In this document: one piece after another, positions 1-64,000 of the stretch
Position numbering within the stretch: position 1 is the stretch's first letter
Layout: each line of letters opens with the position of its first letter
From: Candidatus Poribacteria bacterium
GTDB taxonomy: Bacteria > Poribacteria > WGA-4E > WGA-3G
NCBI GenBank assembly: GCA_022394755.1
Contig: JAGFCA010000015.1
Coordinates: 44,693 to 108,692 of the forward strand
Direction of reading: 5' to 3'
Length of the DNA stretch: 64,000 nt
Notes under the pieces: model-generated
Database searches by the model: none
What the model was told of the DNA's origin: nothing
Seen by the model: the letters and a program-made list of their open reading frames with translations, nothing else
Translations under genes and position numbers: made by a program

Positions 1-1323
1 GATTGTCTCATAGCCAGCGATTTCATCATTCTGAAATGTAAGTTTCATCAGAGGTATATTTATATCAACTATATTCCCACTTGAAATGTAAGAGATAGTT
101 CCATTAGTATCGTCAATAGGAATTGTAATGGAAAACGTTTCTACGGTCTTAGTTTTACGATTTATGACCAACCGTCCGATAAATTTGTTCGGAGTTAAAT
201 AGATTGCGTTTAATCGTGTGAGTTGTGTGCTCAGTTCATTCAACCGATGTTCTTGCTTGGTTATAGTTGTAGTAAGTTCTTGTAATTGCTTATCGGAGGT
301 TTGTTTCCATTCCGAAAGTTTAGTATCTAATTCCTTTTTGAGCAAAGCTGTTAGATTCTCTGCCAATTCTGCCTCAAGAGTGGTAATTTGATTGTTAAGT
401 TCTTTTATTAACACAGTTGTTAGATTTTTTGCGAGTTCTTTTTCTATTGTATCAAATTGCTCAGTTAATTGTTTCTGTAATGTGGTAGATAGAGAATCTC
501 TAAACTTAGTAAGCTGTTTATCAAGTTTTTGTTCCAAAGCAGTAAATCGTGTATCCAGTTCTTTAGTTAGGTCATTAAGTTTGAATGTCTTCTGTTTATC
601 TGGTATTTCATCCGCGGATTCTAATTCTACTTTGAGTGAACGAATCTCCTTCTCCTTTTCTTCTAATTCTTCTTTTCCGGATTGAAGGGGTACGTGAAGA
701 GTGCTTGTTTTTCGACGTACAACCTCTGCTTCTATATGTGATATGTCATCCTGATCTGCATCTGCTTTTATAGATGCTATTTTATCTGAAAAATGTTCAA
801 CTTTATCCATCTCTATTTCAGACATAGTAGATAGATTAAAATCGGCATGGAAACGAAAAAGTATTTCGAGTTGTTTTTCGGTTACAGATTTCAGAACTGC
901 ATAGGCACCGCGTTCTCCAGATAAAGAAACAGTCGCCCCTGGATGTAACTGTCTAAGAAAAGGAAGAAGTCTGTCTGCATCAATTTCCCATACTTCCCCG
1001 ACTCTTACCTCTCGTGTTTTTTCCTTTTTGTCAACAATCTCGGTAGGAATAAATGTATGGAAGTCTTTATTTCTATATTCTTGGCTCACTCTTGCTGGAT
1101 TGAGACTTAAAAGAGCAGCAAGAGGTATATATTGAGGTGATTCGTTGATTAAATCTCCAAAATCCGAGTGTGCTGTTAAACTTATTTTAGATTCAGAATC
1201 ATCTGTCAACTCCAACAAGTAAAGGTTTTGCTTTTTAAAAACTGCAGAACTGATGTTAATCGTAATACCCAATAACAATAGCATTATACAACTTAATGAA
1301 ATTATTCTTATTCTATTCAACAT
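1..1323 (-). CDS. Secreted selenoprotein-N (SelN)-like protein with long coiled-coil insertion; 3' end lies outside the window
   Basis: Not in the ORF track. ATG at 1323 with RBS taaggag; 441 open codons run off the window edge. Signal peptide MLNRIRIISLSCIMLLLLGITINISSA. Motifs FLRQLHPGAT, GAYAVLKSV, FRFHADFNL, YLTPNKFIGRLVI and VDINIPLMKL resemble SelN in order. Confidence 0.7.
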   Translation of the reverse strand, partial: MLNRIRIISLSCIMLLLLGITINISSAVFKKQNLYLLELTDDSESKISLTAHSDFGDLINESPQYIPLAALLSLNPARVSQEYRNKDFHTFIPTEIVDKKEKTREVRVGEVWEIDADRLLPFLRQLHPGATVSLSGERGAYAVLKSVTEKQLEILFRFHADFNLSTMSEIEMDKVEHFSDKIASIKADADQDDISHIEAEVVRRKTSTLHVPLQSGKEELEEKEKEIRSLKVELESADEIPDKQKTFKLNDLTKELDTRFTALEQKLDKQLTKFRDSLSTTLQKQLTEQFDTIEKELAKNLTTVLIKELNNQITTLEAELAENLTALLKKELDTKLSEWKQTSDKQLQELTTTITKQEHRLNELSTQLTRLNAIYLTPNKFIGRLVINRKTKTVETFSITIPIDDTNGTISYISSGNIVDINIPLMKLTFQNDEIAGYETI

Positions 1324-1548
1324 TTTTACTCCTTATACTACTACCATTTTTAAAAAATAGTGTTGCATTATATACTTTTTGTGGAATGTAAATCTAATAC
1401 GCCACAAACTAACAGTTTGTGGTACATTAATGAGAGATTTCAATTAGAAATGGTATTACACCGTTTCTAATTGAGAAAATCAAAACGAAGCAAATATGAC
1501 GGGTTTCGCTCCGGTCTACCCGATATACTTACCACGTCCGTTCCCATG

Positions 1549-2412
1549 TTACCGTATTCTCTGTTTAACACGTTGGAATTCAGTAGAATTTGATCGAAGT
1601 CCTTGTTTTTTGGGTAATGTGTTAATCTGAGATGAAATATATTCTATCCGTTCACTATGAATCGGATGAGTGCTGAGCATTTTTTCAACAGTAGTATATT
1701 CTCTTTTACCCATCCCTTGCATTATCTCCCAGAATTGAACAGCCCCTTGAGGATTAATACCAGCATCGTAAAGGATTTGTACCCCAATACTATCCGCATA
1801 TCGTTCATGTTCTCGACTATATCTAAGGAGGAGTAGATCCGTAGCAATTTTATATATTTCATTGGAAACTTTGGCAGTGTCTTTTCCAAGTATAGTCTCT
1901 TTCAAATAATCTACACCGTATCGTTGTGTCATCTGTTTCATCCCATGTCGTCCTACAACATGTCCAATTTCATGACCTATGACCGATGCCAATTGTGATT
2001 CGGTATTTGCCTTTCGGATTAGACCAATATTGATATAAATATATCCTCCAGGAGCCGCGTAAGCGTTAACTATATTCGTATCAATTACTGTAAATGTATA
2101 TCTGATATTACGACGGTTGCTATATCTGACGAGAGTTTGACCAAGTGTATTGATATAGTTTTCTACTATAGGATCATTATATATCTTCTGGTCTTGTATA
2201 TAAAAAGAATGAAAATTAAGACCAAGCTTAAGTTCCTCCTCATCAGAAAACATGTTGACATTACCTATTTCTTCTACAACCTCGTTTCCCACGCGTTCCA
2301 TTTTTTGTAATGTACTAACTCTAACTGTACATCCTGATGTAAAGATAACACAACATAATATAAAAAGGAAGATAATGTGATTCTTAGTATTTTTTCTTGA
2401 AAGGAACATCAT
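1549..2412 (-). CDS. M48-family zinc metalloprotease lipoprotein (BepA/LoiP-like)
   Basis: NAYAAPGG, HEIGH zincin motif, YSREHERYAD, LSTHP; lipobox-like TSGC. Confidence 0.9.
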   Translation of the reverse strand: MMFLSRKNTKNHIIFLFILCCVIFTSGCTVRVSTLQKMERVGNEVVEEIGNVNMFSDEEELKLGLNFHSFYIQDQKIYNDPIVENYINTLGQTLVRYSNRRNIRYTFTVIDTNIVNAYAAPGGYIYINIGLIRKANTESQLASVIGHEIGHVVGRHGMKQMTQRYGVDYLKETILGKDTAKVSNEIYKIATDLLLLRYSREHERYADSIGVQILYDAGINPQGAVQFWEIMQGMGKREYTTVEKMLSTHPIHSERIEYISSQINTLPKKQGLRSNSTEFQRVKQRIR

Positions 2413-2538
2413 ATAACTTAAGCGATCTCCATCTAATCTATTTAAGCATTATGGTTAAATTATTAGAAATTACTTTAAGTTCATTATACGTGATATTATT
2501 AGGAATCAGAGGAAATTAACTTAACTGTCGAATAGAGG

Positions 2539-3110
2539 TTACTTTACGCTTAAGGTGCCTTCTATTCCAATTACCTTCAAATCTTTTGTCAAAAACCATC
2601 CCATCTCAATATTATCTACTACCTCTAACTCAAATGTTATTATATAATCACCAGGTTTGTTTATGAAATTAGATATATCCTTTTCATCAATGATTTGGTT
2701 GGATTCATTTGTATTTACTTCCCCAATTACCTCTTTTTCAATTAGCATACTATTATTGATAGATATTGTTAGAAAAGCACCGGTACGAGATTTCTCTTGT
2801 ATTATTTCATATATTGTAGTCTAATTTTAGATCGCAACACTTCTTTAACAGTCAATTGTAATAAAATCTTTCCACCATTAGGTTCCCAATAATATCCTTC
2901 CTTCATACCTTGAATATCTTCAGCTTGATTATTCGTACCTTCAATTTTCTGAATAGACGAATTAGTTTGCATCTCTACTAATGTATTTATCTCATTTTTA
3001 GAATTACAACTTGTGACTATAATAATTACAATGATTAGTATTAGGACTCGATACATATAATTTGAAAACCATCTTTTTTTATTAGGTTTTATAGTTTTTA
3101 ATCCTTTCAC
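2539..3110 (-). pseudogene. Probable disrupted hypothetical lipoprotein (two fragments in different frames)
   Basis: ORF 2802..3110 has lipobox VTSC. The frame of ORF 2539..2748 stays open upstream to about 2820 and overlaps the end of the first ORF. Confidence 0.35.
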
Positions 3111-3169
3111 TCTAATTTAGATCTACATACTTGATTATATGATATTTGTGAAAGGAGGATTAATTACAG

Positions 3170-3530
3170 CGTATCTCATAACTACGAATCGTGCGTTTTT
3201 TGTAAATTCCTTTTTCGTATGGGCGGGGTTTCCCCGCCGGTGTATCAATATATAATGCATGGAAAGATCCAAGATTCTTCCAAATATTTAATTTATGAGA
3301 TTGGCTCTATAAACATTCCGTCCCTACGGGACTCAAGAATATTTGTTTAGAGTTTTTCTATAAACATTCCGTCCCTACGGGACTCAAGAGTATCAACATC
3401 GTATCACATAAATACGAATCGTGCGTTTTTTGTAAATTCCTTTTTCGTATGGACAGGGTTTCCCGCAGTTGTATTAATATATAATGCATGGAAAGATCCA
3501 AGATTCTTCCAAATATTTGATTTATGAGAT
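3170..3530. repeat. Direct duplication of ~130 bp enclosing two copies of the GAGTCCCGTAGGGACGGAATGTTTATAG hairpin repeat (minus strand)
   Basis: 3170..3301 matches 3400..3530; hairpin copies at 3307..3338 and 3358..3389. Confidence 0.9.
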
Positions 3531-4169
3531 AAGCTCTAGTTTGAATCAATATTATACACAGTATAGGGTATGTAAAGATTTTGGTATTAATATCGTATTT
3601 TGCATGTGTATATTTTATAGATTACAGTTTTTGGCTTTCAGTATACAGTGTACAGTTGTATTAAATCTAAGCTATTACATTTTAAGATGATTTTATCGTT
3701 TTTCCTACTTAGTATATTTTATTAGATATGTGAGAAAATGTTACACTTTTCCTACAAAGTGTAGGATTGTTTCTTATTACTACACTGCCTTTCCTATTAG
3801 TCCCTGTCTGGGTTTGTAAACGAATTAAACCTTAATTTCTAAATTTTAAAAAAGTAACAAATTTGTAGTTTCCGTTGATGAGCGATGACCCTGTTTTTAC
3901 TATTAATATTCTCATAATATAATATTTATCGGCAGATTCACTCCAGAAAAATCAGGTTATTTAATTTGATTATAATATACTTTATTATACTACTATATAT
4001 GATGATAATTCTCTATATGTGATTGTAATGTGTATTTATTATTATGTCAATGTATGTTTATTTATATGATATAAGTTGCTTTTTCCTTTATTTTATTCAA
4101 TTTATTTTATGTATTAGGCATGTTGTTGTCTGAAAGACTGACTGTCGACTGCAATTTCTTCTTATGTAA

Positions 4170-4568
4170 GAATCTCGGATTACAGGGAGAAGAAGATTTG
4201 GTTAGGGATGTTTTTCTTTTCTGAATCTCGGATCATACAGGATTATGCGGAGAAGCGGTCTTGCTCCATTTATTGTTAGATCCCCGAATCTGAATAGGAA
4301 TTCACAGATTTCGCCCTCGAATCAGAATCAGGAATCAGGAATCAAGGTATGAATGTCCTATGGCATTCCTCAGGTATGAATGTCATTTAGACATACCAGG
4401 GCTACCCTTTATATTATCCAAAAATCACTTTTGGAATTAGATTCTCGGGGAAAAATGTCGTAAATGCCATTACCCTTTGAACTTTGGTTGTATCCTCTAT
4501 GAAATTTCTCAAACAATTGTAAGTATAAAAATACACTGTTGTAAAGTGCTAAAAACTTTACACACCCC
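4170..4568. repeat. Mosaic of dispersed intergenic repeats (MITE-like end, GGAATGCC..GGCATTC hairpin, AATCCGCGATTC family)
   Basis: Reverse complement of 4485..4568 matches 43618..43700 and 23681..23745. Reverse complement of 4170..4265 matches 43890..43985. Confidence 0.75.
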
Positions 4569-4591
4569 TCAATATACAGTCCTACTGTTCA

Positions 4592-4996
4592 TCATTCCAA
4601 TACAACAGTTGGACCGAGTGTGACATTAACTAATACAGTTTTTGTGGCAGTAATCATTCCATCAGTAACTTTAAGAGTAATTGTATAATTACCAGGATTC
4701 TTTGGGGCAACAAATGTAACACTTGCGGAATCACCAATTATTCTTCCACCAGTTGTTGTCCAATTGTACCCTATCATTCTTACATTTCCACTATATACGA
4801 CGGTTGAAATTATTGTAGCAGTATTCTCAATTTCTATTGAATCAGGTTCAACAGTTAATGAGCCAATTTCAATGATGTCTTCCGGTTTTAATTCTTGTGT
4901 ATCTTCACATCCATAAATTAATACGATTGTTAATAACAGTACTTTTAAACAATGATAGGTATTACAATTTAATTGTCTATTACTTTTGTTTCTCAT
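4592..4996 (-). CDS. Lipoprotein with PKD/Ig-like domain
   Basis: Lipobox LIYGC; YNWTTTGG...VTFVAP..PGNYTITLKVTDG pattern. Confidence 0.75.
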   Translation of the reverse strand: MRNKSNRQLNCNTYHCLKVLLLTIVLIYGCEDTQELKPEDIIEIGSLTVEPDSIEIENTATIISTVVYSGNVRMIGYNWTTTGGRIIGDSASVTFVAPKNPGNYTITLKVTDGMITATKTVLVNVTLGPTVVLE

Positions 4997-5245
4997 GTAT
5001 CTCCTCTATCAATGAATCCATCTAAATATTGTCATTTGTAGTAGCTCGTTTCACCTTTAGTATATAATTAAAATATATATATTTCAATGAATAATTATTT
5101 ACATTATATTGTAGATAAATTTCTGGAACGAAGGTAGACAATCGACTACTTACAATTCGAATCCGTAATTTATCATACCTAATCTATAAATAACAGTATA
5201 ATGAATTAGTTATTCTTATGAAGTTTTTTGAATATCCTGTAACAG

Positions 5246-5274
5246 AAAAAGCGAGGAAGTGAAACTTCCTCGCT
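5246..5274 (-). terminator. Intrinsic terminator of the surface-protein operon
   Basis: AGCGAGGAAGT-ttc-ACTTCCTCGCT followed by a T-tract on the minus strand. Confidence 0.85.
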
Positions 5275-5329
5275 GTAAACAATTGAAATTACAATTTCTT
5301 TTCTACTAATGAGATTGTATCAAACTGAA

Positions 5330-6199
5330 CTATTCTCCACTTCGTCCACCGATAGAACTCAGAACGAACCAACCCACACCTGCTGCTACAGTAGTGACAA
5401 ATGCAAGCGTACGTTTTGTTGAAGAGGGTTCTTCATGGATACCCTTGGCATTTTTAAGGTATATATTCAGTTCTTTAAGAGCTTCTTGATTCATTTCAAT
5501 CTGTTTCAACAAATTCTCATTGTTTTGTTCAATAGATGCAATTTTTCCTTTAATCGCTTCAATTGCAGAATTCTTTTCAGTAATCAACTTCTCTAAACCA
5601 TTGACATTACGATTAACTTGGTTAAGTTTCTTTTGTAATGCTTCTTGTGTAGTAGCAAGTTCTATTCTTACAATAGAAGTCAATGCTTCGGATGAAACCT
5701 TTTCTGCTTCTTTCAGTTGCATATCTTTGGATTTTAATTCCTTTTCAAGGGCTGCAACCTTAGATTGAATTTTCTTGAGATCTTCCATAAGCTTTTTTAG
5801 TTCTTTCTCAGCATTCTCAAGTAACTCTTTAGTCGCTTTGGCTTCTTCATTTGAAGCTGCCAACTCATCATTAAGATTTCTGCCTTCATCATTCAAATCT
5901 TCACCCATATCCTTAGCCAGAGATACAGGTATTCGTAATCTCTCACCTGGATAAATAAGATCTGGATTAGAGAAGTCATTATACTTTTTCAATTCCGGCC
6001 ATTTTGTAGGATCTTTCAAATATTCTTGACATAGATCCCACAATGTATCACCTTTCTTAATAGTGATTAACGTAGTTTCTTCTTCTGTCTCCTTAGGAGT
6101 AATCCTTGCGGAGGCAGATAGGACATAAACACCAGTAAGAGCAACACAGATATAGAGAACCAGTGTCAATTTTAGAGTGTTTTTAATAAAAGTCATCAT
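5330..6199 (-). CDS. LysM peptidoglycan-binding protein with long coiled coil and C-terminal TM helix
   Basis: Signal peptide; LysM ITIKKGDTLWDL...NPDLIYPGERLRIP; heptad-rich middle; hydrophobic C-terminus TLAFVTTVAAGVGWFVL. Confidence 0.9.
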   Translation of the reverse strand: MMTFIKNTLKLTLVLYICVALTGVYVLSASARITPKETEEETTLITIKKGDTLWDLCQEYLKDPTKWPELKKYNDFSNPDLIYPGERLRIPVSLAKDMGEDLNDEGRNLNDELAASNEEAKATKELLENAEKELKKLMEDLKKIQSKVAALEKELKSKDMQLKEAEKVSSEALTSIVRIELATTQEALQKKLNQVNRNVNGLEKLITEKNSAIEAIKGKIASIEQNNENLLKQIEMNQEALKELNIYLKNAKGIHEEPSSTKRTLAFVTTVAAGVGWFVLSSIGGRSGE

Positions 6200-6216
6200 A
6201 ATTCTCCCTATTGGCG

Positions 6217-7230
6217 TTAAAATTCATAGGAGACGGAAACATAATGCGTACTTCCAGCTCCATTGATTTCACTTGCCATACCGTCTTGTATAGCGTAGTC
6301 AACCTGCAGTCCAGCAATATTAACCCCAAATCCACCATAAAGTGTTTGTACATCACGTGATGCTTTCATTCCAGCACGTAAAGCAAAATTGGTTGATCTG
6401 TTAGTGAAAAGGTTATATTCAACACCACCACGGAGGCTGGTTGCACTTTCATCAAGATTAACGAATTCCTGTTCTATATCAGCGGCAAATGTAACAACAT
6501 TCCCCATATATAGATCATAAGCCACACCTACATTCACTACCATTGGCACAGTTGCTTCACCGATAGATGCCCCAAGGTATTTAGCAACAAGACCGTAATG
6601 GAATGTTGGAACCATAGATTCATGATGATTATTATGAATCGCTTGTCCCATCATATCATCAGCGACCTCAATTTCAAATGCATGACCCATAATACCAATA
6701 TCCACACCACCTAAACCACTTTGGTTTTCAACACTATCAACACCAAAATTATCAGATAACATACGACCCGTTAGACCGATATTGAAGTGTCCAATAGCTA
6801 TACCATATGAGAGTGAATATGCATTTGAACTATAGTCTGCTGTTCCACCATAAGTAGCTGATGAATCGTATACATTATAATTAGCAACTCCGTAATTAGT
6901 TGCTGCTAATCCAACTGATCCGTATGAACCCAGCGTTTTTGTAATAGCTATAAAATTATGACTTCTATCAAGTGAAAGTCTTTGAGTAGAAAAATTCAGG
7001 CTTAGATCAGCCGCAGAACCGAGTCCGGCGGGATTCCAGACAGTCGCTGTGGCATCTTCTGCTATTGCTGTAAATGCGCCACCTAAACCGATAGAACGTG
7101 CACCGGCACCGAGGCGTAAGTGAGGCATAGCGTTAACCTCTCCCTCAGCAAAACAGACAGGCGATATAGCCATGATAAGTAATAATACGGGTATAACACC
7201 GTATAGCAATTTTTGCTTTGTAGTAGACAT
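6217..7230 (-). CDS. PorV/PorQ (UPF0164/FadL-like) outer-membrane beta-barrel
   Basis: Signature LRLGAGARSIGLGGAFTAIAEDATATVWNPAGL; C-terminal beta-signal HYVSVSYEF. Confidence 0.88.
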   Translation of the reverse strand: MSTTKQKLLYGVIPVLLLIMAISPVCFAEGEVNAMPHLRLGAGARSIGLGGAFTAIAEDATATVWNPAGLGSAADLSLNFSTQRLSLDRSHNFIAITKTLGSYGSVGLAATNYGVANYNVYDSSATYGGTADYSSNAYSLSYGIAIGHFNIGLTGRMLSDNFGVDSVENQSGLGGVDIGIMGHAFEIEVADDMMGQAIHNNHHESMVPTFHYGLVAKYLGASIGEATVPMVVNVGVAYDLYMGNVVTFAADIEQEFVNLDESATSLRGGVEYNLFTNRSTNFALRAGMKASRDVQTLYGGFGVNIAGLQVDYAIQDGMASEINGAGSTHYVSVSYEF

Positions 7231-7246
7231 TAATTAATATCCTCCT

Positions 7247-7300
7247 TGGTAGCCGTTATCGAAAGTCGGACATAGAGTCCAACTTTCGATTTACGGACCA
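7247..7300 (-). other. Long intercistronic stem-loop without U-tract
   Basis: ATCGAAAGTCGGAC-ataga-GTCCAACTTTCGAT (7258..7290), extendable by CCGT/ACGG and TGGT/ACCA. Confidence 0.7.
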
Positions 7301-7308
7301 TCATTTAC

Positions 7309-10300
7309 TTAGCGCGTCAGTGCGAGCTTTAGTATGGCGAATTCAGGCTCAATACCATCATTCACTTCTATTTGACAGAAATAGATACCACGAGCCAAGT
7401 CTTCACCACCGCTGGATTTACCATCCCAACCGATAGCGTTAGAACCAGCACCGGCAGGATTCTTAGTATAGTTTCCAGCTTCCATTACTTCATTATCCAC
7501 AAGGACTCTGACTGGACGTAATGTAGAATCAAATATTGTGATACTAACATTTGCCCTTCGTGCTAACACAAGAGAGATCCGAGTGTCTTTACTGAATGGA
7601 TTTGGATAGTTGAAGGGTGCTGCCCACATAATTGGTACATCTCCACGCTCGACAAAGAAACTAAACTCATATACAGCAGTGTTTGGTTCTCGAGCACCTT
7701 TAGTTTTTTCTGAGACATTACCTTGTTGATGTGCGTTATCAGACACTTCTAACTTGACTACATATTTCCCAGGTTCTAAGTCAGCAGGTGGTGTATAATT
7801 CACCTGTGATGCGGACTTCTGCTTAGATGTTAGGTTAATCAATTGATCATTGAAGACAAACCTAATAGAATCAACATTGATTCCTGTTCCAGCATCAGAA
7901 TAGGCTATCGAAATATTAGGTTTACGTTCTTCATCATGTTTATATGTCAAACGAGAACCATTCTGTGGCGATGCCATTGTGATGATAGGAGCAGCGGTAT
8001 CAAAGGAAACAGTAAAACTACCTTTAGCAGTAGAGGAATTACCGTATCCATCAGTTGCTCGAACACTAATCGTGTATGTTCCTTCTTCAAGAGGAGCTTC
8101 AGGATTAAAGTCTAAGCGTGTAATACCTTCATTGGCTCTATCTTCACTGTCGTCAGAAGACTCGCCTTTTACCTCTTCACCACTACTATCCATTACAGTA
8201 ATGGATATTTCTTCTACACCTGTGTCATCAGTAGCACTCGCCGATATAGTCGGGAGTCCAGCATGAACTGTACCAGCAGGTGTAATGTGTGAAATGGTTG
8301 GCGGAGCTTGATCTACTTCAACAGTGAAAGTCCATCTAAATTCTTTAGAACCACCTTCACTCTCAACAATCAATGTTATTGAATGTGTACCTGCTGAGAA
8401 ACTATGTGTAACTTCAAACTTATTACCTGCATGGTCTACAGGATAAGAATGAGTTGGTGCAGTATCATCAATTAGGTATTTTACACTCAATAGATCTGAC
8501 TCAGGATCAGAGATATCAGCGGAGATTGTTACTCCCATATCTTCTGCAGCAACGTCTGCTTTATTCAAGCGAACGACTCCAGTTGGAGAATTTGCTGAGA
8601 TTACAGGAGGAGTATTATCTTTAGTCACTGAGAAAACGACCGTAGCCTCTGCTGTCTTCTTATTTGCATCAGTTACTTCAACAACAACAGTGTGTTCGCC
8701 TACACCTAATGTTGGATCAGGTGTATAGGTAAGTTGGTTATCTTCCACTTCACCATCGGCATCTTCACCATTTATTGTAAATGTAGTAACATCAACATCT
8801 GTTGAACCCATGAATTTTGCCCTAATCACTGGAGCACCATGATCATAGATTTGACCAGAAGCAGGTGAAAGGATTGAAACAGACGGTCCGGGAATATCAA
8901 CTGTAAAGACAGTTGTAGCCTGAGCAGTCTTGCCATTAGCATCAGTTACTTCAACTGAAATTGTATGGTCACCATGTGCTAATGCTTCAGCAAGGTCATG
9001 TGTAAATTGATTTCCATCTACCTTGACTTCTGCATCTTCACCATTAATAGAGAGTTTAACTTCTACTGGTACAACACCAGTGAATTCTCCAGCGACTACA
9101 GGTGAACCATTATTATAGGTAAGTCCAGCTGCAGGCGATTGAATTGAAACGGTAGGTTCAGGTAATCTAACCGTAAACACTGTAGTTGCTTTGTCAGTTT
9201 TCCCATTAGGATCAACAACATTGGCAACGATAGTGTAATCACCATCACCAATACCATCAGCAGGTGTATATGTAAATTCATTACCATCTACCACTACTTC
9301 AATTTCTACATCGTTAACAGTTACTGTTAATTCTACAGGATCAACACCTGTAAATTCACCGCGTAGAACCGGTTTTCCATGATCAAATAATTGACCTGAA
9401 GCAGGTGAATGTATTGCGACAGTAGGACCAGGAATCACAACAGAGAATACTACTGTAGCATCATCTGTCTTACCGTTAGCATCTGTAATTGTAGCAACCA
9501 ATGTATATTCACCATCACCTAATGCTGGATCAGGTGTATAACTCATTGAGCCTTCTGCTACCTCAACTGCTTCTCCATTAATCGTTAGAGCAAGGGAGAC
9601 TGGTTCGGCAACACCAGAGTAATCTAACAAGACTTCTGGAGATCCATGATCATACTCTTGTCCTGCAGCAGGTGATATAATAGCAATAGATGGTCCAGGA
9701 ATATCAACTGTGAAAGTTATAGATGACTGTGAAGTTAAACCACTTCCATCAGTAACCTCAACATCAACAGTATACTCTCCATCACCTAACGCATTAGCAG
9801 GTGTATATGAGAAGTTATTCCCATCAACTACTGCTTCCATATCTTCACCGTTGATAGTGAACTTAGAGATATTTACATCTCCACCACCGGCAAAGAAACC
9901 AGTTACTCTTGTAGGACTATGATCAAAGGATTGACCTGCAGCGGGGGCAGTAATAACAACCGTTGGATCTAAGCCTTCAACAGCAAATGAGGTAGAAGCT
10001 TCACCAATATTACCTAAACTATCTGAAACCTTAACTGTAAACTTATAAGCACCACCAGCAAGTTTATCTGTGCGTGTGTAAACGACAGAATCAATATCTT
10101 GCTCAACCATTGCTTGGTCAATAGTGATGGAAATCTCTTCTTGAGATTCATCACTTGGTCGAATTCTTGCTAAGCTTACAGATGTTGTATTCTCAGAACT
10201 TACACCAACCCCCAATTCACCATCATTGTAACCTGCTTGTAGGGTTGGCAAGTCATTGACTGTTGACCCTTCAGTTGGTGTTACAAAATCAATCATTGGA

Positions 10301-13300
10301 CCGGTGTTATCAAGGTTAATCATTGCTAATGGGAATGCCACTGAACCGTTACGCTTAGTGACTTCACCATGAGGTGTATACCATCCATCATTTACGTTAC
10401 CGAGTTCATCTGCCATCAATGAGAACGAATTGTCGGCATCGCTTCCTACTGTATACATAACTCGATGTCCATCAATAAGAACACCTGTCAGGTCAGCAAC
10501 CATCAACGAACCATTATTCACGTTGAAACTAACTGAGATAGAATCACGGAGTGGAATCGTTTCTGGAAGTTCGCCATCAACAAGTTCGCCATCAACTGAT
10601 GTAACAGTTAGATCAGTAATATCACTGACTCGGAAGTTAAGTACATGGACAGTAATGGAAGGAGAACTACCATCATCTTGGACATTTCCAAATTCATCTA
10701 TAGTCAATGCATGGTACTGATATGAACCATTTGCCAACTGACCAACATCAACAGAAACAGTACCGTCTTCCAGACTACCGTCTGCTTCAGTTGTAGTTCC
10801 ATCGGCATCAGTTTGAACGACTCTGATACTACCACCTTCATAGGTAATAGGATCAGCAGTTGGTTCAACAGTGAATATAGCAACTGGAGTATCAACAGTA
10901 GGATCAACAATACCACCCACAGTGTAGCTGCCATCTTCATTGGCTTCAATTGAGCCAGCGGAATCTGCGACATCTGTAATGTTTGTTGGTCCAAGTGGTG
11001 GTACATCATCCACATTGTCTAATGAGAAATGGGCATCCACACCATCGCGTTGATGGTATTCGGGATGTGCCAAATTCTTCGGTGTAAGTGAAATTGCTCT
11101 TACCTGATATTGATTATCATCCAAAGAGGCATCGCGTTCTGCTGCGTCCCCTCTTTCAATAGTATCATCTAATGTGATGGTATCTTCTGGTCTATCTTCA
11201 CCTAAACGTGCCAATACACGTGTATCCACTGTAACGGACCATTTATGGAAAGATCCAGGAATTGCGAATTCACCTTCACCATCATTAACAGTGTTATGTC
11301 CTGTTATCTGGACTAAACCAGTAACAATACCAGCTAAATCTGATCCATCAATTTCCTTAGGTGGTTCATCTGTTCCAGGAATACGTTCCCAAGTTTCATC
11401 ACCGGGTCGTTTCACTTCAAAGCGAACACCTTCAGTTGGTGGTGAGGTAAGTCCATAAGTATATGCGTTGAATGTTAGTTCATACTTTGGAGCACCACTA
11501 TCAGCATTGGTCATTCCATCAGAATTATCAACTGTGATAGCTAATACACCAGGATCAGGTCTGTAAGAGTTTTGTACACTAACAGTAATTTCATCATCAT
11601 CATAATCGTCAGCCTGGATATTCCCATATGTGAGGAACATATCATCAGCTGCAGTAACATCGTCATACGCTGCGGCTTTATCATAAGCTAAAGCGTGTAC
11701 AGTAAATGTATAGACTTCGTCATCTGTTGGATTATAAACAAGATCATCTGGATCTTGTAGATATCTGTCATTGTAGACTAATTCATCTGCATCCATTAGA
11801 GTTCCGATATCAATAGTTACAGTGAATTCGCCACTACCATCGGCAGTTTCTGTCACCTCACCTAAAATAGCATCTTCTGGGAGAGATGAAAGCAACTTTA
11901 CGCCTGCATAGGTCGTACGAACAGCTTCAGGTGTAAGTGTGAGTGTAATGACTGGAGAATTTACGTTTTCATCATACTTGTCGGTAAGACCACCAACTGT
12001 GTATGTCCCATCTCCATTATCTGCAAAGATACTATCTATTGCATCTACACTTGATACAATAACATTGGTAGGTCCTAAAGGTGCAACATCATCATCGTTG
12101 TCGACAGAGAATGTATCTGTATACATTTCACCTGCAACAGCTTCAGAAATATCACTGCCATCGTCACCAACAGCATAGGCACGTACCATATACTTATTGT
12201 CATCAAGAGAAGCATCACGTGCAGCTGGACTATCCTTAGTAATTGTATCTTCTAAGGCAGTTGTATCAACAGCAACTGTCCATCTAAGATAACTACCTGA
12301 GTCCTGTATATGTAGCATGTTATCGGTATACACATCTGCTAATGAACTTCCATTGAACATCACGGCTGCTGTATCTGTTCCGCTCAATTCCATGCCGGTA
12401 CCTTCAACGGTTCCGATCATTGTCCATGCTTCATCGTTTACGCGTTTAGCTTCAATTCGAATAGAACTTGTTGCTGGTACTGAACGTCTTGGTGTATAAC
12501 CTATGAGGTTAATTGTACCTTGCGGTCCACCACTATCTTGATTTGTCATCACGATAGAAGCGTCATCAACATCAACGATCAATACTTCTGGATCAACAGG
12601 ATGAATATCAGCATCAAGATGAATCTTGAACATCTCTGATGTATGTGTAAACTTTAGTCCATTGGTAGTTACAGTTTGAATAGCGACATAATCACCAGCA
12701 GCAACTAAGTCCTGAAAATCTGTTACTTCCCAATCAACGGCAAGAGTATCACCAGATGTGTGAGTAGCCTCTGCCAATTCAAGTGTATCAATTGTGATCC
12801 AATCTCCATCGGCATTCTGATACTGAACCATTATTTCGCCCGGATGGATAGTCCGTTCATTGAGTGTAACTGTAAGTGTGATCATATCAGTATTACTGTA
12901 TAGATACCCATTTTCATAGGAGTCATCTTTACCGTTATTGTTGATATCACCTAAACTTGCAGCTGTTACACTTGACGTATCAATCTCAGGTCCAACAATT
13001 CTTAGTCTTGTTGGTGGTACCTGTGATCCAACGTTAAAGACAGTATCAATACCCATTGCACGGATACCATAATCACCGGTTAGGAGCGGTATACCTTCAC
13101 CTTGAATGGGCATACCCATATTACGTGTTGGATCGAATGCTAAAGGAATTAAATTGAAGTCTTGGATTACAGCACCAAACAAGTTGGAAATTAAGCTGAT
13201 TTGTTCAGAACTGAGTTTAATCCCTAAATTATCTAAGAATGGTTGTACCAATCCAGAAATATCTGAATTTAGTATTCCTAATAGTGCATTAACATCTAAT

Positions 13301-15420
13301 GCAGCCAATGTCTGGATCTGTGGATCAGTTTGGCCTTCTAACTCAGCTCGGATTAAATCCCATACATCTGATGCTAACATAGAATTCTCAACCGTCAATG
13401 GCAACCAAGTGCCAACCGGATTTCCATCAGCATCCAAATCAATTAATTGATAAATGAGATATCCTTGTCCTTGTCCAATACCAACTGCACTACTTGCTTG
13501 TATATTTAGGACAGAAGATTGTGTTGGATCATGAGCAGTAGCAACAAAAACACCTTCCTTATTCCAATAACCTGCTGTGTTTGAATCAGCGGGTCCAATA
13601 GCAATATTTGCTGATGGGGCAGTAGTGTCTACATTTATGTTTGCAGCAATATGATCAACTGCTTCGCCATTTGCATTATATACAACAGCTTCAATCTTAG
13701 ATGCACCGGCAACTGAATCCTCAATTGAACCGATATCTCCATACCATAGTGAATCATGCTGAATATCAACTTGTGGTACACTGAAAACTGATGCTAAGAG
13801 AGGATCAAAGTTGCTCTCAAAAGTCGTAAACAAATCATTGGCATTTCGTAGTATCAACTTTTGTAAGGTATTAATATCGCTGCCTTTAATTTTAAATTCA
13901 GAGGCTGGACTTGCCAATTGTGGTAGGACTATTCTTGCAACTTCTGCAGCGACATCAGGTGTAATCAATGACTCAAGAATACCACGATCATCAAACTGTA
14001 AGTTTTTCGGATCAGGCATTGCCCAACTACTAATTTCATATACATTCGTAGCATCAAGACTGTGTGTACCTTCTGGTGAATTAAGAGCAGCAAAAACTGC
14101 CTCAGGATTAACCACTTCAAGCATAACAGGTTCAGCCAAAGTTACTTCAAAGAAATAGTAAGTATTCCCTTTTGGAAGGATACCTATCTTACTTTCCCAA
14201 ACTACACCGTTTTCACCATGTACAGGATCCATATCAACGGCGATGTAATCTCCATCTAAACCAGTCTGTGAATACCGAAGTACAACACCTGAGAAGAGTT
14301 GATTACCTAAAGCTGGCCATGCAGGTAGGTTAGTAGCTGCAAGTGATTCATCTAAACTGAATACATAAGGAATGGTATCAGCTTGAAATTCTTCTGGTGT
14401 TATTCTTTGTCCTTCACCAACAATATAGTCATCAATCCGAAATTCAACACGTCCCTCTTCAAGTGTAGATGGGACACGTACATATAGATTCAAACTATCA
14501 GATGTAAGATACTTCTGGTTGTATGGATCTGATTGGTTGAAAATAGCACTAAGAAGCGAAGGTGTAATTCCATTTCCAAAGTTTTCATAGTCCAACTGTG
14601 GTTCATCAACCTGGAAAATAGAAGTTGGCCGATGTGCAGTGAGTACTTGTTTAATTTGCTTCTTTGGAAGGAATCCTTTTGGTACTTGTGCAAGAATAAC
14701 GTCAACGACATCATCTACATATCCATCAGCCAAATCCGGTGATAATCCAGCAGCTGCAATCATATCTCTGATGAATGCTCTTCCGTGCACTCTATTCAGA
14801 GAAAGTCCGCCGAGTCTGGACTGACCGTTTAGATTTGATGTAGCTAATTCAACTGGATCCCCCATAACCTTTGTAGGAGGTTCTGGTTCCAATGGAGGTG
14901 TTGTTGGTTCCGTTGGAGGTTCTGTAGGCTCCGTTGGTGGAGTCGTTGGTTCCGTTGGTTCCGTTGGTTCCGTTGGCTCCGTTGGTTCCGTTGGTTCCGT
15001 TGGAGTCTGGCCTGCATTAAGCAATGCTTCAAGAGCTTCTATCGCAGGAACATCAAGAAGCAATTTTTGTACAAGAGGATCTCCGAGCAATGCCTTGACA
15101 TCATCATCTTCTTTAATAAGTGTTATAAATTGCTGATCGACACCCTGAGTTGCTAATAAATCTGGATTCTGGATACCTAATGCAATCAATTGAGGGTTTA
15201 AAAGCGCTTGAGTCTCAGGTTTCTTCAACGTACTAAGAACTAATGGTAAGAGTGCTTTTATATCCTCACGGCTAAGCGTCTCACTATATTTATCAAACAC
15301 TTGCTGCGCTAATTCTTGACCAGAAACTTCTTCCTGCGCCAACACAGTGCTTGGGGTTATACTGTGAAAAACACACAATGTAAAAATCAAAAACGAAACA
15401 AAAAGTGTTCGTTTTTTCAT
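7309..15420 (-). CDS. Giant acidic secreted surface protein with tandem Ig-like repeats and T9SS/FlgD-Ig-like C-terminal domain (S-layer/adhesin candidate)
   Basis: Signal peptide and RBS gaggagga; PTE linker; ~88-aa repeats starting GPxVxIxSPAxGQxYDHG; C-terminus NYPNPF...WDGKSSGGEDLARGIYFCQI...KLALTR. Confidence 0.88.
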   Translation of the reverse strand: MKKRTLFVSFLIFTLCVFHSITPSTVLAQEEVSGQELAQQVFDKYSETLSREDIKALLPLVLSTLKKPETQALLNPQLIALGIQNPDLLATQGVDQQFITLIKEDDDVKALLGDPLVQKLLLDVPAIEALEALLNAGQTPTEPTEPTEPTEPTEPTEPTTPPTEPTEPPTEPTTPPLEPEPPTKVMGDPVELATSNLNGQSRLGGLSLNRVHGRAFIRDMIAAAGLSPDLADGYVDDVVDVILAQVPKGFLPKKQIKQVLTAHRPTSIFQVDEPQLDYENFGNGITPSLLSAIFNQSDPYNQKYLTSDSLNLYVRVPSTLEEGRVEFRIDDYIVGEGQRITPEEFQADTIPYVFSLDESLAATNLPAWPALGNQLFSGVVLRYSQTGLDGDYIAVDMDPVHGENGVVWESKIGILPKGNTYYFFEVTLAEPVMLEVVNPEAVFAALNSPEGTHSLDATNVYEISSWAMPDPKNLQFDDRGILESLITPDVAAEVARIVLPQLASPASEFKIKGSDINTLQKLILRNANDLFTTFESNFDPLLASVFSVPQVDIQHDSLWYGDIGSIEDSVAGASKIEAVVYNANGEAVDHIAANINVDTTAPSANIAIGPADSNTAGYWNKEGVFVATAHDPTQSSVLNIQASSAVGIGQGQGYLIYQLIDLDADGNPVGTWLPLTVENSMLASDVWDLIRAELEGQTDPQIQTLAALDVNALLGILNSDISGLVQPFLDNLGIKLSSEQISLISNLFGAVIQDFNLIPLAFDPTRNMGMPIQGEGIPLLTGDYGIRAMGIDTVFNVGSQVPPTRLRIVGPEIDTSSVTAASLGDINNNGKDDSYENGYLYSNTDMITLTVTLNERTIHPGEIMVQYQNADGDWITIDTLELAEATHTSGDTLAVDWEVTDFQDLVAAGDYVAIQTVTTNGLKFTHTSEMFKIHLDADIHPVDPEVLIVDVDDASIVMTNQDSGGPQGTINLIGYTPRRSVPATSSIRIEAKRVNDEAWTMIGTVEGTGMELSGTDTAAVMFNGSSLADVYTDNMLHIQDSGSYLRWTVAVDTTALEDTITKDSPAARDASLDDNKYMVRAYAVGDDGSDISEAVAGEMYTDTFSVDNDDDVAPLGPTNVIVSSVDAIDSIFADNGDGTYTVGGLTDKYDENVNSPVITLTLTPEAVRTTYAGVKLLSSLPEDAILGEVTETADGSGEFTVTIDIGTLMDADELVYNDRYLQDPDDLVYNPTDDEVYTFTVHALAYDKAAAYDDVTAADDMFLTYGNIQADDYDDDEITVSVQNSYRPDPGVLAITVDNSDGMTNADSGAPKYELTFNAYTYGLTSPPTEGVRFEVKRPGDETWERIPGTDEPPKEIDGSDLAGIVTGLVQITGHNTVNDGEGEFAIPGSFHKWSVTVDTRVLARLGEDRPEDTITLDDTIERGDAAERDASLDDNQYQVRAISLTPKNLAHPEYHQRDGVDAHFSLDNVDDVPPLGPTNITDVADSAGSIEANEDGSYTVGGIVDPTVDTPVAIFTVEPTADPITYEGGSIRVVQTDADGTTTEADGSLEDGTVSVDVGQLANGSYQYHALTIDEFGNVQDDGSSPSITVHVLNFRVSDITDLTVTSVDGELVDGELPETIPLRDSISVSFNVNNGSLMVADLTGVLIDGHRVMYTVGSDADNSFSLMADELGNVNDGWYTPHGEVTKRNGSVAFPLAMINLDNTGPMIDFVTPTEGSTVNDLPTLQAGYNDGELGVGVSSENTTSVSLARIRPSDESQEEISITIDQAMVEQDIDSVVYTRTDKLAGGAYKFTVKVSDSLGNIGEASTSFAVEGLDPTVVITAPAAGQSFDHSPTRVTGFFAGGGDVNISKFTINGEDMEAVVDGNNFSYTPANALGDGEYTVDVEVTDGSGLTSQSSITFTVDIPGPSIAIISPAAGQEYDHGSPEVLLDYSGVAEPVSLALTINGEAVEVAEGSMSYTPDPALGDGEYTLVATITDANGKTDDATVVFSVVIPGPTVAIHSPASGQLFDHGKPVLRGEFTGVDPVELTVTVNDVEIEVVVDGNEFTYTPADGIGDGDYTIVANVVDPNGKTDKATTVFTVRLPEPTVSIQSPAAGLTYNNGSPVVAGEFTGVVPVEVKLSINGEDAEVKVDGNQFTHDLAEALAHGDHTISVEVTDANGKTAQATTVFTVDIPGPSVSILSPASGQIYDHGAPVIRAKFMGSTDVDVTTFTINGEDADGEVEDNQLTYTPDPTLGVGEHTVVVEVTDANKKTAEATVVFSVTKDNTPPVISANSPTGVVRLNKADVAAEDMGVTISADISDPESDLLSVKYLIDDTAPTHSYPVDHAGNKFEVTHSFSAGTHSITLIVESEGGSKEFRWTFTVEVDQAPPTISHITPAGTVHAGLPTISASATDDTGVEEISITVMDSSGEEVKGESSDDSEDRANEGITRLDFNPEAPLEEGTYTISVRATDGYGNSSTAKGSFTVSFDTAAPIITMASPQNGSRLTYKHDEERKPNISIAYSDAGTGINVDSIRFVFNDQLINLTSKQKSASQVNYTPPADLEPGKYVVKLEVSDNAHQQGNVSEKTKGAREPNTAVYEFSFFVERGDVPIMWAAPFNYPNPFSKDTRISLVLARRANVSITIFDSTLRPVRVLVDNEVMEAGNYTKNPAGAGSNAIGWDGKSSGGEDLARGIYFCQIEVNDGIEPEFAILKLALTR
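14880..15003 (-). repeat. 9-bp tandem repeat encoding the Pro-Thr-Glu linker
   Basis: (ccgttggtt)n on the plus strand; PTEPTEPTEPTE... Confidence 0.9.
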
Positions 15421-15880
15421 TAACTTTTCCTCCTCGTTAAGTCACGCTAAAACGAGACTAAATACTGAAGTTTTAAATGGGCGATAAACACGACATAAAC
15501 GACCGGAGGTAGGTGTTTGCCCATCCATTAACATCCTACTACCAAGTATTAAAATTCTTTTTCCTACTACGTAAGTCAACCTAAAGATAGTCTTAACATA
15601 TCTTGTATACATGTCAAAAGCAGCAATTTTTGGCACCGAATATTGTAGCACTCCACTGGGAATACATATTAATAGTTTATCTAACAGGGTCGGTTGATTA
15701 CGTAAATGTAATATTTTATTGACTGAAAATGAGTCCATAATAAAGGAACATCAGTTATTTTAACAAAAGTCAAAATAATACGCAAGTTTTAATTGGGAAA
15801 TACCGCTTAATTCTTTAAAAAATACCAAATTTCCCAACCTATCAATTTATATCAACGATTAAATCATAGTAATAGGTAAC

Positions 15881-15909
15881 ATATTACCATAAATTAAAAT
15901 ATAAGTCAA
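15881..15909 (-). promoter_or_regulatory. Candidate sigma70 promoter for the giant surface-protein operon
   Basis: TTGACT-17 bp-TAATAT with TG extension, about 460 nt upstream of the ATG. Confidence 0.45.
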
Positions 15910-15993
15910 ATGATTTTCTTAAATTATATCATCAAATTTCTTTACTTTTTTGTCTTGAATTTACCAATTGACAATTGGCGAAAATTCTATTTA

Positions 15994-16021
15994 TTGACAG
16001 AATACTATTAAAGGTTAAAAT
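15994..16021 (+). promoter_or_regulatory. Candidate sigma70 promoter
   Basis: TTGACA-16 bp-TAAAAT, 33 nt upstream of ATG 16055. Confidence 0.5.
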
Positions 16022-16054
16022 TGTCAACAAAGAATCATTTTGGAGTAAATTGTT

Positions 16055-16795
16055 ATGTTAAACGACTTAGAAAAATCTCATCTTGATGAATATGGGTATT
16101 TGTTGTTAAAAAATATGATACCTACAGAAATTGTTACAGAATTACGAATACGGTCTTTAGACATTGCTGTTTCGGAACAAGCATCCGGGAATGGTTATAC
16201 ATATATGAAAGATAATCGAGCACAACGTGTTTGGAATCTAATTAATAAAGGAGAAGTCTTTGAAGATGCAATTCAACACACAAAAATGCTGGCTGCGATA
16301 GAATACCTTCTGGGGACAGACTGTACACTCAGTTCTTTTACTGTGAATATTCTCTATCCGGGTGCACCCGATGGCGGTCTACATATTGATTATCCGTTAT
16401 CAACACTTCCAACACCACGTCCCAATTTTCCTCTGGTTGCTAACAGTGTCTGGTTCTTGGATGATTTTACCCTTGAAAACGGATCTACAAGTTGTGTTCC
16501 AAGTAGTCACCATAGACTCAATTCTGTACCTGAACCCGGAATTGAATATGATGATGAAAAACAGATCTGTGGACCGGCGGGATCAGTTTTAATTTTAAAC
16601 GGGGCAGTCTGGCACGGATCATCGGAGAATAGAAGTGATACTACTCGAGTCGCATTACTCGGCTTTTTCTGTCGTTCTATTCTTAAACCGCAACAGGATC
16701 ATTTTAAGATTGTTTCTGATGATGTAATTGACCGAGCTTCTCCTACATTAAAACGTTTGCTTGGATTTAATTCATTGCCTAATTTGAATACATAA
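16055..16795 (+). CDS. Phytanoyl-CoA dioxygenase (PhyH) family Fe(II)/2OG dioxygenase
   Basis: DEYGY start; HID...WHGS..N.S...R facial triad; LDDFTLENGST. Confidence 0.9.
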   Translation: MLNDLEKSHLDEYGYLLLKNMIPTEIVTELRIRSLDIAVSEQASGNGYTYMKDNRAQRVWNLINKGEVFEDAIQHTKMLAAIEYLLGTDCTLSSFTVNILYPGAPDGGLHIDYPLSTLPTPRPNFPLVANSVWFLDDFTLENGSTSCVPSSHHRLNSVPEPGIEYDDEKQICGPAGSVLILNGAVWHGSSENRSDTTRVALLGFFCRSILKPQQDHFKIVSDDVIDRASPTLKRLLGFNSLPNLNT

Positions 16796-16966
16796 AACTA
16801 TTGTATTGATAGTCTTGAGCAATACACATCTTACGTTGAGGTTACCGTTTGGTAAATTTAAGCTGCTTCTTCAGAATTGGATCGAAATAAAGAAAGGTGC
16901 GGATATTCAAACCACATTGAAAATATGTGAAATTCATTCAATAATTATCATCCAAACATTGATATT

Positions 16967-18391
16967 TTAAGAATTGGTGAATGAATCTAATAGAGACTGT
17001 GCTGCTTGATCACCACTGTAGATACAATCTGGTATTCCAATACCTGTGTAGGCATTTCCTGCAATTGTTAATCCTTTGATTTTCTTTGCTTGATCTTGAA
17101 TATCGCTTATATTGGTCTGATGTCCTACTAAATATTGTGCCATTGATTTATTATGATGACTTACAACAGTAAAAATTGGACTTGATTGAATCCCAAGTAA
17201 ATCTGATACATTTTTACATACCAGAGATACTACTTCCTCATGATTTCTATTTTGTATCTTATTCTCACCGATGAAAGCTCTTAGTAACACATTCCCCGCA
17301 GGCGCGCGATTCTCAAATTTTATACTACTAAACGAACATCCGATTAGATTCAATTGTTCTTTAATCGGAACAACGAAACCCATACCGTTGAGTGGATGTG
17401 TAACGTCTTCACGACGGAAAGCCATATTAATTGTAACTGATGATGTGTAAGGAATAGTATTAAGTTTTTCTGCTAAAGTAGGTGAAAAATTTCTAATAAT
17501 TTGGCTTGTACGGGGAGCAGGAAGCGCTATGCAGAGTAAATCTGATTCTAATTTTGTATTTTTTTCAAGAACAATCTCCCAATGAGAGTTGTCATCATTC
17601 CGACGAATTGTTTCAACCTGAGTGTTAAGTTGGATAAATTCTGATAGTTTATCGGCAAGTGTATCCACTAATGTCTGCATCCCGTCTCTGAATGATAAAA
17701 ACAAGCTATATCGAGGTCCACTTGTATCTTTGCTCGTTTGGGATGCCTTCTTCTTCTGATTTAAAAGTGCTCTTATGATGCTTCCATGTTCTTTTTCCAT
17801 TTCCAAAAATCGAGGGAATGTTGCACTAAGACTTAGATTCTCTGCATCAGAAGTATAGATACCACCTATCATCGGTTGTGCCATCCGTTCAAATGCTTCA
17901 ATACCAAGACGACGTCTAACGAAATCTGCAACCGACTCATCATCAGAATTTTCTTTTGCTGATATAAAAAGGTCTAATAATATACGTAGTTTACCTTTCA
18001 AACTGAATATTGGTGTTTTTATAAAAGGTAGAAAAGACCCGGGTGCCATCATGTAAAATCCCTCTGGCACCGGAACAAGCTTATTTTTTCGTACAACGAA
18101 GCTTCTTCTGACTTTGGAATTTGTGCCAATGAAGTGTTCATCAATCCCGAGTTCTTCACATAACGCCTTTCCCCACGGTTTTGTTGATATGAATGCATCT
18201 GGACCGTGTTCAATTACAAAACCATCTCGATGTTCTGTATGTATAATACCACCAACTCTGTTCCCAGCCTCAAGAATCTTTAATTCAAGAGGGATTTTTC
18301 TCTTTTTTGCTTCAGTGCTTAGTCGATAGGCAGCTGTTAATCCAGTAATTCCACCTCCGATTACGATGGCACGTTTGTGTGGTTGCGTCAT
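16967..18391 (-). CDS. hemY: HemY-type (copro/proto)porphyrinogen oxidase
   Basis: IGGGITGLTAAY, EHGPDAF, PMIGGIY, GIGIPDCI; located in the heme operon. Confidence 0.93.
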   Translation of the reverse strand: MTQPHKRAIVIGGGITGLTAAYRLSTEAKKRKIPLELKILEAGNRVGGIIHTEHRDGFVIEHGPDAFISTKPWGKALCEELGIDEHFIGTNSKVRRSFVVRKNKLVPVPEGFYMMAPGSFLPFIKTPIFSLKGKLRILLDLFISAKENSDDESVADFVRRRLGIEAFERMAQPMIGGIYTSDAENLSLSATFPRFLEMEKEHGSIIRALLNQKKKASQTSKDTSGPRYSLFLSFRDGMQTLVDTLADKLSEFIQLNTQVETIRRNDDNSHWEIVLEKNTKLESDLLCIALPAPRTSQIIRNFSPTLAEKLNTIPYTSSVTINMAFRREDVTHPLNGMGFVVPIKEQLNLIGCSFSSIKFENRAPAGNVLLRAFIGENKIQNRNHEEVVSLVCKNVSDLLGIQSSPIFTVVSHHNKSMAQYLVGHQTNISDIQDQAKKIKGLTIAGNAYTGIGIPDCIYSGDQAAQSLLDSFTNS

Positions 18392-18572
18392 ATATTTTAG
18401 TTGGAATAGGATAATTATATGAGGGAGTAGTTAGGTTTTCTTCTACATGTCTTCACGATTCAACGCCGATGAGAATAATCTATTGTTATGGCTTGGATTA
18501 CTCAATAATCAAACCATTCAAAACTATCTCATAATAAAACCATGTTCTGTATAACAAACCTTAGATTCTGAA

Positions 18573-19514
18573 CTATTTTGATTTCTCACAGACAAAATCT
18601 GCTAACATGGAGATAAAATTTGGATGATCCCCAACAGTTTGTGCTCGTATAAAATCAATACCGTGCTCTTCTGCAATTTCTCTCGCTTCAATATCAAGAT
18701 CGTATAACACTTCGACATGATCACATAGAAAACCGATAGGGGAAACAACAACGGTATCAATACCTTGCTCATTTTTTGTTTCCAAAAGATTATTGATATC
18801 GGGTTGTACCCAAGGAATAGGGCTGTTTTCTACCTCACTCTGATATGCTAATGTGTAGTCTGATTTGGCTAACATCTCTGTTGTTGCTTCGGCAGTTTCT
18901 CTAAACTGTTGGGTGTATTGTGAATTATCAGCTGCAGACTGTGGAATAGAATGTGCAGTAAAAATGAGATCGGCTTTCTCGAACTTAGCCCCACATGCTG
19001 TTTTAATTAAATCGGCAATTGCACTAACATACCCATCGTGTGTATACCAAGGGTCAAGGTAATCAATTGTAATCTTTGTATTCTCAAGTGCATCAATACC
19101 TTTCTGGACTGCATTTTGATACCAATCCCAACTTACTTTGGCTTGGTGTGGTGCCATGATAATCCCCAAAATATCACGGTGTCCTTTTTGTGCCATTTCA
19201 GCAATTACTTCGCTTAGATATGGTGTCCAATGTCTGAAACCAGCATATACTGGTAATGGTAAATTCCGTTCTTCTAAGGTATTTTGAAGGGCTTTAGCTT
19301 GTGTATAAGTTAATTCGTTGAATGGAGAAAACCCACCTAATTTAACATAATGAGTTGAGATATCTCTAACTCGTTCTTTTTGTGAATCTGCATCACCTGC
19401 AATTCCTTCAACAAAACAGTATGCTTCCCCAGGACAAGAGTTTGTCTCATATTTTTTACAGCATCCAGGAGTTGGTCCACCAAATGCTACAAGTAATACA
19501 CTATCATATTTCAT
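18573..19514 (-). CDS. hemH: Ferrochelatase (coproporphyrin ferrochelatase-like)
   Basis: FGGP, GGFSP, FTAHSIP, PIGFLCDHVEVLYDLD. Confidence 0.93.
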   Translation of the reverse strand: MKYDSVLLVAFGGPTPGCCKKYETNSCPGEAYCFVEGIAGDADSQKERVRDISTHYVKLGGFSPFNELTYTQAKALQNTLEERNLPLPVYAGFRHWTPYLSEVIAEMAQKGHRDILGIIMAPHQAKVSWDWYQNAVQKGIDALENTKITIDYLDPWYTHDGYVSAIADLIKTACGAKFEKADLIFTAHSIPQSAADNSQYTQQFRETAEATTEMLAKSDYTLAYQSEVENSPIPWVQPDINNLLETKNEQGIDTVVVSPIGFLCDHVEVLYDLDIEAREIAEEHGIDFIRAQTVGDHPNFISMLADFVCEKSK

Positions 19515-19522
19515 ATCATCTC

Positions 19523-20980
19523 CTATGCCATCTTTGCAAATTGTGCTGGCATGAATGTCGGATCAGTTTTAACTGCCTGTGAAAATGCTTCAAGAGCGAG
19601 AGTTTCATCACCGTTTGTCCGGTGTGCCAATCCAATTGAAAAATAAGCTTGGGCAAGTTTTGTACCCTCAAGACCACTAACTAAAGCCTTATATATGGAT
19701 TCTACACCAAGAGTAGGATCGTCTCCATTCCTGAAGGATGAAAGTATATGATTATATCCGAATAAAAGATGTGCAGGGGCAAATTCAGGATCTAATTCAA
19801 GTGCGGTGTTCATAGCCTGTTTTGCTTCAAAGAAAAAATCACCTTTCTCTAATACACTCGATACTGTTCTGGATGCTTGTATAAGAGTATCCGCGTATTC
19901 AGTCCATGCTTCTGGCAGGTTAGAGAATTTCTCAGTAGCACTTTTCATAATGGCAATCGCTAATCCTAAGTCATCCCCTTCTGCAACTTCTTCTGCTGTT
20001 TCCCGATACACATCGAAGTTTTCTAATTCTTTTGTTCTTTTGCGGAGTTCTTCTATATCTGCTGATGGAATTGCAGAAGGTTTAAAGTGTTGCCAACCGG
20101 GTTCAGGATCATCAATTAATCCTCTGTAGACCCGTAGAATAGCATAACGTGGTGTTCCCCACACCTCAGCTATTTCACTGATCCAATCTGGCATGTTGGA
20201 TTCCATATCATTTAATATTTCTAATAGAGAAAGTTCCTGTTCAACACGTTTACGTACTTCTGTAATGAAATATAATTCAATTTTAAGAAGCAAATCAATC
20301 TCTGCATCGTGGGCTAAAGGGCCATGTCCCGGCAGTACATGTTTAGGTGAATATGTTCGAAGTTCCTTAATTGTATTTATCCAATCGTGATCTGCCATTA
20401 ACCCTTCATTCATTACAGGCTGCCCAAAAATCGGAAAACTTCCTGTCATAACGGTATCCCCTGAAACAATGCAACCTTCTGCAGGAATCCTAATTGCAGT
20501 AGCATCATCGGTTTCTGCCTTCCCTAAGTGGACAAGATGTAAGGGTTGATTACCTAAATCCAGTTCCATTTCATGCTCAAATGTCTGGTGTGGCAGAAAT
20601 GGTGCATCTCCAAGGCTAAATCCACGAGATCGAAGGAAAGCCTCCTGACGAGGAGCCCGATTCACCATAAAATCTTTGGTTAATTCTCGAGCTACAACTG
20701 TTGCCCCCTCTTGTTGAAAAATTGTATTGCCATTTGTATGATCCCAGTGATAATGTGTATTGATGGCAAACTGAATCGGTTTATCGGTAACTGATCTAAT
20801 AGCTGCAAGTAGGCGTTTTCCCATCATTTGGTTTACTTGAGTATCAATTACAGCAACACCATTATCACCTATAATAATTGAGGAGTTTACAATATTACGA
20901 AATAGATATACCCGTTCTGTTACTTGAACCAGATTTCCATATTGGCGAGGAGCAAAAGGATTCTCTTGTATATTATTCAT
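19523..20980 (-). CDS. Metallo-beta-lactamase-fold protein with C-terminal TPR repeats
   Basis: NTHYHWDH, SGD and PGHG motifs; TPR-like ALELDPEFAPAHLLFG and AYFSIGLAH...AVKTDP. Confidence 0.85.
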   Translation of the reverse strand: MNNIQENPFAPRQYGNLVQVTERVYLFRNIVNSSIIIGDNGVAVIDTQVNQMMGKRLLAAIRSVTDKPIQFAINTHYHWDHTNGNTIFQQEGATVVARELTKDFMVNRAPRQEAFLRSRGFSLGDAPFLPHQTFEHEMELDLGNQPLHLVHLGKAETDDATAIRIPAEGCIVSGDTVMTGSFPIFGQPVMNEGLMADHDWINTIKELRTYSPKHVLPGHGPLAHDAEIDLLLKIELYFITEVRKRVEQELSLLEILNDMESNMPDWISEIAEVWGTPRYAILRVYRGLIDDPEPGWQHFKPSAIPSADIEELRKRTKELENFDVYRETAEEVAEGDDLGLAIAIMKSATEKFSNLPEAWTEYADTLIQASRTVSSVLEKGDFFFEAKQAMNTALELDPEFAPAHLLFGYNHILSSFRNGDDPTLGVESIYKALVSGLEGTKLAQAYFSIGLAHRTNGDETLALEAFSQAVKTDPTFMPAQFAKMA

Positions 20981-22068
20981 TTATCTTCCTTAAAACTTTT
21001 TGCAACTTTCACAAAATGTTCTACATTTTCAAAAGGTGTATCTCTATGAAGTCCATGGCTTAAATTTAATATATGACCTACCTTCCCACCTTGTTCTAAA
21101 CAGGTATGAACTACATCAGTTATATCAGAAATTGATCCATCTCTAAGTATATCGTTATCGACATTTCCTTGTATTGCAATCTTGTCATTAACTTCGGCTT
21201 TCACTTTCTTCAGATTCAAACATTTCCCAATACTTAATACATTAGCTCCACTATCGCGCATTAGATCAATATAAGGACATTCTTTAGCAAATAGAATTGC
21301 TGGCGCTTGTGAATTTATGGCAGAGAAAATTCGCTGATGGTAAGGCAAGGCAAATGTTTTGTAATTTTCACTGGATAGGACATCTGCGATAGATTCGAAT
21401 AATTGAACAATCTGAACACCTTGACTTATCTGAAAATTTAGATATTGTATAGTCATTTCAGTCAACTTATCTAATAAGCAATGCATTAAATCGGGTTCAG
21501 ATTTCATCATTTCGAAAACAGGTTTAGCTTTATCTGATATTCCTTCACCTTTTTTCATTGGACTCTCTCCAGCTATAAGAAAAAAGGCAAGTGTTAAGGG
21601 AGCACCTGCGAAACCAATTAAAGGCAATTCACCATTCAGCGTTTCTCGTAGTGTGTGTATGACATTCCCAGTGTATTCCAATTGTATCTCTGGATTGTCA
21701 AGAGGTTTAAGTCCGTCAATTTGTTCTTTCTTACGTATGGGTGGATTTAAGTAGGGACCAGGATCAAACCGGAAATACGTCCCCATTGACGCGAGTGGAG
21801 TCAGAATATCTTTATATACTATTATTGCGTCAACACCAATTCGTTTTGGTAGGAGTGATATTTCAACAGCTAACTCTACATCGGTGTGAGGATCGGGACC
21901 AGGACAAGTCCGGAAAAGTCGTTCTAATGGAAGGTTTGTCTCTTGTCGTATCTTACGATATAATGGATCTGATCTACCGGCTTGGCGCATCATCCAAACT
22001 GGTACCCGTTCCACAGGAAGACAATTTGCTGCCCGAAGAAGTAGGTCGTTTTGTGGTTTTTGTTCCAT
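20977..22068 (-). CDS. hemE: Uroporphyrinogen decarboxylase
   Basis: PVWMMRQAGR, LIGFAGAP, QGNVD, HILNLSHG. Confidence 0.95.
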   Translation of the reverse strand: MEQKPQNDLLLRAANCLPVERVPVWMMRQAGRSDPLYRKIRQETNLPLERLFRTCPGPDPHTDVELAVEISLLPKRIGVDAIIVYKDILTPLASMGTYFRFDPGPYLNPPIRKKEQIDGLKPLDNPEIQLEYTGNVIHTLRETLNGELPLIGFAGAPLTLAFFLIAGESPMKKGEGISDKAKPVFEMMKSEPDLMHCLLDKLTEMTIQYLNFQISQGVQIVQLFESIADVLSSENYKTFALPYHQRIFSAINSQAPAILFAKECPYIDLMRDSGANVLSIGKCLNLKKVKAEVNDKIAIQGNVDNDILRDGSISDITDVVHTCLEQGGKVGHILNLSHGLHRDTPFENVEHFVKVAKSFKEDK

Positions 22069-22160
22069 GTTTAATGGATATACCTTTACCGCGCTTTAAA
22101 ATTGAAGTAGGATTGATATGAAGTCTATAAACATTTAGCAAAATATAATTACGCTAAAGT

Positions 22161-22526
22161 TTATTCAGATAGATTTCCTCTTTCCGATATACGTTTTTTC
22201 TGGTATCTCTCTATAAGCTGTCTTAATTTTGCAAAACTCTTCACGTTTTTCATGATTCTTCCACTTTCTCTTTCTTCAAGATATAGTAAGAATCCCATAA
22301 GATATAGACTACAAATGAACAGTACAAAACCAGAACAACACTGGACTAATGCCACATGGTTAGAGAAATTTAAGCTTATGTATGGGGTGACAGTCGCATC
22401 ATCATTTAATTCATTTGTTGACTCTTGTTCAGGCCAATCAATTGAAACAAGGTCACCCCATCCAGTAATACCTAGTGAGAGAAATACTATTGATAAAGCA
22501 AAAACCAGAAAGAACGGAATCCCCAT
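22161..22526 (-). CDS. Hypothetical 2-TM membrane protein
   Basis: Two hydrophobic segments; starts 12 nt after the upstream dehydrogenase. Confidence 0.6.
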   Translation of the reverse strand: MGIPFFLVFALSIVFLSLGITGWGDLVSIDWPEQESTNELNDDATVTPYISLNFSNHVALVQCCSGFVLFICSLYLMGFLLYLEERESGRIMKNVKSFAKLRQLIERYQKKRISERGNLSE

Positions 22527-22538
22527 AAACTATACCAA

Positions 22539-23609
22539 TTAAGAAGATACTTTTACCAACCCTTTTGTACAACCATCTTCTCTGTTACGAACTTTCGTGA
22601 TACCATCAACAAGTGAATCAAGAGGAAATTCATGACTTATGATTTTATCCATATCAACATCTCCACTTGAAATGAGTTGTACCGCTTCTTCCCATGTATT
22701 TGGTGCTAACCAAGAATATCTGATTGTCTTATCCATAAGGATAGTATCAAGTATAGGAACTTGCATCACATCTGTATCCCCGGGAAGGCCGAAGATTACG
22801 ATTGTTGCGTGTCGTCCAGTAACCTCAAGTGCAGTATGAATAGCATCAAGGGAACTTGTTGCGGTAATAGCTCTATCAGCCAATTCTCCATTATTCAGAT
22901 CTTCAATCAATGCACCAAGATCTTCTACATAGTGAGGGGAATCAGTGTCTTTGACATTGACTACTACATCTGCTCCGAGATCTTTACCACAATCAAGACG
23001 ATAGTCACGTGTACCAACAAGTAGTACGTTTTTCAATCCACGGCTCTTCAATACTTGTACCATCATTAAACCGATTGGACCAGGACCAAAAACCACAGCT
23101 GTTTGTCCTTCTTCTGCATTGAGATTATTTACTGCATAGAGGCCACATGCGAGTGGTTCGGTAAGAGCACCTTGATCATACGTAACGTTATCAGGTAGTC
23201 TAACTGTCCAACGATAATCAGAAACAGCATATTCAGCGAAACCACCATCTACACCTACACCTAATACACGCTTTTCAGGACATAGGTTGGAGAGTCCTTT
23301 TTTACTCCAAGATGATTCAGGGTTGGATTGTACAGGGTTAACTACAACGCGATCACCAACCTTAAAGCCACCAGTTTTTTCTGCTTCGTTTCCTACTTCA
23401 ACGACTTCACCTGTAAATTCATGTCCGAGAATTAAAGGACCTTTTCCATCGTCAGTTTCAAGTGAACTGTTTCCAAAATAGTATGCCACATCTGATCCAC
23501 AGATGCCAACTGAACGCACTTGAACCAATAGATCTGTATCGGACGGATCGGGTACTGGTCTATCTTCAAGATTCATTGATTCAGGTTCATAGAATATTTG
23601 CGATTTCAT
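22539..23609 (-). CDS. Zinc-dependent medium-chain alcohol/polyol dehydrogenase
   Basis: GICGSD, LGHEFTG, GDRV, EPLAC, GPGPIG. Confidence 0.9.
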   Translation of the reverse strand: MKSQIFYEPESMNLEDRPVPDPSDTDLLVQVRSVGICGSDVAYYFGNSSLETDDGKGPLILGHEFTGEVVEVGNEAEKTGGFKVGDRVVVNPVQSNPESSWSKKGLSNLCPEKRVLGVGVDGGFAEYAVSDYRWTVRLPDNVTYDQGALTEPLACGLYAVNNLNAEEGQTAVVFGPGPIGLMMVQVLKSRGLKNVLLVGTRDYRLDCGKDLGADVVVNVKDTDSPHYVEDLGALIEDLNNGELADRAITATSSLDAIHTALEVTGRHATIVIFGLPGDTDVMQVPILDTILMDKTIRYSWLAPNTWEEAVQLISSGDVDMDKIISHEFPLDSLVDGITKVRNREDGCTKGLVKVSS

Positions 23610-23773
23610 TTTATACCTCCTTATATGAACACTGTTAGTGTATCATATCGATACAAAAGATACAATGTAATTCCTTAATATGGGTGTGTAAACTTTTTGG
23701 CACTTTACACCTACAATAGTTTGGGAAATTTCAGAAAGGGACAATCAAATAAAACTGTCCAAACTATAGTATA

Positions 23774-24616
23774 TTACAATATATATTTACTTACTAAAAA
23801 TAAATAGCGACTGCAGAACTCTCCCATGAGTACTGTTATGATGGCTATAAAGAGAAATCCTGTTGCTGCACGTGTTGCCCCCAACTCATCGCGGGCAACA
23901 GACTTTGGTCGTAGACAATCCCATGTAATAATATAAAGTAGAAGTGTAGCAGCAAAACCCAACCCTATTCGCATATATAAGATCAATTTAATATGGAAAC
24001 TAAAAAGCATTGTATTTTCGGTATGCGGTCTAAAAAACAGACTCAGACAGAACAGGACTATAGATACAATGAGTACAACTAACAGTGTTGTATTATACCT
24101 TCTTAATAAATGTACAGGTAATTCAGGTGTTACAAGATACCAATGACCAAACCACATCCCAGTATGAACTATACCCAGAAGTCCTGATGAAACAAGGAAT
24201 TGGGTTGGTAAGAAAAAGTGTATTACCGGTAACTGTACCTGATTAGTATAGGTCAAGGCACTTATAATAATCAAACCGCACCCGCAAATTGAACCACCAC
24301 TAAAAAGTAACAATCTGATAAATGAATTTTTGAACCACCAACTTATAGTATAAGCTAAAAGCAATAAGAAAAAAACGACTATCAGTATTGCTTCTGTATC
24401 TTGTAAGTTTAAGAAAAAATTATATATAGTTACATCATGATTATGTAGGTATAGATTTGCACATCTTGCTAACCCTAAAACAAGAAGATATATTCCACCC
24501 ATAAGACGGTAGAAGTTCGCCCCTACTACACCTTTAGGTATTAATAAAAGTAAGACAAAACCACCAACTGATAGTTGTGTAAATACAAGGTAGAAAATTT
24601 CGCTGATACTAAACAT
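23774..24616 (-). CDS. Polytopic membrane protein (about 8 TM, GHWYL motif; DmsC/NrfD-anchor-like)
   Basis: Multiple TM helices; LVFTQLSVGG start; MWFGHWYL. Confidence 0.6.
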   Translation of the reverse strand: MFSISEIFYLVFTQLSVGGFVLLLLIPKGVVGANFYRLMGGIYLLVLGLARCANLYLHNHDVTIYNFFLNLQDTEAILIVVFFLLLLAYTISWWFKNSFIRLLLFSGGSICGCGLIIISALTYTNQVQLPVIHFFLPTQFLVSSGLLGIVHTGMWFGHWYLVTPELPVHLLRRYNTTLLVVLIVSIVLFCLSLFFRPHTENTMLFSFHIKLILYMRIGLGFAATLLLYIITWDCLRPKSVARDELGATRAATGFLFIAIITVLMGEFCSRYLFLVSKYIL

Positions 24617-24621
24617 AGTTC

Positions 24622-24656
24622 AAAAGAAACCCCATTATAGTAAAACCATAATGGGG
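24622..24656 (-). terminator. Intrinsic terminator after rplL
   Basis: CCCCATTATGGT-ttt-ACTATAATGGGG-TTTCTTTT on the minus strand. Confidence 0.75.
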
Positions 24657-24709
24657 CTCAGATATATAACTATAAGAGGTTACCTTCATAGACGAAGGAG
24701 CAATTTAGG

Positions 24710-25108
24710 TTATAGAATTTCGACTTCTGCACCGACAGCTTCAAGCTGCTCTTTAGTTTTCTCTGCGTCTTCTTTACTGACACCTTCTTGAATTACTACA
24801 GGAGCAGATTCAACCTTTTCTTTTGCTTCTTTCAAACCAAGACCTGTGATTGCACGTACTTCTTTGATCAGAGGAATCTTCTGTCCACCAACCTCTTTGA
24901 TTTGTACATCAAACTCGGTTTTTTCCGCTGCTTCCTCACCGGCCCCATCTGCAGCAGCACCAGGAGCAGCTGCGACACCAGCAACAGCCATTGCAGGCAT
25001 TGCTGCAGCACTAACGCCAAACTTTTCTTCCAAAGCTTTAACCAATTCGGACAGTTCCAAAACTGTCATTTCACTAATCTCATCAATGATTTTTTCTAAA
25101 TCTGCCAT
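24710..25108 (-). CDS. rplL: 50S ribosomal protein L7/L12
   Basis: [40 protein letters not shown]; ATG 25108 with RBS gaaagga. Confidence 0.97.
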
Positions 25109-25136
25109 TTTCAATCCTTTCTGATAAATTACAAGC

Positions 25137-25697
25137 CTATTCAGCGGCTTTCTTTTGTTCGGCGACCTGTGTTAATACAGATGTCACCTGACTAATTGTA
25201 TTATTTAGTACATTCACAAACCCTTGAATCGGTGATCCAGTGTTAAGCACATTTACAAGTCCGTATAGAGGTGCACCTATCCCACCAATTGTTTTAGCAA
25301 TAAGTTGATCCTTTGAAGGCATATCTTGCAGCGCTTTAACACCATCTGCATCAATGACTGTTGATCCAAGAATACCACCTTTAACTTTTAAATTTTCATG
25401 GTCTTCAATAAAATCATACAGCAATTTACTGGATGCAGCAGGATCATCACAACCCGCAAGAGCAGTATTACCTTTTAAGTATGGCGCAATTCCTTCAAGT
25501 TCTCTTTCTTTCGCTACGACATTAATTAAAGTATTCTTACAAACCTTATACTGGATATTGGCATCGCGAAGTCGTTGGCGTAATTCGTTCACTTCAGCGA
25601 CTGTTAATCCTTGAAAATCTGTAAGAAAAATGACATCCGAACTTTCAAAAAGCTCGCGGATTTGTCCAACCTGCTGAACATTAGCTTCATTCGGCAT
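25137..25697 (-). CDS. rplJ: 50S ribosomal protein L10
   Basis: [21 protein letters not shown]; position between rplA and rplL. Confidence 0.96.
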
Positions 25698-25730
25698 AGG
25701 TTAGCTCCTTTCACAATTTGACGATTTCAT

Positions 25731-25870
25731 AAAAAACAGAAAACCCCCAGTTACCTGGAGGCTTGACTCAACTACGGAAAGTAAAATATTATACTACAAA
25801 AGTAGTACGCAATTAACTCAATCCGAGTCTCGGTAGGTAATTAAGACAAAGCCCCTACTTTCTACAACTC
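25731..25870 (-). ncRNA. L10 leader (rplJ autoregulatory RNA) followed by terminator-like hairpin
   Basis: GTAGAAAGTAGG...TTAAT..CCTACCGAGA resembles the L10-leader core; GCCTCCAG-gtaa-CTGGGGGT-TTTCTGTTTTTT lies just before rplJ. Confidence 0.65.
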
Positions 25871-26020
25871 TATTCTTGTATGATAAATACCGTCTTAAAC
25901 TTAATTCTGCACTATATACGATATACAGTGCCTCTCCAATCTTTATTGGATAATTTTGATTAAAATCTTCAACTTATATATTCCGATATAACTAATAATT
26001 AGTTAGAAAAAATAAAATAT

Positions 26021-26719
26021 CTATGCAAATTGTTGTGGATCAATACGTATACCGACACCCATGGTTGAAGAAATAGCAACACTTCTAATATACCGTCCTT
26101 TAGTAGAAGATGGTCGTGCCTTTACAATAGTATCCATAACTGTCGTCAAATTATCCTTAATTTGATTTTCTTCAAATGATGTCTTCCCAATAGGAACATG
26201 TATGACACCTGATAAACGTTCAACACGATATTCAATTTGTCCAGCTTTGATATTCTGTAGAGTATCAGCAATATCCATTGTAACGGTTCCAGCTTTCGGG
26301 TTCGGCATCAATCCTCTTGGTCCTAAGACTCTACCTAACTTCGGCATAATACTACGCATGAGATCCGGAGTAGCGATTGTCGCATCAAAGTCAAGCCAAC
26401 CCTCAGTAATCTTATCAACGAGGTCGTCAGTTCCGACAAAGTCTGCCCCTGCTTCCTCAGCTTCTTTAGCTTTATCACCTTCAGCAAAAACGACAACACG
26501 TACGGATTTTCCTGTACCGTGAGGTAATGCAACAGTACCGCGAATATTTTGCTCAGCGACCCTCGCATCTATTCCAAGTCTGGATGCTAAATCAACCGTT
26601 TCATCAAATTTTGCTGTACTTGTCTTTTTCAGGAGTGATACTGCTTCGTCAACACTATATAAGTTTAACCGATCAACGTTTTCCTGAATTTCGTTATATC
26701 GTTTTCCTCTTTTCGCCAT
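26021..26719 (-). CDS. rplA: 50S ribosomal protein L1
   Basis: [35 protein letters not shown]. Confidence 0.98.
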
Positions 26720-26790
26720 TTTTTACTCCAAGTTCATTTAACCTATTCAAATATATTATACCATATTTATTCAAAAGATTAACCGATTAT

Positions 26791-27213
26791 TTAGTTTATA
26801 TTCAAACCCATGCTTCTTGCGGTACCTTCAACCATACGGATTGCTGCTTCAATATCATTTGTATTGAGATCAGGTAATTTTGTTTGAGCAATCTCTCGTA
26901 TCTGATCACTACTAACAGTTGCAACTTTATTTCGGTTTGGTTCTCCCGATCCTTTAGCAATTTTTGCTGCCGATTTAAGTAGAACTGCAGCAGGTGGAGA
27001 TTTAACTATAAATGAAAATGATCTATCGCTATAGCATGTTATGATCGTAGTTACAACCATTCCTGTTTGTTGCTGCGTTTGTGCATTGAAAGTTTTAATA
27101 AATTCCTGCAGGTTAATTGCATAAGGTGCTAAACTTGGACCGACAGGGGGTTGTGGTGTTGCCTGACCGGATACCAACTGAAGTTTGACTTCACCTGCTA
27201 CTTTTTTTGCCAT
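26791..27213 (-). CDS. rplK: 50S ribosomal protein L11
   Basis: [18 protein letters not shown]. Confidence 0.98.
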
Positions 27214-27244
27214 TGTCTTACTACTCCGTTACTTCCAAATAAAA

Positions 27245-27817
27245 TTATAGTCTTTCAACGCCTAAGAACCCTAATTCAAGAGGGGTTGAACGATTAAAGA
27301 TAGAAATAGAAAGGCTGAGTCGTTGCCTTTGCATATCAATTCCGAGGATCTCAGCAGTAAAACTGCTGAACGGTCCTTCAATAACACGTACTCTATCACC
27401 GACAGAGTAGGTAATTTCAGGTATAGGTGCTTCTTGTTCAACTGTTGAACTATGAAGCATCCGTTCTATATCTTCACCTGTCAACGGTGTTGGATAGGCA
27501 TTTCCTAAAAAGTTCATTACACCAGGTGTTTCTTGTATAAATGCCCAACTCCTCTGTCCAATTCCATTATCAACGTGAGGACCGATTTCATGTAAACAGT
27601 TTACAAGAACATAACCAGGATAAGTTGGAGATGTCCTTTCCTTACGTTTACCATCTTCATTCTTCACAGTGGTAGACATAGGAACGTTGATCTGGAGAAT
27701 CTCTTCTCGAAGTTCTTTATCGGAATCTGAATCCGATGCAAGGCGTCTCTCTAAATTAAACTGTATTTTCTTCTCATGTCCAGTATACACCTGAACAATA
27801 TACCAGAAACCGTTCAT
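27245..27817 (-). CDS. nusG: Transcription factor NusG
   Basis: WYIVQVYTGHE, YPGYVLV, TPGVMNF, KOW motif GDRVRVIEGPF. Confidence 0.96.
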   Translation of the reverse strand: MNGFWYIVQVYTGHEKKIQFNLERRLASDSDSDKELREEILQINVPMSTTVKNEDGKRKERTSPTYPGYVLVNCLHEIGPHVDNGIGQRSWAFIQETPGVMNFLGNAYPTPLTGEDIERMLHSSTVEQEAPIPEITYSVGDRVRVIEGPFSSFTAEILGIDMQRQRLSLSISIFNRSTPLELGFLGVERL

Positions 27818-27914
27818 AGATTACTCTCGCTGTGTTAAGACAGGGTTAATTCGTTAATAGAATTTAGTACGCTCAATTATTTTTCAATGGAATTGTTAGA
27901 ATATCTATACTTGC

Positions 27915-28295
27915 TCAGCCCTTGATAAGGAATAACTGCCGCAAGAAAGACATTCCCCAACCTGAAAGAGGTTCATTTAAATTAAGGGCATAGGTCGTAA
28001 TGAGTACAACCACTAATGGAATACAAGCAATAGCAGTAAAATGTATACGCCGGTTTTCCATTCCTTTGCCAAGGAAAAACACCCCGAGAGGAATTATGAC
28101 CAATATAATATTGGCAGGCCATTTCCATACCGGTTCAGCAGAACTACCATCAACTAACCAAATAAAAAGTCCCAAGAGACCGCTGGCAATCAAGACTACA
28201 ACCGTACTACCGCGTACCTGTTCCCAATCAGGTTTTGACACCTTCTGCCATTCTAATAATATATTCTGTATGTAAAGTTTAAAACGGGCAATCAT
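27915..28295 (-). CDS. secE: Preprotein translocase SecE with two extra TM helices
   Basis: EWQKVSKP...TVVVL...LVD core between tRNA-Trp and nusG. The ORF-track start overlaps the tRNA, so ATG 28295 was chosen. Confidence 0.85.
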   Translation of the reverse strand: MIARFKLYIQNILLEWQKVSKPDWEQVRGSTVVVLIASGLLGLFIWLVDGSSAEPVWKWPANIILVIIPLGVFFLGKGMENRRIHFTAIACIPLVVVLITTYALNLNEPLSGWGMSFLRQLFLIKG

Positions 28296-28307
28296 AAATT
28301 TTAAAGG

Positions 28308-28381
28308 CAGGCCAGGAGGGATTCGAACCCCCAACATCCGGTTTTGGAGACCGGCGCTCTACCAGTTCGAGCTACTGGCCT
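28308..28381 (-). tRNA. tRNA-Trp(CCA)
   Basis: AGGCCAGTAGCTCGAACTGGTAGAGCGCCGGTCTCCAAAACCGG...GGTTCGAATCC. Confidence 0.95.
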
Positions 28382-28393
28382 ACGGATTATACT

Positions 28394-28546
28394 CTACCGA
28401 TTCTCCTTATGGAGTGTGTGTTTACGGCAGAAACGACAATATTTCTTACGCTCATACCGATCTTGTTGTGTTCGTCTATTGCGTGTGGTAACGTAATTTC
28501 TTTGTTTACATTCATCGCATGCTAAGGTAACAATATCTCTTGGCAT
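28394..28546 (-). CDS. rpmG: 50S ribosomal protein L33 (Zn-ribbon form)
   Basis: Not in the ORF track (50 aa): [50 protein letters not shown]. Confidence 0.96.
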
Positions 28547-28565
28547 TTCACACCTCGTATTTTAC

Positions 28566-28641
<76 letters not shown>

Positions 28642-28659
28642 AATGATTTGTGCTTCACA

Positions 28660-28732
28660 AGCGGGAGACGGGATTCGAACCCGCGACACATGGCTTGGAA
28701 GGCCAATGCTCTACCAGTTGAGCTACTCCCGC
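28660..28732 (-). tRNA. tRNA-Gly(TCC)
   Basis: GCGGGAGTAGCTCAACTGG...GGCCTTCCAAGCC...GGTTCGAATCCCGTCTCCCGCT. Confidence 0.95.
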
Positions 28733-28743
28733 ACAATATGAGA

Positions 28744-28825
28744 TGGGGGCGGACGGATTCGAACCGCCGTAGGCGTAGCCAACAGATTTACAGTCTGCCC
28801 TTTTTGACCGCTCAAGCACACCCCC
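28744..28825 (-). tRNA. tRNA-Tyr(GTA)
   Basis: GCAGACTGTAAATCTGT anticodon arm, long variable arm, GGTTCGAATCC. Confidence 0.95.
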
Positions 28826-28831
28826 AATATA

Positions 28832-28903
28832 AGCTGACGAGAGGAATCGAACCTCCAACCTAGTGATTACAAATCACTTGCTCTACCATTGAGCCACGTC
28901 AGC
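28832..28903 (-). tRNA. tRNA-Thr(TGT)
   Basis: GCTGACGTGGCTCAATGG...GTGATTTGTAATCAC...GGTTCGATTCC. Confidence 0.95.
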
Positions 28904-29033
28904 ATTCTAATGTAACCGGCGTATTTTCTCTGAATCTATACTCCTCAAAATGACTCGTATGGGGAAACAATTAGTAAAGAATACTTAGATTAACTTGTGT
29001 TTTACATCCCTTAAGACAAAAATACACCCTTAA

Positions 29034-29062
29034 AGTATACTTAATCTTTAAGGGCTTGTCAA
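29034..29062 (-). promoter_or_regulatory. sigma70 promoter of the tRNA/ribosomal cluster
   Basis: TTGACA-17 bp-TATACT. Confidence 0.7.
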
Positions 29063-29080
29063 GTAAATCTATGTCTATGT

Positions 29081-29461
29081 TTACCCTTCGTCCTCAATAT
29101 CCGGTTCACTCACTTCGACAGTCTCAGATTCGGTTTCCTCCTCATCTTCACTGGCTTCTGGCGCATTCTCTCCGTAGAGTTCTTCAAAATGCTCGTCAGC
29201 ATCAACAGCATCAAATCCAGAGGATTCTGATGCAAATATGGATGGAGTGTCGGATTCTATCGGCTTGGGATCAACTTTTTTGTATACCAATTCACCAGCG
29301 GCTAATTCTTCCGTGGCAATTGAAACAGGCATCTTCTTCTTAGACAAACCTGCTCCTAAAAGTTCATCGTTGAGCGCACGAGCCCTTTTCGCAATAATAT
29401 TAACAGCAAGGTATTTATTTTCAACCTGCTCATCTAACTCTTCAAGATAAACAATTGGCAT
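29081..29461 (-). CDS. rpoZ: RNA polymerase omega subunit with acidic tail
   Basis: VENKYLAVNIIAKRARAL...PVSIATEELAAG. Confidence 0.88.
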   Translation of the reverse strand: MPIVYLEELDEQVENKYLAVNIIAKRARALNDELLGAGLSKKKMPVSIATEELAAGELVYKKVDPKPIESDTPSIFASESSGFDAVDADEHFEELYGENAPEASEDEEETESETVEVSEPDIEDEG

Positions 29462-29498
29462 TGATTTTCTCCATTTTGTAAAGACTCGTTATACTCTA

Positions 29499-29564
29499 AT
29501 TATATTCTTTAACCACATTGAAGTCAAATTTATTTTGACTTCTTACTGGGTAAGATGGTAAAAT
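29499..29564. promoter_or_regulatory. Back-to-back divergent sigma70 promoters (rpoZ and mqnC)
   Basis: Minus strand TTGACT-17-TATAAT (29527..29499); plus strand TTGACT-18-TAAAAT with TG extension (29535..29564). Confidence 0.6.
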
Positions 29565-29608
29565 TCTAATGGATTAAAGTTATACTCTGAATTACTAAGG
29601 AATAATAA

Positions 29609-30676
29609 ATGGATAACACTGTCGAACACATTATAAATAAAGCCCTTGATGGTGGTCGTTTGAATTTTGATGACGCACATACACTTTTTAAAAGTTATGA
29701 CCTACTCCCGTTAGGACAGGCAGCTGATGTCATTCGGCAGCGGAAACACCCTGAAGGAAATATAACATACATTGTCGATCGAAATATAAACTACACCAAC
29801 TGGTGTTATGTTGATTGTGATTTTTGCGCATTTTACCGCCACCGAAAAGATCCAGATGCATATGTCATGGAACGAGACGAACTTGGACAGAAAATACAAG
29901 AAACTATAGATTTAGGTGGTGAACTCATACTTATGCAGGGCGGCTTGCACCCAAAACTCAAATTGGATTGGTATGAAGATTTACTTAGATGGATTAAGTC
30001 TAACTATAAAATTCATGTCCACGGTTTTTCCCCACCCGAATTGGATTGGTTTGCAAAAATTAACCGTATGTCACTAAAAGATATTCTTTCCCGTCTTCGT
30101 GATGCAGGTTTGGATTCAATTCCTGGTGGAGGGGCTGAAATATTAACTGACCATTCAAGAAATATCATTAGTCCAAAAAAATGTACTGCAGATGAATGGC
30201 TTGAAGTCATGAGACAAGGTCATCTCGTCGGACTAAAATCAAGTGCTACAATGATGTATGGACATGTTGAGAGTTATGCTGAACGAGTTGAACATCTCAT
30301 GAGACTTCGCGATCTTCAAGATGAAACAGGTGGGTTTACTGCATTTATTTGCTGGTCATTCCAACCCAGCAATACTGAACTCTCAGATATTCCACCGGCA
30401 GGAAGTTTCGAGTATCTCAAAACATTAGCAATTTCACGTTTAGTGCTTGATAACATTGATAACTTCCAATCCTCGTGGGTTACCCAAGGACCGAAAATAG
30501 GACAACTCTCATTAAAATTTGGTGCTAACGATATGGGCGGAACGATGATTGAAGAGAATGTCGTTAGTAAAGCAGGTACGGTCTATTGTATGCCGATAGA
30601 AGAAATTGAACGTACCATTTCTGAATTAGGTTTTATTCCCAAACGGCGAAATTTCTTCTATGACATCCTAAATTAA
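29609..30676 (+). CDS. mqnC: Cyclic dehypoxanthine futalosine synthase (radical SAM)
   Basis: TYIVDRNINYTNWCYVDCDFCAFYR, QGGLHP, SIPGGGAEIL, QSSWVTQG, MIEENVV. Confidence 0.93.
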   Translation: MDNTVEHIINKALDGGRLNFDDAHTLFKSYDLLPLGQAADVIRQRKHPEGNITYIVDRNINYTNWCYVDCDFCAFYRHRKDPDAYVMERDELGQKIQETIDLGGELILMQGGLHPKLKLDWYEDLLRWIKSNYKIHVHGFSPPELDWFAKINRMSLKDILSRLRDAGLDSIPGGGAEILTDHSRNIISPKKCTADEWLEVMRQGHLVGLKSSATMMYGHVESYAERVEHLMRLRDLQDETGGFTAFICWSFQPSNTELSDIPPAGSFEYLKTLAISRLVLDNIDNFQSSWVTQGPKIGQLSLKFGANDMGGTMIEENVVSKAGTVYCMPIEEIERTISELGFIPKRRNFFYDILN

Positions 30677-32628
30677 CGATAGTCCTCATGAATCCAAGGT
30701 TTTGCTATCATTTTCTGACTTGCAAACCAATTATCATAAGCTTGCTGTTTTTTTGTTTGTAAAAGACTCTTTAACCGTTCCTTTTTCTGTGTAGGATCTT
30801 TTGCAAACAGTTCTATATCTGCTTCTACCCGTTCGGTCAATTCGATAATATAGGATGATGAATCACCAGCCAAAGGTCCTTTTACATCCCCTACACTCAT
30901 ATTAAAAGCAGCAAACATAACTTCTTTTGAGTTACCCATACCAGAAACATAAGAACTTCCAGGGGTAAGATTAAAGAGGTTACTTTCTTGAACTGTTTTC
31001 TGGTCTGAAGATTCACCCTCTGGAACAGTATATTTTTTAATCAAATCATCTAATGATTCACCATCTGCCTTCTGTTTAACTAATTCCTGTGCAGCTGCCA
31101 TAGCAAGTTCTTCTGCTTTAATATCTCGCAGGTCGTCAATTACTTGATTCTTCACATCATCAAAAGAAGGGATTGCTGCGGGTTTCTTCCCAAGTATTTT
31201 CGCCACATAAAATCCGGTAACATCACCATTGTACTTCTTTGATTCAATTGTATTAATTACACCGACTTCCATATCATAAAGACCCTCAAGTAATCCTTGA
31301 TTATTCCACTTGGAACCAATTATTGGAATACTTACAACATCTTTTTCAAAAAAACCAGTTTCAGATACATTTAGTGAAAGATCTTTATAAGTTTCAAGTC
31401 CAATGGCAGTCTCAAAATCTTCTACTTCAATATCAAACAATAAATCGTCAGCCACTCTTTTGGCTTTATCAACTCCAACGACTTTAACCACCTTTCCACG
31501 TATTTCGTTCTCCACTTCAGGAAAAGGTTTTATACTCCCTTGTAATTTCTCCTCTAATTTGATGATATGGTACCCAAAAGATGTTTCAACCAACCCGCTA
31601 ACTTCACCAGGTTGCAGTACATCAAAGCAGGTCTCTTCAAACGGTTTTACCATATCGCCACGAGCGAAATAATCTCCTGGCGGGAGATTAGGATTACCTC
31701 CTCGTAAAGCTCCTCCATTAGCACCAGATGGCCCCTCTGAATGTGTTTTCGCTAAATCCGCGAAAGATGCTCCTGAAGCCAATTCAGCATTGACAGTTTT
31801 CAATAACTCTTCTGCAGCAGTTTTTATTTCTGCTTTTTCTTCATCTGTTGCATCATTAGGCAAGTTTTTCAAGATGTGTCGTGCTTTTACAACCTCTGGC
31901 GTGGTAAATTCACTCTGATTTTGGGTATAGTAGTTCTCAATATCTGTCTGAGTAACAAATTCTTCTGGATTAACCCGAATAAATTTGACATTAATCTGTT
32001 CTTCGTTTTTATATTTTACTTTGTTTTCTTGGAAATACTGTTCAGCCTCAGCATCATCAACCTTGACATTAGAAGTATAATCACTATGTCGAAATTCGAT
32101 ATATTTGACTTTTGCTTTTTCAGATTCAAGACGAAATGCTTGTTCAGCTTCAATATCTGTCACCAATTCAAGCCCTTGTATATTGTCCCTTAGGAGTGTA
32201 GAGCTAAGTTGTTGCCGAATATTTTGCTTATACAATTCTGCAACTCCAAAACCTTCATACTGATTGTATGTTTGAACACGTCCGCTATCACTCCGTATAT
32301 ATCGTTCAACTTCGGCATCACTAATCTTAGCACTACCTTCAATTGCACGCCTGACTAAGAAATCAATTATCTCATTTTGTATATTCTTCTCGTCTGGTTC
32401 TCCACCATACTGCTGATTTCGCCGTGATTGAAGCTGATCTGAGACCATCTTCTCAAAATTACCACGGGAAACCTCTAAAGATTGTATCTTTAGAACTACT
32501 TCTTCCTCAGTACCATCCCCTTGTCCACCGGAACCACTATAGAGTAAAATAGATCCTACCACGAAGACAATAGCAATGACCCACATAAATATCTGGGCTA
32601 TGAATTTCTCCCGAAGAAAGATAATCAT
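30673..32628 (-). CDS. ppiD: PpiD-like membrane-anchored peptidyl-prolyl isomerase/chaperone
   Basis: N-terminal TM; SurA-like domain; rotamase motifs VKARHIL...FADLAKTHS...MVKPFE...VETSFGYHIIK. Confidence 0.8.
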   Translation of the reverse strand: MIIFLREKFIAQIFMWVIAIVFVVGSILLYSGSGGQGDGTEEEVVLKIQSLEVSRGNFEKMVSDQLQSRRNQQYGGEPDEKNIQNEIIDFLVRRAIEGSAKISDAEVERYIRSDSGRVQTYNQYEGFGVAELYKQNIRQQLSSTLLRDNIQGLELVTDIEAEQAFRLESEKAKVKYIEFRHSDYTSNVKVDDAEAEQYFQENKVKYKNEEQINVKFIRVNPEEFVTQTDIENYYTQNQSEFTTPEVVKARHILKNLPNDATDEEKAEIKTAAEELLKTVNAELASGASFADLAKTHSEGPSGANGGALRGGNPNLPPGDYFARGDMVKPFEETCFDVLQPGEVSGLVETSFGYHIIKLEEKLQGSIKPFPEVENEIRGKVVKVVGVDKAKRVADDLLFDIEVEDFETAIGLETYKDLSLNVSETGFFEKDVVSIPIIGSKWNNQGLLEGLYDMEVGVINTIESKKYNGDVTGFYVAKILGKKPAAIPSFDDVKNQVIDDLRDIKAEELAMAAAQELVKQKADGESLDDLIKKYTVPEGESSDQKTVQESNLFNLTPGSSYVSGMGNSKEVMFAAFNMSVGDVKGPLAGDSSSYIIELTERVEADIELFAKDPTQKKERLKSLLQTKKQQAYDNWFASQKMIAKPWIHEDYR

Positions 32629-32761
32629 TTGTTGTTTATTCTCCTATATTTGTAATGATGCTAATATTTAATGATACTCTATCACTCAATAGATTTCAAT
32701 TAATTTTTCTTTTAACACTTGCATTTAGTTTTGATTTAACATATAATTTGCATCAGTACCA

Positions 32762-33667
32762 ATGGTTATAGATAATATCAGTGATTTTTGTTTAAAATAC
32801 ACATTAGAATCTGGACAATCATTTAGATGGAGTCGGATTGATGATTCTTACTACGGTGTTGTCAATGGTAAAATACTCAGACTCCAACAAAAAACCACAA
32901 GTGCTTTAATAATTGAGAGTTCTTGTATTGAAGATGAACGAGTCTTCACAGAGTTCCTCTTTCATTATTTAGACTTGAATCGGGATTTGGCATCAATATT
33001 AAATGCTGTACGTGTAGATGGCTATATTGCAAAGGCAATTGAACATTTCTGGGGAATGCGCGTCCTGAATCAGGAATTATGGGAAACAATAGCATCCTTT
33101 ATTCTTTCTCAAAACAATAATATCAAACGTATTCGAAATCTCATTCGTACACTCGCTGAAAAATTCGGAGAAAAAATAGAATTTAACGGTTATATAGATT
33201 ATACATTTCCTACACCAAAGGCACTTGCAGAAGCAGGAATTGAGGAAATATTTTCTTGTGGAACAGGGTACCGAGCAAGATATTTATGGGGTGCAGCAGC
33301 AAAGATTACCAAGAAAGAACTCTTACTTGATAAATTAAAAAGATTAACCTATACTGAAGCAAAAAAAGAATTGATGAATCTTGAGGGAGTAGGGGAGAAA
33401 GTCGCCGATTGCATTTGTCTGTTTTCACTCGGACATCTTGAAGCATTGCCAATTGATGTATGGATAAAACGAATTTTTGAACGGATATATTTACAGAAAA
33501 AAACAAGTGTGACTGAAATTCGTCAATTTGCATATGACTATTTTGGTGAATACATCGGTTATGCACAGCAATATCTGTTTCATTATGCACAAAATAATGA
33601 TAATTGGGCTGCCCCTGAAAAGTTGGCATTAAAAGATATAAATATTGTGAATTATGATAAGATGTAG
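32762..33667 (+). CDS. ogg: 8-oxoguanine DNA glycosylase (Ogg1-like)
   Basis: TLESGQSFRW, SFILSQNNNIKRI, GYRA, GVGEKVADCICLF, PIDVW, GYAQQYLF. Confidence 0.92.
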   Translation: MVIDNISDFCLKYTLESGQSFRWSRIDDSYYGVVNGKILRLQQKTTSALIIESSCIEDERVFTEFLFHYLDLNRDLASILNAVRVDGYIAKAIEHFWGMRVLNQELWETIASFILSQNNNIKRIRNLIRTLAEKFGEKIEFNGYIDYTFPTPKALAEAGIEEIFSCGTGYRARYLWGAAAKITKKELLLDKLKRLTYTEAKKELMNLEGVGEKVADCICLFSLGHLEALPIDVWIKRIFERIYLQKKTSVTEIRQFAYDYFGEYIGYAQQYLFHYAQNNDNWAAPEKLALKDINIVNYDKM

Positions 33668-33691
33668 TACATATTATATTAGGAGAGATTA

Positions 33692-34054
33692 ATGTCTGAA
33701 ATAAGCAATAAGAATGTCGTTTCAATCTTGGAAGAACATGTTGAACATGCTATCTCAACTGTCAAGACCTTAAGAGACCAGAAACTTGAACTTGAGGCAG
33801 AAATTGCCCGTCTTAGCAGCGATCTAATGCAACGGGATGCCAAAATACAAGAATTGGAATCAGAAATTTCTGAATTAAAAGAAACATCCGAATTAGCTCG
33901 ACAAGCAAGCGAAGATGAAAGAGCTGGAATTCGCGCACAACTTGAAGGACTCATGCAGGGTCTGGCTGAACCCGATGGAAATGAAGTTGACGTTGTGGAA
34001 GAATCAGAAAATTCTGAAAACGAAGTTACGTTTTCTCGAAAAAATGATGTATAA
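33692..34054 (+). CDS. ZapB-like coiled-coil protein
   Basis: LEEHVEHAISTVKTLR..KLELE and ..IRAQLEGLM resemble the ZapB termini; RBS aggaga. Confidence 0.55.
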   Translation: MSEISNKNVVSILEEHVEHAISTVKTLRDQKLELEAEIARLSSDLMQRDAKIQELESEISELKETSELARQASEDERAGIRAQLEGLMQGLAEPDGNEVDVVEESENSENEVTFSRKNDV

Positions 34055-34105
34055 CAGCTCTATATTTAAAGTTTGCAGCTCTATATTAAAGTGATGTGGT
34101 AATCG

Positions 34106-35242
34106 GTGCGTGTCTTAGTTCTTTCTCATTCATATATTATGACACCGTACCGGAGAAAGTTCACTCTTATAGCAGCAAAACCAGATATCAATATACGGGT
34201 ACTCACGCCTAATAAATGGTACGAGAGTTTTCAAGAAATTGACTTCGTTGCGGATGAAAATACTAAATGTGATGAAGTTCCTTGTCCTATTCGCTTTTCT
34301 GGTTATGGAAGTCGATTTTATTATAAAGGTAATATAGCAAAGCATTTTAAGGACTTTAAACCCGATATTATTCACCTTGAAGAGGAAGCATGGAGTCTAA
34401 ATGCTCTGCAGACTGTACGTCTAAAACGTAAATATTGCCCAAATAGTAAATTTATCTTCCGCACATCTCTTAGTATCCCATCAAAACAACGGTTTGGTCC
34501 TCTGCCAATTTGGATTGAAAAACGTATATTCCAAGAAACAGATATTGCTTTCCCTTTAAGCATAAATGCTGGTGAAATTTTGAAACAAAGAGGGTACAAA
34601 GGCGCACAAATACCCTTTCCTAATGGTGTTGATATATCTCTATTTAATAAAAGGGATATACCGGAATTAAAAAACACTCTTGACATTAATGAATGTTTTG
34701 TCATCGGTTATATTGGCAGAATAATTCAAATGAAAGGGATTGATACTCTAATTGAAGCTGCTGCTAAGTTAGATTTCCCTTATAAATTATTGATTGTTGG
34801 TAAAGGGGAAGACAAACCAATATTCGAATCCCTCGCTAAAAAGTATCAAATCAATCAAAATATTATTTGGATTGATGCTGTCCCTCCTGAAAAAGTACCT
34901 GATTATCTCAATTGCATGAATACGCTAATTCTCCCCTCTCGTACCACTTCGGATTGGGTGGAGTTTTTCGGTAGAGTACTAATTGAAGGGATGGCTTGTG
35001 AAGTACCAGTCATCGGATCTGATTCTGGTGAAATACCCCATGTCATCGGAGATGCCGGCTTTGTATTCAAAGAAGGTGATGCCTCTGAATTAGCTGGAAA
35101 AATAAATAAAATCGCTGATGACCCGATACTTTACAACTCTTTTCAAAAAAGAGGATTAGAAAGAGTACAAGAATTTACATGGGAAACAATTGCACAACGA
35201 ACTTACGATGTCTATCAGGACTTATTGGCGGATAGAGTTTAG
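34106..35242 (+). CDS. GT4-family glycosyltransferase
   Basis: PNGVD, GYIGRI..KG, EFFGRVLIEGMACEVPVIGSDSG. Confidence 0.92.
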   Translation: MRVLVLSHSYIMTPYRRKFTLIAAKPDINIRVLTPNKWYESFQEIDFVADENTKCDEVPCPIRFSGYGSRFYYKGNIAKHFKDFKPDIIHLEEEAWSLNALQTVRLKRKYCPNSKFIFRTSLSIPSKQRFGPLPIWIEKRIFQETDIAFPLSINAGEILKQRGYKGAQIPFPNGVDISLFNKRDIPELKNTLDINECFVIGYIGRIIQMKGIDTLIEAAAKLDFPYKLLIVGKGEDKPIFESLAKKYQINQNIIWIDAVPPEKVPDYLNCMNTLILPSRTTSDWVEFFGRVLIEGMACEVPVIGSDSGEIPHVIGDAGFVFKEGDASELAGKINKIADDPILYNSFQKRGLERVQEFTWETIAQRTYDVYQDLLADRV

Positions 35243-35310
35243 ACAACGCAATCTTAGACAACATAATTAAAAATGAATAAAATTGTTTGGAATTTGCAAA
35301 GTTGGAAGGA

Positions 35311-35393
35311 TGCCCCCGACTGGACTCGAACCAGCATGCCAATTAAGGCACAGGCCCTCAACCTGCCGTGTATACCAATTCCACCACAGGGGC
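35311..35393 (-). tRNA. tRNA-Leu(GAG)
   Basis: GCCCCTGTGGTGGAATTGGTATACACGGCAGGTTGAGGGCCTG...GGTTCGAGTCC. Confidence 0.95.
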
Positions 35394-35408
35394 ATTAAAA
35401 CATATATT

Positions 35409-35437
35409 ATTATACTTTTTAACTGTCTATTTGTCAA
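35409..35437 (-). promoter_or_regulatory. Consensus sigma70 promoter of tRNA-Leu
   Basis: TTGACA-17 bp-TATAAT. Confidence 0.8.
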
Positions 35438-35669
35438 ATATTTTGAGCTTATCCAGAATGTCTAAAGTTGATGGAATTTACAAAAACAGAAATAGAACAA
35501 TTCACACTTTTATCCAATATAGGAATGTCAAACAATGGTATAATGGTATAATCTGCGAGAAAATTACCTTGAATATGTGTAATCCAAAAAATCTATAACA
35601 AGATTAGGAATCCACTTCATAGATCAAAAACCGATGATACATTGGAACTTATAATAGGATTATAAATAT

Positions 35670-38606
35670 ATGCAGAATTCTGAGCAAACATTAGAGCAAG
35701 TCCTTACAAATGAAATTGAAGGAGAAGTAAGGTTTGATGCATACTCTCAAGCACTATATAGCACAGACGCCAGTCTTTATCAAATTGATCCAATTGGTGT
35801 TGTCGTGCCAAAGAACACGCAAGATGTAAATAAAACTGTTCAGATAGCTGCACAAAGAAAAATTCCAATTCTCCCTCGAGGGGGAGGAACAAGCCTTGCA
35901 GGACAAAGTGTTGGTGAAGCAATTGTAATTGATATGTCTAAGTTCATGAACGAGTGTTTAGAAATTAACGCTGATGAACATTGGGCACGTGTTCAACCTG
36001 GAATTGTCCTTGATGAACTAAATCACCAACTAAAACCACATGGATTGATGTATGCTCCTGATGTAGCAACAAGTAGCCGTGCAAACGTTGGTGGTACAAT
36101 AGGAAATAATTCTGCTGGTTCTCACTCTCTCATTTATGGTAAAACCATAGACCATGTCATGTCTCTTGACCTGATTCTTGCAAATGGTGATGAAATCGCG
36201 GCTGCCCCTTTATCTTTACAAGACTTAGAAGTAAAAAAGGAATCTTCTACCTTAGAAGGGAATATCTATCGGGAACTCTGCCGAATTTGTTCTGACAACG
36301 AGGATGAAATTCGTAAAAGATACCCAAAAATTCTTCGAAGAGTTGCAGGCTACAACCTGGACGAATTTGTTACAGATGCTGGTTCAAAAGAGGTAACACC
36401 CTACCGTCGGGACGGATGTGATACTGACCATCCATTTAACTTAGCTAAAATAGTTGTTGGTTCAGAAGGCACATTGACAACTATTGTCGAAGCAAAAATC
36501 AATTTAGTTCCTATTCCCAAGAACACGTGCTTATGCGTTGTTCATTTTGACTCTCTAATTACTTCAATGGAGGCAATGCAGCCTATATTAGATTGCAAAC
36601 CTACTGCTGTTGAACTAATTGATAAAACAATACTTAGTATGGCACAGGGGTCAATAGAATTCTCAAGACTAACAAGCTTTATCCAAGGAAAGCCTGAAGC
36701 ACTACTCGCTGTGGAATTTTATGGTGAAAATGATGATGAACTTAACACACAGATTGACAAGCTTGAAGATACATTGAAACTTGAGAATTTTGGATATGCT
36801 TTTGTCAGATGTTTTACTGCTGAAGAAAAAGCACAGGTTTGGGAAACCAGAAAAGCTGGGCTCGGGTTACTTATGGGTATGAAAGGGGATGCAAAACCGA
36901 TAGGATTTGTCGAAGATGCAGCTGTGGCTATTGAAAAACTACCAGAATATGTCACTCGATTCGATAAAATCGTCAAAAAGCATGATACAACAGCATCATA
37001 CTACGCTCATGCAAGTGTTGGACTCCTTCATAACCGTCCTGTAATAAACCTAAAATCAGAATCTGATATTCACAAGATGCATAGTATAGCAAGAGAAGTA
37101 AGGGACTTACTTTTAGATCTTGGTGGTGCAATGAGTGGTGAACATGGGGATGGTCTGGTTCGAAGTGAATGGATCGAAAGTATGTTCGGACCACAAATCT
37201 ATCAAGCACTCCGAGATGTAAAAAACGCTTTTGATCCTGACGGGATTATGAATCCAGGAAAGATTATCGACCCACCTTCTATGACTGAAAATCTACGTTT
37301 CGGTCCAAAATATAACACAATTAACATTGAAACATATTTTGATTATTCCGCTCAGGATGGATTCAACCGTGCAATTGAAATGTGTAATGGCGTCGGGGCA
37401 TGTCGAAAAACACTTACGGGAACAATGTGTCCTTCATTCATTGCAACACGCGAAGAGGAACATTCTACACGAGGACGGGCAAATGCACTTAGGTCAGTTA
37501 TTTCTGGTTCATTACCCACTACTGATTTTACCAGCGAAAGACTATACGATGTTCTCGATCTGTGTTTAGGTTGTAAAGCATGTAAGGCTGAATGTCCTTC
37601 AAACGTTGACATGGCAAAAATCAAGTATGAAGTGATGGCACATTACCGAAAAGCAAATGGACTCCCGCTACGGAATAGACTATTTGGAGAAATCGGATCG
37701 TTGGCAGGTTTAGGTTCAACATTTGCTCCCTTCTCCAATTGGGCTACAAATAATCCATTATCTAAATGGTTCGCTGAAAAACTGATGGGAATTGACAGAC
37801 GAAGAGATATGCCTACTTTTGTACATTCTACTTTCGAAAATTGGTTCAAAAAACGCAGATCCCAAAATTCTTCTGATAAAAAAGTTGTTCTCTTCCACGA
37901 TACATTTATGAATTATAGTGAACCAAATATTGGAAAAGCTACTGTTCACGTTTTAGAATCTGCAGGTTATGAAGTAATACTACCTGAGAAACGTTGTTGT
38001 GGAAGACCTCTAATATCAGAAGGTATGTTGGATAGAGCTATAGATAACGCGAATTTTAATATTGATCAACTACATAAATATACTGAGAAAGGAATTCCAA
38101 TAGTTGGATGTGAACCAAGTTGTACTTCTGCATTAAATGACGATTACGTCGATCTTATCAACACTCCAAAGGCAAGGCAGGTCGCAGACGCTACTTTTTC
38201 AATAGAGGAATTCTTGGTTAAAGTAACACAAGACGAAAACATACAATTATTATTTAATGAACAAGCAAAAGATATCCTATTGCACGGACACTGCCACCAA
38301 CGCGCTCTTGTCGGAGCTCAACCTGTGAAACAAATGCTTGAAATACCAGGAAATTCGGTCGACATTATTGATTCAAGTTGTTGCGGTATGGCAGGTTCGT
38401 TTGGCTACGAAAAATCGCATTATGACATCTCAATGCGTATTGGAGAACTACGCTTATTCCCATCTATCCGTGAAACAAGTGGTGACTGTACATTAACAGC
38501 ATCAGGTTTTTCATGTCGACATCAAATAGAACACGGAACTGGTATTCTACCAAAACACCCTATTGAAGTGCTTAGTGAGGCCATTGAAGATAACTACGGT
38601 TTATAG
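35670..38606 (+). CDS. FAD-binding and Fe-S oxidoreductase (YdiJ/GlcD-GlpC fusion, D-2-hydroxyacid dehydrogenase-like)
   Basis: YSTDAS, PRGGGTSLAGQ, GEHGDG, CNGVGAC, CLGCKACKAECP, CCG domains. Confidence 0.92.
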   Translation: MQNSEQTLEQVLTNEIEGEVRFDAYSQALYSTDASLYQIDPIGVVVPKNTQDVNKTVQIAAQRKIPILPRGGGTSLAGQSVGEAIVIDMSKFMNECLEINADEHWARVQPGIVLDELNHQLKPHGLMYAPDVATSSRANVGGTIGNNSAGSHSLIYGKTIDHVMSLDLILANGDEIAAAPLSLQDLEVKKESSTLEGNIYRELCRICSDNEDEIRKRYPKILRRVAGYNLDEFVTDAGSKEVTPYRRDGCDTDHPFNLAKIVVGSEGTLTTIVEAKINLVPIPKNTCLCVVHFDSLITSMEAMQPILDCKPTAVELIDKTILSMAQGSIEFSRLTSFIQGKPEALLAVEFYGENDDELNTQIDKLEDTLKLENFGYAFVRCFTAEEKAQVWETRKAGLGLLMGMKGDAKPIGFVEDAAVAIEKLPEYVTRFDKIVKKHDTTASYYAHASVGLLHNRPVINLKSESDIHKMHSIAREVRDLLLDLGGAMSGEHGDGLVRSEWIESMFGPQIYQALRDVKNAFDPDGIMNPGKIIDPPSMTENLRFGPKYNTINIETYFDYSAQDGFNRAIEMCNGVGACRKTLTGTMCPSFIATREEEHSTRGRANALRSVISGSLPTTDFTSERLYDVLDLCLGCKACKAECPSNVDMAKIKYEVMAHYRKANGLPLRNRLFGEIGSLAGLGSTFAPFSNWATNNPLSKWFAEKLMGIDRRRDMPTFVHSTFENWFKKRRSQNSSDKKVVLFHDTFMNYSEPNIGKATVHVLESAGYEVILPEKRCCGRPLISEGMLDRAIDNANFNIDQLHKYTEKGIPIVGCEPSCTSALNDDYVDLINTPKARQVADATFSIEEFLVKVTQDENIQLLFNEQAKDILLHGHCHQRALVGAQPVKQMLEIPGNSVDIIDSSCCGMAGSFGYEKSHYDISMRIGELRLFPSIRETSGDCTLTASGFSCRHQIEHGTGILPKHPIEVLSEAIEDNYGL

Positions 38607-38637
38607 GGTTAAGACCCTATACAAGGAGATTTGATCA

Positions 38638-40092
38638 ATGCGGAAAATCTTTGAACCGCTTGAAGACTTTAAAACTATTGACTTACCTGAAAAGGAATTA
38701 CCTTTTTGGAAAATAGCTGGTCCCGGCGCAATCTTAGTTGGCTTATCTATTGGGGCAGGGGAAATTGTAATTTGGCCACGAATCGCCGCTGAATACGGCG
38801 GCAGTATGGTTTGGGCGGCAGTTTTCGGTGTTTTTCTACAACTATGGATTAACTTTGAAGTCGGTAGATGGACAATCGCTACTGGTGAAACTGTATATAC
38901 TGGATATAGTCGGATTTGGAGAGGATTTGGACCTCTCTTCATCTTACTTATTGTCGTCGGTTGGATTGCTCCAGGATGGGCACGTGAATCGGGGGCAGCC
39001 CTCAAGGCTCTCATTTTTCATTCAAAATGGATGGAAGGAACATTCTGGGGTTCTGATACTTTTTGGACTATAATTACTTTCTCTCTGGCATCACTTATCC
39101 TGTTCGGACCTAAAATGGTTTATCAGTCTGTTGAACACACTATTGAAATTCTTGTTGCTGTGGTAACAGTAGGACTTATACTTGTTGCTATTTTAGTTGG
39201 TTCTTGGGACACATGGAAGGAATTAGGGACTGGTATAGTTAATGTTGGGTACAAAGATCCTGATATGTCAGTTAAAGCATTATTCATTGCTCTGGTTTTT
39301 GCAGGTGCTGGTGGCACAGCGAATCTATTCTATACTTTCTACCTACGTGATAAAAACATCGGAATGGGGGCAAGAATTCCAGGGCTCCGAAATCCACTAC
39401 GCGGACGTACCGAAAAAGTTCCAGCAAGTGGGTTTCTCTTTGAGGACACAGATGACAATAGACGTCGTTTTGCCGACTGGTGGCGTTATATTAAAAGTGA
39501 CCAACTCCTCTTCTTTTGGGCGTTAAATACATTTACAATTCTACTCTTTATATTCGGGGCACTTGCAGTTTTACGACCTGAGGGAATCGTGCCTGACAAG
39601 AGTCAACTTATTTATGATGAAGCGAATATCTTAGCAAAAAGTTTCGGAGAATTTGGACGACGTATCTTTCTTATGGTTGGGGTTGCAACCCTTTTCGGGA
39701 CACAACTCGCTCTGCTCGATGGTGTAGGACGTTCAATTTCAGATATTATATATACCAACTTTAAAAAAGCACAAAAACGCGCTATGAGTTGGTGGTATCT
39801 ACTCATTGTTGGAATATGGATCGTCGCAGGAATTGTTATTACCTTTATCATGGAACAGTTAAATGTTAGTGGTCTCGGTTTCCTTTTCAGTGCCGCATAT
39901 ATGGGCGGATTTGCTATGGCAATCTATGTGCCACTAACTTTGTATATGAATTATCGTTTTTTACCTGGATTTGCAAGACCTAAAACTTTATCAACTATTA
40001 TGATGCTAATTGCATCTGCTGTTTACATTGGATTTGCCATTGCCAGTATAATTTGGGAAATCAATCGACTCATAGGAGGACTAAATGGATAA
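38638..40092 (+). CDS. Nramp-superfamily (APC-fold) transporter
   Basis: GPGAILVGLSIGAGEIVIWP; about 11 TM helices. Confidence 0.8.
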   Translation: MRKIFEPLEDFKTIDLPEKELPFWKIAGPGAILVGLSIGAGEIVIWPRIAAEYGGSMVWAAVFGVFLQLWINFEVGRWTIATGETVYTGYSRIWRGFGPLFILLIVVGWIAPGWARESGAALKALIFHSKWMEGTFWGSDTFWTIITFSLASLILFGPKMVYQSVEHTIEILVAVVTVGLILVAILVGSWDTWKELGTGIVNVGYKDPDMSVKALFIALVFAGAGGTANLFYTFYLRDKNIGMGARIPGLRNPLRGRTEKVPASGFLFEDTDDNRRRFADWWRYIKSDQLLFFWALNTFTILLFIFGALAVLRPEGIVPDKSQLIYDEANILAKSFGEFGRRIFLMVGVATLFGTQLALLDGVGRSISDIIYTNFKKAQKRAMSWWYLLIVGIWIVAGIVITFIMEQLNVSGLGFLFSAAYMGGFAMAIYVPLTLYMNYRFLPGFARPKTLSTIMMLIASAVYIGFAIASIIWEINRLIGGLNG

Positions 40093-40906
40093 AAATTCTC
40101 AGAAAACCTTTTTTGAAAAAGAAGGTTATCTTATTGTAGAAAACATATTATCACCTGCAGAGATAAAAGAGTGTCAATCAGAAATCCAACGGTTACATGA
40201 GTTCGCTGCAGGTCAAGAATCAGAATCTGATAAAGAACGAGCCGATATTGCAAGAGGACATGTTCAACGTGAACCTTTCGCGAAAGACGAAACACAAGGA
40301 AATCAATTACCAGTTCTTCGGAAAGCAGAAAATACAAGACAATACTCTCAGGTATTTCGTAATTTAGCTCAACATCCCAATCTTGTGGCTGTTCTACAGA
40401 ACTTACTTGGAGAAGACCTACTTCTATTTAGAAGCACTCTTATGTTTAAACCCGCTCTGCACGGCTCATCACACGGGTTACATCAAGATTCTGCATATTG
40501 GCCTATGGAACCACCACGGTTAGTCACGGTTAGTATTGCTCTTAATGATGCAACACCGGAGAATGGATGTTTTAAAGTTGTTCCCCGCAGCCACGAATGG
40601 GGTGTTCAGGAATGGGGTGGAATTGCAAGACAACAAGATGCTGAACTTACTGATCGTGAAGAAGTCGCAAAACAGCAGCTGGATGTTCCTCTCTCAGCTG
40701 GGAGTGCACTGTTTTTCCATAGTCTAATGGTACACGGCTCTGGACCAAACACCACACAACACCCAAGAAATACCGCTCTCTACGCATATTTTTCTCCTGA
40801 GGTACGATATGTAACAAAAGACGGTAAAGGAGAACGCGCATTTCCTGTAATCGCAGGCCTTGACGGAAAAGATGAGATGACCTTCACTGCCCAGAAAGCA
40901 TCATAA
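40085..40906 (+). CDS. Phytanoyl-CoA dioxygenase (PhyH) family protein
   Basis: HQDSAYW, IALNDATPENGC..VPRSH, HGSGPN...R. Confidence 0.9.
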   Translation: MDKNSQKTFFEKEGYLIVENILSPAEIKECQSEIQRLHEFAAGQESESDKERADIARGHVQREPFAKDETQGNQLPVLRKAENTRQYSQVFRNLAQHPNLVAVLQNLLGEDLLLFRSTLMFKPALHGSSHGLHQDSAYWPMEPPRLVTVSIALNDATPENGCFKVVPRSHEWGVQEWGGIARQQDAELTDREEVAKQQLDVPLSAGSALFFHSLMVHGSGPNTTQHPRNTALYAYFSPEVRYVTKDGKGERAFPVIAGLDGKDEMTFTAQKAS

Positions 40907-40989
40907 AGTAACGTGAGTTTGATAATAACGATGAGAACATCATAACTACATAAATTCTTCAGATATAGACCTGATAGGTTCGGTTTCCC

Positions 40990-41271
40990 GGGGAACGCCA
41001 TAAAGCATTCATGCCCGGGAATGTCCTAAGGCATTCATACCGTTGATTCTGATTCACCGAACCATTAGTGTCAATGAAGCGGTAATATAACTTTAATAAA
41101 ATGTCTAAAATGATGTTTTATGTTCAATTCATAGATCTTGAGTCCCGTAGGAACGGAATGTTCATAGAAAATATATTCATAAAAATAACTTGAGTCCCGT
41201 AGGGACGGAATGTTTATAGAAAAATATATTCATATAAAATATCTTGAGTCCCGTAGGGACGGAATGTTTAT
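40990..41271 (+). repeat. Intergenic repeat mosaic: two GGAATG..GCATTCAT hairpins and three tandem GAGTCCCGTAGGGACGGAATG units
   Basis: Units start at 41138, 41190 and 41244 (52 and 54 bp apart). Confidence 0.85.
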
Positions 41272-41539
41272 GGATTCTCGATAAAATAAATATACTATTC
41301 TGTGCTATCAGTCAATAAGACAAATGAACTACGAATCATTGGTAATTGAATGACAATTCTCTTAAATTGACGCTAATAATTAAAATCTCTTTTATTTATC
41401 TTTTTAATGTAGCATAAACTTCCAGTTTGTGTGGTATTTCAAGACTTTTTATAAACTCACTATGGGAAAATCATTTAGAAAAAGTATAATATAGAATTTG
41501 ACTCTTCTAACTCACGTTAACGTAGAATAAAGGGTAACC

Positions 41540-42334
41540 ATGAAAGTCAATTTGGATGAAAACACAGCAATTGTCACTGGCGGAGCACAAGGTATTGGGA
41601 AAGCAATTGTACAATCGCTTGTTGAAAACGGTGCAAGTGTTGCCATTGTTGATATAGATGTACAGTCAGGGAATGAAACTACACAAGAAATCCAAGAAAC
41701 AGGTGGAAAGTGTATCTTTGTTGAGGCAGATGTAGCAAATCCACAACAGATGGAATCAGCTGCAAAAACTATCACATCCGAACTCGGTGACATTCAGATT
41801 CTTATCAATAATGCCGGTATAAATACACGCAGTGAACGGGTTCCAATCCACCAATATACTTTGGACGATTGGCATCGGATTTTGCAAGTTGATCTAACAG
41901 GTGTATTCGTCGTAAGCCGCACAATCATCCCCTACATGCTTAAAAACCCACCAGGACGGATTGTCAACATTAGTTCCATCGCTGGATTAGTTCCACTCCG
42001 CCTCCAAAGTGCCTTCGTCGCTGCTAAAGCTGGGGTTGTAAATCTAACACGGTCAATGGCATTAGAACTCGGTCCACAAGGTATTCTGGTAAATGCAGTA
42101 GCACCAGGGTCTACATTAACTAAAGGTACAAAAGCTCTCTTCTACGGAGAAGATGGTGCATATACAGAAAAGGCTGCAAGCCTACTCTCACACATTCCAC
42201 TCGGTAGACCGGGAAATGTAGAAGAAATAGCTGCAGCCGTTCTATTCTTAGTTGCTCCTGAAGCAAGCTATGTAAATGGAACTATTCTTACAGTCGATGG
42301 TGGATGGACAGCAGGTTATACTCGAGACTGGTAA
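41540..42334 (+). CDS. Short-chain dehydrogenase/reductase
   Basis: TGGAQGIG, NNAG, SS; catalytic YxxxK appears as FVAAK. Confidence 0.9.
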   Translation: MKVNLDENTAIVTGGAQGIGKAIVQSLVENGASVAIVDIDVQSGNETTQEIQETGGKCIFVEADVANPQQMESAAKTITSELGDIQILINNAGINTRSERVPIHQYTLDDWHRILQVDLTGVFVVSRTIIPYMLKNPPGRIVNISSIAGLVPLRLQSAFVAAKAGVVNLTRSMALELGPQGILVNAVAPGSTLTKGTKALFYGEDGAYTEKAASLLSHIPLGRPGNVEEIAAAVLFLVAPEASYVNGTILTVDGGWTAGYTRDW

Positions 42335-42361
42335 GCAATGATGTGTTCTTGTTCCCTTAAT

Positions 42362-42778
42362 TTAGGGATTCGGCGGAGAAGTGCAAATCAAAACTTCCAG
42401 TGTTTCATCACTCGTGTTTTCTATACCATGTTCACACCAGGGAGGCAAGTGAATAAAAGTTCCGGCCTTCACTGGAACTTTTTCATCAGCAATAGTCATA
42501 GTGCCTTCACCACGAATGATCACATAACACTCCTCAGTATGATGGCTACCCGGTTCCAATACCACATGAGGTGGTACAAAAAACATCACCATCCCTAAGT
42601 TCTCTGCAGGTGCTTTCGGATTAGCCGGATGAACAACCCGTACCCCAATCCCATCACAACCCGGATATTTTACCGGCACACCATCCTGAACAGTCACGAC
42701 GTTTGCTTTAACCTGTCCTTTAGGTTTGGATACTGGCGGTTCTCCTTCGTACCCTTTAAACATTTTTATTTTTGCCAT
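42362..42778 (-). CDS. Cupin domain protein
   Basis: HHTEECYVIIRGEG...AGTFIHLPPWCEHGIEN. Confidence 0.85.
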   Translation of the reverse strand: MAKIKMFKGYEGEPPVSKPKGQVKANVVTVQDGVPVKYPGCDGIGVRVVHPANPKAPAENLGMVMFFVPPHVVLEPGSHHTEECYVIIRGEGTMTIADEKVPVKAGTFIHLPPWCEHGIENTSDETLEVLICTSPPNP

Positions 42779-42805
42779 CAGATTACCTCAAGGTAGAAGA
42801 TAAAA

Positions 42806-43555
42806 TTACGCCACAACACTGTTACGTAAAACACCTATACCATCAATTTCTACCTCAACAACATCTCCAGATTTCAGGGCTGTTGTTGTTCCGGGAGTTC
42901 CTGTGTATATCGCATCACCAGGTTCCAGTGTTATTGCCTGAGAAATGAAACTCACAATTTCTGGTACCGGAAAAATTAGATCTGCTGTTGTCTGAGACTG
43001 AACAACATCACCATTGATTCGTGTTTCCAATTGAAGATCACTATAGTCAATATCTGTCACAACAACCGGTCCCATAGGTCCAAAAGTATCGGATGCTTTC
43101 GCACGCCACCATTGCAAATCGTTCTTCTGCCAAGTTCGTGCACTCACATCATTTCCACAAGACACACCCAATATATTTGCAGCAGCTTCATCAGGAGATG
43201 CTTTAGATGTACGTTCTTTAATTATAACAACCAATTCACCTTCTGCATGCACATCATCATCCCCATCTGGAAGTACAATATCACCTTCAGGATCATTAAT
43301 ACATGAAGGGGTTTTGATAAAAATCTCAGGATTCTTCGGTTCAGGTGCATCCCCTAAATGACTTCGATAATTCAATCCAACTGCCAATACTTTCGATGGT
43401 TTTGTTGGTGCAAGAAGTTTTACATCTTCTATAGATATAGATTCCCCAGTTTCCTTGAAATCCGTAAACGGACATGCATCCAATTTTTGTATCTTATTAC
43501 CATCAACAATTCCATATTCAACATTTCCATTCAAGTCATATCGAGCTAATTTCAT
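42806..43555 (-). CDS. Fumarylacetoacetate hydrolase family protein
   Basis: KVLAVGLNY..H, EGELVV, NDVSAR, TLEPGD.I.TGTP. Confidence 0.92.
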   Translation of the reverse strand: MKLARYDLNGNVEYGIVDGNKIQKLDACPFTDFKETGESISIEDVKLLAPTKPSKVLAVGLNYRSHLGDAPEPKNPEIFIKTPSCINDPEGDIVLPDGDDDVHAEGELVVIIKERTSKASPDEAAANILGVSCGNDVSARTWQKNDLQWWRAKASDTFGPMGPVVVTDIDYSDLQLETRINGDVVQSQTTADLIFPVPEIVSFISQAITLEPGDAIYTGTPGTTTALKSGDVVEVEIDGIGVLRNSVVA

Positions 43556-43617
43556 ATATATTCCTCCGTTCCTATTCTCACATATATATACCCTTTTGTC
43601 AATAACTCATGCGATAT

Positions 43618-44054
43618 GGGGTATGTAAACTTTTTGTCACTATACAACAGTGCTTTTTCCACCTACTTTAGTTTGGAAAATTTCAGATAGGGGACAACCT
43701 AAGTTCAATGTGTTCTGGTTTTTCGATATTTTACTCACAACAATCTAATCAAAAAGAAATTTGGATTATATAAACGGTTGCCCCGGAGGGGCGAAATGTG
43801 TGTAGAAACGCCAAACATTCACAACATATAAGCTCCGGAGGCGCGAAATGTGTGTAGTCCTATTCAGATTCGTGGAAAAAACAATAAATGTAGCAAGTCC
43901 GCTTTTCCGTGTAATCCTGTAGAATCAGCGATTCTAAAAAGAAAGCCATCCACACCCAAAAACCCTCTTTTCCGCGTAATCCGCGTATTCCGCGTAATCC
44001 GCGATTCAGACAAATGAAATGAACAATTATAGTGACAAAAATTTTACACACCCC
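43618..44054. mobile_element. MITE-like element with 27-bp TIRs carrying nested repeats
   Basis: Left GGGGTATGTAAACTTTTTGTCACTATA vs right (reverse complement) GGGGTGTGTAAAATTTTTGTCACTATA, 25/27 identical; no clear TSD. Confidence 0.7.
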
Positions 44055-44064
44055 TCATAAAACA

Positions 44065-44093
44065 TTGACTTTTCTATCTCTACGAGTTAGAAT
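44065..44093 (+). promoter_or_regulatory. sigma70 promoter of argC-lpxB-lpxK
   Basis: TTGACT-17 bp-TAGAAT. Confidence 0.6.
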
Positions 44094-44127
44094 ATAATAT
44101 AGAAATTTATATGATGGTAGTTGTAGT

Positions 44128-45171
44128 ATGACAAAGATAGGAATCGTCGGGGCATCCGGCTATAGTGGTAGTGAATTATTAAGATTTTTGGTTAACCATT
44201 CAGGTCAACTAAAGGTAGAACTTGCCACGTCAGAAACATACGCTGGACAACGGGTTGAATCCGTACTACCACACCTACGAGATTTCATCGATCTTGAATT
44301 TGAACCGTTAGAGATCGAAACACTGAAAAAACGTGTGGATGTAGTTGTTTTAGCTGTACCCCATAAAGTTGCAATGACATACACACCCCAAATCTTAGCA
44401 CAAGACTTACGAGTAGTTGATTTTAGTGCTGACTACCGATTGAATAATGCTCAAACATATAGCGATTGGTATCACACTGAACATACCAGTCCTGATCTAT
44501 TCCAAAATGCTGTTTACGGTTTACCTGAACGTTATCGTGAAAAAATTCGGGATGCACAACTCGTTGCAAACCCAGGGTGTTACCCTACCAGTGCTATACT
44601 TGCCACACTACCATTACTTAACAATAGACTCATTGAATTGGATTCTATAATTGTTGATTCAAAATCTGGTATATCCGGGGCAGGACCAAAACCCAAAGAT
44701 ACCACCCATTACCCAAATAGAGAATCAAATCTTGTTGCATACAATATAGGGAAACATCGCCATACTCCTGAGATTGAACAAGAACTAAGCGCAATTGCAG
44801 GGGAATCAATTTCTGTTACCTTTACACCACATTTAGTACCAATGACACGCGGTATTCTCAGTACGGTTTACGCTCGATTGAAACAACCCATTGACACTGA
44901 GAAAGCCCTTGATATATATAATGACTTCTACCAGAGTGAACCATTCATCCGTGTTCTCAACATAGACGAATACCCCCAAACCAAATCTGTACTTGGCAGT
45001 AATTATTGTGATGTTGGAATTGAAGTAGACAAACGAACACAACGTATTGTTGCTATGGCTGCTATAGATAATCTTGGTAAAGGTGCTGCGGGTGCTGCCG
45101 TTCAAAATCTCAACCTTATGTTTGGTTGTGATGAAACTGACGGACTAAAATCCCCAGGGCTTATGCCTTAG
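44128..45171 (+). CDS. argC: N-acetyl-gamma-glutamyl-phosphate reductase
   Basis: VGASGYSG, DFSADYR, ANPGCYPT, HRHTPEIEQ, DNLGKGAAG. Confidence 0.96.
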   Translation: MTKIGIVGASGYSGSELLRFLVNHSGQLKVELATSETYAGQRVESVLPHLRDFIDLEFEPLEIETLKKRVDVVVLAVPHKVAMTYTPQILAQDLRVVDFSADYRLNNAQTYSDWYHTEHTSPDLFQNAVYGLPERYREKIRDAQLVANPGCYPTSAILATLPLLNNRLIELDSIIVDSKSGISGAGPKPKDTTHYPNRESNLVAYNIGKHRHTPEIEQELSAIAGESISVTFTPHLVPMTRGILSTVYARLKQPIDTEKALDIYNDFYQSEPFIRVLNIDEYPQTKSVLGSNYCDVGIEVDKRTQRIVAMAAIDNLGKGAAGAAVQNLNLMFGCDETDGLKSPGLMP

Positions 45172-45219
45172 TTTCCTTTCCAAACATTCGGAGTTCACCA
45201 TTACCCACCTATTATCCTA

Positions 45220-46368
45220 ATGGAACTAATGATTGTCGCTGGTGAACCCTCCGGCGACCTACACGCCTCACACGTCGTAACTGCCCTCAAGAAACAAGAT
45301 ACCAATATCACAATCTACGGTATGGGTGGGGATATGATGGAAAAATCAGGTGTGTCTCTGGATATCCACATCAAAGATTCCGCTGTCATGGGAATCTTAG
45401 AAGCCGTTACTGTTCTCCCAAAATTCCTAAAAAAACTCTCAATATTAAAAAAACGATTACGAGAAAATCGTCCTGATGTTCTGCTACTCATTGATTTTGC
45501 TGAGTTCAATACACCATTAGCAAAATATGCTCATAAATTAAATATTAAGATTGTCTATTATATTCCACCAAAAGCATGGGCATGGCGTCCGGGTAGGGCA
45601 AAAAAGATTGCTCGACGCACAGATGTTGTTGCTTCTATCTTTCCTTTTGAAATGGAATTCTATAAAAATGCTGGGGCAACTGTTGAATTCGTTGGACATC
45701 CTTTAGTTGACTTTGCTTATACAGATCTCTCAATACAACAAGCACGTGAAAAATTAGAATTACAAAAGGATACCGATGTGATAGGCTTAATGCCTGGAAG
45801 TAGACGATCAGAAGTCCAACGCATCCTACCGATTATGTTTGAAGCGGCATCCCAGATCCATCGGAAATATCCTGAGATTAAATGGATACTCCCAAAAGCA
45901 CCAGGGATCTCAAATCAACAGATTGAATCATGTAAAATGGGAATTAACGGTATACCTGAGATTAAATTGATAGAAAAAAATACTTACAATGCCATGCGTG
46001 CAGCAACACTCATGTTAGTAACCTCTGGAACAGCAACACTTGAAACCGCATGTATTGGCACACCGATGATTATACTCTATCGCACTTCAAAGTTGAACTG
46101 GAAGATTGTAAACTGGTTAACACATTTAGAACATAGTGGTTTACCCAACCTAATAGCAGGTGAACGCATTGTACCAGAATTACTACAAGAAGATTTATCT
46201 GTAAAAAGTCTGACTGACCATACAATTAACCTAATACAAAATCCAAATGAACGTGAAAAACAAAAAACTACTCTAAAACATGTTTATGACCAGTTAGGGG
46301 AATCTGGTGTTGCAGAAAAAACTGCACAGATAATTTTACACCAGGCTGCATCGATAACGAATACCTAA
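45220..46368 (+). CDS. lpxB: Lipid-A-disaccharide synthase
   Basis: AGEPSGD, WAWRPGR, FPFE, FVGHPL, PGSRRSE, SGTATLE. Confidence 0.95.
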   Translation: MELMIVAGEPSGDLHASHVVTALKKQDTNITIYGMGGDMMEKSGVSLDIHIKDSAVMGILEAVTVLPKFLKKLSILKKRLRENRPDVLLLIDFAEFNTPLAKYAHKLNIKIVYYIPPKAWAWRPGRAKKIARRTDVVASIFPFEMEFYKNAGATVEFVGHPLVDFAYTDLSIQQAREKLELQKDTDVIGLMPGSRRSEVQRILPIMFEAASQIHRKYPEIKWILPKAPGISNQQIESCKMGINGIPEIKLIEKNTYNAMRAATLMLVTSGTATLETACIGTPMIILYRTSKLNWKIVNWLTHLEHSGLPNLIAGERIVPELLQEDLSVKSLTDHTINLIQNPNEREKQKTTLKHVYDQLGESGVAEKTAQIILHQAASITNT

Positions 46369-46370
46369 CA

Positions 46371-47483
46371 ATGAAACATATCATCTATTCATTCATTACA
46401 ACAAAACATCCCGGACCCTTTATCTCCCTATTCCGTATACTACTCACTCCATTAAAATGGCTGTATGTAACAATAATCTACATACGAAATCTCTGTTACG
46501 ATCTCGGAATATCCAAACAAACACAATTACCATGTACCGTAATTAGTATTGGAAATATTGTTGTGGGTGGAACAGGTAAAACACCCGCTACTGCTACAAT
46601 AGCAAATCTACTACATAAAAAAGGATATAAGGTAGTTATTCTACTACGCGGTTATGGAAGAAGTAGTTCAGAAAAGATTTCGATTGTTTCGGATGGCGAA
46701 AAATGTTTATGCTCAAGAATAGAAAGTGGTGATGAGGCATACTTACTTGCACACCAACTTAATGGTATACCGATTATCGTCGGCAAAAACCGATTTGATA
46801 CTGGTAAGATAGCCTATGACCACTTTAATTGTGATATTATTCTATTGGATGACGGATATCAACATCGCAAATTGACAAGAGATATTGATATTCTAACAAT
46901 TGATGCGACACAACCTTTTGGTACAGGAACACTACTACCAATAGGCACACTCCGTGAACCAATATCATCACTAAAACGGGCAAGTATCATTTTATTAACT
47001 CGGACTGACTCACCACACAAACCTATTGAGGACTTGAAGAATGAGATTAAACGGTATATTCCAAATTCCTCTATCTTAGATAGTATACACCATCCAACGT
47101 CATTATATGAGTTAGGAAATCATAATTGGAAAAATGATGAGTCACAAACTATTCCATTGAAGGAATTAGAAGACAAACGGATTTTGGCGGTGTGTGGTAT
47201 CGGTAACCCCGATGCATTTAAGAGTACAATACAATCCTTAAATCCGGAAAGCATTCAGTTGATACCATTCCCTGACCACCATATCTATTCTGATTCAGAT
47301 ATAGAAAAAATAGTACAGAAATCTAAACAGGTCAACGCTCAATGGGTTGTTACCACCCAAAAGGATGAAGATAAATTGGCAACGCTATCACAACATATTC
47401 CGGTTTTCGTTTTATCAATTGAACTCATATTCACTGATGGAAAAGAAGTATTACTCAATGAATTGCAGGCTATAATCCATTGA
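46371..47483 (+). CDS. lpxK: Tetraacyldisaccharide 4'-kinase
   Basis: GNIVVGGTGKTP, RGYG, GDE, LDDGYQH, GTLRE, FPDHH. Confidence 0.95.
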   Translation: MKHIIYSFITTKHPGPFISLFRILLTPLKWLYVTIIYIRNLCYDLGISKQTQLPCTVISIGNIVVGGTGKTPATATIANLLHKKGYKVVILLRGYGRSSSEKISIVSDGEKCLCSRIESGDEAYLLAHQLNGIPIIVGKNRFDTGKIAYDHFNCDIILLDDGYQHRKLTRDIDILTIDATQPFGTGTLLPIGTLREPISSLKRASIILLTRTDSPHKPIEDLKNEIKRYIPNSSILDSIHHPTSLYELGNHNWKNDESQTIPLKELEDKRILAVCGIGNPDAFKSTIQSLNPESIQLIPFPDHHIYSDSDIEKIVQKSKQVNAQWVVTTQKDEDKLATLSQHIPVFVLSIELIFTDGKEVLLNELQAIIH

Positions 47484-47555
47484 ATAAGACTTACGCATTT
47501 CCATTTAAAATCCCTCTGATAAGGGATTTAGGGTAAAAGGAGTAAATTCTGCCAT

Positions 47556-47883
47556 ATCTGATTGATTAAAAAAATAATCTTTCTCTAAACTCCGTACTTC
47601 TTGACATTGAGTCCTGTAAGGACGATATGTTTATAGCAAAAGAGTAAATCCTAATCTGATTGATTAAAAAAAATAATCTTTCTCTAAACTCCGTACTTCT
47701 TGACATTGAGTCACATAGGGACGATATGTTTATAGCAAAAGAGTAAATCCTAATCTGATTGATTAAAAAAATAATCTTTCTCTAAACTCCGTACTTCTTG
47801 ACATTGAGTCCTGTAGGGACGATATGTTTATAGCAAAAGAGTAAATCCTAATAATTGAGTCCCATAGGGACGATATGTTTATA
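47556..47883 (+). repeat. Tandem array of three 98-99-bp units plus a partial fourth hairpin unit
   Basis: Units start at 47556, 47654 and 47753; each contains TTGAGTCc..AGGGACGATATGTTTATAG. Confidence 0.92.
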
Positions 47884-48018
47884 AAAACTAATTACACTTT
47901 ATTCTCAAGAATACAGTGATATGGAGAGGAATGGCTTTCTAATACCATTTCAAATAAATAATATGTCATTACAAAATTTCTATGGAATTGAATATTATTG
48001 GAATCTATCTTCTGTAGG

Positions 48019-48170
48019 CGGGGAATGCCTTATGGCTTTCATACCGTTGATTCCAGATCTCCGAATCCCGAATCCTTTCTTTCCAAAAGCCTCGGAGAGG
48101 CGAAAGGTGTGTAGAAAACATCCTTATACGAATACTACTAAAGCCCTGGAGGGGCGAAAGGTGTGTTACA
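48019..48170 (+). repeat. GGAATGCC hairpin plus GCCCC-GGA-GGGGCGAAA doublet
   Basis: Doublet copies at 48089 and 48143; the same families occur at 43780, 56004 and 57900. Confidence 0.75.
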
Positions 48171-48347
48171 TTATACCATTTCTAATTGAAAATATTGCTT
48201 TATTGTAGCACATTCTTCCAGATTGTACCCTTCCCCGCTTCAATTCTAAACAGTCCGTAATGAGAGAATAATTAATAGAAACGGTCTAAGTTCTGATTTC
48301 CTTTCTACTCAATTTGCATTAATCCCAATAGACAATAATTACGTGAC

Positions 48348-49250
48348 TTACGGTAAAGGTTCACCCTCTTGCGATGTCATTTCAGCATAGAGATCCTGCA
48401 ATCGTTTCGTCATCTCACCTGGATTACCCGTTCCAATCTGCCTACCATCCACTTCTAATACAGGACTCAACTCACCGACTGTTCCTGTGGTAAACATCTC
48501 ATCTGCTGTATATACCTCAGTCAATGACACATTCCGTTCTATCATAGGAATCTGTGCGTTCTTAGCAAGTGTGATAACGTTACCACGTGTTATACCAGGT
48601 AAACAACTATCTGCATGAGGTGTGATAACTTCACCACGTTTGATTATAAAGATATTTGTTGCATTCGTTTCTGATACAAAACCAAAAATATCAAGCATTA
48701 TCGCATCGTCCACACCAGCAACATTTGCCTCTATTTTAGCAAGTATGTTGTTTATCAAATTGTTGTGATGAATTTTGGAATCAATACATTGTGCCGTATT
48801 TCGACGTACAGCAGATGTAATCAAACGTACACCTGTACTTGCATATATTGGTGGCTTCCATTCTGCTAAAACAATAAGACATGTACCATACTGATTCACC
48901 TGCGGGTTCATACTTGAAGTAACCTTCTTACCTCTACTGAGGGTAAGACGGATATGTACTTCATCACGCATACCATTTGCTTCTAATGTCTCAAAAATAG
49001 CCTTTTTGATTTCATCACGTGATGGAATACCTTCAAAAGCCATTGCATGGGCAGAATCAATTAATCTATCAAGGTGTGGATCTAAGGCAAAGATCTTTCC
49101 TTTATAAATCCGCAACCCCTCCCAAACTCCGTCTCCTCCTTGAACAAGACTATCAAATACGGATATTTTCGCTTCTTCACGGGGCAACAATTCCCCGCCA
49201 ACATGAATTAATATATTCTCATTTCGAGAATCAGGTAATTGTGGTTTCAT
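48348..49250 (-). CDS. ilvE: Class IV PLP aminotransferase (branched-chain amino acid aminotransferase-like)
   Basis: AKISVFD...GDGVWEGLR, HLDRL, ETNATNIF, LPGITR, ADEMFTTGT. Confidence 0.85.
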   Translation of the reverse strand: MKPQLPDSRNENILIHVGGELLPREEAKISVFDSLVQGGDGVWEGLRIYKGKIFALDPHLDRLIDSAHAMAFEGIPSRDEIKKAIFETLEANGMRDEVHIRLTLSRGKKVTSSMNPQVNQYGTCLIVLAEWKPPIYASTGVRLITSAVRRNTAQCIDSKIHHNNLINNILAKIEANVAGVDDAIMLDIFGFVSETNATNIFIIKRGEVITPHADSCLPGITRGNVITLAKNAQIPMIERNVSLTEVYTADEMFTTGTVGELSPVLEVDGRQIGTGNPGEMTKRLQDLYAEMTSQEGEPLP

Positions 49251-49380
49251 TTACTCTCCTAATTTATTACAAACTATAGGAAACCTGGGCTTATCAGGGG
49301 CTTTTGCCGTCCCAGGACAAAACACAAAAAGTAGATACCTATAAGGATACTTACCTGTGTTTGAAATCGGTTTTTGTTTT

Positions 49381-50397
49381 CTACTGTGCCAATTCTTGCT
49401 TCAAATATCCCCAGCGAGTCGTCACTTTATCCAGTGGAGATACTGCAAGTGTCCCTTCAACCCAATGCGGAAAGTAAGCATGCCCTTGTGGAAAATTGGT
49501 GAGTTTCGTCATCCGACGGCTATTCAGATCATACCGATAGATATTACGGGCGCCCCCCGCTTCTTGATATGAAAGCAGCGCTGTGTTATCATCCCCCATC
49601 CACGCTAAACCGCCCACTTGACCATATTTTCCCTCCGGTATCGGAAGATTGTGGACATCGCGCATCCCCGTGGACACCTTATGAACTATAATCCGCCCCG
49701 CTACGGGCTTCAGATCTACTTCATAATACATAATGTATCTACCGGAGGGGGACCAACACACATAACCAAGGACAGTAGGGGAGGCAGGGACAGGGATGAT
49801 CTGTTCTTTTTTTCCACCATTGACATTCATGACCCAAATAGCTTGTCCATTGTGATAAACAATCCGACTGCCGTCAGGAGACCACCTTGGGGCTTGGGTA
49901 AACCCACCTTCTATTTTGTTATTTGTCAGCGCGGTGAGTTTGTCACGTGCTAAGTCGTAGGTGTAAATATCTAATTCTCCTGTCCGGTAACTGTCAAAAA
50001 CGATGTGCCTACCATCTGGAGAGGTGTCAGGCCTTTTATCTGTTCGATGACGGTTCACCATAAAACTGTGTTCATTACGTCCTGTATCATCTATGATGAA
50101 TAACTCACGATTCATTACGTCAACTGTGTTCATTCTTCCTTTTCCCCAGTCTCTTTCGAACACAATCCGTTTTCCATCAGGAAACCATCGCGACGATATA
50201 TCATAATGATGAGAGGGCGTAATTCTGCGTAAGTTACTGCCGTCATCCTCCATGGCGTAAATATGATAGAATTTATCTCCCATATGCTTCTGTTTCGCAT
50301 CAAACACTATTTTAGCATGAACGTTCAACGCATAAAACAATAAAATCGTAAGACAGATACACACATGCCCCCGTTGTCCGTTGTGTTTCATTTTCAT
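49381..50397 (-). CDS. Secreted TolB-like (PD40) beta-propeller protein with conserved C-terminal motif
   Basis: Repeated W(S/F)PDG motifs; signal peptide; C-terminus AVSPLDKVTTRWGYLK. Confidence 0.85.
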   Translation of the reverse strand: MKMKHNGQRGHVCICLTILLFYALNVHAKIVFDAKQKHMGDKFYHIYAMEDDGSNLRRITPSHHYDISSRWFPDGKRIVFERDWGKGRMNTVDVMNRELFIIDDTGRNEHSFMVNRHRTDKRPDTSPDGRHIVFDSYRTGELDIYTYDLARDKLTALTNNKIEGGFTQAPRWSPDGSRIVYHNGQAIWVMNVNGGKKEQIIPVPASPTVLGYVCWSPSGRYIMYYEVDLKPVAGRIIVHKVSTGMRDVHNLPIPEGKYGQVGGLAWMGDDNTALLSYQEAGGARNIYRYDLNSRRMTKLTNFPQGHAYFPHWVEGTLAVSPLDKVTTRWGYLKQELAQ

Positions 50398-50466
50398 GGC
50401 ATGGCTCCTTTAGTGAGTCTGCAGGTGTCTTTCTCAAAACCCCTGCAGACAATAGAATCGCAAAAG

Positions 50467-51303
50467 TTATTCTTCACGAGAAATAAAGATTTCGTCGGAG
50501 TCAGAGACATTGAGTTCATCTATGTCTCTTACGGCGTCTATGTGTTGTGCGGTGACCGTGACCTCCGCTTGAACAACGTAATCGAACCCACCAATTAGCG
50601 AGCTTCCATCATAGGAGTCGGGATCAGGACTGTAATTCTTCCTACCAGGTGTACTGTCGTTTTCTGCGTTAAGCCTTCCATTTCTGATGAGTATCCCAGG
50701 CTGGTTCCATATTTTCTCTCCCCAATTGTTGTTAGGGGTTATGCGGACAACCGAATAAAACATATTAAAACCATAATCGATTTCATTTGTACTGTAGCTT
50801 GTGATGCTTGCCGATCCACTGACTTCTGCAGTGCGACCGTTCCATCCGACATCTACTGATGCAGACATTTGCGCCATGGTCGTACTTCCCGTCTTTTCGC
50901 CCGTTACTGGGGAGCTGTAGACGGTCAGATCGGAGGAATCACTTGTAGTGATTTCGATAGGCAACTTCGTCAGCGGATTGAATACCCAACGAACAGCTAC
51001 GGCTTTTATCGTATAGTTTTTCCCGAACGGACTGCCAGTGAGATAACCAATGTTTTCACAAACCGATCTTGTCCCAGGACCATGTTCACTGGCATGGACC
51101 GGTTCCCAACCAACCCTTTGTTAGATATACCAGAAAACAAAATCAATATCTTCATCTGCTGTCAAATTTACATAGCAGCCAGAGGCGCCGTTCTCAACAG
51201 ACATAGACGTGATTTCAAAGCTATGACTACTCTTGACCATCCCGATCAATGATAAATAACAAAGCATCGCCACGGTGATACCTATTAACTTTAATCTGAT
51301 CAT
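50467..51303 (-). pseudogene. Secreted hypothetical protein interrupted by one in-frame TAA
   Basis: ATG 51303 with RBS ggagga. The TAA at 51121..51123 is followed by 52 open codons in frame with ORF 50467..50964. Confidence 0.75.
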
Positions 51304-51601
51304 TATTTCCTCCAAAATAAGACTATCATGCTTGGATAGCATATGGTTTAGTTGTGCAATAGCAATATAATGAGAAGGACTATGTAATGTTGTCTAATCT
51401 TGTGCCTTCTATTATATTCTGGTTTATTATTTATAGAGTGTTAACTAAATAATGGTACATGGATTCGCAAAATCAAATTTGTCAATGATCCAAATCAATC
51501 AAAGTATAACACATGAAAAAAAATCAAACTTTTTCTTGAATATTTTAGACAGATAGTATTATCCTCATTAGTAACATAATCATTTGCTATACAGGAATAC
51601 A

Positions 51602-52060
51602 ATGTACTGTCCAAGATGTCAAGCAACTCAATACATCAAATATGGTTTGGTTAATAACAGGCAATGCTATAAATGTAAGAACTGTCAATACCAATGGACA
51701 CGCACAACACCCCGGGGACATCCACCCGAACACAAGAAACTCACTGTCTTGTTATATTGCCACGGGCTTTCAATGAACGCTATTTCAAAACTTTTTCAAG
51801 TCTCTACAACTGCTGTGCTGAAATGGATTAGAAACTTTGCGAAAAAGCAGGCACCGAAACCGATGCTTTCATCCGGCACGCCTGTTGTTTTGGAACTTGA
51901 TGAGATGTGGCATTATATCAAAAACAAGAAAAATAAGCTTTGGATATGGAAAGCACTTGATAGAAACACCGGACACCTCATTGACTGGGAATGTGGTGGA
52001 CGCAACAAAGAAACACTTGAGAAACTCACAACACACCTTAATGAGGGAATAGTTTCGTAA
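51602..52060 (+). mobile_element. Truncated IS1-family transposase (fused InsA-InsB)
   Basis: MYCPRC...YKCKNC zinc ribbon, HTH, ELDEMWHYIKNKKNKLWIW; C-terminal half of the DDE domain is missing. Confidence 0.85.
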
Positions 52061-52200
52061 ACTCTTCTAATGTATAGCCAGTAAGGGACAGAAACGCATC
52101 AGGTCTGTCCTTGAGATCTTGATAATTGGTCATAAGTCGACCTCCTATCATAAGATAATAATCAGTATAACAGAGGTTAACAGAATTTAAAACTAAATCA
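52038..52200 (-). mobile_element. 5' remnant of an IS5-like (DDE_Tnp_4-type) transposase
   Basis: RBS aggagg and ATG 52133: MTNYQDLKDRPDAFLSLTGYTLEEF, resembling the N-terminus of that family; stops after 31 codons. Confidence 0.55.
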
Positions 52201-52207
52201 TTATAAT

Positions 52208-53667
52208 CAATACCTTCGCCAAAAACACTTGAATAAAAAGGGTATTTGTCTTAATGTTTTAAAGTTTACCCTAACTTTATAAAGAGACAAACACCCATGC
52301 CAGAAATTATAGCACTGTTTACTATACTTAATCCATGTTTATCTACGACTTCAATCCTTCATTTATGTCAAGTAGTATTTGCACTTCTTGCAATGACAGG
52401 TCGAGTCACAATGCTAAATATTTCCCGTTGGACTTCAAAAGGAGGGAGTTATCGTACCATACAACGCTTCTATAACACAGTTCTACCATGGTCTATGATG
52501 TGTTGGTTGTTTTTCAAAAACTATCTGTTTGACCCTGAAAGTGACTATCTCCTTGTCGCAGACGAAGTCGTCGTGTCAAAATCGGGACAAGAGACATATG
52601 GTTTAGATCGATATTTTTCTTCATTGTATGGAAAAGCGATTCCTGGATTGTCATTTTTAGCGGTGTCCTTAGTGAGTGTAAAAGATAGGCGTTCTTACCC
52701 GATGCTGATGGAGCAAATCGTGCGTAGCAACAAATCAACCAATCCAGATGTATCTGCAACCGAACAGTCTGATAATAAACTGACAGCCAAAACAAAACGA
52801 GGGCGCGGTCGTCCTAAAGGGAGTCGGAACCGAAACAAAAAGGATGTTACGCTCAGTGATACTTTGAAACAACTTCAAACAATGGTCAAAACAGTGATGC
52901 GACAGATAAACAATCATATCAAACCTGGATATTTTGTGCTTGATGGGTATTTCGGACACAATAATGCACAACAAATGGTAAGTCAATGTGATCTACAACT
53001 GATTTCAAAACTACGCTCAGATGCAGCACTCTATTATCCGCCATCAACACCCTATAATGGTCGTGGACGACCCGCCATCTACGGAGATCGTTTCAATTCA
53101 CAACAAAGTGATAAAAAATGGTGTGTCTCTGTTGAAACAACCGATAGTGTCAAGGCCGAAGTATATCAAGTACAGTTACGACATAAGCAGTTTGCAGACA
53201 CTCTCAATGTTGTTTGTATTCTCAAAACGAATAGGGTGACACAACAAAAATCACACGTTTTATTATTTAGTTCTGACTTAGAACTGAGTGCTGAAAAGAT
53301 GATTGATTATTACTCCCTTCGTTTTCAAATAGAGTTTAATTTTAGAGACGCAAAACAATATTGGGGATTGGAAGATTTTATGAATGTGAATAAAACACCT
53401 GTAAACAATGCATCGAACTTATCCTTGTTTATGGTAAATGTAAGTGCTAAGTTATCAGACACATTTCAATCTAAGAAAACGGAGAGTAGCGTATTAGATT
53501 TGAAGGCACACTTCCGAGGTTTGAAATATTTAGATGAAACATTAAAAATACTTCCGCAAAAACCTGAACCTATTGTTATTGAGCAAATCACGCAGCACCT
53601 TGGTTCTATTGGGGCTATTCATCACACGCAACCAGAACTAAATCCAGGATAATTGGCGAAGGTATTG
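52208..53667 (+). mobile_element. Complete IS4-like insertion sequence (1460 bp)
   Basis: Perfect 15-bp TIRs CAATACCTTCGCCAA / TTGGCGAAGGTATTG; 7-bp TSD TTATAAT (52201..52207 and 53668..53674). Confidence 0.92.
52297..53652 (+). CDS. DDE transposase, IS4-like
   Basis: LVADE, VLDGYF, and YREK motif YSLRFQIEFNFRDAK. Confidence 0.92.
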   Translation: MPEIIALFTILNPCLSTTSILHLCQVVFALLAMTGRVTMLNISRWTSKGGSYRTIQRFYNTVLPWSMMCWLFFKNYLFDPESDYLLVADEVVVSKSGQETYGLDRYFSSLYGKAIPGLSFLAVSLVSVKDRRSYPMLMEQIVRSNKSTNPDVSATEQSDNKLTAKTKRGRGRPKGSRNRNKKDVTLSDTLKQLQTMVKTVMRQINNHIKPGYFVLDGYFGHNNAQQMVSQCDLQLISKLRSDAALYYPPSTPYNGRGRPAIYGDRFNSQQSDKKWCVSVETTDSVKAEVYQVQLRHKQFADTLNVVCILKTNRVTQQKSHVLLFSSDLELSAEKMIDYYSLRFQIEFNFRDAKQYWGLEDFMNVNKTPVNNASNLSLFMVNVSAKLSDTFQSKKTESSVLDLKAHFRGLKYLDETLKILPQKPEPIVIEQITQHLGSIGAIHHTQPELNPG

Positions 53668-53693
53668 TTATAATGTCTATTAATTAAAATTTC

Positions 53694-55625
53694 TCATATC
53701 CAACTATATACAGCGGAACGTAATATCAAACTCAATAAGGGCCAAAAACAACCCATCAACGCTTCACCCAATACCAATCCAATGAAAAATGGAATAGCTC
53801 TACGATAAGCGTTTATACCTCCATTCCGTAATATAATCCACTTCGTTACCATAGCAATCAAGAGTGGAAACCAAATAACATCTGTTGTACCCGGAGCGAC
53901 TCCAATCACATATCCTGCTGGATGCAACGGACACCACACAAAACGAGACCGTAAAAACATTATTCCCAAATTGGCAAAGAACGCAATTCCAAGAACACTA
54001 CTCGCTAACCAATCCATCGGTTTCGGATTGACTAACCATGATGAAAGAAAATTATATGTATCTGCACCACCTGCATGGATCTGTTCAGATCCCGCAGCAA
54101 CCCCCTCACTATATATCGCATACGGATAAAGTATCAGACTTGATAATATACCAACAAGGCTGGCTATCACCAGAACTATAAACATAGTTCTGTTACGTAT
54201 GTTTGTCCTTTCTGCAAGTTTAAACGCCTCAAGTTGATCCGGCATTGGATGTGTACGGAATGAAGCATAACTTGCACCACTCAACCAATTCATCAAAGAT
54301 AGCATTGTCAAATTACCTGCACGCAATCGTCTTGTTCCAAGAAGCGAAATCATCATGTATTGCGGTGTTAAATAACCAATTGCATGTATCGGAGGACCCA
54401 GTTCCGCACGCATACGTGTTAAACCGACTACAATCAACAAATATATCCCAATAAATACAACAAATGCCCACAACGACATCCCGCCTCTTACACAGAATAT
54501 AGCAAGTAATAATAACGATAACGCTAAGACTATCAGAGTTGTGCGATGCGATAATGCTTCATTCTGATTTTCTAACGGTTTCGGTCGAATCGCTTGGGAT
54601 ATTACCAATTTAAAATGCTTTCTACCGTTCCAACAGGCAATCGCAAGTAATGCAAGTAATGCACCTGCCCCCTGTTCGCCTAAAAATGGGTATCCCTGCA
54701 CCTTAGATACCCCAGAAGCACTACCAAAAAGCAATTGCACCTTCTTCATGATATAGAAGAATGTACAAGAAAATGCTAAATCAAGCGGTAAAATAAATGA
54801 GAAGCCAATTAAATAAGGATGAACTCGTAACGGTGTACTTCCAATTGCACTCCACGGTTTCTGAGTAAAGTACATGTTGAGATCGTATTTTCTGACAGGA
54901 ATTTCTGGTAATATAGGATAGAAATATTGCAATCCATTAAGCAGATTGATCCCTGCAGCTATACCGAAACCTATCCATAATAACTTACTTCTAAATATAC
55001 CTCGGTTCGTGGTGATTTCTAAGGGTATCTGTATAATTGGATAAGCAAGTTTCTCATTCTCTATCCACTGCTTCCTTATCAAAGATGTCAAACATAAGAA
55101 AATTAACATCAGTAAGAATATTACCGCTGACCAAGAAAGAATGGGAACAATCCAATAACTAAAGTATCCACCTGTGAAGAAATTTACATTTCCTTCGTAA
55201 AAATCATTGACTGTTTTTGGATCTTTTACGACAAGCCATTCAGGTAAATGATGAAATAATAATGCCTCCCAATCATTCTCTGGTGTAGCAAAACGATAAG
55301 CATAAGGTATCAATCCCATCAATCGAGGCATACAGTCATGCCCTGAAAAAGCACTACCCACTGCCAGCATACTATAAACTACAATTAGATCACGTTGTGT
55401 CAGTGAAACCTGAGGAGAAATCTTCCGTAACCAGAGATTAATCACTGTTATCATAAATATACCAAACATCACATTAACAGACATAGCAACTGTCGTTAAA
55501 TGGGCTGTATGCCATATCATCTCTACATAAGCAATCCAATAACTATTAGCGATAATAAGGAGTGTACCAATCAATACTGCCCTTTTGGTAATAGGGCTTG
55601 TTGATTGTAAGTGTGTTTGGTTCAT
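53694..55625 (-). CDS. Large polytopic membrane protein (DUF6785/DUF6784, OPT-like)
   Basis: RKQWIENEKLAYPI, RMRAELGPP, WCPLHPAGY, RNGGINAYR..PFFIGLVLGE. Confidence 0.75.
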   Translation of the reverse strand: MNQTHLQSTSPITKRAVLIGTLLIIANSYWIAYVEMIWHTAHLTTVAMSVNVMFGIFMITVINLWLRKISPQVSLTQRDLIVVYSMLAVGSAFSGHDCMPRLMGLIPYAYRFATPENDWEALLFHHLPEWLVVKDPKTVNDFYEGNVNFFTGGYFSYWIVPILSWSAVIFLLMLIFLCLTSLIRKQWIENEKLAYPIIQIPLEITTNRGIFRSKLLWIGFGIAAGINLLNGLQYFYPILPEIPVRKYDLNMYFTQKPWSAIGSTPLRVHPYLIGFSFILPLDLAFSCTFFYIMKKVQLLFGSASGVSKVQGYPFLGEQGAGALLALLAIACWNGRKHFKLVISQAIRPKPLENQNEALSHRTTLIVLALSLLLLAIFCVRGGMSLWAFVVFIGIYLLIVVGLTRMRAELGPPIHAIGYLTPQYMMISLLGTRRLRAGNLTMLSLMNWLSGASYASFRTHPMPDQLEAFKLAERTNIRNRTMFIVLVIASLVGILSSLILYPYAIYSEGVAAGSEQIHAGGADTYNFLSSWLVNPKPMDWLASSVLGIAFFANLGIMFLRSRFVWCPLHPAGYVIGVAPGTTDVIWFPLLIAMVTKWIILRNGGINAYRRAIPFFIGLVLGEALMGCFWPLLSLILRSAVYSWI

Positions 55626-55884
55626 TTTTATTGGAAGGTAAAGGTTAATAATCTGAAAATAGACTTCTGAAATTACTGAAGGTATTGCGAATTATTTGGA
55701 AAGATTCTCATAGGTATGGTATACTATAAAATACAAGTCTGTCAAGATGAAAAGATAGGAATACCCGTTAAATCCTAATGGTTAAAGCCATAGAATTCAG
55801 ATTCAATTCTGATACGGTTTTAACCTTTACGGCAATTAGAGACCACAAATAATCTTGACATTTTTTAACATTTGTTAAGAATTA

Positions 55885-56103
55885 CTATAGTTTGGACAAT
55901 TTATGAGAGGTCTCCATCAATATTCGAAGTGTTTCTGGCTTTTTCAACACGTTTCTCACACCAATCCAACTTTGAGAAAATATTTTCAGATGATCCTAAG
56001 GAAGCCCCAACGGGGCGAAATGTTTGTAGAAACAGCATATTTGCACATAGAATAAGTCCCTGCGGGGCGAAATGTGTATTGCATAAAACTGTCCAAACTA
56101 TTG
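55885..56103. mobile_element. 219-bp MITE with 9-bp TSD carrying a hairpin doublet
   Basis: TIRs CTATAGTTTGGACAATTTATG / CATAAAACTGTCCAAACTATTG; TSD TAAGAATTA at 55876..55884 and 56104..56112. Confidence 0.85.
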
Positions 56104-56579
56104 TAAGAATTATGACTTATGATTATTCAATTAATGAAGGTGCGTCAACTTCAGAGTTTGTAATACGCTTACTTTGGGTTTCAGAAGTTCTACTGTTGGA
56201 TAGTCCAAACTAAATTAGTTGCAATCTAATTAGTAATTGAACGTTATATATTAATTAAGGTAAATTCGAATAAAGAAGTCATAGGTACCCCTGTGTGACA
56301 AATACCTCATAACTCTATTGAAGAAATTTGTTCGTATGGTCTACTTTACAGAAGAAATTATCTATAGATTTAACGTGGACTTTCCATTATTCTAATGAAT
56401 AAAAGTGTAGAGATTTATCTCATGCTAAGATCAATCCAATTACCCTATTAAAAATAGTATTATGGATAAACTCAACTATTTTAACTTACACAATTTGAAC
56501 TAATTTCTAATATATACAACCTAATAATATTGTGTAAGTCTTACTTTGATTATGACACCAGTATAGAGGAGCTATTTAT

Positions 56580-57683
56580 ATGGAACTATCTTTTGAAAAA
56601 GATGAACTGTTATTTTCTTTACAAATTGTACAAGGTGTAGCAAGTGAACGTAATACATTACCTATTCTACAAAATGTACTCATTCGCGCTGAAAACGGAA
56701 AAATCGAGTTTTCGGCTACTGACTTAGAGGTCGGCATAAGAGTTGTTGTAATAGGTACTATTAAGGAAGAGGGATCAATCACAGTATCAGCAAAGAAATT
56801 CACTGATTTAGTCAGAGAGTTACCCAGCAAACCAATTGAACTGGCTACAACTGCAAACGATCGTGTTGAGTTAACCTGTGGAGAAGGGGTCTATAAAATG
56901 ATTGGTATTTCAGATGAAGACTTCCCAGAAATACCTACTGTTGAAGGAGAATCTATAGTCATAGACGGAAGTATATTAAACTCTGTTATTCACAAAACTG
57001 AATTTGCTGCATCCAGAGATGAGGTGCGTTACCTACTCAACAGCCTATATTTTAATATCCTTGAGGATAAAACTGAAATTGTTGCCACTGATGGTACAAA
57101 GCAACTCGCACTCACACATTGTGATCCTCTAAACACTTCTGATGAAACAAGCGGTTTTATTGTTCCATTGAAAGCAGTACGAGAGATTGAACGTACATTT
57201 GCTGAATCTGCAGAGGTTAAAATCGCTTTGGCAAAAAACCAACTTCTACTGGCTAATGACAATACCACACTCACAACACGGTTAGTTGAAGGTGAATATG
57301 CTAATTACCAAGGTGTAATTCCAGAATCATCCGAAGGTCGCGCAGTTGTCACAAAAGAGTTGTTATTACGTGCGACAAGACGGGTGGCTTTGCTCTCAAA
57401 CCCAAAAAACTTCCTGATTTGCTTAGAAATTGATCCTGAACGCATCACAGTCTCGGCAAACTCACCAGAACTCGGGGAAGCACGAGAAACTGTCGAAGTA
57501 GAATCAAGCACTGGAAGTGTTCGGATCGGTGTTGATGCACGTGTTCTCACAGATGTCATTTCACACATCGAAACTGATTCTCTTATCATTGAGTTTTCTG
57601 GGGAATTTACACAATTTGCAGTGAAACCTCAGAGCGACGAATCACACACCTGTATCATCATGCCGATGCGGTTAGAATCATAA
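56580..57683 (+). CDS. dnaN: DNA polymerase III beta sliding clamp (orphan, divergent)
   Basis: TLPILQNVLI, ATDLE, DFPEIP, RLVEGEY, C-terminal IIMPMRL. Confidence 0.92.
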   Translation: MELSFEKDELLFSLQIVQGVASERNTLPILQNVLIRAENGKIEFSATDLEVGIRVVVIGTIKEEGSITVSAKKFTDLVRELPSKPIELATTANDRVELTCGEGVYKMIGISDEDFPEIPTVEGESIVIDGSILNSVIHKTEFAASRDEVRYLLNSLYFNILEDKTEIVATDGTKQLALTHCDPLNTSDETSGFIVPLKAVREIERTFAESAEVKIALAKNQLLLANDNTTLTTRLVEGEYANYQGVIPESSEGRAVVTKELLLRATRRVALLSNPKNFLICLEIDPERITVSANSPELGEARETVEVESSTGSVRIGVDARVLTDVISHIETDSLIIEFSGEFTQFAVKPQSDESHTCIIMPMRLES

Positions 57684-57826
57684 GTATCTGATAATAGGAT
57701 ACAATTGAATTAACCCTATGGACTACTTATACGGTAGACCATAGGGTCGATTTTGTTTACACCGAAACTTATAGGCTAATTCGGCATTGATTCTAAGGTC
57801 GCTTCTAACGAACTCACCATAATTAT

Positions 57827-58180
57827 CAGGACTTACGCAATTTTTACAAAGAAAGGAACACTTATAGGACTTACGCAGGTCCTCTATGTCTGTAGCCCCG
57901 GGGAATGCCCAACGCATTCATACCCGGGGAACTCCTAAATGGGGTTCATACCGTTGATTCCTGATTCGCGGGGCGAAAGGTGTGTAGAAAGTGGTGCAGC
58001 CCCTATTCCTTAGCCCGGGGAATGCCCAACGGCATTCATACCGTTGATTCGCGGGGCGAAAGGTGTATTTATATGGATTTTAACATGGCTTTTCTACTGA
58101 CAGCAAAATTGTGGTGTATTAGTAAAAATAACAATTTCTTGCTAATCTGACTGATAATTCAGTGTTTTGCGTAAGTCCTA
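57827..58180. mobile_element. 354-bp MITE-like element with nested repeats
   Basis: TIRs CAGGACTTACGCAA / TTGCGTAAGTCCTA; flanking ATTAT duplicated (57822..57826 and 58181..58185); extra internal end at 57865. Confidence 0.75.
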
Positions 58181-58195
58181 ATTATAATGTCAAGA

Positions 58196-59638
58196 TTATT
58201 TATCTTTATCTACTGACTTCGATTTTATATCCGATAATAACCCATCTTTCTCAATAATTGCCATCTCCGTCATCTTCACAAGAACACTTTCAGGATGAAC
58301 AGCATACCACTTTCCGTCTACAAAGGTTATAATTGCGTATTCTCTTTCATTTTTATCAAGAGTTTCAGAAAAGTAATCAGCAGGCAACCAGTTTTCATAA
58401 GTGATAGGTTCATCATTGTCCCATTTCCATTTATCACTGTTTTTGGCAGAACTTAACCCTATCCAGTAAAATGTATGGCCAAATACCGCTCCTAACCACT
58501 CCTGCTCCTTGGGATCGTTAATTGTTACAAGATATGCATTTTCATCACTGGCTTGAGCAATAGCCTCTTCTCGAGTTCTACAGAATATCCTTTTATATGC
58601 ATGGCCATTCGCTGGATTTACTATCCATACCTCATTTGACGTTGGAAGTGGAGGCTTTTCTGGAGTAGAAGATGGTTGAATTTCATCCGTTTTCTTTTTC
58701 ATCTTCGGAGGTAGTGGTTTAGGAGGAATTGGTTCACTATCAAAAGTAAATGTCAAACCATCAATCTGTTGGTCAGGTTCAAGATGTATCTGTTGAGGAG
58801 GTGTAACTAATCCCTGATACTCTAATGACATTGTGTAAATTGCAGTCTTATCCATATTACGGAGATATTGTACAAAATTACCTTTGTCATCAATCCAAAC
58901 GCCAGTTCCTCCTCCTCCGCTCCCACTACCACTATTACCTTTATGATCATCATAACGGAATTTAAGGGAAATCCGAATACGTGTATTTGAGAGTGGTGTA
59001 CCATCTTTAAAGATAACACGACCACGTATCCGCATGCGAGGTTTAACAATTACCTCAACGTTCTTGATATGTATATCAGGATCAATACCAAAAACAATTT
59101 CATCAAAAAAATCACTCCGCGGATAAAAATTTATATCATTTATACGTAGTGATACAACTTTAGCATCAGGTTCAAAATCGTTCTCATGAAAACCAAAATT
59201 AGTACGAGTAAAACCAGAAATATAGTTTGGATTGAATCCTTTGTCATCCCATGTCAAATAATCTTTAAGAAAATCATCATAATTATCTGGTAGACGTTTG
59301 TCAATATTTTCAGATAAGATCCCAAAATAATGTGGTCCTTGTGTAATGCCTGTTATAGAAAAACTTCCATCTGCTTTTGTCTGAGTCCGATTTAATGCAA
59401 AATAGCCATAAGGAAGATTGGGCCGAATTGTTATTCCTTTATGAATTATAAGTGGTGCGATAAAAACGGGTAATTCAGCCATGGGATTACCTTCTGTATC
59501 AATAACCCGACCCGATACAGCCCCCGAACCTTCCTGACAAATACCATGTACTGTGAATATACTGAAAAGTGTCTGTATTGTTAGCAGCATTACAATTGTC
59601 TTTTTTCTAAAATACTTTCTTATCATTATTTTCTCCAT
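58196..59638 (-). CDS. Secreted protein with two carboxypeptidase-regulatory-like domains and a C-type lectin domain
   Basis: Signal peptide; SGRVIDTEGNP and RGRVIFKDGTPL; NGHAYK...YLVTIND.KEQEWL...YWIGLS...WKWDN..PITYENW. Confidence 0.85.
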   Translation of the reverse strand: MEKIMIRKYFRKKTIVMLLTIQTLFSIFTVHGICQEGSGAVSGRVIDTEGNPMAELPVFIAPLIIHKGITIRPNLPYGYFALNRTQTKADGSFSITGITQGPHYFGILSENIDKRLPDNYDDFLKDYLTWDDKGFNPNYISGFTRTNFGFHENDFEPDAKVVSLRINDINFYPRSDFFDEIVFGIDPDIHIKNVEVIVKPRMRIRGRVIFKDGTPLSNTRIRISLKFRYDDHKGNSGSGSGGGGTGVWIDDKGNFVQYLRNMDKTAIYTMSLEYQGLVTPPQQIHLEPDQQIDGLTFTFDSEPIPPKPLPPKMKKKTDEIQPSSTPEKPPLPTSNEVWIVNPANGHAYKRIFCRTREEAIAQASDENAYLVTINDPKEQEWLGAVFGHTFYWIGLSSAKNSDKWKWDNDEPITYENWLPADYFSETLDKNEREYAIITFVDGKWYAVHPESVLVKMTEMAIIEKDGLLSDIKSKSVDKDK

Positions 59639-59670
59639 ATTAACAATGCGTCCATTTTCTAATGTAGAAA

Positions 59671-61713
59671 TTATTCAAAGGTTCCACCTTTTTTTTCTAT
59701 TAAAGCTGTTTGCATCCAACTCCATCTAATATTTTCAGGTCCAATATCCTCCCATTCCTGACCAGTTAGAATGACATAATCTTCATCACCGTTATCAACA
59801 TCATCCGGTTCATGTTTTGCCCAATTGGTATATTCAGAAGTATCTCCATTCTGCCATTGCCATTGTCCTTCTTCTTCAATATCAGTAAGACCAATTAATA
59901 AACGTATCGGATTGAAAACCATACTTATCCACTCCTGTTCTTCTTCATCATTTATCGTAACAAGATACGCTTCTTCATCCTTTGCTTGTATAATCGCATC
60001 TTCAGGACTGAGACAACTGATTTTCTTATAGGCATGACCATTTGCAGGATTTACTACCCAAACATCCCGCGCGTCAATTCGACTATGAGCTGATACATTC
60101 GCTTTGAACAGAGGGTTCTCTGGAGCATTAGGCAAGATCGGTTCTGTCAAGTTAAAGGTTACTTCATGGAACCGATCATTAAGTTTTACAATTATCGGTT
60201 TTAATATAACCCTTTGTGCTTTATATTCAATTGACATTATGTAGAATCCATCTAATTGATGATTTATAACTTGAACAAAGTTCCCATCATTATCTGTCTT
60301 TTGTCCCCATGAATCCCGTCCTTCAAGACTATCTAAACCCAAATGTTTTACTTTGAAGTCTATTCGTTCATTGGCAACTGGTGTTCCATCTACTTGTAAC
60401 ACCGTTCCCTTGACTTCTATGAATTGACGAACAGTAACTTCAATACTGTTAAGTTGCTCTCTGGTTTTTGCAGCAAATACAATCCCACGATGAATTGCTC
60501 TTCCACCAAGGGAATAGAAGGTCATTCCTTTGGTTTTTATTTTAATGATTTCAGAATCCGGGTCGAAATACGGTAAAACTCCCAATAGCACCGGTTCCGT
60601 GTATAGAATCGGTATATGGAAACTCCCGTCTGTATTAATCTCTGCTGGGTATGCTAATGGGTCATTAGGAAAGAAACTTTCAGCTGATGCTTTTGGAAAC
60701 CAAGCCCCTATACCTTCTTCAACAGGCATAATGGCGATCTTGACATCATCAACTGGATTTCCTTTTTCATCTATGATATGACCAGAAGCCGAATAACTTT
60801 CCTTGTTATTCTGTTTGTCACTTTTGTCAACACTTTCATCTGCAGCATCTACTGTTCCTATCTGATTCTTTACATTCGGATCAGATGGTAAATTTGAAAA
60901 TACACTGGCATCCACTATGTCTATTGACATCTCAGATGTTGCTTCTAAATTGTAGGGTTGCTGAAATACAGCCCTACGTTGTGAGCCAAATCCAAGCATC
61001 AATGCCACCAATAAAAACGTTGATGTTGTTATAATCCAAGGAACAACTGGTCTTCCCCCTGAAGAAGAGGGATCAATCTGTATACCAGTTTCTTTGATCG
61101 TTCTTACAATGTTCTGTGTTAAGTCTGCTGAGGGTTGGTATCCTCCTAAAGTCTCACGCACCATACGATCCTCCTTTGCTAAACGCCTACGCGCACGATG
61201 AAGACGACTTTTTACTGTGTTCAACGATACACCTAAAAACTCACTTATCTCTTTAATTGGACTATCAGCCAGATAATGAAGTGTCACTACAATTCTCTCA
61301 CTTTCTGGTAGTTTTTGGAGGAGACGTTTTACAAGAGCAACCCGTTTTTCTGAAACGCGTTCTTCACGCTGTGCTGTGGCATAATCAGAATAAAGTTGTT
61401 CCTCAAGTTTAACAATTGGAATGGTTTCTAAGGATTGCATTTCTTGTGGAGATTTTCTTAACAATGTATCGCACATACGATTTGCTATCACATAGAGCCA
61501 ACCGGCAAACAACTGAGGATTCTTCAGTGTGTTGAGTTTTCTGTAAGCTCTGAGGAAAGTGTCCTGTGTAATCTCTTCAGCAATATGAAAATCACCGATC
61601 TTACGCCATGCAAGCGCGTGCACACGTTTTTGGTATCTCTGCACTAAAACAGTAAATGCATCTTGGTTACCAGATAATGTCTGTTTTATCAATTGATAAT
61701 CGGTCATTTCCAT
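59671..61713 (-). CDS. ECF sigma-70 factor fused via a TM helix to carboxypeptidase-regulatory-like and C-type lectin domains
   Basis: sigma2 AEEITQDTFLRAY..FAGWLYVIA; sigma4 EISEFLGVSLNTVKSRLHRAR; TM PWIITTSTFLLVALMLGFG; lectin IGLTD.EEEGQWQW..YTNW..EPD; ATG 61713 with RBS ggaga. Confidence 0.9.
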   Translation of the reverse strand: MEMTDYQLIKQTLSGNQDAFTVLVQRYQKRVHALAWRKIGDFHIAEEITQDTFLRAYRKLNTLKNPQLFAGWLYVIANRMCDTLLRKSPQEMQSLETIPIVKLEEQLYSDYATAQREERVSEKRVALVKRLLQKLPESERIVVTLHYLADSPIKEISEFLGVSLNTVKSRLHRARRRLAKEDRMVRETLGGYQPSADLTQNIVRTIKETGIQIDPSSSGGRPVVPWIITTSTFLLVALMLGFGSQRRAVFQQPYNLEATSEMSIDIVDASVFSNLPSDPNVKNQIGTVDAADESVDKSDKQNNKESYSASGHIIDEKGNPVDDVKIAIMPVEEGIGAWFPKASAESFFPNDPLAYPAEINTDGSFHIPILYTEPVLLGVLPYFDPDSEIIKIKTKGMTFYSLGGRAIHRGIVFAAKTREQLNSIEVTVRQFIEVKGTVLQVDGTPVANERIDFKVKHLGLDSLEGRDSWGQKTDNDGNFVQVINHQLDGFYIMSIEYKAQRVILKPIIVKLNDRFHEVTFNLTEPILPNAPENPLFKANVSAHSRIDARDVWVVNPANGHAYKKISCLSPEDAIIQAKDEEAYLVTINDEEEQEWISMVFNPIRLLIGLTDIEEEGQWQWQNGDTSEYTNWAKHEPDDVDNGDEDYVILTGQEWEDIGPENIRWSWMQTALIEKKGGTFE

Positions 61714-61746
61714 GTGTCTTCTCCAAATGTCTGTTTCATAATACAA

Positions 61747-61775
61747 AGACACCTAATTACAATGCAAAGGTTGCA
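61747..61775 (-). promoter_or_regulatory. Candidate ECF-sigma (auto)promoter
   Basis: TGCAACC-tttgcattgtaattag-GTGTCT; AAC/GTC-type ECF elements about 35 nt upstream of the ATG. Confidence 0.5.
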
Positions 61776-63060
61776 TAAAATGCAAGTATATCGATAATTT
61801 GTGAAAAATAAAGTGGAAGATGAATAGATAAAGGATATAATATGTCAGAAAAAGAACTACATAAGGAACGGTGTAACTTCATTATCCGATTTCTTTTTCA
61901 TTTAACTTTAACATTACGACATATAACAAAATATAACCAATTAGCCAATGAGTTGTAGTCCCGTAGGGACGCAATGTTATGTCGTTACCACCAATATCCC
62001 AAACCCCAGCGGACAGGTCCATCAAATTTGCAGGTGTTTTCTTTTTTGTATATAGATGTGTTACTATTTATCACTTTATATAAGTACTTTTACACACAAA
62101 CTATAGTATTGGCAATTTCTGAGAAGGAACAACCAATTTTCAAAAGTCTCTGGTTATAATCCCATTCCCCACACCGATCCCTGAGAAAGACAAACTCAGA
62201 TGAAAAATTAGCCTAAGTCTATAAGATGTGTACCTCTTAAAACTGCCCAAACTTATTAACATATACCAATACCTTGTATAATCCTATTCTTAGCTATATC
62301 AATCAATAATATACCACTTCAAATTGAAATGTCTCTATTTCTACAAACTGTCAGTTTGTGATGTATTATATTACATCTCACATAAACCTGCAATGTAGTC
62401 CTGTTTTTTAAAATTAGTATGGGCTATCAGACTCACATAAAAAATCTACAACTAAAACCAATAAATATTCTTACACATGGTTCAGACAGATTTAATCAAT
62501 TTATCTAAAACTTTTTGAAGAAAAAACTTACAAATACAATCTAAAGTAACATACGTGACAAAATCCGTTGCATATAGTTATTAACGTGTGTTATTCTATT
62601 TTATGTATAATGAAAAATATCAACTAAAAGGGTTATCCAGTGATAAATATATACAGATCTACATATCTACACAAAACACTATATAATTCCCTACAAACCT
62701 ATGGCCTAACAAGGTTAATAGAAGTTTTACACAAAAACACACTTTTCAAGTTTTTCAAATTTTTAAAAAATCACATCACTTCACTAATTCGCTATGATCC
62801 CAAATCCAGACTGACTTCACCGTACTTCAGTTTTAAATATTTAAAAAATAAACTTGAAAAACTTGAAAAACTAAACATTAAGGTTGAAATCTATTTAAAC
62901 TGATTTAAAGTTCTGATAATTCAAACGAAATGTGTATTGCTTAAATTATCGAAACTAAAGGAAATATAACAATTTTTTAAATTTGAGAATTCTATATTAA
63001 ATATGCTATAAACGCATACAGGGACTGTAATGAAAGGATCTATACTTGCATGAATTAAAA

Positions 63061-63336
63061 CTACACTTTGTAGGAAAAGTGTAACATTTTAAGACTTTTC
63101 TAATAGAATATTGTAAGTTGGAAATAGCGAATAAATCACAAGAAAAATGCAGGACCTTAGATGGAATAATACTGAAAACTGTAAACTGTAAACTGCAAAC
63201 CAATATAGGAAATGTGTAACATTATTAAGACTTCTCTAATAAAATATTGTAAGTTGGAAATAGTGGTAAAATCATAAGAAAAATGCAAGACCTTAGATGG
63301 AATAATACTAAAAACTATAAACTACAAACTGTAAAC
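63061..63336. repeat. Tandem ~135-bp duplication; first unit shares a 30-bp exact inverted copy with 3735..3764
   Basis: Units 63071..63200 and 63206..63336; CTACACTTTGTAGGAAAAGTGTAACATTTT. Confidence 0.85.
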
Positions 63337-63509
63337 TAAAATATATGTGATTCACGAAGAATTGGTACAATTAAATTTATAAACCCTTATACAGTAAGGG
63401 TTCGTAAAATTGCTTCGTGCAGGTTTGCGTGAAAGTGCTATCAACCCCAATACTGAAAATTAACACATTATCGTATCACATTACCCACATATCCACTATT
63501 ATTAATGGA

Positions 63510-63538
63510 TTGACAAATTGAGAGTAAAATGATAGCAT
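63510..63538 (+). promoter_or_regulatory. Candidate sigma70 promoter of dgoD
   Basis: TTGACA-17 bp-TAGCAT with TG extension. Confidence 0.5.
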
Positions 63539-63592
63539 AAACCTTCTACCGCTTATAGTTCTAATATCAATCTCATTCTAAGGTAACCACTG

Positions 63593-64000
63593 ATGAAAAT
63601 AACAAAATTAGAGACGTTTCTTGTTCAGCCACGCTGGCTTTTTCTGAAAATTCATACAGATGAAGGATTAGTAGGACTCGGTGAACCAATTTTAGAAGGT
63701 CGTGCCAAGACATGTGCACAAGCTGTTGATGAACTTGCCCCATATCTAATTGGGGAAGATCCAAGACGTGTTGTTCACCACTGGCAAGCAATGTATCGAC
63801 ACGCATTCTACCGTGGAGGTCCTATCTTAACAAGTGCATTGAGTGGCGTAGAACAGGCACTCTGGGACCTTGCCGGAAAAGCACTTGATGTCCCTGTCTA
63901 CCAACTCTTCGGTGGACCAACACGAGACCGTATAAGGTTATATAAAGGTGGGGGCGACCCCGAGGGAATTAAAGAGTGGATCGATAAAGGCTTTACTGCA
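63593..64000 (+). CDS. dgoD: Galactonate dehydratase (enolase superfamily), partial
   Basis: Not in the ORF track: MKITKLETFLVQPRWLFLKIHTDEGLVGLGEPILEGRA...FYRGGPILTSALSGVEQALWDLAGK. Confidence 0.9.
   Translation, partial: MKITKLETFLVQPRWLFLKIHTDEGLVGLGEPILEGRAKTCAQAVDELAPYLIGEDPRRVVHHWQAMYRHAFYRGGPILTSALSGVEQALWDLAGKALDVPVYQLFGGPTRDRIRLYKGGGDPEGIKEWIDKGFTA

Follow-up and report, generated by a model that had tools for sequence, protein, structure and literature searches.

The protein encoded at the left edge of the window (the whole 64-kb stretch of DNA that was analysed) is, judged from its sequence, very probably a side branch of the bacterial family of SelN-like selenoproteins. The redox module is entirely lost from this protein. 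A test for the SC(U/C)G module that defines SelN showed it to be absent, so the protein is not a SelN in the strict sense but represents a new architecture within the SelN family. The explanation favoured here as a whole, to which we give slightly better than even chances, is an exported SelN-type beta domain that has no catalytic role and sits on a long helical arm of non-heptad type. The finding is a modest one: it concerns a change of architecture within one family, it is rare (12 sequences), and the function is inferred.

The gene lies on the reverse strand. Its reading frame starts with an ATG at 1323..1321 (-) and is still open where it reaches the left edge of the window, and no in-frame TGA occurs among the 441 in-window codons (open under table 11). 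The homologues, at 43-71% identity, and the ribosome-binding site mark it as a real gene. The features of the gene and of its nearest upstream neighbour are listed below.

1..1323, reverse strand: ORF of 441 codons, open at its 3' end, equal to residues 1-441 of the 478-residue protein P0002
1329..1334, reverse strand: AAGGAG, a hexamer resembling a ribosome-binding site, 5 nt before the ATG
1243..1323, reverse strand: signal-peptide-like N-terminus, residues 1-27, with a basic start, a hydrophobic core and ISSA/VF; AF2 helix at 2-27, cleavage presumed
826..1242, reverse strand: first part of the SelN-type beta domain, residues 28-166, 105.9 bits to the SelN-like HMM
931..948, reverse strand: motif LHPGAT, residues 126-131
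883..909, reverse strand: motif GAYAVLKSV, residues 139-147
832..858, reverse strand: motif FRFHADFNL, residues 156-164
208..825, reverse strand: helical insert of about 206 residues, residues 167-372, by the SelN-like HMM boundaries
349..486, reverse strand: two tandem 23-residue repeats, residues 280-325, inside the long helix
1..207, reverse strand: second part of the SelN-type beta domain, residues 373-441, 38.3 bits to the SelN-like HMM
163..201, reverse strand: motif YLTPNKFIGRLVI, residues 375-387
40..69, reverse strand: motif VDINIPLMKL, residues 419-428
1549..2412, reverse strand, the same as the window gene: Peptidase_M48 protein, upstream across a 225-nt gap

The 441-codon ORF with a signal peptide that had been predicted originally is present, and its N-terminus is signal-peptide-like in its sequence features. 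Residues 1-10 include two Arg, and the hydrophobic stretch at residues 7-18 has a mean Kyte-Doolittle value of 2.94 and is followed by ISSA/VF. The N-termini of the nine relatives that were checked are equivalent. The protein is thus probably exported by Sec, with cleavage near residue 27. A lipoprotein reading was rejected, as C12 precedes the hydrophobic core and the sequence has no lipobox.

The full-length sequence was obtained as the predicted protein P0002, one of four proteins found in a word-indexed protein search. P0002 is 100% identical to the window protein across all 441 residues and has a length of 478; just 37 residues are missing from the window, and the C-terminus reads ...EIYGNSVR. 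The sole Cys of P0002 is C12, inside the signal peptide, and the mature part is Cys-free (the position of the stop codon being taken from the predicted protein). The other three proteins are organised like P0002: P0003 at 71% identity, P0004 and P0005 both at 43%.

The relationship with SelN was examined with the N-terminal domain of five family members, which was aligned and scored as a profile against 1.84 billion representative proteins. The search returned 173 proteins at E<=1e-3, 61 at E<=1e-10 and 4 at E<=1e-30. Among the best 150 of the 173 matches, at least 74 end in ...DD(E/Q)SC or close variants, with a few variants falling outside the pattern. Such endings are expected of ORFs stopped at the UGA of an SCUG Sec site, and the stops would then be UGA Sec codons. 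Cys forms are read through: P0118, P0143 and P0154 carry ...ESCCGSGK... at this place. Moreover, P0168 (690 aa) continues ...FDDESCCGTGK..., and P0021, 90% identical to it across the searched stretch, ends at FDDESC. Many bacterial SelN-like selenoproteins in the databases (these 74 or more of the best 150 of 173) are thus presumably cut at the Sec codon, which is an annotation problem. SCUG is given as the catalytic site of SelN in PMC12839072. PMC7474598 places the selenocysteine of SelN within a thioredoxin-like domain and describes SelN as having no solved structure; in PMC4807772, SelN appears only as a cited reference.

A SelN-like HMM of 390 positions was made from 40 of the SC-ending proteins. 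Two separate pieces of P0002 match it: residues 10-166 correspond to positions 12-159 (105.9 bits), and residues 373-435 to positions 161-225 (38.3 bits); the total is 147 bits over positions about 12-248. The same two pieces are found in 12/12 insert-bearing proteins, with the junction at positions 158-161 in 11/12 and at 159-181 in P0015. The comparison of the two alignments by hhalign, again with the 40 SelN-like proteins, gave a probability of 99.9% and an E of 7.3e-33 for the first piece. The cluster closest to the Cys form P0143 in the ESM Atlas is 'Selenoprotein N' (score 0.93, 208/256 features), which is 98% Eukaryota and mostly Chordata; the next two clusters are Planctomycetota. The two abutting HMM pieces, the hhalign result, the 74 or more SC-ending relatives and the Atlas neighbour all uphold the notion that a long helical arm interrupts a scaffold of SelN type. 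The description of this scaffold as 'eukaryote-like' is misleading, since the closest insert-free relatives look bacterial and the two nearest non-SelN Atlas clusters are those of Planctomycetota. The apparent link with eukaryotic SelN is based on the SC(U/C)G ending plus the language-model neighbour, both of them reached through bacterial bridge proteins.

The core of the SelN-type beta domain (QFHPGA, FRxHAxF, PxxFxG, PxMxL) is present in the window protein, judged against the bacterial SelN-like proteins. All five SelN-like motifs proposed at the outset occur in the order given, between residues 126 and 428. The first part of the domain contains the QLHPGAT, GAYAVL and FRFHADFNL motifs with the conserved W112, Q125, H127, G139 and H159. 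The second part contains YLTPNKFIGRLVI, P402, N407 and IPLMKL, and extends for 37 further residues past the window, with a conserved helix at 453-464. Ten residues (W112, Q125, H127, G139, H159, P378, G383, P402, N407 and L460) are common to insert-bearing and other proteins; they occur in 11-12 of 12 insert-bearing rows and in 70-77 of 77 other rows.

The bacterial SelN-like Sec/Cys proteins are an unnamed family, as Pfam and NCBIfam are silent on the SelN-like module and no paper was found. Pfam gave 0 families in 6 of the 9 members scanned and only unrelated N-terminal domains in P0021, P0070 and P0042; NCBIfam gave 0 families in 5/5, and the searchable library yielded no paper on bacterial SelN-like proteins. 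Homologue searches for a name were similarly uninformative: the SelN-like alignment retrieved 3 proteins, 0 of them named, and the P0021 region retrieved 28 proteins among 88 candidates, of which 3 were named, all 'hypothetical protein'.

The insert sits in the loop between FRxHAxF and YxTPxxFxG, which are adjacent motifs in insert-free proteins. In the window protein, 215 residues separate FRFHADF from PNKFIG; in the 97 insert-free relatives with both motifs, the FRxHAxF-PxxFxG gap has a median of 9 (range 8-45), and the 12 insert-bearing proteins show gaps of 134-249 residues. The gap of 104 in P0050, a 134-aa fragment, was disregarded as a loose pattern match. The approximately 200 helical residues expected between the motifs (approx. 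225..830) were found at nt 208..825, residues 167-372. By the HMM boundaries, the insert measures 124-240 residues in the 10 insert-bearing proteins among the best 150 of the 173 matches. The insert makes up 43% of the full protein and is composed of L (15%), E (13.6%), K (12.1%) and T (11.7%), among others. AF2 places its helices at 169-207, 215-233 and 254-371, with low confidence between 206 and 253. In 7 members, hydrophobic residues recur along the long helix with a period of 3.58-3.78; the insert of the window protein has a period of about 3.78, and heptad coiled coils one of 3.5. The repeat of about 23 residues noticed earlier proved to be real: residues 280-302 and 303-325 share 13/23 identities with a BLOSUM62 score of 61, whereas shuffled controls scored 28.9 +/- 4.4 and 0/300 were as high.

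The loss of the redox module was assessed by classifying the best 150 of the 173 profile matches with the SelN-like HMM. These comprise 10 insert-bearing proteins, 102 contiguous ones, 37 N-terminal fragments and 1 without a match; of the 102 contiguous proteins, 82 stop at HMM positions 280-299, where the SC lies, and 7 extend to position 360 or farther. The 12 insert-bearing sequences are these 10 together with P0002 and P0004, which are not library representatives. HMM positions 249-390, which contain the SC(U/C)G module, are matched in 0/12 of them, and the contiguous beta domain plus SC(U/C)G module of the bacterial SelN-like proteins is not found in the window protein. An SC(U/C)G redox site had been expected beyond the window; this part of the original prediction did not survive, because only 37 residues are missing, no Cys follows C12, and the redox module is absent in 12/12 insert-bearing relatives. 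A complete SelN-type oxidoreductase, with its SC(U/C)G thioredoxin-like module just past the window edge, would agree with the SelN-like scaffold and with an ORF that runs off the window; however, it is highly improbable. P0002, identical over 441 residues, ends at 478 with no Cys past the signal peptide, whereas SelN-like proteins need about 40 more residues to the SC and about 100 beyond it (P0118; HMM of 390 positions). All 12 of the 12 insert-bearing relatives end at HMM position 248 or earlier, and a Poribacteria homologue (L001, 7860..8852, 330 aa) stops at a TAA ahead of a terminator-like hairpin.

A pattern search of the genome collection gave 121 matches, of which this homologue alone is a relative. 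Its TAA stop is followed by the hairpin and a T-run, and it is without about 100 N-terminal residues of the beta domain.

The tree was reconstructed from 88 rows and 168 shared-domain columns, leaving out the insert and tail columns and the fragments P0008, P0010, P0014 and P0018. A branch with an SH-aLRT of 99 separates the 12 insert-bearing rows from all the others. Since these 12 form a single clade, one origin is enough for both the insert and the loss of the redox module. On this tree, the window protein falls within a sister clade whose architecture is derived. One might also think of a pseudogene, the decaying remains of a SelN-like selenoprotein gene after loss of its 3' part, as the catalytic module is missing and the Poribacteria copy lacks the N-terminal domain residues mentioned above. 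This is hardly credible in view of twelve intact ORFs of the same architecture in one clade (about 28-71% identity to P0002, as 50%-identity representatives), the strong conservation of both domain halves, the good ribosome-binding site and the confident AF2 model of the domain.

The AF2 model, calculated with 92 aligned sequences, has a mean pLDDT of 78.6 and a pTM of 0.62; an earlier run on 4 sequences reached only pLDDT 55.1, too low for use, and its Foldseek search (0 matches at E<=1e-3) carried no meaning. As far as residue 163 the better model contains beta strands with short helices; strands return at 374-430, and the conserved helix is at 453-464. In this layout of helices and strands, the insert exits and re-enters the domain between two neighbouring strands. 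The mean pLDDT falls to 37-62 over residues 191-260, and the ascending helices cover about 65 residues versus 118 for the descending helix; the geometry of the arm is unsettled owing to these unequal lengths and the low pLDDT. The predicted complex of two copies of residues 28-478 scored 0.01 (mark 0.42), which speaks neither for nor against self-association.

Searches of family and fold collections gave little. Foldseek with the whole AF2 model found 0 matches in the PDB at E<=1e-3, and thus no functional hint from the fold. With the window protein as the query, the best Pfam match had an E of 0.031, far under the cut-off, the listed matches lying in the insert and two of them reaching slightly into the flanking domain; the best NCBIfam match scored 16.6 bits against a cut-off of 350; and phmmer against the PDB gave only coiled-coil matches at E 0.53 or worse. 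When the PDB was searched with a profile of the SelN-like alignment, the only matches had E values of 0.81 and 0.89, and none was a SelN-like chain. The ESM Atlas returned no usable feature match for P0002 (TM 0.25 or lower). PADLOC reported nothing for P0002 and only coiled-coil noise for the relatives. Membership in the HlyD/membrane-fusion family was considered and rejected: the TIGR03794 match (E 0.057, 12.3 bits against a cut-off of 156.2) is confined to the helical insert.

The window consists of chromosomal DNA of Gram-negative type, with genes for LpxB, LpxK, ribosomal proteins L1 and L10, NusG and DnaN, and six tRNA genes. Its ORFs were scanned with Pfam: in 1..20980 the scan took in 9 ORFs of 120 aa or longer, to which it added 27 of 150 aa or longer up to 61752 and 2 small ORFs. 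A possible operon with the upstream Peptidase_M48 gene was considered but not adopted; no promoter-like or terminator-like sites were called in the 225-nt gap between them. No caspase-like neighbour and no transporter genes near the window gene were seen among the scanned ORFs. In L001, the homologue is flanked on one side by the gene of a DUF4384 protein and on the other by a convergent gene whose product has Peptidase_C14 (caspase) and CARDB domains. Moreover, P0007 (775 aa) has an exported-looking Peptidase_C14 domain (residues 46-247, E 6.6e-12) fused upstream of the insert-bearing module. These two independent links to caspase-like peptidases are suggestive, and exported proteases are candidate partners on the basis of the P0007 fusion and the L001 neighbour gene.

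The neighbourhood also bears on a split enzyme, in which the beta domain on its arm would act in trans with a separate thioredoxin-like SC(U/C)G protein, perhaps encoded by the downstream gene. The beta domain and redox module are always fused in ordinary members (the 102 contiguous matches among the best 150), which suggests that they work jointly, and the gene downstream of the window copy lies outside the 64-kb window. However, in L001 the terminator-like hairpin and the convergent caspase-domain gene come next, and no thioredoxin-like gene; Pfam names no thioredoxin-like protein among the scanned window ORFs (9 + 27 + 2); and the helix leading to the redox module is kept, but unrelated short tails come after it. 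The split enzyme is therefore an improbable arrangement.

Farther upstream of the window gene are a LysM coiled-coil protein and a 2703-aa Ig-repeat protein. Such envelope or surface genes nearby, together with an insert that takes up 43% of the protein, has a regular hydrophobic period in 7 members and contains internal repeats, would suit a structural envelope or surface fibre, where the helical rod is the functional part (spacer, tether or fibre) and the SelN-type domain a ligand-free base or anchor. Polar residues are conserved with the redox enzymes in a site-like manner (H127, H159, Q125, N407 and W112), which a mere base would hardly need, and the variation of the insert between 124 and 240 residues argues against a fixed spacer. 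A fibre of this kind seems unlikely, although it deserves more weight than the split enzyme.

The non-catalytic beta domain on a helical arm is preferred, and its mechanism can be sketched tentatively, at rather less than even chances, from the sequence features: an exported, non-redox binding or scaffold module with an arm for reach or self-association. The protein would be exported by Sec, and the signal peptide would be cleaved. The beta domain would fold as a single unit, with both ends of the insert meeting at the domain surface, and the insert would project from it as a non-heptad helical arm more than 10 nm long. Because thiol and selenol groups are absent, no thiol or selenol chemistry would take place, and the protein would serve in binding or as a scaffold, without catalysis. 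With its conserved His127, His159, Gln125 and Asn407, the beta domain might hold the same ligand or partner as in the redox enzymes, and the arm might give reach or self-association within the cell envelope. This assignment of function draws on what the protein is without and on two observations of context.

The clade keeps the domain and its polar core residues yet drops the redox module, which argues that the beta domain has its own job. A bolder and rather doubtful extension is that the SelN-specific beta domain works by itself as a module for binding a ligand or partner, with a His/His/Gln/Asn site apart from the selenium redox chemistry, here carried on an arm and possibly serving exported caspase-like proteases. 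If so, the small Cys-free bacterial proteins would be a simple system in which to find the ligand of the domain, also for human SELENON. Myopathy substitutions at His293 and Gly315 presumably affect the FRxHAxF histidine and the PxxFxG glycine, the positions that flank the insert in the window protein. SelN is a human disease protein with a large domain outside the thioredoxin-like part that has neither an assigned function nor a solved structure, and the clade supplies a small Sec-free bacterial protein for studies of binding, structure and partners.

The window protein has in common with animal SelN (SELENON/SEPN1) the beta domain, which in SelN comes before the redox module, and the five motifs in the same order; it has no thioredoxin-like module and neither Sec nor a mature Cys. 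Animal SelN is described in PMC7474598 as having an EF-hand calcium-binding motif and a type II membrane anchor. In the window protein, Pfam finds no EF-hand, a signal-peptide-like N-terminus takes the place of the type II anchor, and the beta domain is interrupted by the 206-residue helical insert. With the bacterial SelN-like Sec/Cys proteins, it has in common the beta domain (HMM positions about 12-248) and the exported-looking N-terminus. In those proteins the motif gap is 8-45 and the chain continues to ...DD(E/Q)SC(U/C)G; whereas the gap of the window protein is 215 and its chain ends earlier. HlyD/AcrA-type periplasmic adaptors are also exported, and have a long helical hairpin that projects from a beta domain split in sequence. 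The likeness to the window protein, an exported protein with helices emerging within a beta domain, is an analogy only: there is no sequence relationship between the two, and the beta domain of the window protein is of the SelN type.

Several domain fusions were found among the SelN-like relatives. In a group of 24 proteins of 543-690 aa, comprising P0021 and the related P0155-P0176, a hydrophobic segment joins an ECF-type sigma-70 domain to a SelN-like beta domain, whose end is FDDESC; this architecture would be a single-chain sigma factor with an exported redox domain. Instead of the sigma-70 domain, P0070 has leucine-rich repeats and P0042 has TPR and cyclase-like domains. Among the best 150 of the 173 proteins matched by the N-terminal-domain profile, the ORF closes with ...DD(E/Q)SC in at least 74 (within P0016-P0153). 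These 74 or more proteins are probably bacterial SelN-like selenoproteins that public gene calls have truncated at the Sec codon. The protein P0119 carries W at the Sec position (SCWG), as if another genetic code had been used to translate TGA.

A possible link to caspase-like peptidases takes two forms. In P0007 (775 aa), the insert-bearing SelN-like module, i.e. the split beta domain lacking the SC(U/C)G redox module, is fused to a caspase-like Peptidase_C14 domain in one chain; in the Poribacteria locus L001, a Peptidase_C14 gene adjoins the SelN-like homologue in convergent orientation. The homologue (7860..8852, + strand) and its neighbours in L001 are:
6093..7853, + strand, DUF4384 protein gene, upstream of the homologue
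9056..11797, - strand, caspase-like Peptidase_C14 gene, convergent with the homologue

Roughly 100 residues at the start of the beta domain are missing from the homologue, and tblastn at this site recovered only residues 106-147 of the database protein P0006. The peptide AVRLTIQI is common to its odd N-terminus and the start of the upstream ORF, which hints at a repeated element or rearrangement where each of the two genes begins.

The gene under study lies with several small ORFs in an AT-richer stretch (window 1..6000), where the G+C content is 30-35% compared with 36-42% in most of the window; these small ORFs gave no family match. Between the Peptidase_M48 gene and the ORF under study is an inverted repeat whose 9-bp arms pair perfectly around a 3-nt loop (1402..1422, - strand), which the terminator scan did not call a terminator because no T-run follows the repeat. 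Other window features include:
5330..6199, LysM coiled-coil protein, near the Ig-repeat gene
6217..7230, ORF without family match, adjoining the Ig-repeat gene
7309..15420, - strand, probable giant surface protein of 2703 residues, containing numerous bacterial Ig-like domains (Big_13, Big_7 and others) and weakly matching Por_Secre_tail
51584..53652, + strand, two ORFs resembling transposases, one an IS1-type fragment and the other a DDE_5/DDE_Tnp_1 protein
58196..59638, - strand, C-type lectin and CarboxypepD_reg domains, next to the sigma/lectin fusion
59671..61752, - strand, fusion of an ECF-type sigma-70 (regions 2 and 4) with a C-type lectin domain

The layout of this last sigma-70/lectin fusion is reminiscent of the sigma fusions in P0021.

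Follow-up and report, generated by a model that had tools for sequence, protein, structure and literature searches.

Organization of the locus

The window, i.e., the whole stretch of 64,000 nucleotides that was analysed, comes from a Candidatus Poribacteria MAG, a symbiont of sponges whose lineage appears in NCBI as 'Bacteria candidate phyla'. The unit comprises three minus-strand genes, which encode proteins of 2703, 337, and 289 aa according to the ORF list (Table 1). The ORF coordinates agree with the initial annotation of three co-directional genes, with gaps of 78 nt (giant/barrel) and 17 nt (barrel/LysM). The terminator proposed to close the unit is represented by a strong hairpin with a T-run (5274-5250 on the minus strand, then TTTTCTGTT), 56 nt past the stop codon of the LysM gene. 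It is the strongest terminator-like site of the region and no such site occurs in the two intergenic gaps; the 8 terminator-like sites of the region show no excess over shuffled sequences (5.6 ± 2.5).

Table 1. Features of the three-gene unit and its flanks
Feature	Position	Strand	Basis
Giant acidic Ig-rich cargo protein P0001, 2703 aa	7309..15420	-	ORF list, Pfam, NCBIfam
Pro/Thr/Glu-rich (TEPTEP...) low-complexity linker of P0001, residues ~139-183	14872..15006	-	Read from translation
Ig-like repeat region of P0001, residues ~1768-2590	7651..10119	-	Pfam
Predicted T9SS type A sorting domain (CTD) of P0001, residues 2591-2703	7312..7650	-	TIGR04183
PorV/PorQ-family outer-membrane beta-barrel P0002, 337 aa	6217..7230	-	NF033709, PDB, AF2, Foldseek
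LysM/coiled-coil/C-terminal hydrophobic-helix protein P0003, 289 aa	5330..6199	-	Pfam, hydropathy, synteny
LysM domain of P0003, residues 45-91	5927..6067	-	PF01476
Conserved C-terminal hydrophobic segment of P0003, residues 264-285 (..KR-LAFVTTVAAGVGWFVLSSIGG-RSGE)	5345..5410	-	Hydropathy, 17-orthologue alignment
Terminator-like hairpin (11 bp, 6 G-C) and T-run, closing the unit	5250..5274	-	Hairpin scan
Conserved 5' leader of the giant gene	15421..15570	-	blastn, alignment, fold
Promoter-like site TTGACT-17-TAATAT with TG, upstream of the leader	15881..15909	-	Consensus match only

The leader of the giant gene has blastn matches in 53 loci and no match to an Rfam family. In an alignment and fold of 16 sequences, one 10-bp stem is invariant; the leader also contains a small hairpin and a Shine-Dalgarno sequence, GGAGG. 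Positions 15335-15813 are covered by RNA contigs of relatives, which match the giant gene and leader only, neither the barrel nor the LysM gene. Promoter-like sites are not enriched, with 43 observed and 40 ± 6.9 expected from shuffles. A 98-aa ORF just upstream of the giant gene (15442-15738) was rejected as a conserved gene, with tblastn matches in 11 of 80 loci.

Synteny of the three genes extends through the whole phylum. Every named record among 80 related loci is a Candidatus Poribacteria MAG, which confirms a host outside Bacteroidota. Conservation in related genomes, which the initial annotation had left to be checked, is extensive: a CTD gene lies upstream of the barrel in 78 of these 80 close loci, both misses being contig ends, the LysM gene follows the barrel immediately in all 80, and the order giant, barrel, LysM is kept in 9/9 divergent genomes from other Poribacteria families. 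The barrel and LysM genes are ~13-25 nt apart in most loci. The giant orthologues in other Poribacteria occupy the same position and range from 1955 to 4383 aa. The genes flanking the unit are not conserved across loci.

Proteins encoded by the unit

The giant protein was described as acidic and Ig-rich with a YPNPF...WDG...GIY...KL tail, and all of this holds. Its pI is 4.09 (D+E 15.6%, K+R 5.3%), its Ig repeats match Big_13 in five stretches (160.9 bits) in addition to Big_7, Glucodextran_B, Big_9, and others, and its translation ends ...FNYPNPFSKDTRISL...AIGWDGKSSGGEDLARGIYFCQIEVNDGIEPEFAILKLALTR with the four motifs present. The N-terminus reads by eye as a Sec-type signal peptide. Residues 1-1700 have no Pfam match, and ~1500 aa between the linker and the Ig repeats remain unmatched. 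The CTD passes the curated threshold of the type A T9SS model TIGR04183 (27.7 bits, cut-off 23), as expected of the T9SS tail proposed earlier, and has no match to TIGR04131 or CHU_C among the Pfam and NCBIfam profiles; it is thus classed by profile as type A-like, not type B. Its best PDB sequence match is the PorU CTD 6za2_A, a weak one (E=0.014). Among 78 orthologues the CTD shares 54-96% identity, and 30 columns of its alignment are invariant, among them the Lys in the terminal LKLALTR.

Of the three genes, that of the barrel shows the highest conservation, with an identity of 65-92%. The barrel scores 72.9 bits against NF033709, the NCBIfam PorV/PorQ family, over model positions 3-326 of 326, which is below the curated cut-off of 90. 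The sole significant PDB sequence match of its profile is Flavobacterium PorV (6h3i_F, E=3.1e-11), with which its conserved N-terminal motif aligns. The AF2 model (pLDDT 89.5) has 14 strands, and its top Foldseek matches are PorV 8gl6_F (E=1.8e-12, TM 0.72) and then 6h3i_F (TM 0.69). The mature barrel has 309 aa versus 367-402 aa in PorV. The barrel can therefore be called PorV-like by sequence and by predicted fold. The other half of its earlier label, UPF0164-like, finds no counterpart among Pfam matches at E<=0.01, of which there are none. We propose this barrel as the cognate carrier or anchor of the giant protein.

The third protein has the LysM, coiled-coil, and membrane-helix layout originally read from it. 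Its LysM domain scores 44.6 bits against PF01476 (cut-off 20.9) and is kept in all 17 aligned orthologues. Hydrophobic segments occupy residues 8-33 and 264-285, and the coiled coil extends over ~150 residues. The protein is proposed as the peptidoglycan tether of the unit; we only infer that it binds the barrel or the inner membrane.

T9SS-like machinery in the genome

A search of the genome for sprA, porKLMN, and porU gives a divided result. A 2164-aa SprA-like protein (148.9 bits, below the cut-off of 200) and three PorU-like proteins (420.4, 392, and 364 bits), one of which reaches the PorU cut-off, are encoded elsewhere in the genome; GldK, GldL, GldM, and GldN have no match in it. The searches for GldM, GldL, and GldN match above cut-off in 3/3 Bacteroidota control genomes, and GldM is found in 0/101 Poribacteria genomes. 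PorP-family genes are likewise not detected in the host genome, a search that is positive in 2/3 control genomes. As far as homology searches tell, the host is without a canonical T9SS, as was supposed for the lineage, and has putative SprA, PorU, and PorV homologues. The SprA-like gene is present in 101/101 Poribacteria genomes, and export of the giant therefore most likely depends on a shared, motor-less T9SS-like translocon. For the same reason, and because the PorU-like genes also lie elsewhere, the unit is not the self-contained anchoring and export unit that had been envisaged.

The host genome encodes 15 PorV-like barrels and 57 CTD proteins, the latter divided into 44 bulk and 13 divergent CTDs. 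Five of the 15 barrels adjoin a same-strand CTD gene, and all five adjacent CTDs are among the 13 divergent ones, whereas 0/44 bulk CTD genes adjoin a barrel. The PorU-like gene that reaches the cut-off is followed by a barrel gene different from P0002, and that barrel is therefore a better candidate for a general PorV.

Related barrels in other lineages

Cargo-barrel gene pairs recur in other phyla. Among 80 loci from other lineages, 44 of 75 barrels adjoin a CTD cargo gene and 31 have no adjacent CTD gene by HMM; a same-strand upstream CTD neighbour occurs for 36 of the 75 barrel ORFs, and 10 of these neighbours exceed 2000 aa. A C-terminal OmpA domain is present in 11 of 35 long-form barrel homologues, including eight of the ten long forms that have P0002 as their best match in the host genome. 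In a FastTree phylogeny with SH-like support only, whose rows were picked by score to the P0002 profile, the 11 OmpA fusions all belong to a single clade (support 98). Its sister group (support 88) contains P0002 and none of the 12 other host paralogues in the tree. In a Cloacimonetes locus, genes for a giant CTD protein and a barrel precede one for a PorE-like protein (TPR, PD40, CarboxypepD_reg, and OmpA). By analogy, the OmpA-fused sister barrels and this PorE-like neighbour provide independent support for a wall tether.

Proposed mechanism and alternatives

The unit is probably a surface-display cassette specific to its cargo, and part of a T9SS-like pathway that works without a motor in Poribacteria. 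The Sec system would carry the giant across the inner membrane, and its type A-like CTD would guide it to the SprA-like translocon in the outer membrane, a shared component. The adjacent barrel would act as the giant's own carrier, which presumably binds the CTD, exits the translocon together with the giant, and most likely stays to anchor the uncleaved protein in the outer membrane, in analogy to PorP/SprF-like barrels holding type B cargo and to PorV and PorQ holding PorU and PorZ. The LysM protein would bind peptidoglycan via its LysM domain and cross the periplasm by its coiled coil, with the C-terminal hydrophobic helix holding it in place. Its contact with the barrel would fix the barrel-cargo complex to the wall, as PorE does for PorP and as the fused OmpA_C domain may do in the sister clade. 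The subthreshold scores of the barrel (72.9 versus 90) and the SprA-like protein (148.9 versus 200) speak against a display cassette. Moreover, PMC10994853 reports that release from the translocon requires the GldLM motor, for which the searches give no match here, and the proposal does not account for the energy of that step.

An unlikely alternative is ordinary type A processing, in which P0002 is one general PorV shuttle and a PorU-like sortase removes the CTD of the giant, which is then lipopolysaccharide-linked or released; adjacency would then stem from shared regulation of envelope genes and would not signify a one-to-one partnership. The match of the CTD to the type A model, the three PorU-like proteins with one at cut-off, and the role of PorV as general carrier in Flavobacterium (PMC10994853) are all in its favour. 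A single general shuttle is, however, hard to reconcile with 15 paralogous barrels, with a P0002 orthologue strictly syntenic with the giant gene phylum-wide, with barrels adjoining divergent CTDs only (5/13 versus 0/44 bulk), and with the different barrel beside the best PorU candidate. In addition, the C-terminal region of the giant fits the C-terminal part of the PorU model NF033707 better (60.9 bits) than it does the generic CTD model (27.7 bits). PorU keeps its CTD.

It is quite improbable that the LysM protein stands outside the display unit, as an inner-membrane-anchored, periplasm-spanning peptidoglycan binder with a general envelope role, such as spacing, division, or wall-hydrolase control, that shares the operon by chance. 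In favour of this reading, the NCBIfam matches of the protein (YneA-like, LysM, SafA-like, and amidase-activator-like proteins) run through the LysM domain only, and its coiled-coil sequence is poorly conserved. A paralogous giant and barrel pair on contig C214 is without a LysM gene, and downstream neighbours in other phyla are mostly unrelated housekeeping genes, with a PorE-like wall binder in 1/24 scanned. On the other hand, chance sharing does not fit the adjacency of LysM and barrel genes in every close locus and divergent genome, or the homologues of the LysM protein (E<=2e-12) in 96/101 Poribacteria genomes. Moreover, a LysM ORF also precedes a second PorV-like barrel of the host, itself a fusion with a lytic transglycosylase, and barrels of the sister clade have OmpA wall-binding domains fused to them.

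It is very improbable that the barrel is a channel of the FadL type that takes up hydrophobic substrates and has no part in secretion. FadL (TM 0.54-0.58), TodX, and TbuX as the next-best structural matches (TM 0.50-0.58 overall) and a weak TodX sequence match (E=0.56) point that way. Against it, PorV is clearly the top match by sequence and fold, NCBIfam matches are exclusively PorV, PorQ, or PorV2, and the barrel adjoins CTD cargo here and in 44/75 cases elsewhere.

Comparison with known systems

The closest known analogue of the proposed display cassette is the assembly of PorE, PorP, and type B cargo. In the PorE-PorP-PG1035 complex of Porphyromonas gingivalis, as described in PMC9143113, the CTD cargo has a 14-stranded FadL-family barrel of its own that keeps it at the cell surface, and a periplasmic wall binder links this barrel to peptidoglycan; the same three-part logic is proposed for the unit. 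The same source describes gene pairs of Flavobacterium johnsoniae, porP-like and porE-like, that lie beside type B CTD cargo, and its authors associate the wall tether with non-mobile cargo. In the unit, too, the cargo, the barrel, and the tether are encoded side by side. In contrast to PorE-PorP, the unit has a type A-like instead of a type B CTD, a PorV/PorQ-type instead of a PorP/SprF barrel, and a tether made of LysM, coiled coil, and hydrophobic helix instead of a TPR/propeller/OmpA_C lipoprotein, and its host is a poribacterium without detected GldKLMN.

SprB of F. johnsoniae is likewise a giant repetitive surface protein encoded beside a barrel gene, and SprF is a dedicated barrel needed for its secretion and anchorage (PMC9143113). 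The CTD of SprB, however, is of type B, and SprB is an adhesin that the Gld motor moves during gliding, whereas no motor or PorP-family protein is found in the host genome, and the unit additionally has a wall tether.

PorV on the SprA translocon (6h3i, 8gl6), which carries type A CTDs (PMC10994853), is the best sequence and fold match of the barrel. Whereas PorV serves as a general shuttle in Bacteroidota, the host has 15 paralogous barrels, and the synteny of the unit is strictly one-to-one. PorV and PorQ hold PorU and PorZ, both of which retain the CTD. A PorU-PorV-PorQ-PorZ attachment complex is named in PMC9143113; in the host genome, similarly, a barrel gene comes after a PorU-like one.

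Finally, the OmpA_C-fused PorV-like barrels of uncultivated phyla (P0019, P0022, P0034, and others) form the sister clade of the barrel. Their loci L257 and L261 have the same upstream CTD-cargo gene with wall binding built in. The wall binder is fused in those barrels, whereas in Poribacteria it is a protein of its own, made of LysM and a long coiled coil.

Organization of the unit and its host

The unit consists of a giant cargo gene (P0001), a PorV-like barrel gene (P0002) and a LysM protein gene (P0003), in that order. The ORF list confirms the three co-directional genes of the initial annotation, with intergenic gaps of 78 and 17 nt, and the terminator said to close them is found as a strong hairpin with a T-run. 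Taken together, terminator-like sites show no enrichment in this region, with 8 against 5.6 +/- 2.5 in shuffles.

Features of the unit in window coordinates
Feature	Position	Strand	Detail
Giant gene P0001	7309-15420	minus	2703 aa (ORF list)
Barrel gene P0002	6217-7230	minus	337 aa (ORF list)
LysM gene P0003	5330-6199	minus	289 aa (ORF list)
Hairpin and T-run	5274-5250	minus	11 pairs, 6 G-C; 56 nt past the last stop codon
5' leader of giant gene	15421-15813	minus	long; candidate cis-regulatory leader

The host lies outside Bacteroidota, as had been supposed. Retrieval with the barrel protein gives 80 loci, and every title that names an organism names Candidatus Poribacteria, a group that NCBI places under 'Bacteria candidate phyla', in neither Bacteroidota nor the FCB group. 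The contig bearing the window is 139.6 kb long and belongs to a MAG of 5.19 Mb that is 93.8% complete. Contamination is unlikely because the same stretch carries ribosomal-protein, lipid A and haem genes along with the unit.

Two other parts of the window are of separate interest. At 58196-61752 on the minus strand, a 693-aa protein joins ECF-type sigma-70 regions 2 and 4 to a C-terminal C-type lectin, and is followed by a 480-aa CarboxypepD_reg and C-type lectin protein, an unusual sigma/lectin pairing. An IS1-like fragment and a DDE_5 transposase (51584-53652) adjoin a DUF6785/DUF6784 membrane protein at 53694-55625.

Conservation across Poribacteria

The order of the three genes is kept in relatives, as the initial annotation had proposed to check. 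The LysM gene directly follows the barrel in all 80 close loci, and a giant gene with a C-terminal T9SS sorting domain (CTD) precedes it in 78; the contigs of the two exceptions (L048 and L067) start inside the barrel gene. The arrangement of giant CTD protein, barrel and LysM protein is also present in nine of nine genomes from other Poribacteria families and classes, one of which had its LysM gene placed by genome search and not by ORF picking. The giants in these nine genomes measure 1955-4383 aa where complete. Of 101 sampled Poribacteria genomes, 96 have a P0003 homologue at E<=2e-12 and five give weak matches only, one of which (in G009) is the syntenic orthologue.

Compared with the window proteins, the close loci have barrels at 65-92% identity, CTDs at 54-96%, LysM proteins at 45-56% and giant bodies at only 37-87%, so that tail and barrel are kept constant while the exposed body diverges. 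The genes flanking the unit are not conserved in the 80 close loci. A 98-aa upstream ORF was rejected as a member, being unconserved and found in 11 of the 80, and so were the downstream ORFs, including one of 134 aa, found in 0-9 of 80. In an uncultured bacterium MAG (L264, 2-9216), the giant has 2112 aa and matches P0001 at E=1.5e-261, and an extra 298-aa ORF with no family assignment lies between giant and barrel.

The giant protein P0001

P0001 is acidic (pI 4.09, with 15.6% D+E and 5.3% K+R), and its translation ends in the order YPNPF...WDG...GIY...LKLALTR. The description of an acidic, Ig-rich protein of 2703 aa with a YPNPF/WDG/GIY/KL tail therefore holds, since Pfam also finds Ig-like domains. 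These are confined to residues ~1768-2590 and comprise Big_13 (160.9 bits, five stretches), Big_7, Glucodextran_B and Big_9. No PDB sequence relative of P0001 was found at E<=0.001, and an Atlas search with residues 190-1700 gave only Ig-like leads with a score of 0.83, under the level that counts. The N-terminus carries a Sec signal peptide, as judged by eye from the translation.

The CTD (residues 2591-2703) forms the extreme C-terminus, reaching to within 2-3 residues of the stop codon. It scores 27.7 bits against the NCBIfam type A model TIGR04183 (cut-off 23) and 20.1 bits against Pfam PF18962, under the cut-off of 27. The C-terminal part of the PorU model fits it better than TIGR04183, at 60.9 versus 27.7 bits. 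No type B (CHU_C) match was found at E<=0.01 in Pfam or NCBIfam. PMC10994853 and PMC11285876 describe a conserved, functionally important lysine in the last strand of the CTD; all 79 of 79 sequences compared have the lysine of the terminal LKLALTR, which is a candidate counterpart.

The last ~136 nt of the leader upstream of the giant gene are 73-83% identical across Poribacteria genera. They contain a 10-bp stem that is invariant (GGATGGGCA...TGCCCATC), a small hairpin in which two pairs are compensatory, and a Shine-Dalgarno sequence, GGAGG. No Rfam family matched the leader, which may be cis-regulatory. RNA data comprise four runs from two studies, in which only 5-6% of sampled words are present. 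On the giant gene, contigs of related strains match in pieces of 33-50 nt at 90-95% identity; on the leader, RNA contigs are ~450 nt long, and those of relatives span 15335-15813, where word depth is higher than elsewhere in the stretch. No RNA contig matches the barrel or LysM genes, and because the contigs come from related strains the uncovered parts are uninformative. All that these contigs establish is the presence of the giant gene's 5' region in metatranscriptomes; they show neither expression level nor co-transcription.

The barrel P0002

The barrel had been called PorV/UPF0164-like. The PorV likeness stands by PDB sequence comparison and by fold, and the UPF0164 part is unconfirmed because P0002 has no Pfam match at all, to PorV or to UPF0164. 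Against the PorV/PorQ model NF033709 it scores 72.9 bits, under the curated cut-off of 90, with an alignment that spans positions 3-326 of 326. PorP_SprF gave no match at E<=0.01 in Pfam or NCBIfam. Searched with a profile of 24 barrel orthologues, the PDB yields PorV of Flavobacterium johnsoniae alone (6h3i_F, E=3.1e-11).

An AlphaFold2 model built from a 123-row alignment has 14 strands, a pLDDT of 89.5 and a pTM of 0.85; an earlier model from 79 close orthologues was too poor for use (pLDDT 59.7). The best Foldseek matches are PorV structures, 8gl6_F (E=1.8e-12, TM 0.72) and 6h3i_F (E=3.1e-11, TM 0.69), followed by FadL at TM 0.54-0.58. As predicted by this model, P0002 is a 14-stranded FadL-type barrel to which solved PorV is the most similar.

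The LysM protein P0003

The initial annotation of a LysM-coiled-coil-TM protein fits the features found. The LysM domain (PF01476, residues 45-91) scores 44.6 bits against a gathering threshold of 20.9, the long region gives coiled-coil-type matches only, and a conserved C-terminal hydrophobic segment reads KR-x-LAF(V/L)TT-AAG-GWF...GGRSGE. The N-terminal hydrophobic segment terminates in a conserved ASA-(R/K)-ITP. The protein may have a cleaved signal peptide and a C-terminal inner-membrane anchor, or its conserved C-terminal segment may touch the barrel. P0003 consists of LysM and coiled coil only, with neither the OmpA_C-like domain nor the TPR/propeller scaffold of PorE. Its likeness to a PorE-type anchor is a functional analogy, not family membership.

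T9SS-like machinery of the host genome

The unit was thought to be self-contained, which is wrong, as the genome encodes an SprA-like pore and PorU-like proteins elsewhere. The SprA/Sov-like protein of 2164 aa scores 148.9 bits in co-linear segments (cut-off 200, E=1.1e-43). An SprA-like gene is present in all 101 Poribacteria genomes, none above the cut-off per segment. These genomes represent 8 families and 17 genera; 97 are at least 90% complete and many are single-contig. The PorU model (cut-off 420) matches three PorU-like proteins at 420.4, 392 and 364 bits; they measure 1725-2175 aa and all bear a CTD. A putative PorU-like sortase is thus present as judged by sequence, with one paralogue at the family cut-off. 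A genome-iterated HMM finds 57 CTD ORFs, all with the domain at the extreme C-terminus, and 15 PorV-like barrels.

The search for sprA, porKLMN and porU yields an SprA-like protein below the family cut-off and PorU-like proteins, and fails for K, L, M and N. GldM, GldL and GldN gave no match in the host genome, and three of three Bacteroidota control genomes scored above the cut-off. For GldK only partial matches of FGE-sulfatase/maturase type were found, the best at 109 bits versus 350. GldM was found in 0 of the 101 Poribacteria genomes by a search that could miss very divergent homologues. No PorP/SprF-family gene was found in the host genome (two of three controls were positive), and no motor candidate lies beside the SprA-like gene, whose neighbours are unrelated metabolic genes. 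These results agree with a lineage that has no canonical T9SS. With SprA-, PorU- and PorV-like proteins present and GldK, GldL, GldM and GldN undetected, the outer-membrane kit of the host is T9SS-like but lacks the known motor and ring.

The genome also contains tandem arrays of ~830-900-aa paralogues that end in a CTD of the bulk type, on contigs C30 (18469-41629), C116, C118 and C185. About ten of these are consecutive on C30, the contig that also bears the SprA-like gene.

Pairing of barrels and cargo in the host genome

Five of the 15 barrels directly adjoin a same-strand CTD gene. The five CTD genes encode P0001, a 3073-aa Ig-rich protein (C214), a PorU-like protein (C200), a 999-aa protein (C19) and a 465-aa protein (C59). 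All five of their CTDs are among the 13 that score poorly against the profile of the bulk CTDs (E 1e-9 to 1e-20, one 3.5e-4), and no barrel adjoins any of the 44 bulk CTD genes (E<=6e-26). Gene order favours P0001 and P0002 as a cognate pair. In Bacteroidota, porU and porV are adjacent, so the barrel that follows the best PorU candidate fits the role of general PorV more naturally.

The 3073-aa protein (C214:7572-17804) has Big_13, Big_5 and Big_3_2 domains and a divergent CTD, and its barrel follows 30 nt on. This barrel scores above the cut-off of the PorV/PorQ family (117 bits) and has no LysM gene after it. A further locus (C123:26309-28673) encodes a 550-aa fusion of a PorV-like barrel to a lytic transglycosylase, directly preceded by a 272-aa LysM-domain ORF; it is a second link between a PorV-like barrel and peptidoglycan in this genome. 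At C59:94043-96424, residues ~28-266 of a 792-aa SppA (324 bits) match the PorV-like barrel HMM, and this fusion lies two genes from a pair of barrel and CTD protein.

Barrels and proposed wall tethers beyond Poribacteria

The barrel profile matches 23,895 cluster representatives at E<=0.001. The scores have a sharp step, with about a dozen orthologue-level matches (438-268 bits) and the rest at 211 bits or less. Long-form barrel homologues number 35, of which 11 carry a C-terminal OmpA domain and 11 TPR repeats; eight of the ten long forms that have P0002 as their best match in the host genome are OmpA fusions. In a FastTree tree of 107 rows, a quick tree with rows picked by score and some long branches, all 11 OmpA fusions group in a single clade (SH-like support 98); its sister (support 88) is the P0002 clade, in which none of the 12 other host paralogues in the tree falls.

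The alignment of fused forms gives a separate set of 80 loci, with named records from Eisenbacteria, Zixibacteria, Ignavibacteria, Cloacimonadota, Elusimicrobiota, Gemmatimonadota, Calditrichota, Marinimicrobia, Bacteroidota and others. An adjacent CTD gene is present for 44 of 75 barrel ORFs and absent for 31; the same-strand CTD neighbour is upstream in 36 and downstream in 10, with 2 counted in both. Ten upstream CTD neighbours exceed 2000 aa, several being truncated where the flank ends. Only the CTD of these neighbours matches P0001 and the bodies show no relation to it, L264 excepted.

Wall-binding neighbours are found among these loci as well. A Cloacimonetes locus (L260, 24-11822) encodes a CTD protein of >2900 aa, a PorV-like barrel and then a 642-aa protein of PorE architecture (TPR, PD40, CarboxypepD_reg and OmpA), and offers, in another phylum, a type A-like counterpart to the PorP-PorE arrangement. 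Two other barrels have a fused OmpA and one has SH3_3. The 24 downstream neighbours scanned include one PorE-like wall binder, three TPR proteins and two weak coiled-coil proteins; the rest are unrelated.

Significance and comparison with known systems

No literature on T9SS parts in Poribacteria, or on this unit, was found in a search of openly accessible journals. According to the reviews PMC11285876 and PMC12398890, T9SS genes and CTD proteins are confined to Bacteroidota or the FCB group. PMC7313196 concerns Bacteroidetes symbionts, and PMC7031533 and PMC7323717 contain nothing that bears on the unit. NCBIfam already holds 'PorV2' and 'PorU2' models, so its curators are aware of paralogous sorting systems.

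Apart from the idea of a self-contained unit, the initial interpretation is for the most part correct in kind. The unit is best regarded as a cassette that combines a cargo-specific carrier/anchor with a tether and belongs to a motor-less T9SS-like pathway. In this genome, a non-FCB candidate phylum has an SprA-like pore, PorU-like proteins, 15 PorV-like barrels and 57 CTD proteins with no detectable motor or ring. According to PMC10994853, PorV carries type A CTDs on SprA, and release of the substrate requires the GldLM motor. This raises the question of how CTD cargo would leave the pore without GldLM. A tentative wider reading, somewhat doubtful at present, is that Poribacteria and, through the same gene pairs, Elusimicrobiota, Cloacimonadota, Zixibacteria, Ignavibacteria and others possess a motor-less relative of the T9SS, in which each large cargo would have its own PorV-type barrel. 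This barrel would fetch the cargo from the SprA-like pore and then become its permanent wall-tethered anchor. A fused OmpA domain or a PorE-like neighbour would serve as the tether, and in Poribacteria a LysM coiled-coil strut. Such a system would be older and more widely spread than the gliding and secretion machine of Bacteroidota and would need no GldLM energy. With regard to sponge symbiosis, the unit encodes the largest surface protein of Poribacteria, fast-diverging and universally conserved, and so a leading candidate to make contact with the host, phage or sponge matrix.

The closest known parallel is the PorE-PorP-cargo system of Bacteroidota. [quoted passage not shown] In contrast, its CTD is type A-like, its barrel is of the PorV/PorQ type and its third member is a LysM coiled-coil protein, and it lacks the type B CTD and the PorP/SprF barrel of the Bacteroidota system. 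It extends a cargo-barrel-wall-tether principle, so far shown only for type B CTDs with PorP/PorE, to type A-like CTDs with PorV-type barrels, and comparison of the cassettes shows three interchangeable solutions for binding the wall. The unit is a variation on the known cargo-barrel-PorE principle that is conserved across Poribacteria and has looser cargo-barrel parallels in many uncultivated phyla.

Follow-up and report, generated by a model that had tools for sequence, protein, structure and literature searches.

A predicted membrane-tethered ECF sigma factor with a C-type lectin-like ectodomain and its conserved downstream paralogue in Candidatus Poribacteria

In a Candidatus Poribacteria metagenome-assembled genome from a sponge metagenome, an ECF sigma factor, a transmembrane (TM) helix and a lectin-like ectodomain are joined in one polypeptide (P0001), as originally predicted and as borne out by Pfam, NCBIfam and hydropathy, and the next gene downstream encodes a sigma-less paralogue (P0002, the +1 partner). 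We consider it fairly probable that P0001 is a sigma/anti-sigma fusion freed by regulated proteolysis and that it forms an autoregulating operon with its partner. The fusion and its partner are, in this sense, a variation on a known mode of bacterial environment sensing.

Gene pair and gene calls

The two genes are adjacent minus-strand ORFs, located where the original prediction had placed them in the window (the whole stretch of 64,000 nt that was analyzed). The coordinates of all the features are summarized in Table 1. P0001 has 693 amino acids (59671-61752) when read from a GTG, and its residues are numbered here according to this reading unless the 680-aa form is named. The GTG at 61752 was nevertheless rejected as the start in favor of the ATG at 61713, because a GGAG stands before the ATG, as it does in all the orthologues, and the GTG sits inside the -10 element of the promoter. 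The database protein P0003 is identical to the 680-aa form. Concerning P0002, the start is probably the ATG at 59626.

Table 1. Features of the gene pair, in the direction of transcription (positions in the window; residues of P0001 unless stated)
Feature	Position	Strand	Basis or remarks
-35-like element TGCAACC	61769..61775	-	kept upstream of 23/23 sigma-lectin genes
-10-like element GTCT, 18 nt after the -35-like element	61747..61750	-	overlaps the GTG of the mechanical ORF call
Shine-Dalgarno GGAG, 7 nt before ATG	61721..61724	-	same GGAG-ATG layout in orthologues
Fusion gene, sigma-TM-lectin	59671..61713	-	680 aa plus stop
Sigma-70 region 2, residues 36-100	61453..61647	-	Pfam PF04542 (Sigma70_r2), E 1e-11
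Sigma-70 region 4, residues 141-191	61180..61332	-	Pfam PF08281 (Sigma70_r4_2), E 1e-17
Family-specific tether module, residues 194-299	60856..61173	-	family alignments
Single transmembrane helix (predicted), residues 236-256	60985..61047	-	hydropathy; helix in AF2 model
Periplasmic juxtamembrane motif FQQPYNLEATSEMSIDIVDASV	60901..60966	-	kept in all paralogues irrespective of ectodomain
First beta-sandwich (CarboxypepD_reg-like), residues ~320-426	60475..60795	-	AF2 model strands 21-127
Second beta-sandwich, residues ~434-534	60151..60453	-	AF2 model strands 135-235
C-type lectin-like domain, residues ~561-689	59686..60072	-	Pfam PF00059 and PDB sequence matches
Acidic cluster EPD...ED...WED, residues 648-669	59746..59811	-	aligned with CTLD Ca2+ site 2 / sugar site
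Intergenic gap, 32 nt	59639..59670	-	between fusion gene and +1 gene
+1 partner gene (P0002, 480 aa)	58196..59638	-	signal peptide, two beta-sandwiches, Pro-rich linker, CTLD without acidic cluster
Lectin_C of P0002, residues 364-448 of P0002	58295..58549	-	Pfam PF00059, 41.8 bits, E 2e-10

No terminator-like site was found in the gap between the genes, and the layout of the sequence makes their co-transcription probable. Around the pair lie dnaN, IS genes and genes coding for a DUF6785 membrane protein and a member of the enolase superfamily, together with an AT-rich gap of 1.8 kb, a list that agrees with the earlier statement that no anti-sigma gene lies near the fusion, and that does not contain a TonB-dependent transducer gene either. 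DGR variable proteins with a C-type lectin fold are marked by a template/variable repeat pair with a reverse transcriptase close by, but between positions 56000 and 64000 of the window no repeat longer than 40 nt touching the lectin-coding DNA was found.

Sigma domain, beta-sandwiches and membrane tether

As in ECF (group 4) sigma factors, P0001 displays regions sigma2 and sigma4 only, with profiles above threshold: PF04542, PF08281 and PF07638 all exceed their Pfam cut-offs, and the NCBIfam model sigma70-ECF (TIGR02937) scores 79.3 bits versus a cut-off of 42.9. Among solved sigma factors, SigW (E 9e-26) and sigma-E come closest, and the two are controlled through regulated intramembrane proteolysis. 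No Pfam match to a known anti-sigma domain family, FecR included, was obtained in P0001. Its only cysteines are residues 94 and 580, and one Cys (C81 of the 680-aa form) is invariant across 33 aligned family members.

The ectodomain had been described as containing two carboxypeptidase-regulatory-like domains. The AlphaFold model does contain two beta-sandwiches, and PF13620 is matched by 17 of 21 orthologues at E<=0.01, but P0001 itself gives no carboxypeptidase-regulatory Pfam match; in P0002, CarboxypepD_reg at residues 41-103 stays below threshold (28.1 versus 32.3). Foldseek matches the second sandwich to tandem Ig-like, pilin and CnaB-type folds.

The helix expected between sigma and lectin is present as a single predicted one, since the only hydrophobic stretch of P0001 covers residues 236-254 (KD19 maximum 1.97). 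The tether module that contains it consists of a cytoplasmic helix (LTQNIVRTIKE), a PxxPW element, the TM helix and a conserved periplasmic motif. The predicted topology places the sigma domain in the cytoplasm and the ectodomain outward; the positive-inside rule is neutral in this respect, with one K/R in the 15 residues before the TM helix and two after it. The helix that follows sigma4 is modeled with moderate confidence (pLDDT 56-70). The periplasmic motif, with the family consensus FQxPYSLDAxSEMTVEIVDAP, is unstructured in the AF2 model; in the family alignment P253 is invariant and Q251 and Y254 are nearly so. It is a candidate for a site-1 cleavage or docking region; no known cleavage signature was found in it, nor an invariant Asn-Pro of the RsgI kind.

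A profile search found the tether module in only 279 protein clusters, and among the best 150 of these it stands behind a full sigma domain in 111 and behind a partial one in 21. The genome itself encodes 22 sigma-TM fusions, all with the tether module, with WD40, BNR or lectin ectodomains, mostly WD40 or BNR propellers; WD40 was seen in 13 of the 19 fusion proteins that were scanned. In eight of the 22, the fusion is of the WD40 type and lies beside sigma-less WD40 paralogues.

It could be thought that the fusion is never released, being either a ToxR-like membrane-bound transcription factor or a permanently sequestered, inactive sigma. Cleavage of P0001 is argued by analogy, and the cytoplasmic linker from sigma4 to the TM helix, of ~40 residues, might permit RNA polymerase binding at the membrane. 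This alternative is nonetheless very improbable in view of the conserved juxtamembrane motif, the richness of the family TM helices in Gly, Ser and Thr, and the occurrence in the genome of a gene for an RseP-like M50 protease (G000:C190:43272-44879). Moreover, the characterized fused or membrane-held sigma systems treated in the relevant part of a review are all activated by proteolysis, and IutY and SCO4117 are given there as precedents of fused sigma/anti-sigma proteins with proteolytic activation (PMC8999054).

Lectin-like domain of the fusion

Lectin_C (PF00059) is matched by residues 592-669 of P0001 (35.1 bits versus a cut-off of 22.6) and by 21/21 fusion orthologues. The PDB sequence matches of the domain are mannose-receptor and SRCL CTLDs (E 1e-16 to 1e-12), and the WIGL-type core is present as LIGL / WIGL, with I-G-L invariant in the alignments of both fusions and partners. 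The residues thought to resemble a Ca/sugar site are indeed there in P0001, where EPD (648-650), ED (657-658) and WED (667-669) align with QPD/ED/WND of 2ox8, a scavenger-receptor C-type lectin. In carbohydrate-recognizing CTLDs, the ligands of Ca2+ site 2 are E/Q-P-N/D, an E and the N-D of WND. The presence of these residues does not extend to the orthologues as a group: the full canonical set EP[DN]+ED+W[EQN]D is kept in 3/21 only. The third position of EPx is K, H, G or Q in 10/21 and D or N in another 10, the EP motif being lost in the remaining one, and the middle residue of WxD is K or V in 7/21. On the other hand, W667 is the same in all 21 fusions, and P649, D651, D658 and D669 each show a conservation of 90% or more.

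Many C-type lectin-like domains bind protein or other non-sugar ligands. The possibility that the sensor reads no glycan, and binds instead a protein or another non-sugar ligand, perhaps the paralogues that the bacterium itself secretes or a protein of the sponge matrix, falls only somewhat short of being evenly balanced. It agrees with the variability of the canonical positions, with the lack of the two CTLD disulfides (instead of four Cys there is one per lectin domain, C580 in P0001 and C353 in P0002, and 0-2 in relatives), with the low confidence of the long loop in the AF2 model, and with the propellers of the sister fusions, which are typical protein-binding modules. It agrees less well with the complete EPD/ED/WED of P0001, aligned to a galactose-binding CTLD, and with the conservation of D651, D658, D669 and W667 in fusions together with their absence from partners. 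Glycan sensing by the fusion lectin is a putative function, and a 'host' glycan as the ligand is presumed from the sponge-metagenome origin only.

The downstream paralogue

The claim that the next gene, after a 32-nt gap, repeats the ectodomain behind a signal peptide was confirmed by BLASTP, which aligns residues 319-689 of P0001 with residues 38-466 of P0002 (28% identity, E 2e-45), and by the only hydrophobic stretch of P0002, which is N-terminal (residues 14-33). The two motifs said to be shared, VW(V/I)VNPANGHAYK and AYLVTIND..EQEW, both fall inside this alignment. At the columns of the acidic cluster, P0002 reads ADSET/NEREYA/KWYAV, and the loss of the acidic site, noted earlier for the soluble paralogue, extends to 20/20 partners, which carry an invariant WYAV motif of their own and, again in 20/20, signal-peptide-like N-termini. 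If the acidic site is where the ligand binds, the decoy role that had been suggested for the partner becomes unlikely, since the partner is devoid of this site. A role as co-receptor or inhibitor is possible.

Other genomes have the pairing as well. A sigma-less paralogue of 440-500 aa is the next gene downstream, on the same strand, in 20/20 related loci of the same lineage, and one also follows 14/14 fusion genes of a second lineage (35-43% identity) and the contig-truncated copy on contig C225 of the window genome. In the lectin-domain trees, fusions and +1 partners form separate, well-supported clades: the fusion clade contains 21 members plus 7 sigma-less proteins (support 98, then 96), the 'WYAV' clade of +1 partners contains 20 plus 9 (support 100, then 99), and the fusions (87) and partners (99) of lineage 2 form one clade each. 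The partner is an anciently diverged paralogue of the sensor. Array members other than the +1 gene range from 0 to 9 per locus, and the window genome retains the pair alone.

Promoter and output of the operon

An ECF-type promoter, TGCA[AC]C-N18-20-GTC[TA], ends 25-36 nt before the start codon in 23/23 sigma-lectin genes; the scan for this motif gave 44 matches in 653,656 nt. With a loose motif, 15 of the 131 matches in the 10.4 Mb of the genome fall <=90 nt upstream of family genes. The bipartite promoter before the sigma's own gene, by which ECF autoregulation is recognized, is thus present at the sequence level. Of 11 loci in the sister genus, six have a near-identical promoter in front of their upstream arrays of sigma-less paralogues, while the motif was not found at the other sigma-less lectin arrays of the window genome. 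The copies before sigma-less arrays suggest that the paralogues are, at least partly, output of the system.

The +1 paralogue could even be output and nothing else, with the tethered sigma sensing an external ligand and switching on secreted lectin-like or adhesin proteins (the +1 gene here, whole arrays elsewhere) and no contact between partner and sensor. The array promoters of the sister genus, the likely co-transcription of the +1 gene across so short a gap and the WD40 paralogues adjoining WD40-type fusions speak for this, as does its match with the RsgI/SigI logic, in which, from what the cited texts describe, the ectodomains look like the cellulosome modules under their control (PMC10328401; PMC6852018). 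However, the adjacency of the +1 gene is strict (34/34) and its clade dedicated, whereas the other array members vary in number; the window genome retains just the pair; and it is specifically the acidic site that has been lost from the partner, which has an invariant motif of its own. Taken together, a pure output role is possible but on the doubtful side.

Proposed mechanism

In the mechanism that we favor, the sigma domain would be cytoplasmic and held at the membrane by the tether (short helix, TM helix and periplasmic motif), while the two beta-sandwiches and the C-type lectin-like domain outside would act as the sensor. A change in the ectodomain, either binding of the ligand or loss of the bound partner, could open the juxtamembrane region to site-1 cleavage, and an RseP-type site-2 protease would then free the sigma domain. 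The freed sigma would act at its own TGCAACC-N18-GTCT promoter, giving more fusion and more of the co-transcribed +1 product. By analogy with known systems, the conserved promoter and the RseP-like protease are compatible with release by proteolysis. The architecture, the conserved pairing and promoter and the membership in a family of 22 such fusions are results of the analysis; the topology, the proteolytic release, the nature of the ligand and the binding of the partner are parts of the model that we infer.

The sigma-E operon of E. coli also encodes, immediately downstream, the periplasmic protein RseB, which binds the ectodomain of RseA and gates site-1 cleavage. By a similar logic, the +1 protein would most likely be a dedicated partner and feedback modulator of the tethered ectodomain, besides being the minimal output of the operon. 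The likeness to RseA/RseB is confined to this proposed logic, as there is no kinship of sequence or fold, and the partner of P0001, whose binding is only proposed, is a paralogue of the sensor itself.

A wider principle can be conceived, although we regard it as unlikely: the ~20 ECF sigmas of a Poribacteria genome would each be anchored to a copy of the secreted family that it controls (WD40, BNR, lectin), the soluble +1 copy would pair with the tethered one through an ancestral self-association surface, and the cell would gauge the whereabouts of its own secreted 'eukaryote-like' proteins, free or engaged with the sponge matrix, and adjust their production. If this were true, the long-noted eukaryote-like protein expansions of sponge symbionts would be a sigma-controlled, self-sensing surface system.

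Comparison with known systems

What is known of ECF sigmas joined to a membrane sensor of their own comes mostly from bioinformatics, and few such proteins have been tested. The present pair contributes a fused-ECF sensor built on a C-type lectin-like domain, and an operon partner that is a secreted paralogue of this sensor, strictly conserved and of ancient divergence, from which a concrete two-protein model follows. Through the phylum-restricted family (~22 copies per genome, 279 clusters), many of the 'eukaryote-like' proteins of Poribacteria (WD40, BNR and lectin) are linked to dedicated transcription switches that can be recognized by their promoter. The promoter motif would allow regulon prediction from sequence in uncultivated sponge symbionts, and the parts of the system are small enough for reconstitution in E. 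coli. The literature search found no paper tying Poribacteria to ECF sigma fusions, and the supplementary tables of PMC7826278 may list related groups.

WD40 ectodomains, present in most of the 22 paralogues of the genome, recall ECF57 / 'ECF01-Gob' of Planctomycetes. A TM helix of ECF01-Gob was reportedly noted by Jogler in 2012. The Planctomycetes proteins are multi-copy ECF sigmas with long WD40-like C-terminal extensions (PMC8999054; PMC7826278), and for ECF57 two conserved Cys linking sigma2 and sigma4 are described, versus one invariant Cys in the P0001 family. P0001 carries a lectin instead of WD40, and the ECF57 descriptions in those sources, as far as they go, mention neither a lectin ectodomain nor a paired sigma-less paralogue.

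In IutY of Pseudomonas putida (ECF243), a cell-surface-signalling sigma/anti-sigma hybrid whose sigma domain is freed by Prc and RseP proteolysis (PMC8999054; PMC5411451), an N-terminal ECF sigma is joined in a single chain, through one TM segment, to a C-terminal part in the periplasm, much as is predicted for P0001. IutY differs in its FecR-type anti-sigma part and its TonB-dependent outer-membrane transducer, neither of which occurs at the P0001 locus, while P0001 has an ectodomain of two beta-sandwiches plus a CTLD and a co-encoded secreted paralogous partner.

SCO4117 of Streptomyces coelicolor (ECF52), together with ECF48 and ECF53, is summarized in the review as an ECF sigma fused to TM segment(s), to a region rich in Pro and to a carbohydrate-binding domain outside the cytoplasm, for which proteolytic activation is proposed (PMC8999054). 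Sigma, TM and extracytoplasmic sensor are fused as in P0001, but ECF52 is presented as actinobacterial and with a zinc-finger (ZAS-like) anti-sigma element. A zinc finger of this type (HxxxCxxC) is absent from P0001, whose stretch from sigma4 to the TM helix is free of Cys, and P0001 has another tether module, another sensor fold and the conserved +1 paralogue.

The SigI/RsgI systems of Clostridium thermocellum are polysaccharide sensors with cleavage adjacent to the membrane, followed by RseP (PMC10328401; PMC12203970). As outlined there, they share with the P0001 family the many paralogous units per genome, the constant membrane-proximal part and the variable outward sensor resembling regulated secreted proteins, although the anti-sigma is there a protein apart from its sigma, and sigma-I does not belong to the ECF type. 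In addition, RsgI is described with a folded periplasmic domain of ~130 aa undergoing Asn-Pro autocleavage, whereas the P0001 family has a motif of ~25 aa without invariant Asn-Pro.

The sigma-lectin gene and its downstream partner

P0001, the sigma-TM-lectin fusion, matches the Pfam families Sigma70_r2 (residues 36-100), Sigma70_r4_2 (141-191) and Lectin_C (592-669), each above its cut-off, and the NCBIfam model of the ECF superfamily with 79.3 bits (cut-off 42.9). Hydropathy indicates a single membrane-spanning stretch at residues 236-254. So, the three analyses agree with the original prediction of a sigma factor, a transmembrane (TM) helix and a lectin in one polypeptide, with the helix between the other two. 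P0002, the secreted sigma-less paralogue encoded 32 nt further on, matches Lectin_C (364-448) and, below threshold, CarboxypepD_reg (41-103). Its sole hydrophobic stretch is N-terminal and signal-peptide-like, in keeping with the soluble paralogue expected there, and its residues 38-466 are 28% identical to residues 319-689 of P0001 (E 2e-45). The flanks of the pair were examined and no anti-sigma gene was found in them, as had also been claimed.

Orthologue comparison and the DNA itself place the start of the fusion gene at ATG 61713, with GGAG ahead of it, while GTG 61752, from which the 693 residues are numbered here, falls within a putative promoter element. With the ATG start, the fusion protein has 680 aa and is identical to the database protein P0003. 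No RNA run containing window positions 58100-61900 was listed; the sole run with the full stretch was sponge metagenome DNA, possibly the source. Rfam and tRNA scans of 55600-64000 gave no match.

Positions of the gene pair and of neighbouring features in the window
Feature	Position (nt)	Strand	Remarks
IS1-type fragment and DDE_5 transposase	51584-53652		158 aa (PF03400, covering just 51 DDE-domain residues) and 451 aa
Multi-pass membrane protein	53694-55625	minus	643 aa; DUF6785 (E 2e-152) and DUF6784 matches
Low-GC gap	55626-56579		about 950 nt, GC 0.32-0.35, directly upstream of dnaN
REP-like short direct repeats	56011-56084 and 57893-58073		either side of dnaN
dnaN			flanks the pair, convergent
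Partner ORF (P0002)	58196-59638	minus	480 aa; adjoins P0001 downstream
Lone lectin Cys of P0002 (C353)	about 58580-58582		same alignment column as C580
Fusion ORF (P0001)	59671-61752	minus	ORF call from GTG, 693 aa
Lone lectin Cys of P0001 (C580)	about 60013-60015		same alignment column as C353
Putative promoter elements	TGCAACC 61775-61769; GTCT 61750-61747	minus	conserved in orthologues
AT-rich stretch	61776-63590		1.8 kb, GC 0.27-0.34; no ORF >90 aa, no Rfam or tRNA match
119-nt direct repeat	63089-63207 and 63225-63343		87% identity; within the AT-rich stretch
Enolase-superfamily gene			flanks the pair

Conservation of the pairing

The ORFs were mapped in 20 loci taken around the best full-length matches. 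In all 20 (from related MAGs, hence not independent samples), a sigma-less paralogue of 440-500 aa follows the sigma-lectin gene directly and on the same strand. Counted per gene, the partner lies at most 200 nt away in 19 of 22 related fusions. A gene of the partner clade still follows the broken fusion genes of loci L061 and L064, and for the second fusion gene of L047 the fetched stretch ends before any partner position. A second, diverged lineage of sigma-lectin fusions (35-43% identity, 697-736 aa, 13 loci) displays the same arrangement, a sigma-less lectin ORF of 417-493 aa being next downstream in 14/14 fusions at distances of -16 to 367 nt, and such an ORF likewise follows the fusion fragment on contig C225 of the window's own genome. 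With an ectodomain paralogue after the sigma-lectin fusion in 20/20 related loci and for 14/14 lineage-2 genes, the pairing is not unique to this genome. Arrays of sigma-less paralogues, with as many as about ten members, surround the fusion in many loci, mostly those of the sister genus; the window has the pair alone, without an array. Sigma-lectin genes also often adjoin other sigma-TM fusions (570-1033 aa, with different ectodomains), forming multi-sigma clusters (L047, L051, L089-L101).

In FastTree phylogenies of the lectin domain alone, one short domain of 146 columns, 21 fusions and seven sigma-less genes formed one clade (local support 98, then 96), and the 20 partners and nine other genes formed a separate one (100, then 99). 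The lineage-2 fusions and the lineage-2 partners were each a single clade (87 and 99, respectively). The separation of the clades indicates that the partner is an old, independently evolving gene kept beside its fusion, and rules out that it is a recent local duplicate. The pair is probably co-transcribed, and the partner, an anciently diverged paralogue, is predicted to be secreted.

The lectin domain and its presumed ligand site

In phmmer searches of the PDB, the lectin domain of P0001 aligned with animal C-type lectin-like domains, those of the mannose receptor at E 2e-16 and of SRCL/CL-P1 at E 2e-12, and its EPD, ED and WED aligned on the QPD, ED and WND of 2ox8. The residues had been described as Ca/sugar-site-like, which is right for P0001 itself. 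Considering the 21 complete fusions, [EQ]-P is present in 20 and is followed by D or N in ten (otherwise by H, K, G or Q), ED is present in 17, and WxD keeps its W in all and its D in 19, with K or V as the middle residue in seven; the full canonical-like set is kept in three. An acidic cluster is conserved in at least 90% of the fusions (P649, D651, D658, D669), together with an invariant W667. The acidic-site residues are absent from 20/20 partners, in agreement with the loss noted for the soluble paralogue, and W-Y-A-V is invariant there. The chances of a glycan and of a non-glycan ligand appear roughly even. If the ligand binds at the acidic site, the decoy role once proposed for the paralogue is unlikely, since the partner does not have this site.

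The disulfides of C-type lectin-like domains (CTLDs) are absent from P0001 and P0002, each lectin domain having one Cys. This Cys is kept in 20/20 partners and missing from 3/21 fusions, which rules out an intermolecular disulfide through it as a universal feature. The lectin was also considered as a target of a diversity-generating retroelement; this was discarded because no template and variable repeats were found, no repeat longer than 40 nt within window 56000-64000 involving the lectin-coding DNA.

Promoter motif and the role of the partner

A bipartite motif is conserved ahead of all orthologues, as TGCAACC-N18-GTCT in the window's genus and TGCACC-N18-CGTCA in the sister genus. The joint form TGCA[AC]C-N18-20-GTC[TA] ends 25-36 nt before the start codon in 23/23 sigma-lectin genes and has 44 matches in the 653,656 nt scanned. 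Three of these distances (L054, the first L050 fusion gene and the window) use starts corrected with the family alignment because the mechanical ORF calls were over-long there. In shape, the motif is similar to ECF-sigma promoters such as that of SigW. The closest solved relative of the sigma is SigW (5wuq, E 9e-26). From its conservation and position, we infer that the motif probably acts as an ECF-type promoter.

For the window's genome, 131 loose motif matches were counted in 10.4 Mb, 15 of them at most 90 nt upstream of family genes, and the strict motif has 10 matches versus roughly 5 expected by our own estimate from base composition. A wider regulon was considered and found unconvincing, the non-family matches preceding MoxR, DUF58, CotH and PA14 genes. 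No motif was found within 450 nt of the sigma-less lectin arrays on contigs C42, C185, C226, C135 and C72 of this genome.

In 6/11 sister-genus loci, a near-identical copy of the motif also precedes the array of sigma-less paralogues lying upstream. Such copies ahead of paralogue arrays favour the main rival reading of the partner, namely that it is merely an output of the sigma. By analogy with the logic of RseB, the partner more probably acts on the tethered ectodomain as a modulator. This role is suggested by the strict conservation of its position and clade while other paralogues come and go, by the change of the presumed ligand site in the partner, and by the retention of the pair alone in the window genome. 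Both roles, modulator and output, may hold.

The tether module and the distribution of the family

All the fusions have in common a module after sigma4, here called the tether module, that runs from a short helix (consensus LTENIMxEI) through PSxxKPxxPW and the TM helix to the periplasmic motif FQxPYSLDAxSEMTVEIVDAP. No known anti-sigma family of Pfam was matched in this region. A profile of the module found only 279 clusters at E<=0.001 among 1.84 billion representatives. Among the best 150 of them, a full sigma stands ahead of the module in 111, a partial one in 21 and none in 18, 16 of these being fragments of less than 500 aa. The window's genome has ORFs with the tether module only, on C26, C27 and C225, which were ruled out as stand-alone anti-sigma factors because contig ends cut them. 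The apparent split forms C82 and C164_26819 were ruled out as well, being broken by in-frame stops or a frameshift. These truncations, broken genes and fragments do not amount to good evidence of an ancestral two-gene form. One 1195-aa TM-WD40 protein of this genome (L080, C157:20102-23689), not at a contig end, has the module near its N-terminus without a sigma domain and is preceded, at 46 nt, by the family promoter motif.

The genome (5.19 Mb, 93.8% complete) holds 22 ORFs longer than 450 aa with a sigma domain more than 45% identical to that of P0001. Contigs C26, C27 and C225 break within the conserved sigma-coding part of family members, so the true copy number may exceed 22. The Pfam scan covered 19 proteins (14 fusions, two tether-only ORFs and three sigma-less paralogues), 13 of them with WD40 propellers and six with propeller signatures of the BNR, Sortilin-Vps10 or DUF6242 type, one of these weak. 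P0001, scanned separately, is the only complete lectin-bearing fusion; a second copy, on C225, is truncated by the contig end.

Every named homologue comes from Candidatus Poribacteria. A match at E<=1e-60 was present in 96 of the 121 genomes of the phylum sampled: 77/81 in family f1, 15/19 in f3, 3/9 in f2 and 0/11 in the others. In the same sample, full-length sigma-lectin matches were confined to the two main genera of f1. Residues 14-320 of P0001 retrieved generic ECF clusters alone from the ESM Atlas.

Structure models

For residues 14-299, AlphaFold (33 sequences, pLDDT 69) modelled sigma2 and sigma4 with a long linker helix between them, then two short helices and the TM helix, after which the periplasmic motif is unstructured. 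The second of the short helices, LTQNIVRTIKE (196-209), has moderate confidence (pLDDT 56-70). The ectodomain model (residues 300-693, 21-sequence alignment, mean pLDDT 67.6) displays a pair of beta-sandwiches plus an alpha/beta lectin domain with a long loop of low confidence. Foldseek matches to this 394-residue model had TM-scores of at most 0.24 (tandem Ig-like and pilin folds, a mannose-receptor fragment), so the ectodomain can be described just as beta-sandwiches plus a CTLD. PF13620 was matched by 17/21 orthologues.

Comparison with known systems and probable mechanism

Systems of the IutY/ECF243 type have a FecR domain and a transducer, neither of which is present here; ECF52 has a zinc finger, which P0001 lacks; ECF57 has two conserved Cys, whereas the P0001 family has one; and RsgI has an Asn-Pro domain and sigma-I, while P0001 has no such domain and is not a sigma-I. 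P0001 is best filed as a variant apart from these four, whose defining features, as tested, do not apply to it. The term 'ECF01-Gob' reportedly comes from Jogler 2012. ECF sigma factors fused across the membrane to a sensor are a known kind, described in PMC8999054. No literature linking Poribacteria to ECF sigma fusions was found; the words Poribacteria, lectin and WD40 are all absent from the main text of the ECF reclassification, whose supplements could describe related groups. A 2014 single-cell study reported that WD40 proteins bearing TM helices or signal peptides are abundant, and the word sigma is absent from it.

Concerning the mechanism, the ectodomain is a presumably outward-facing sensor, with the ECF sigma tethered by the single TM helix. 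Regulated proteolysis beside and within the membrane probably frees the sigma, by analogy with the known fused or membrane-held sigma systems IutY, SCO4117 and RsgI (PMC8999054, PMC10328401). The first cut, or docking, would most naturally take place at the conserved periplasmic motif. The genome has an M50 protease gene.

Other features of the window

The low-GC gap upstream of dnaN could be origin-proximal; dnaA was not found among the window ORFs listed from 51584 onward. The repeats on either side of dnaN, also in the intergenic stretch that separates it from the partner gene, include TGATTCGCGGGGCGAAAGGTGT and TAGCCCGGGGAATGCC...CATTCATACC, together with related copies of CGGGGCGAAATGT.
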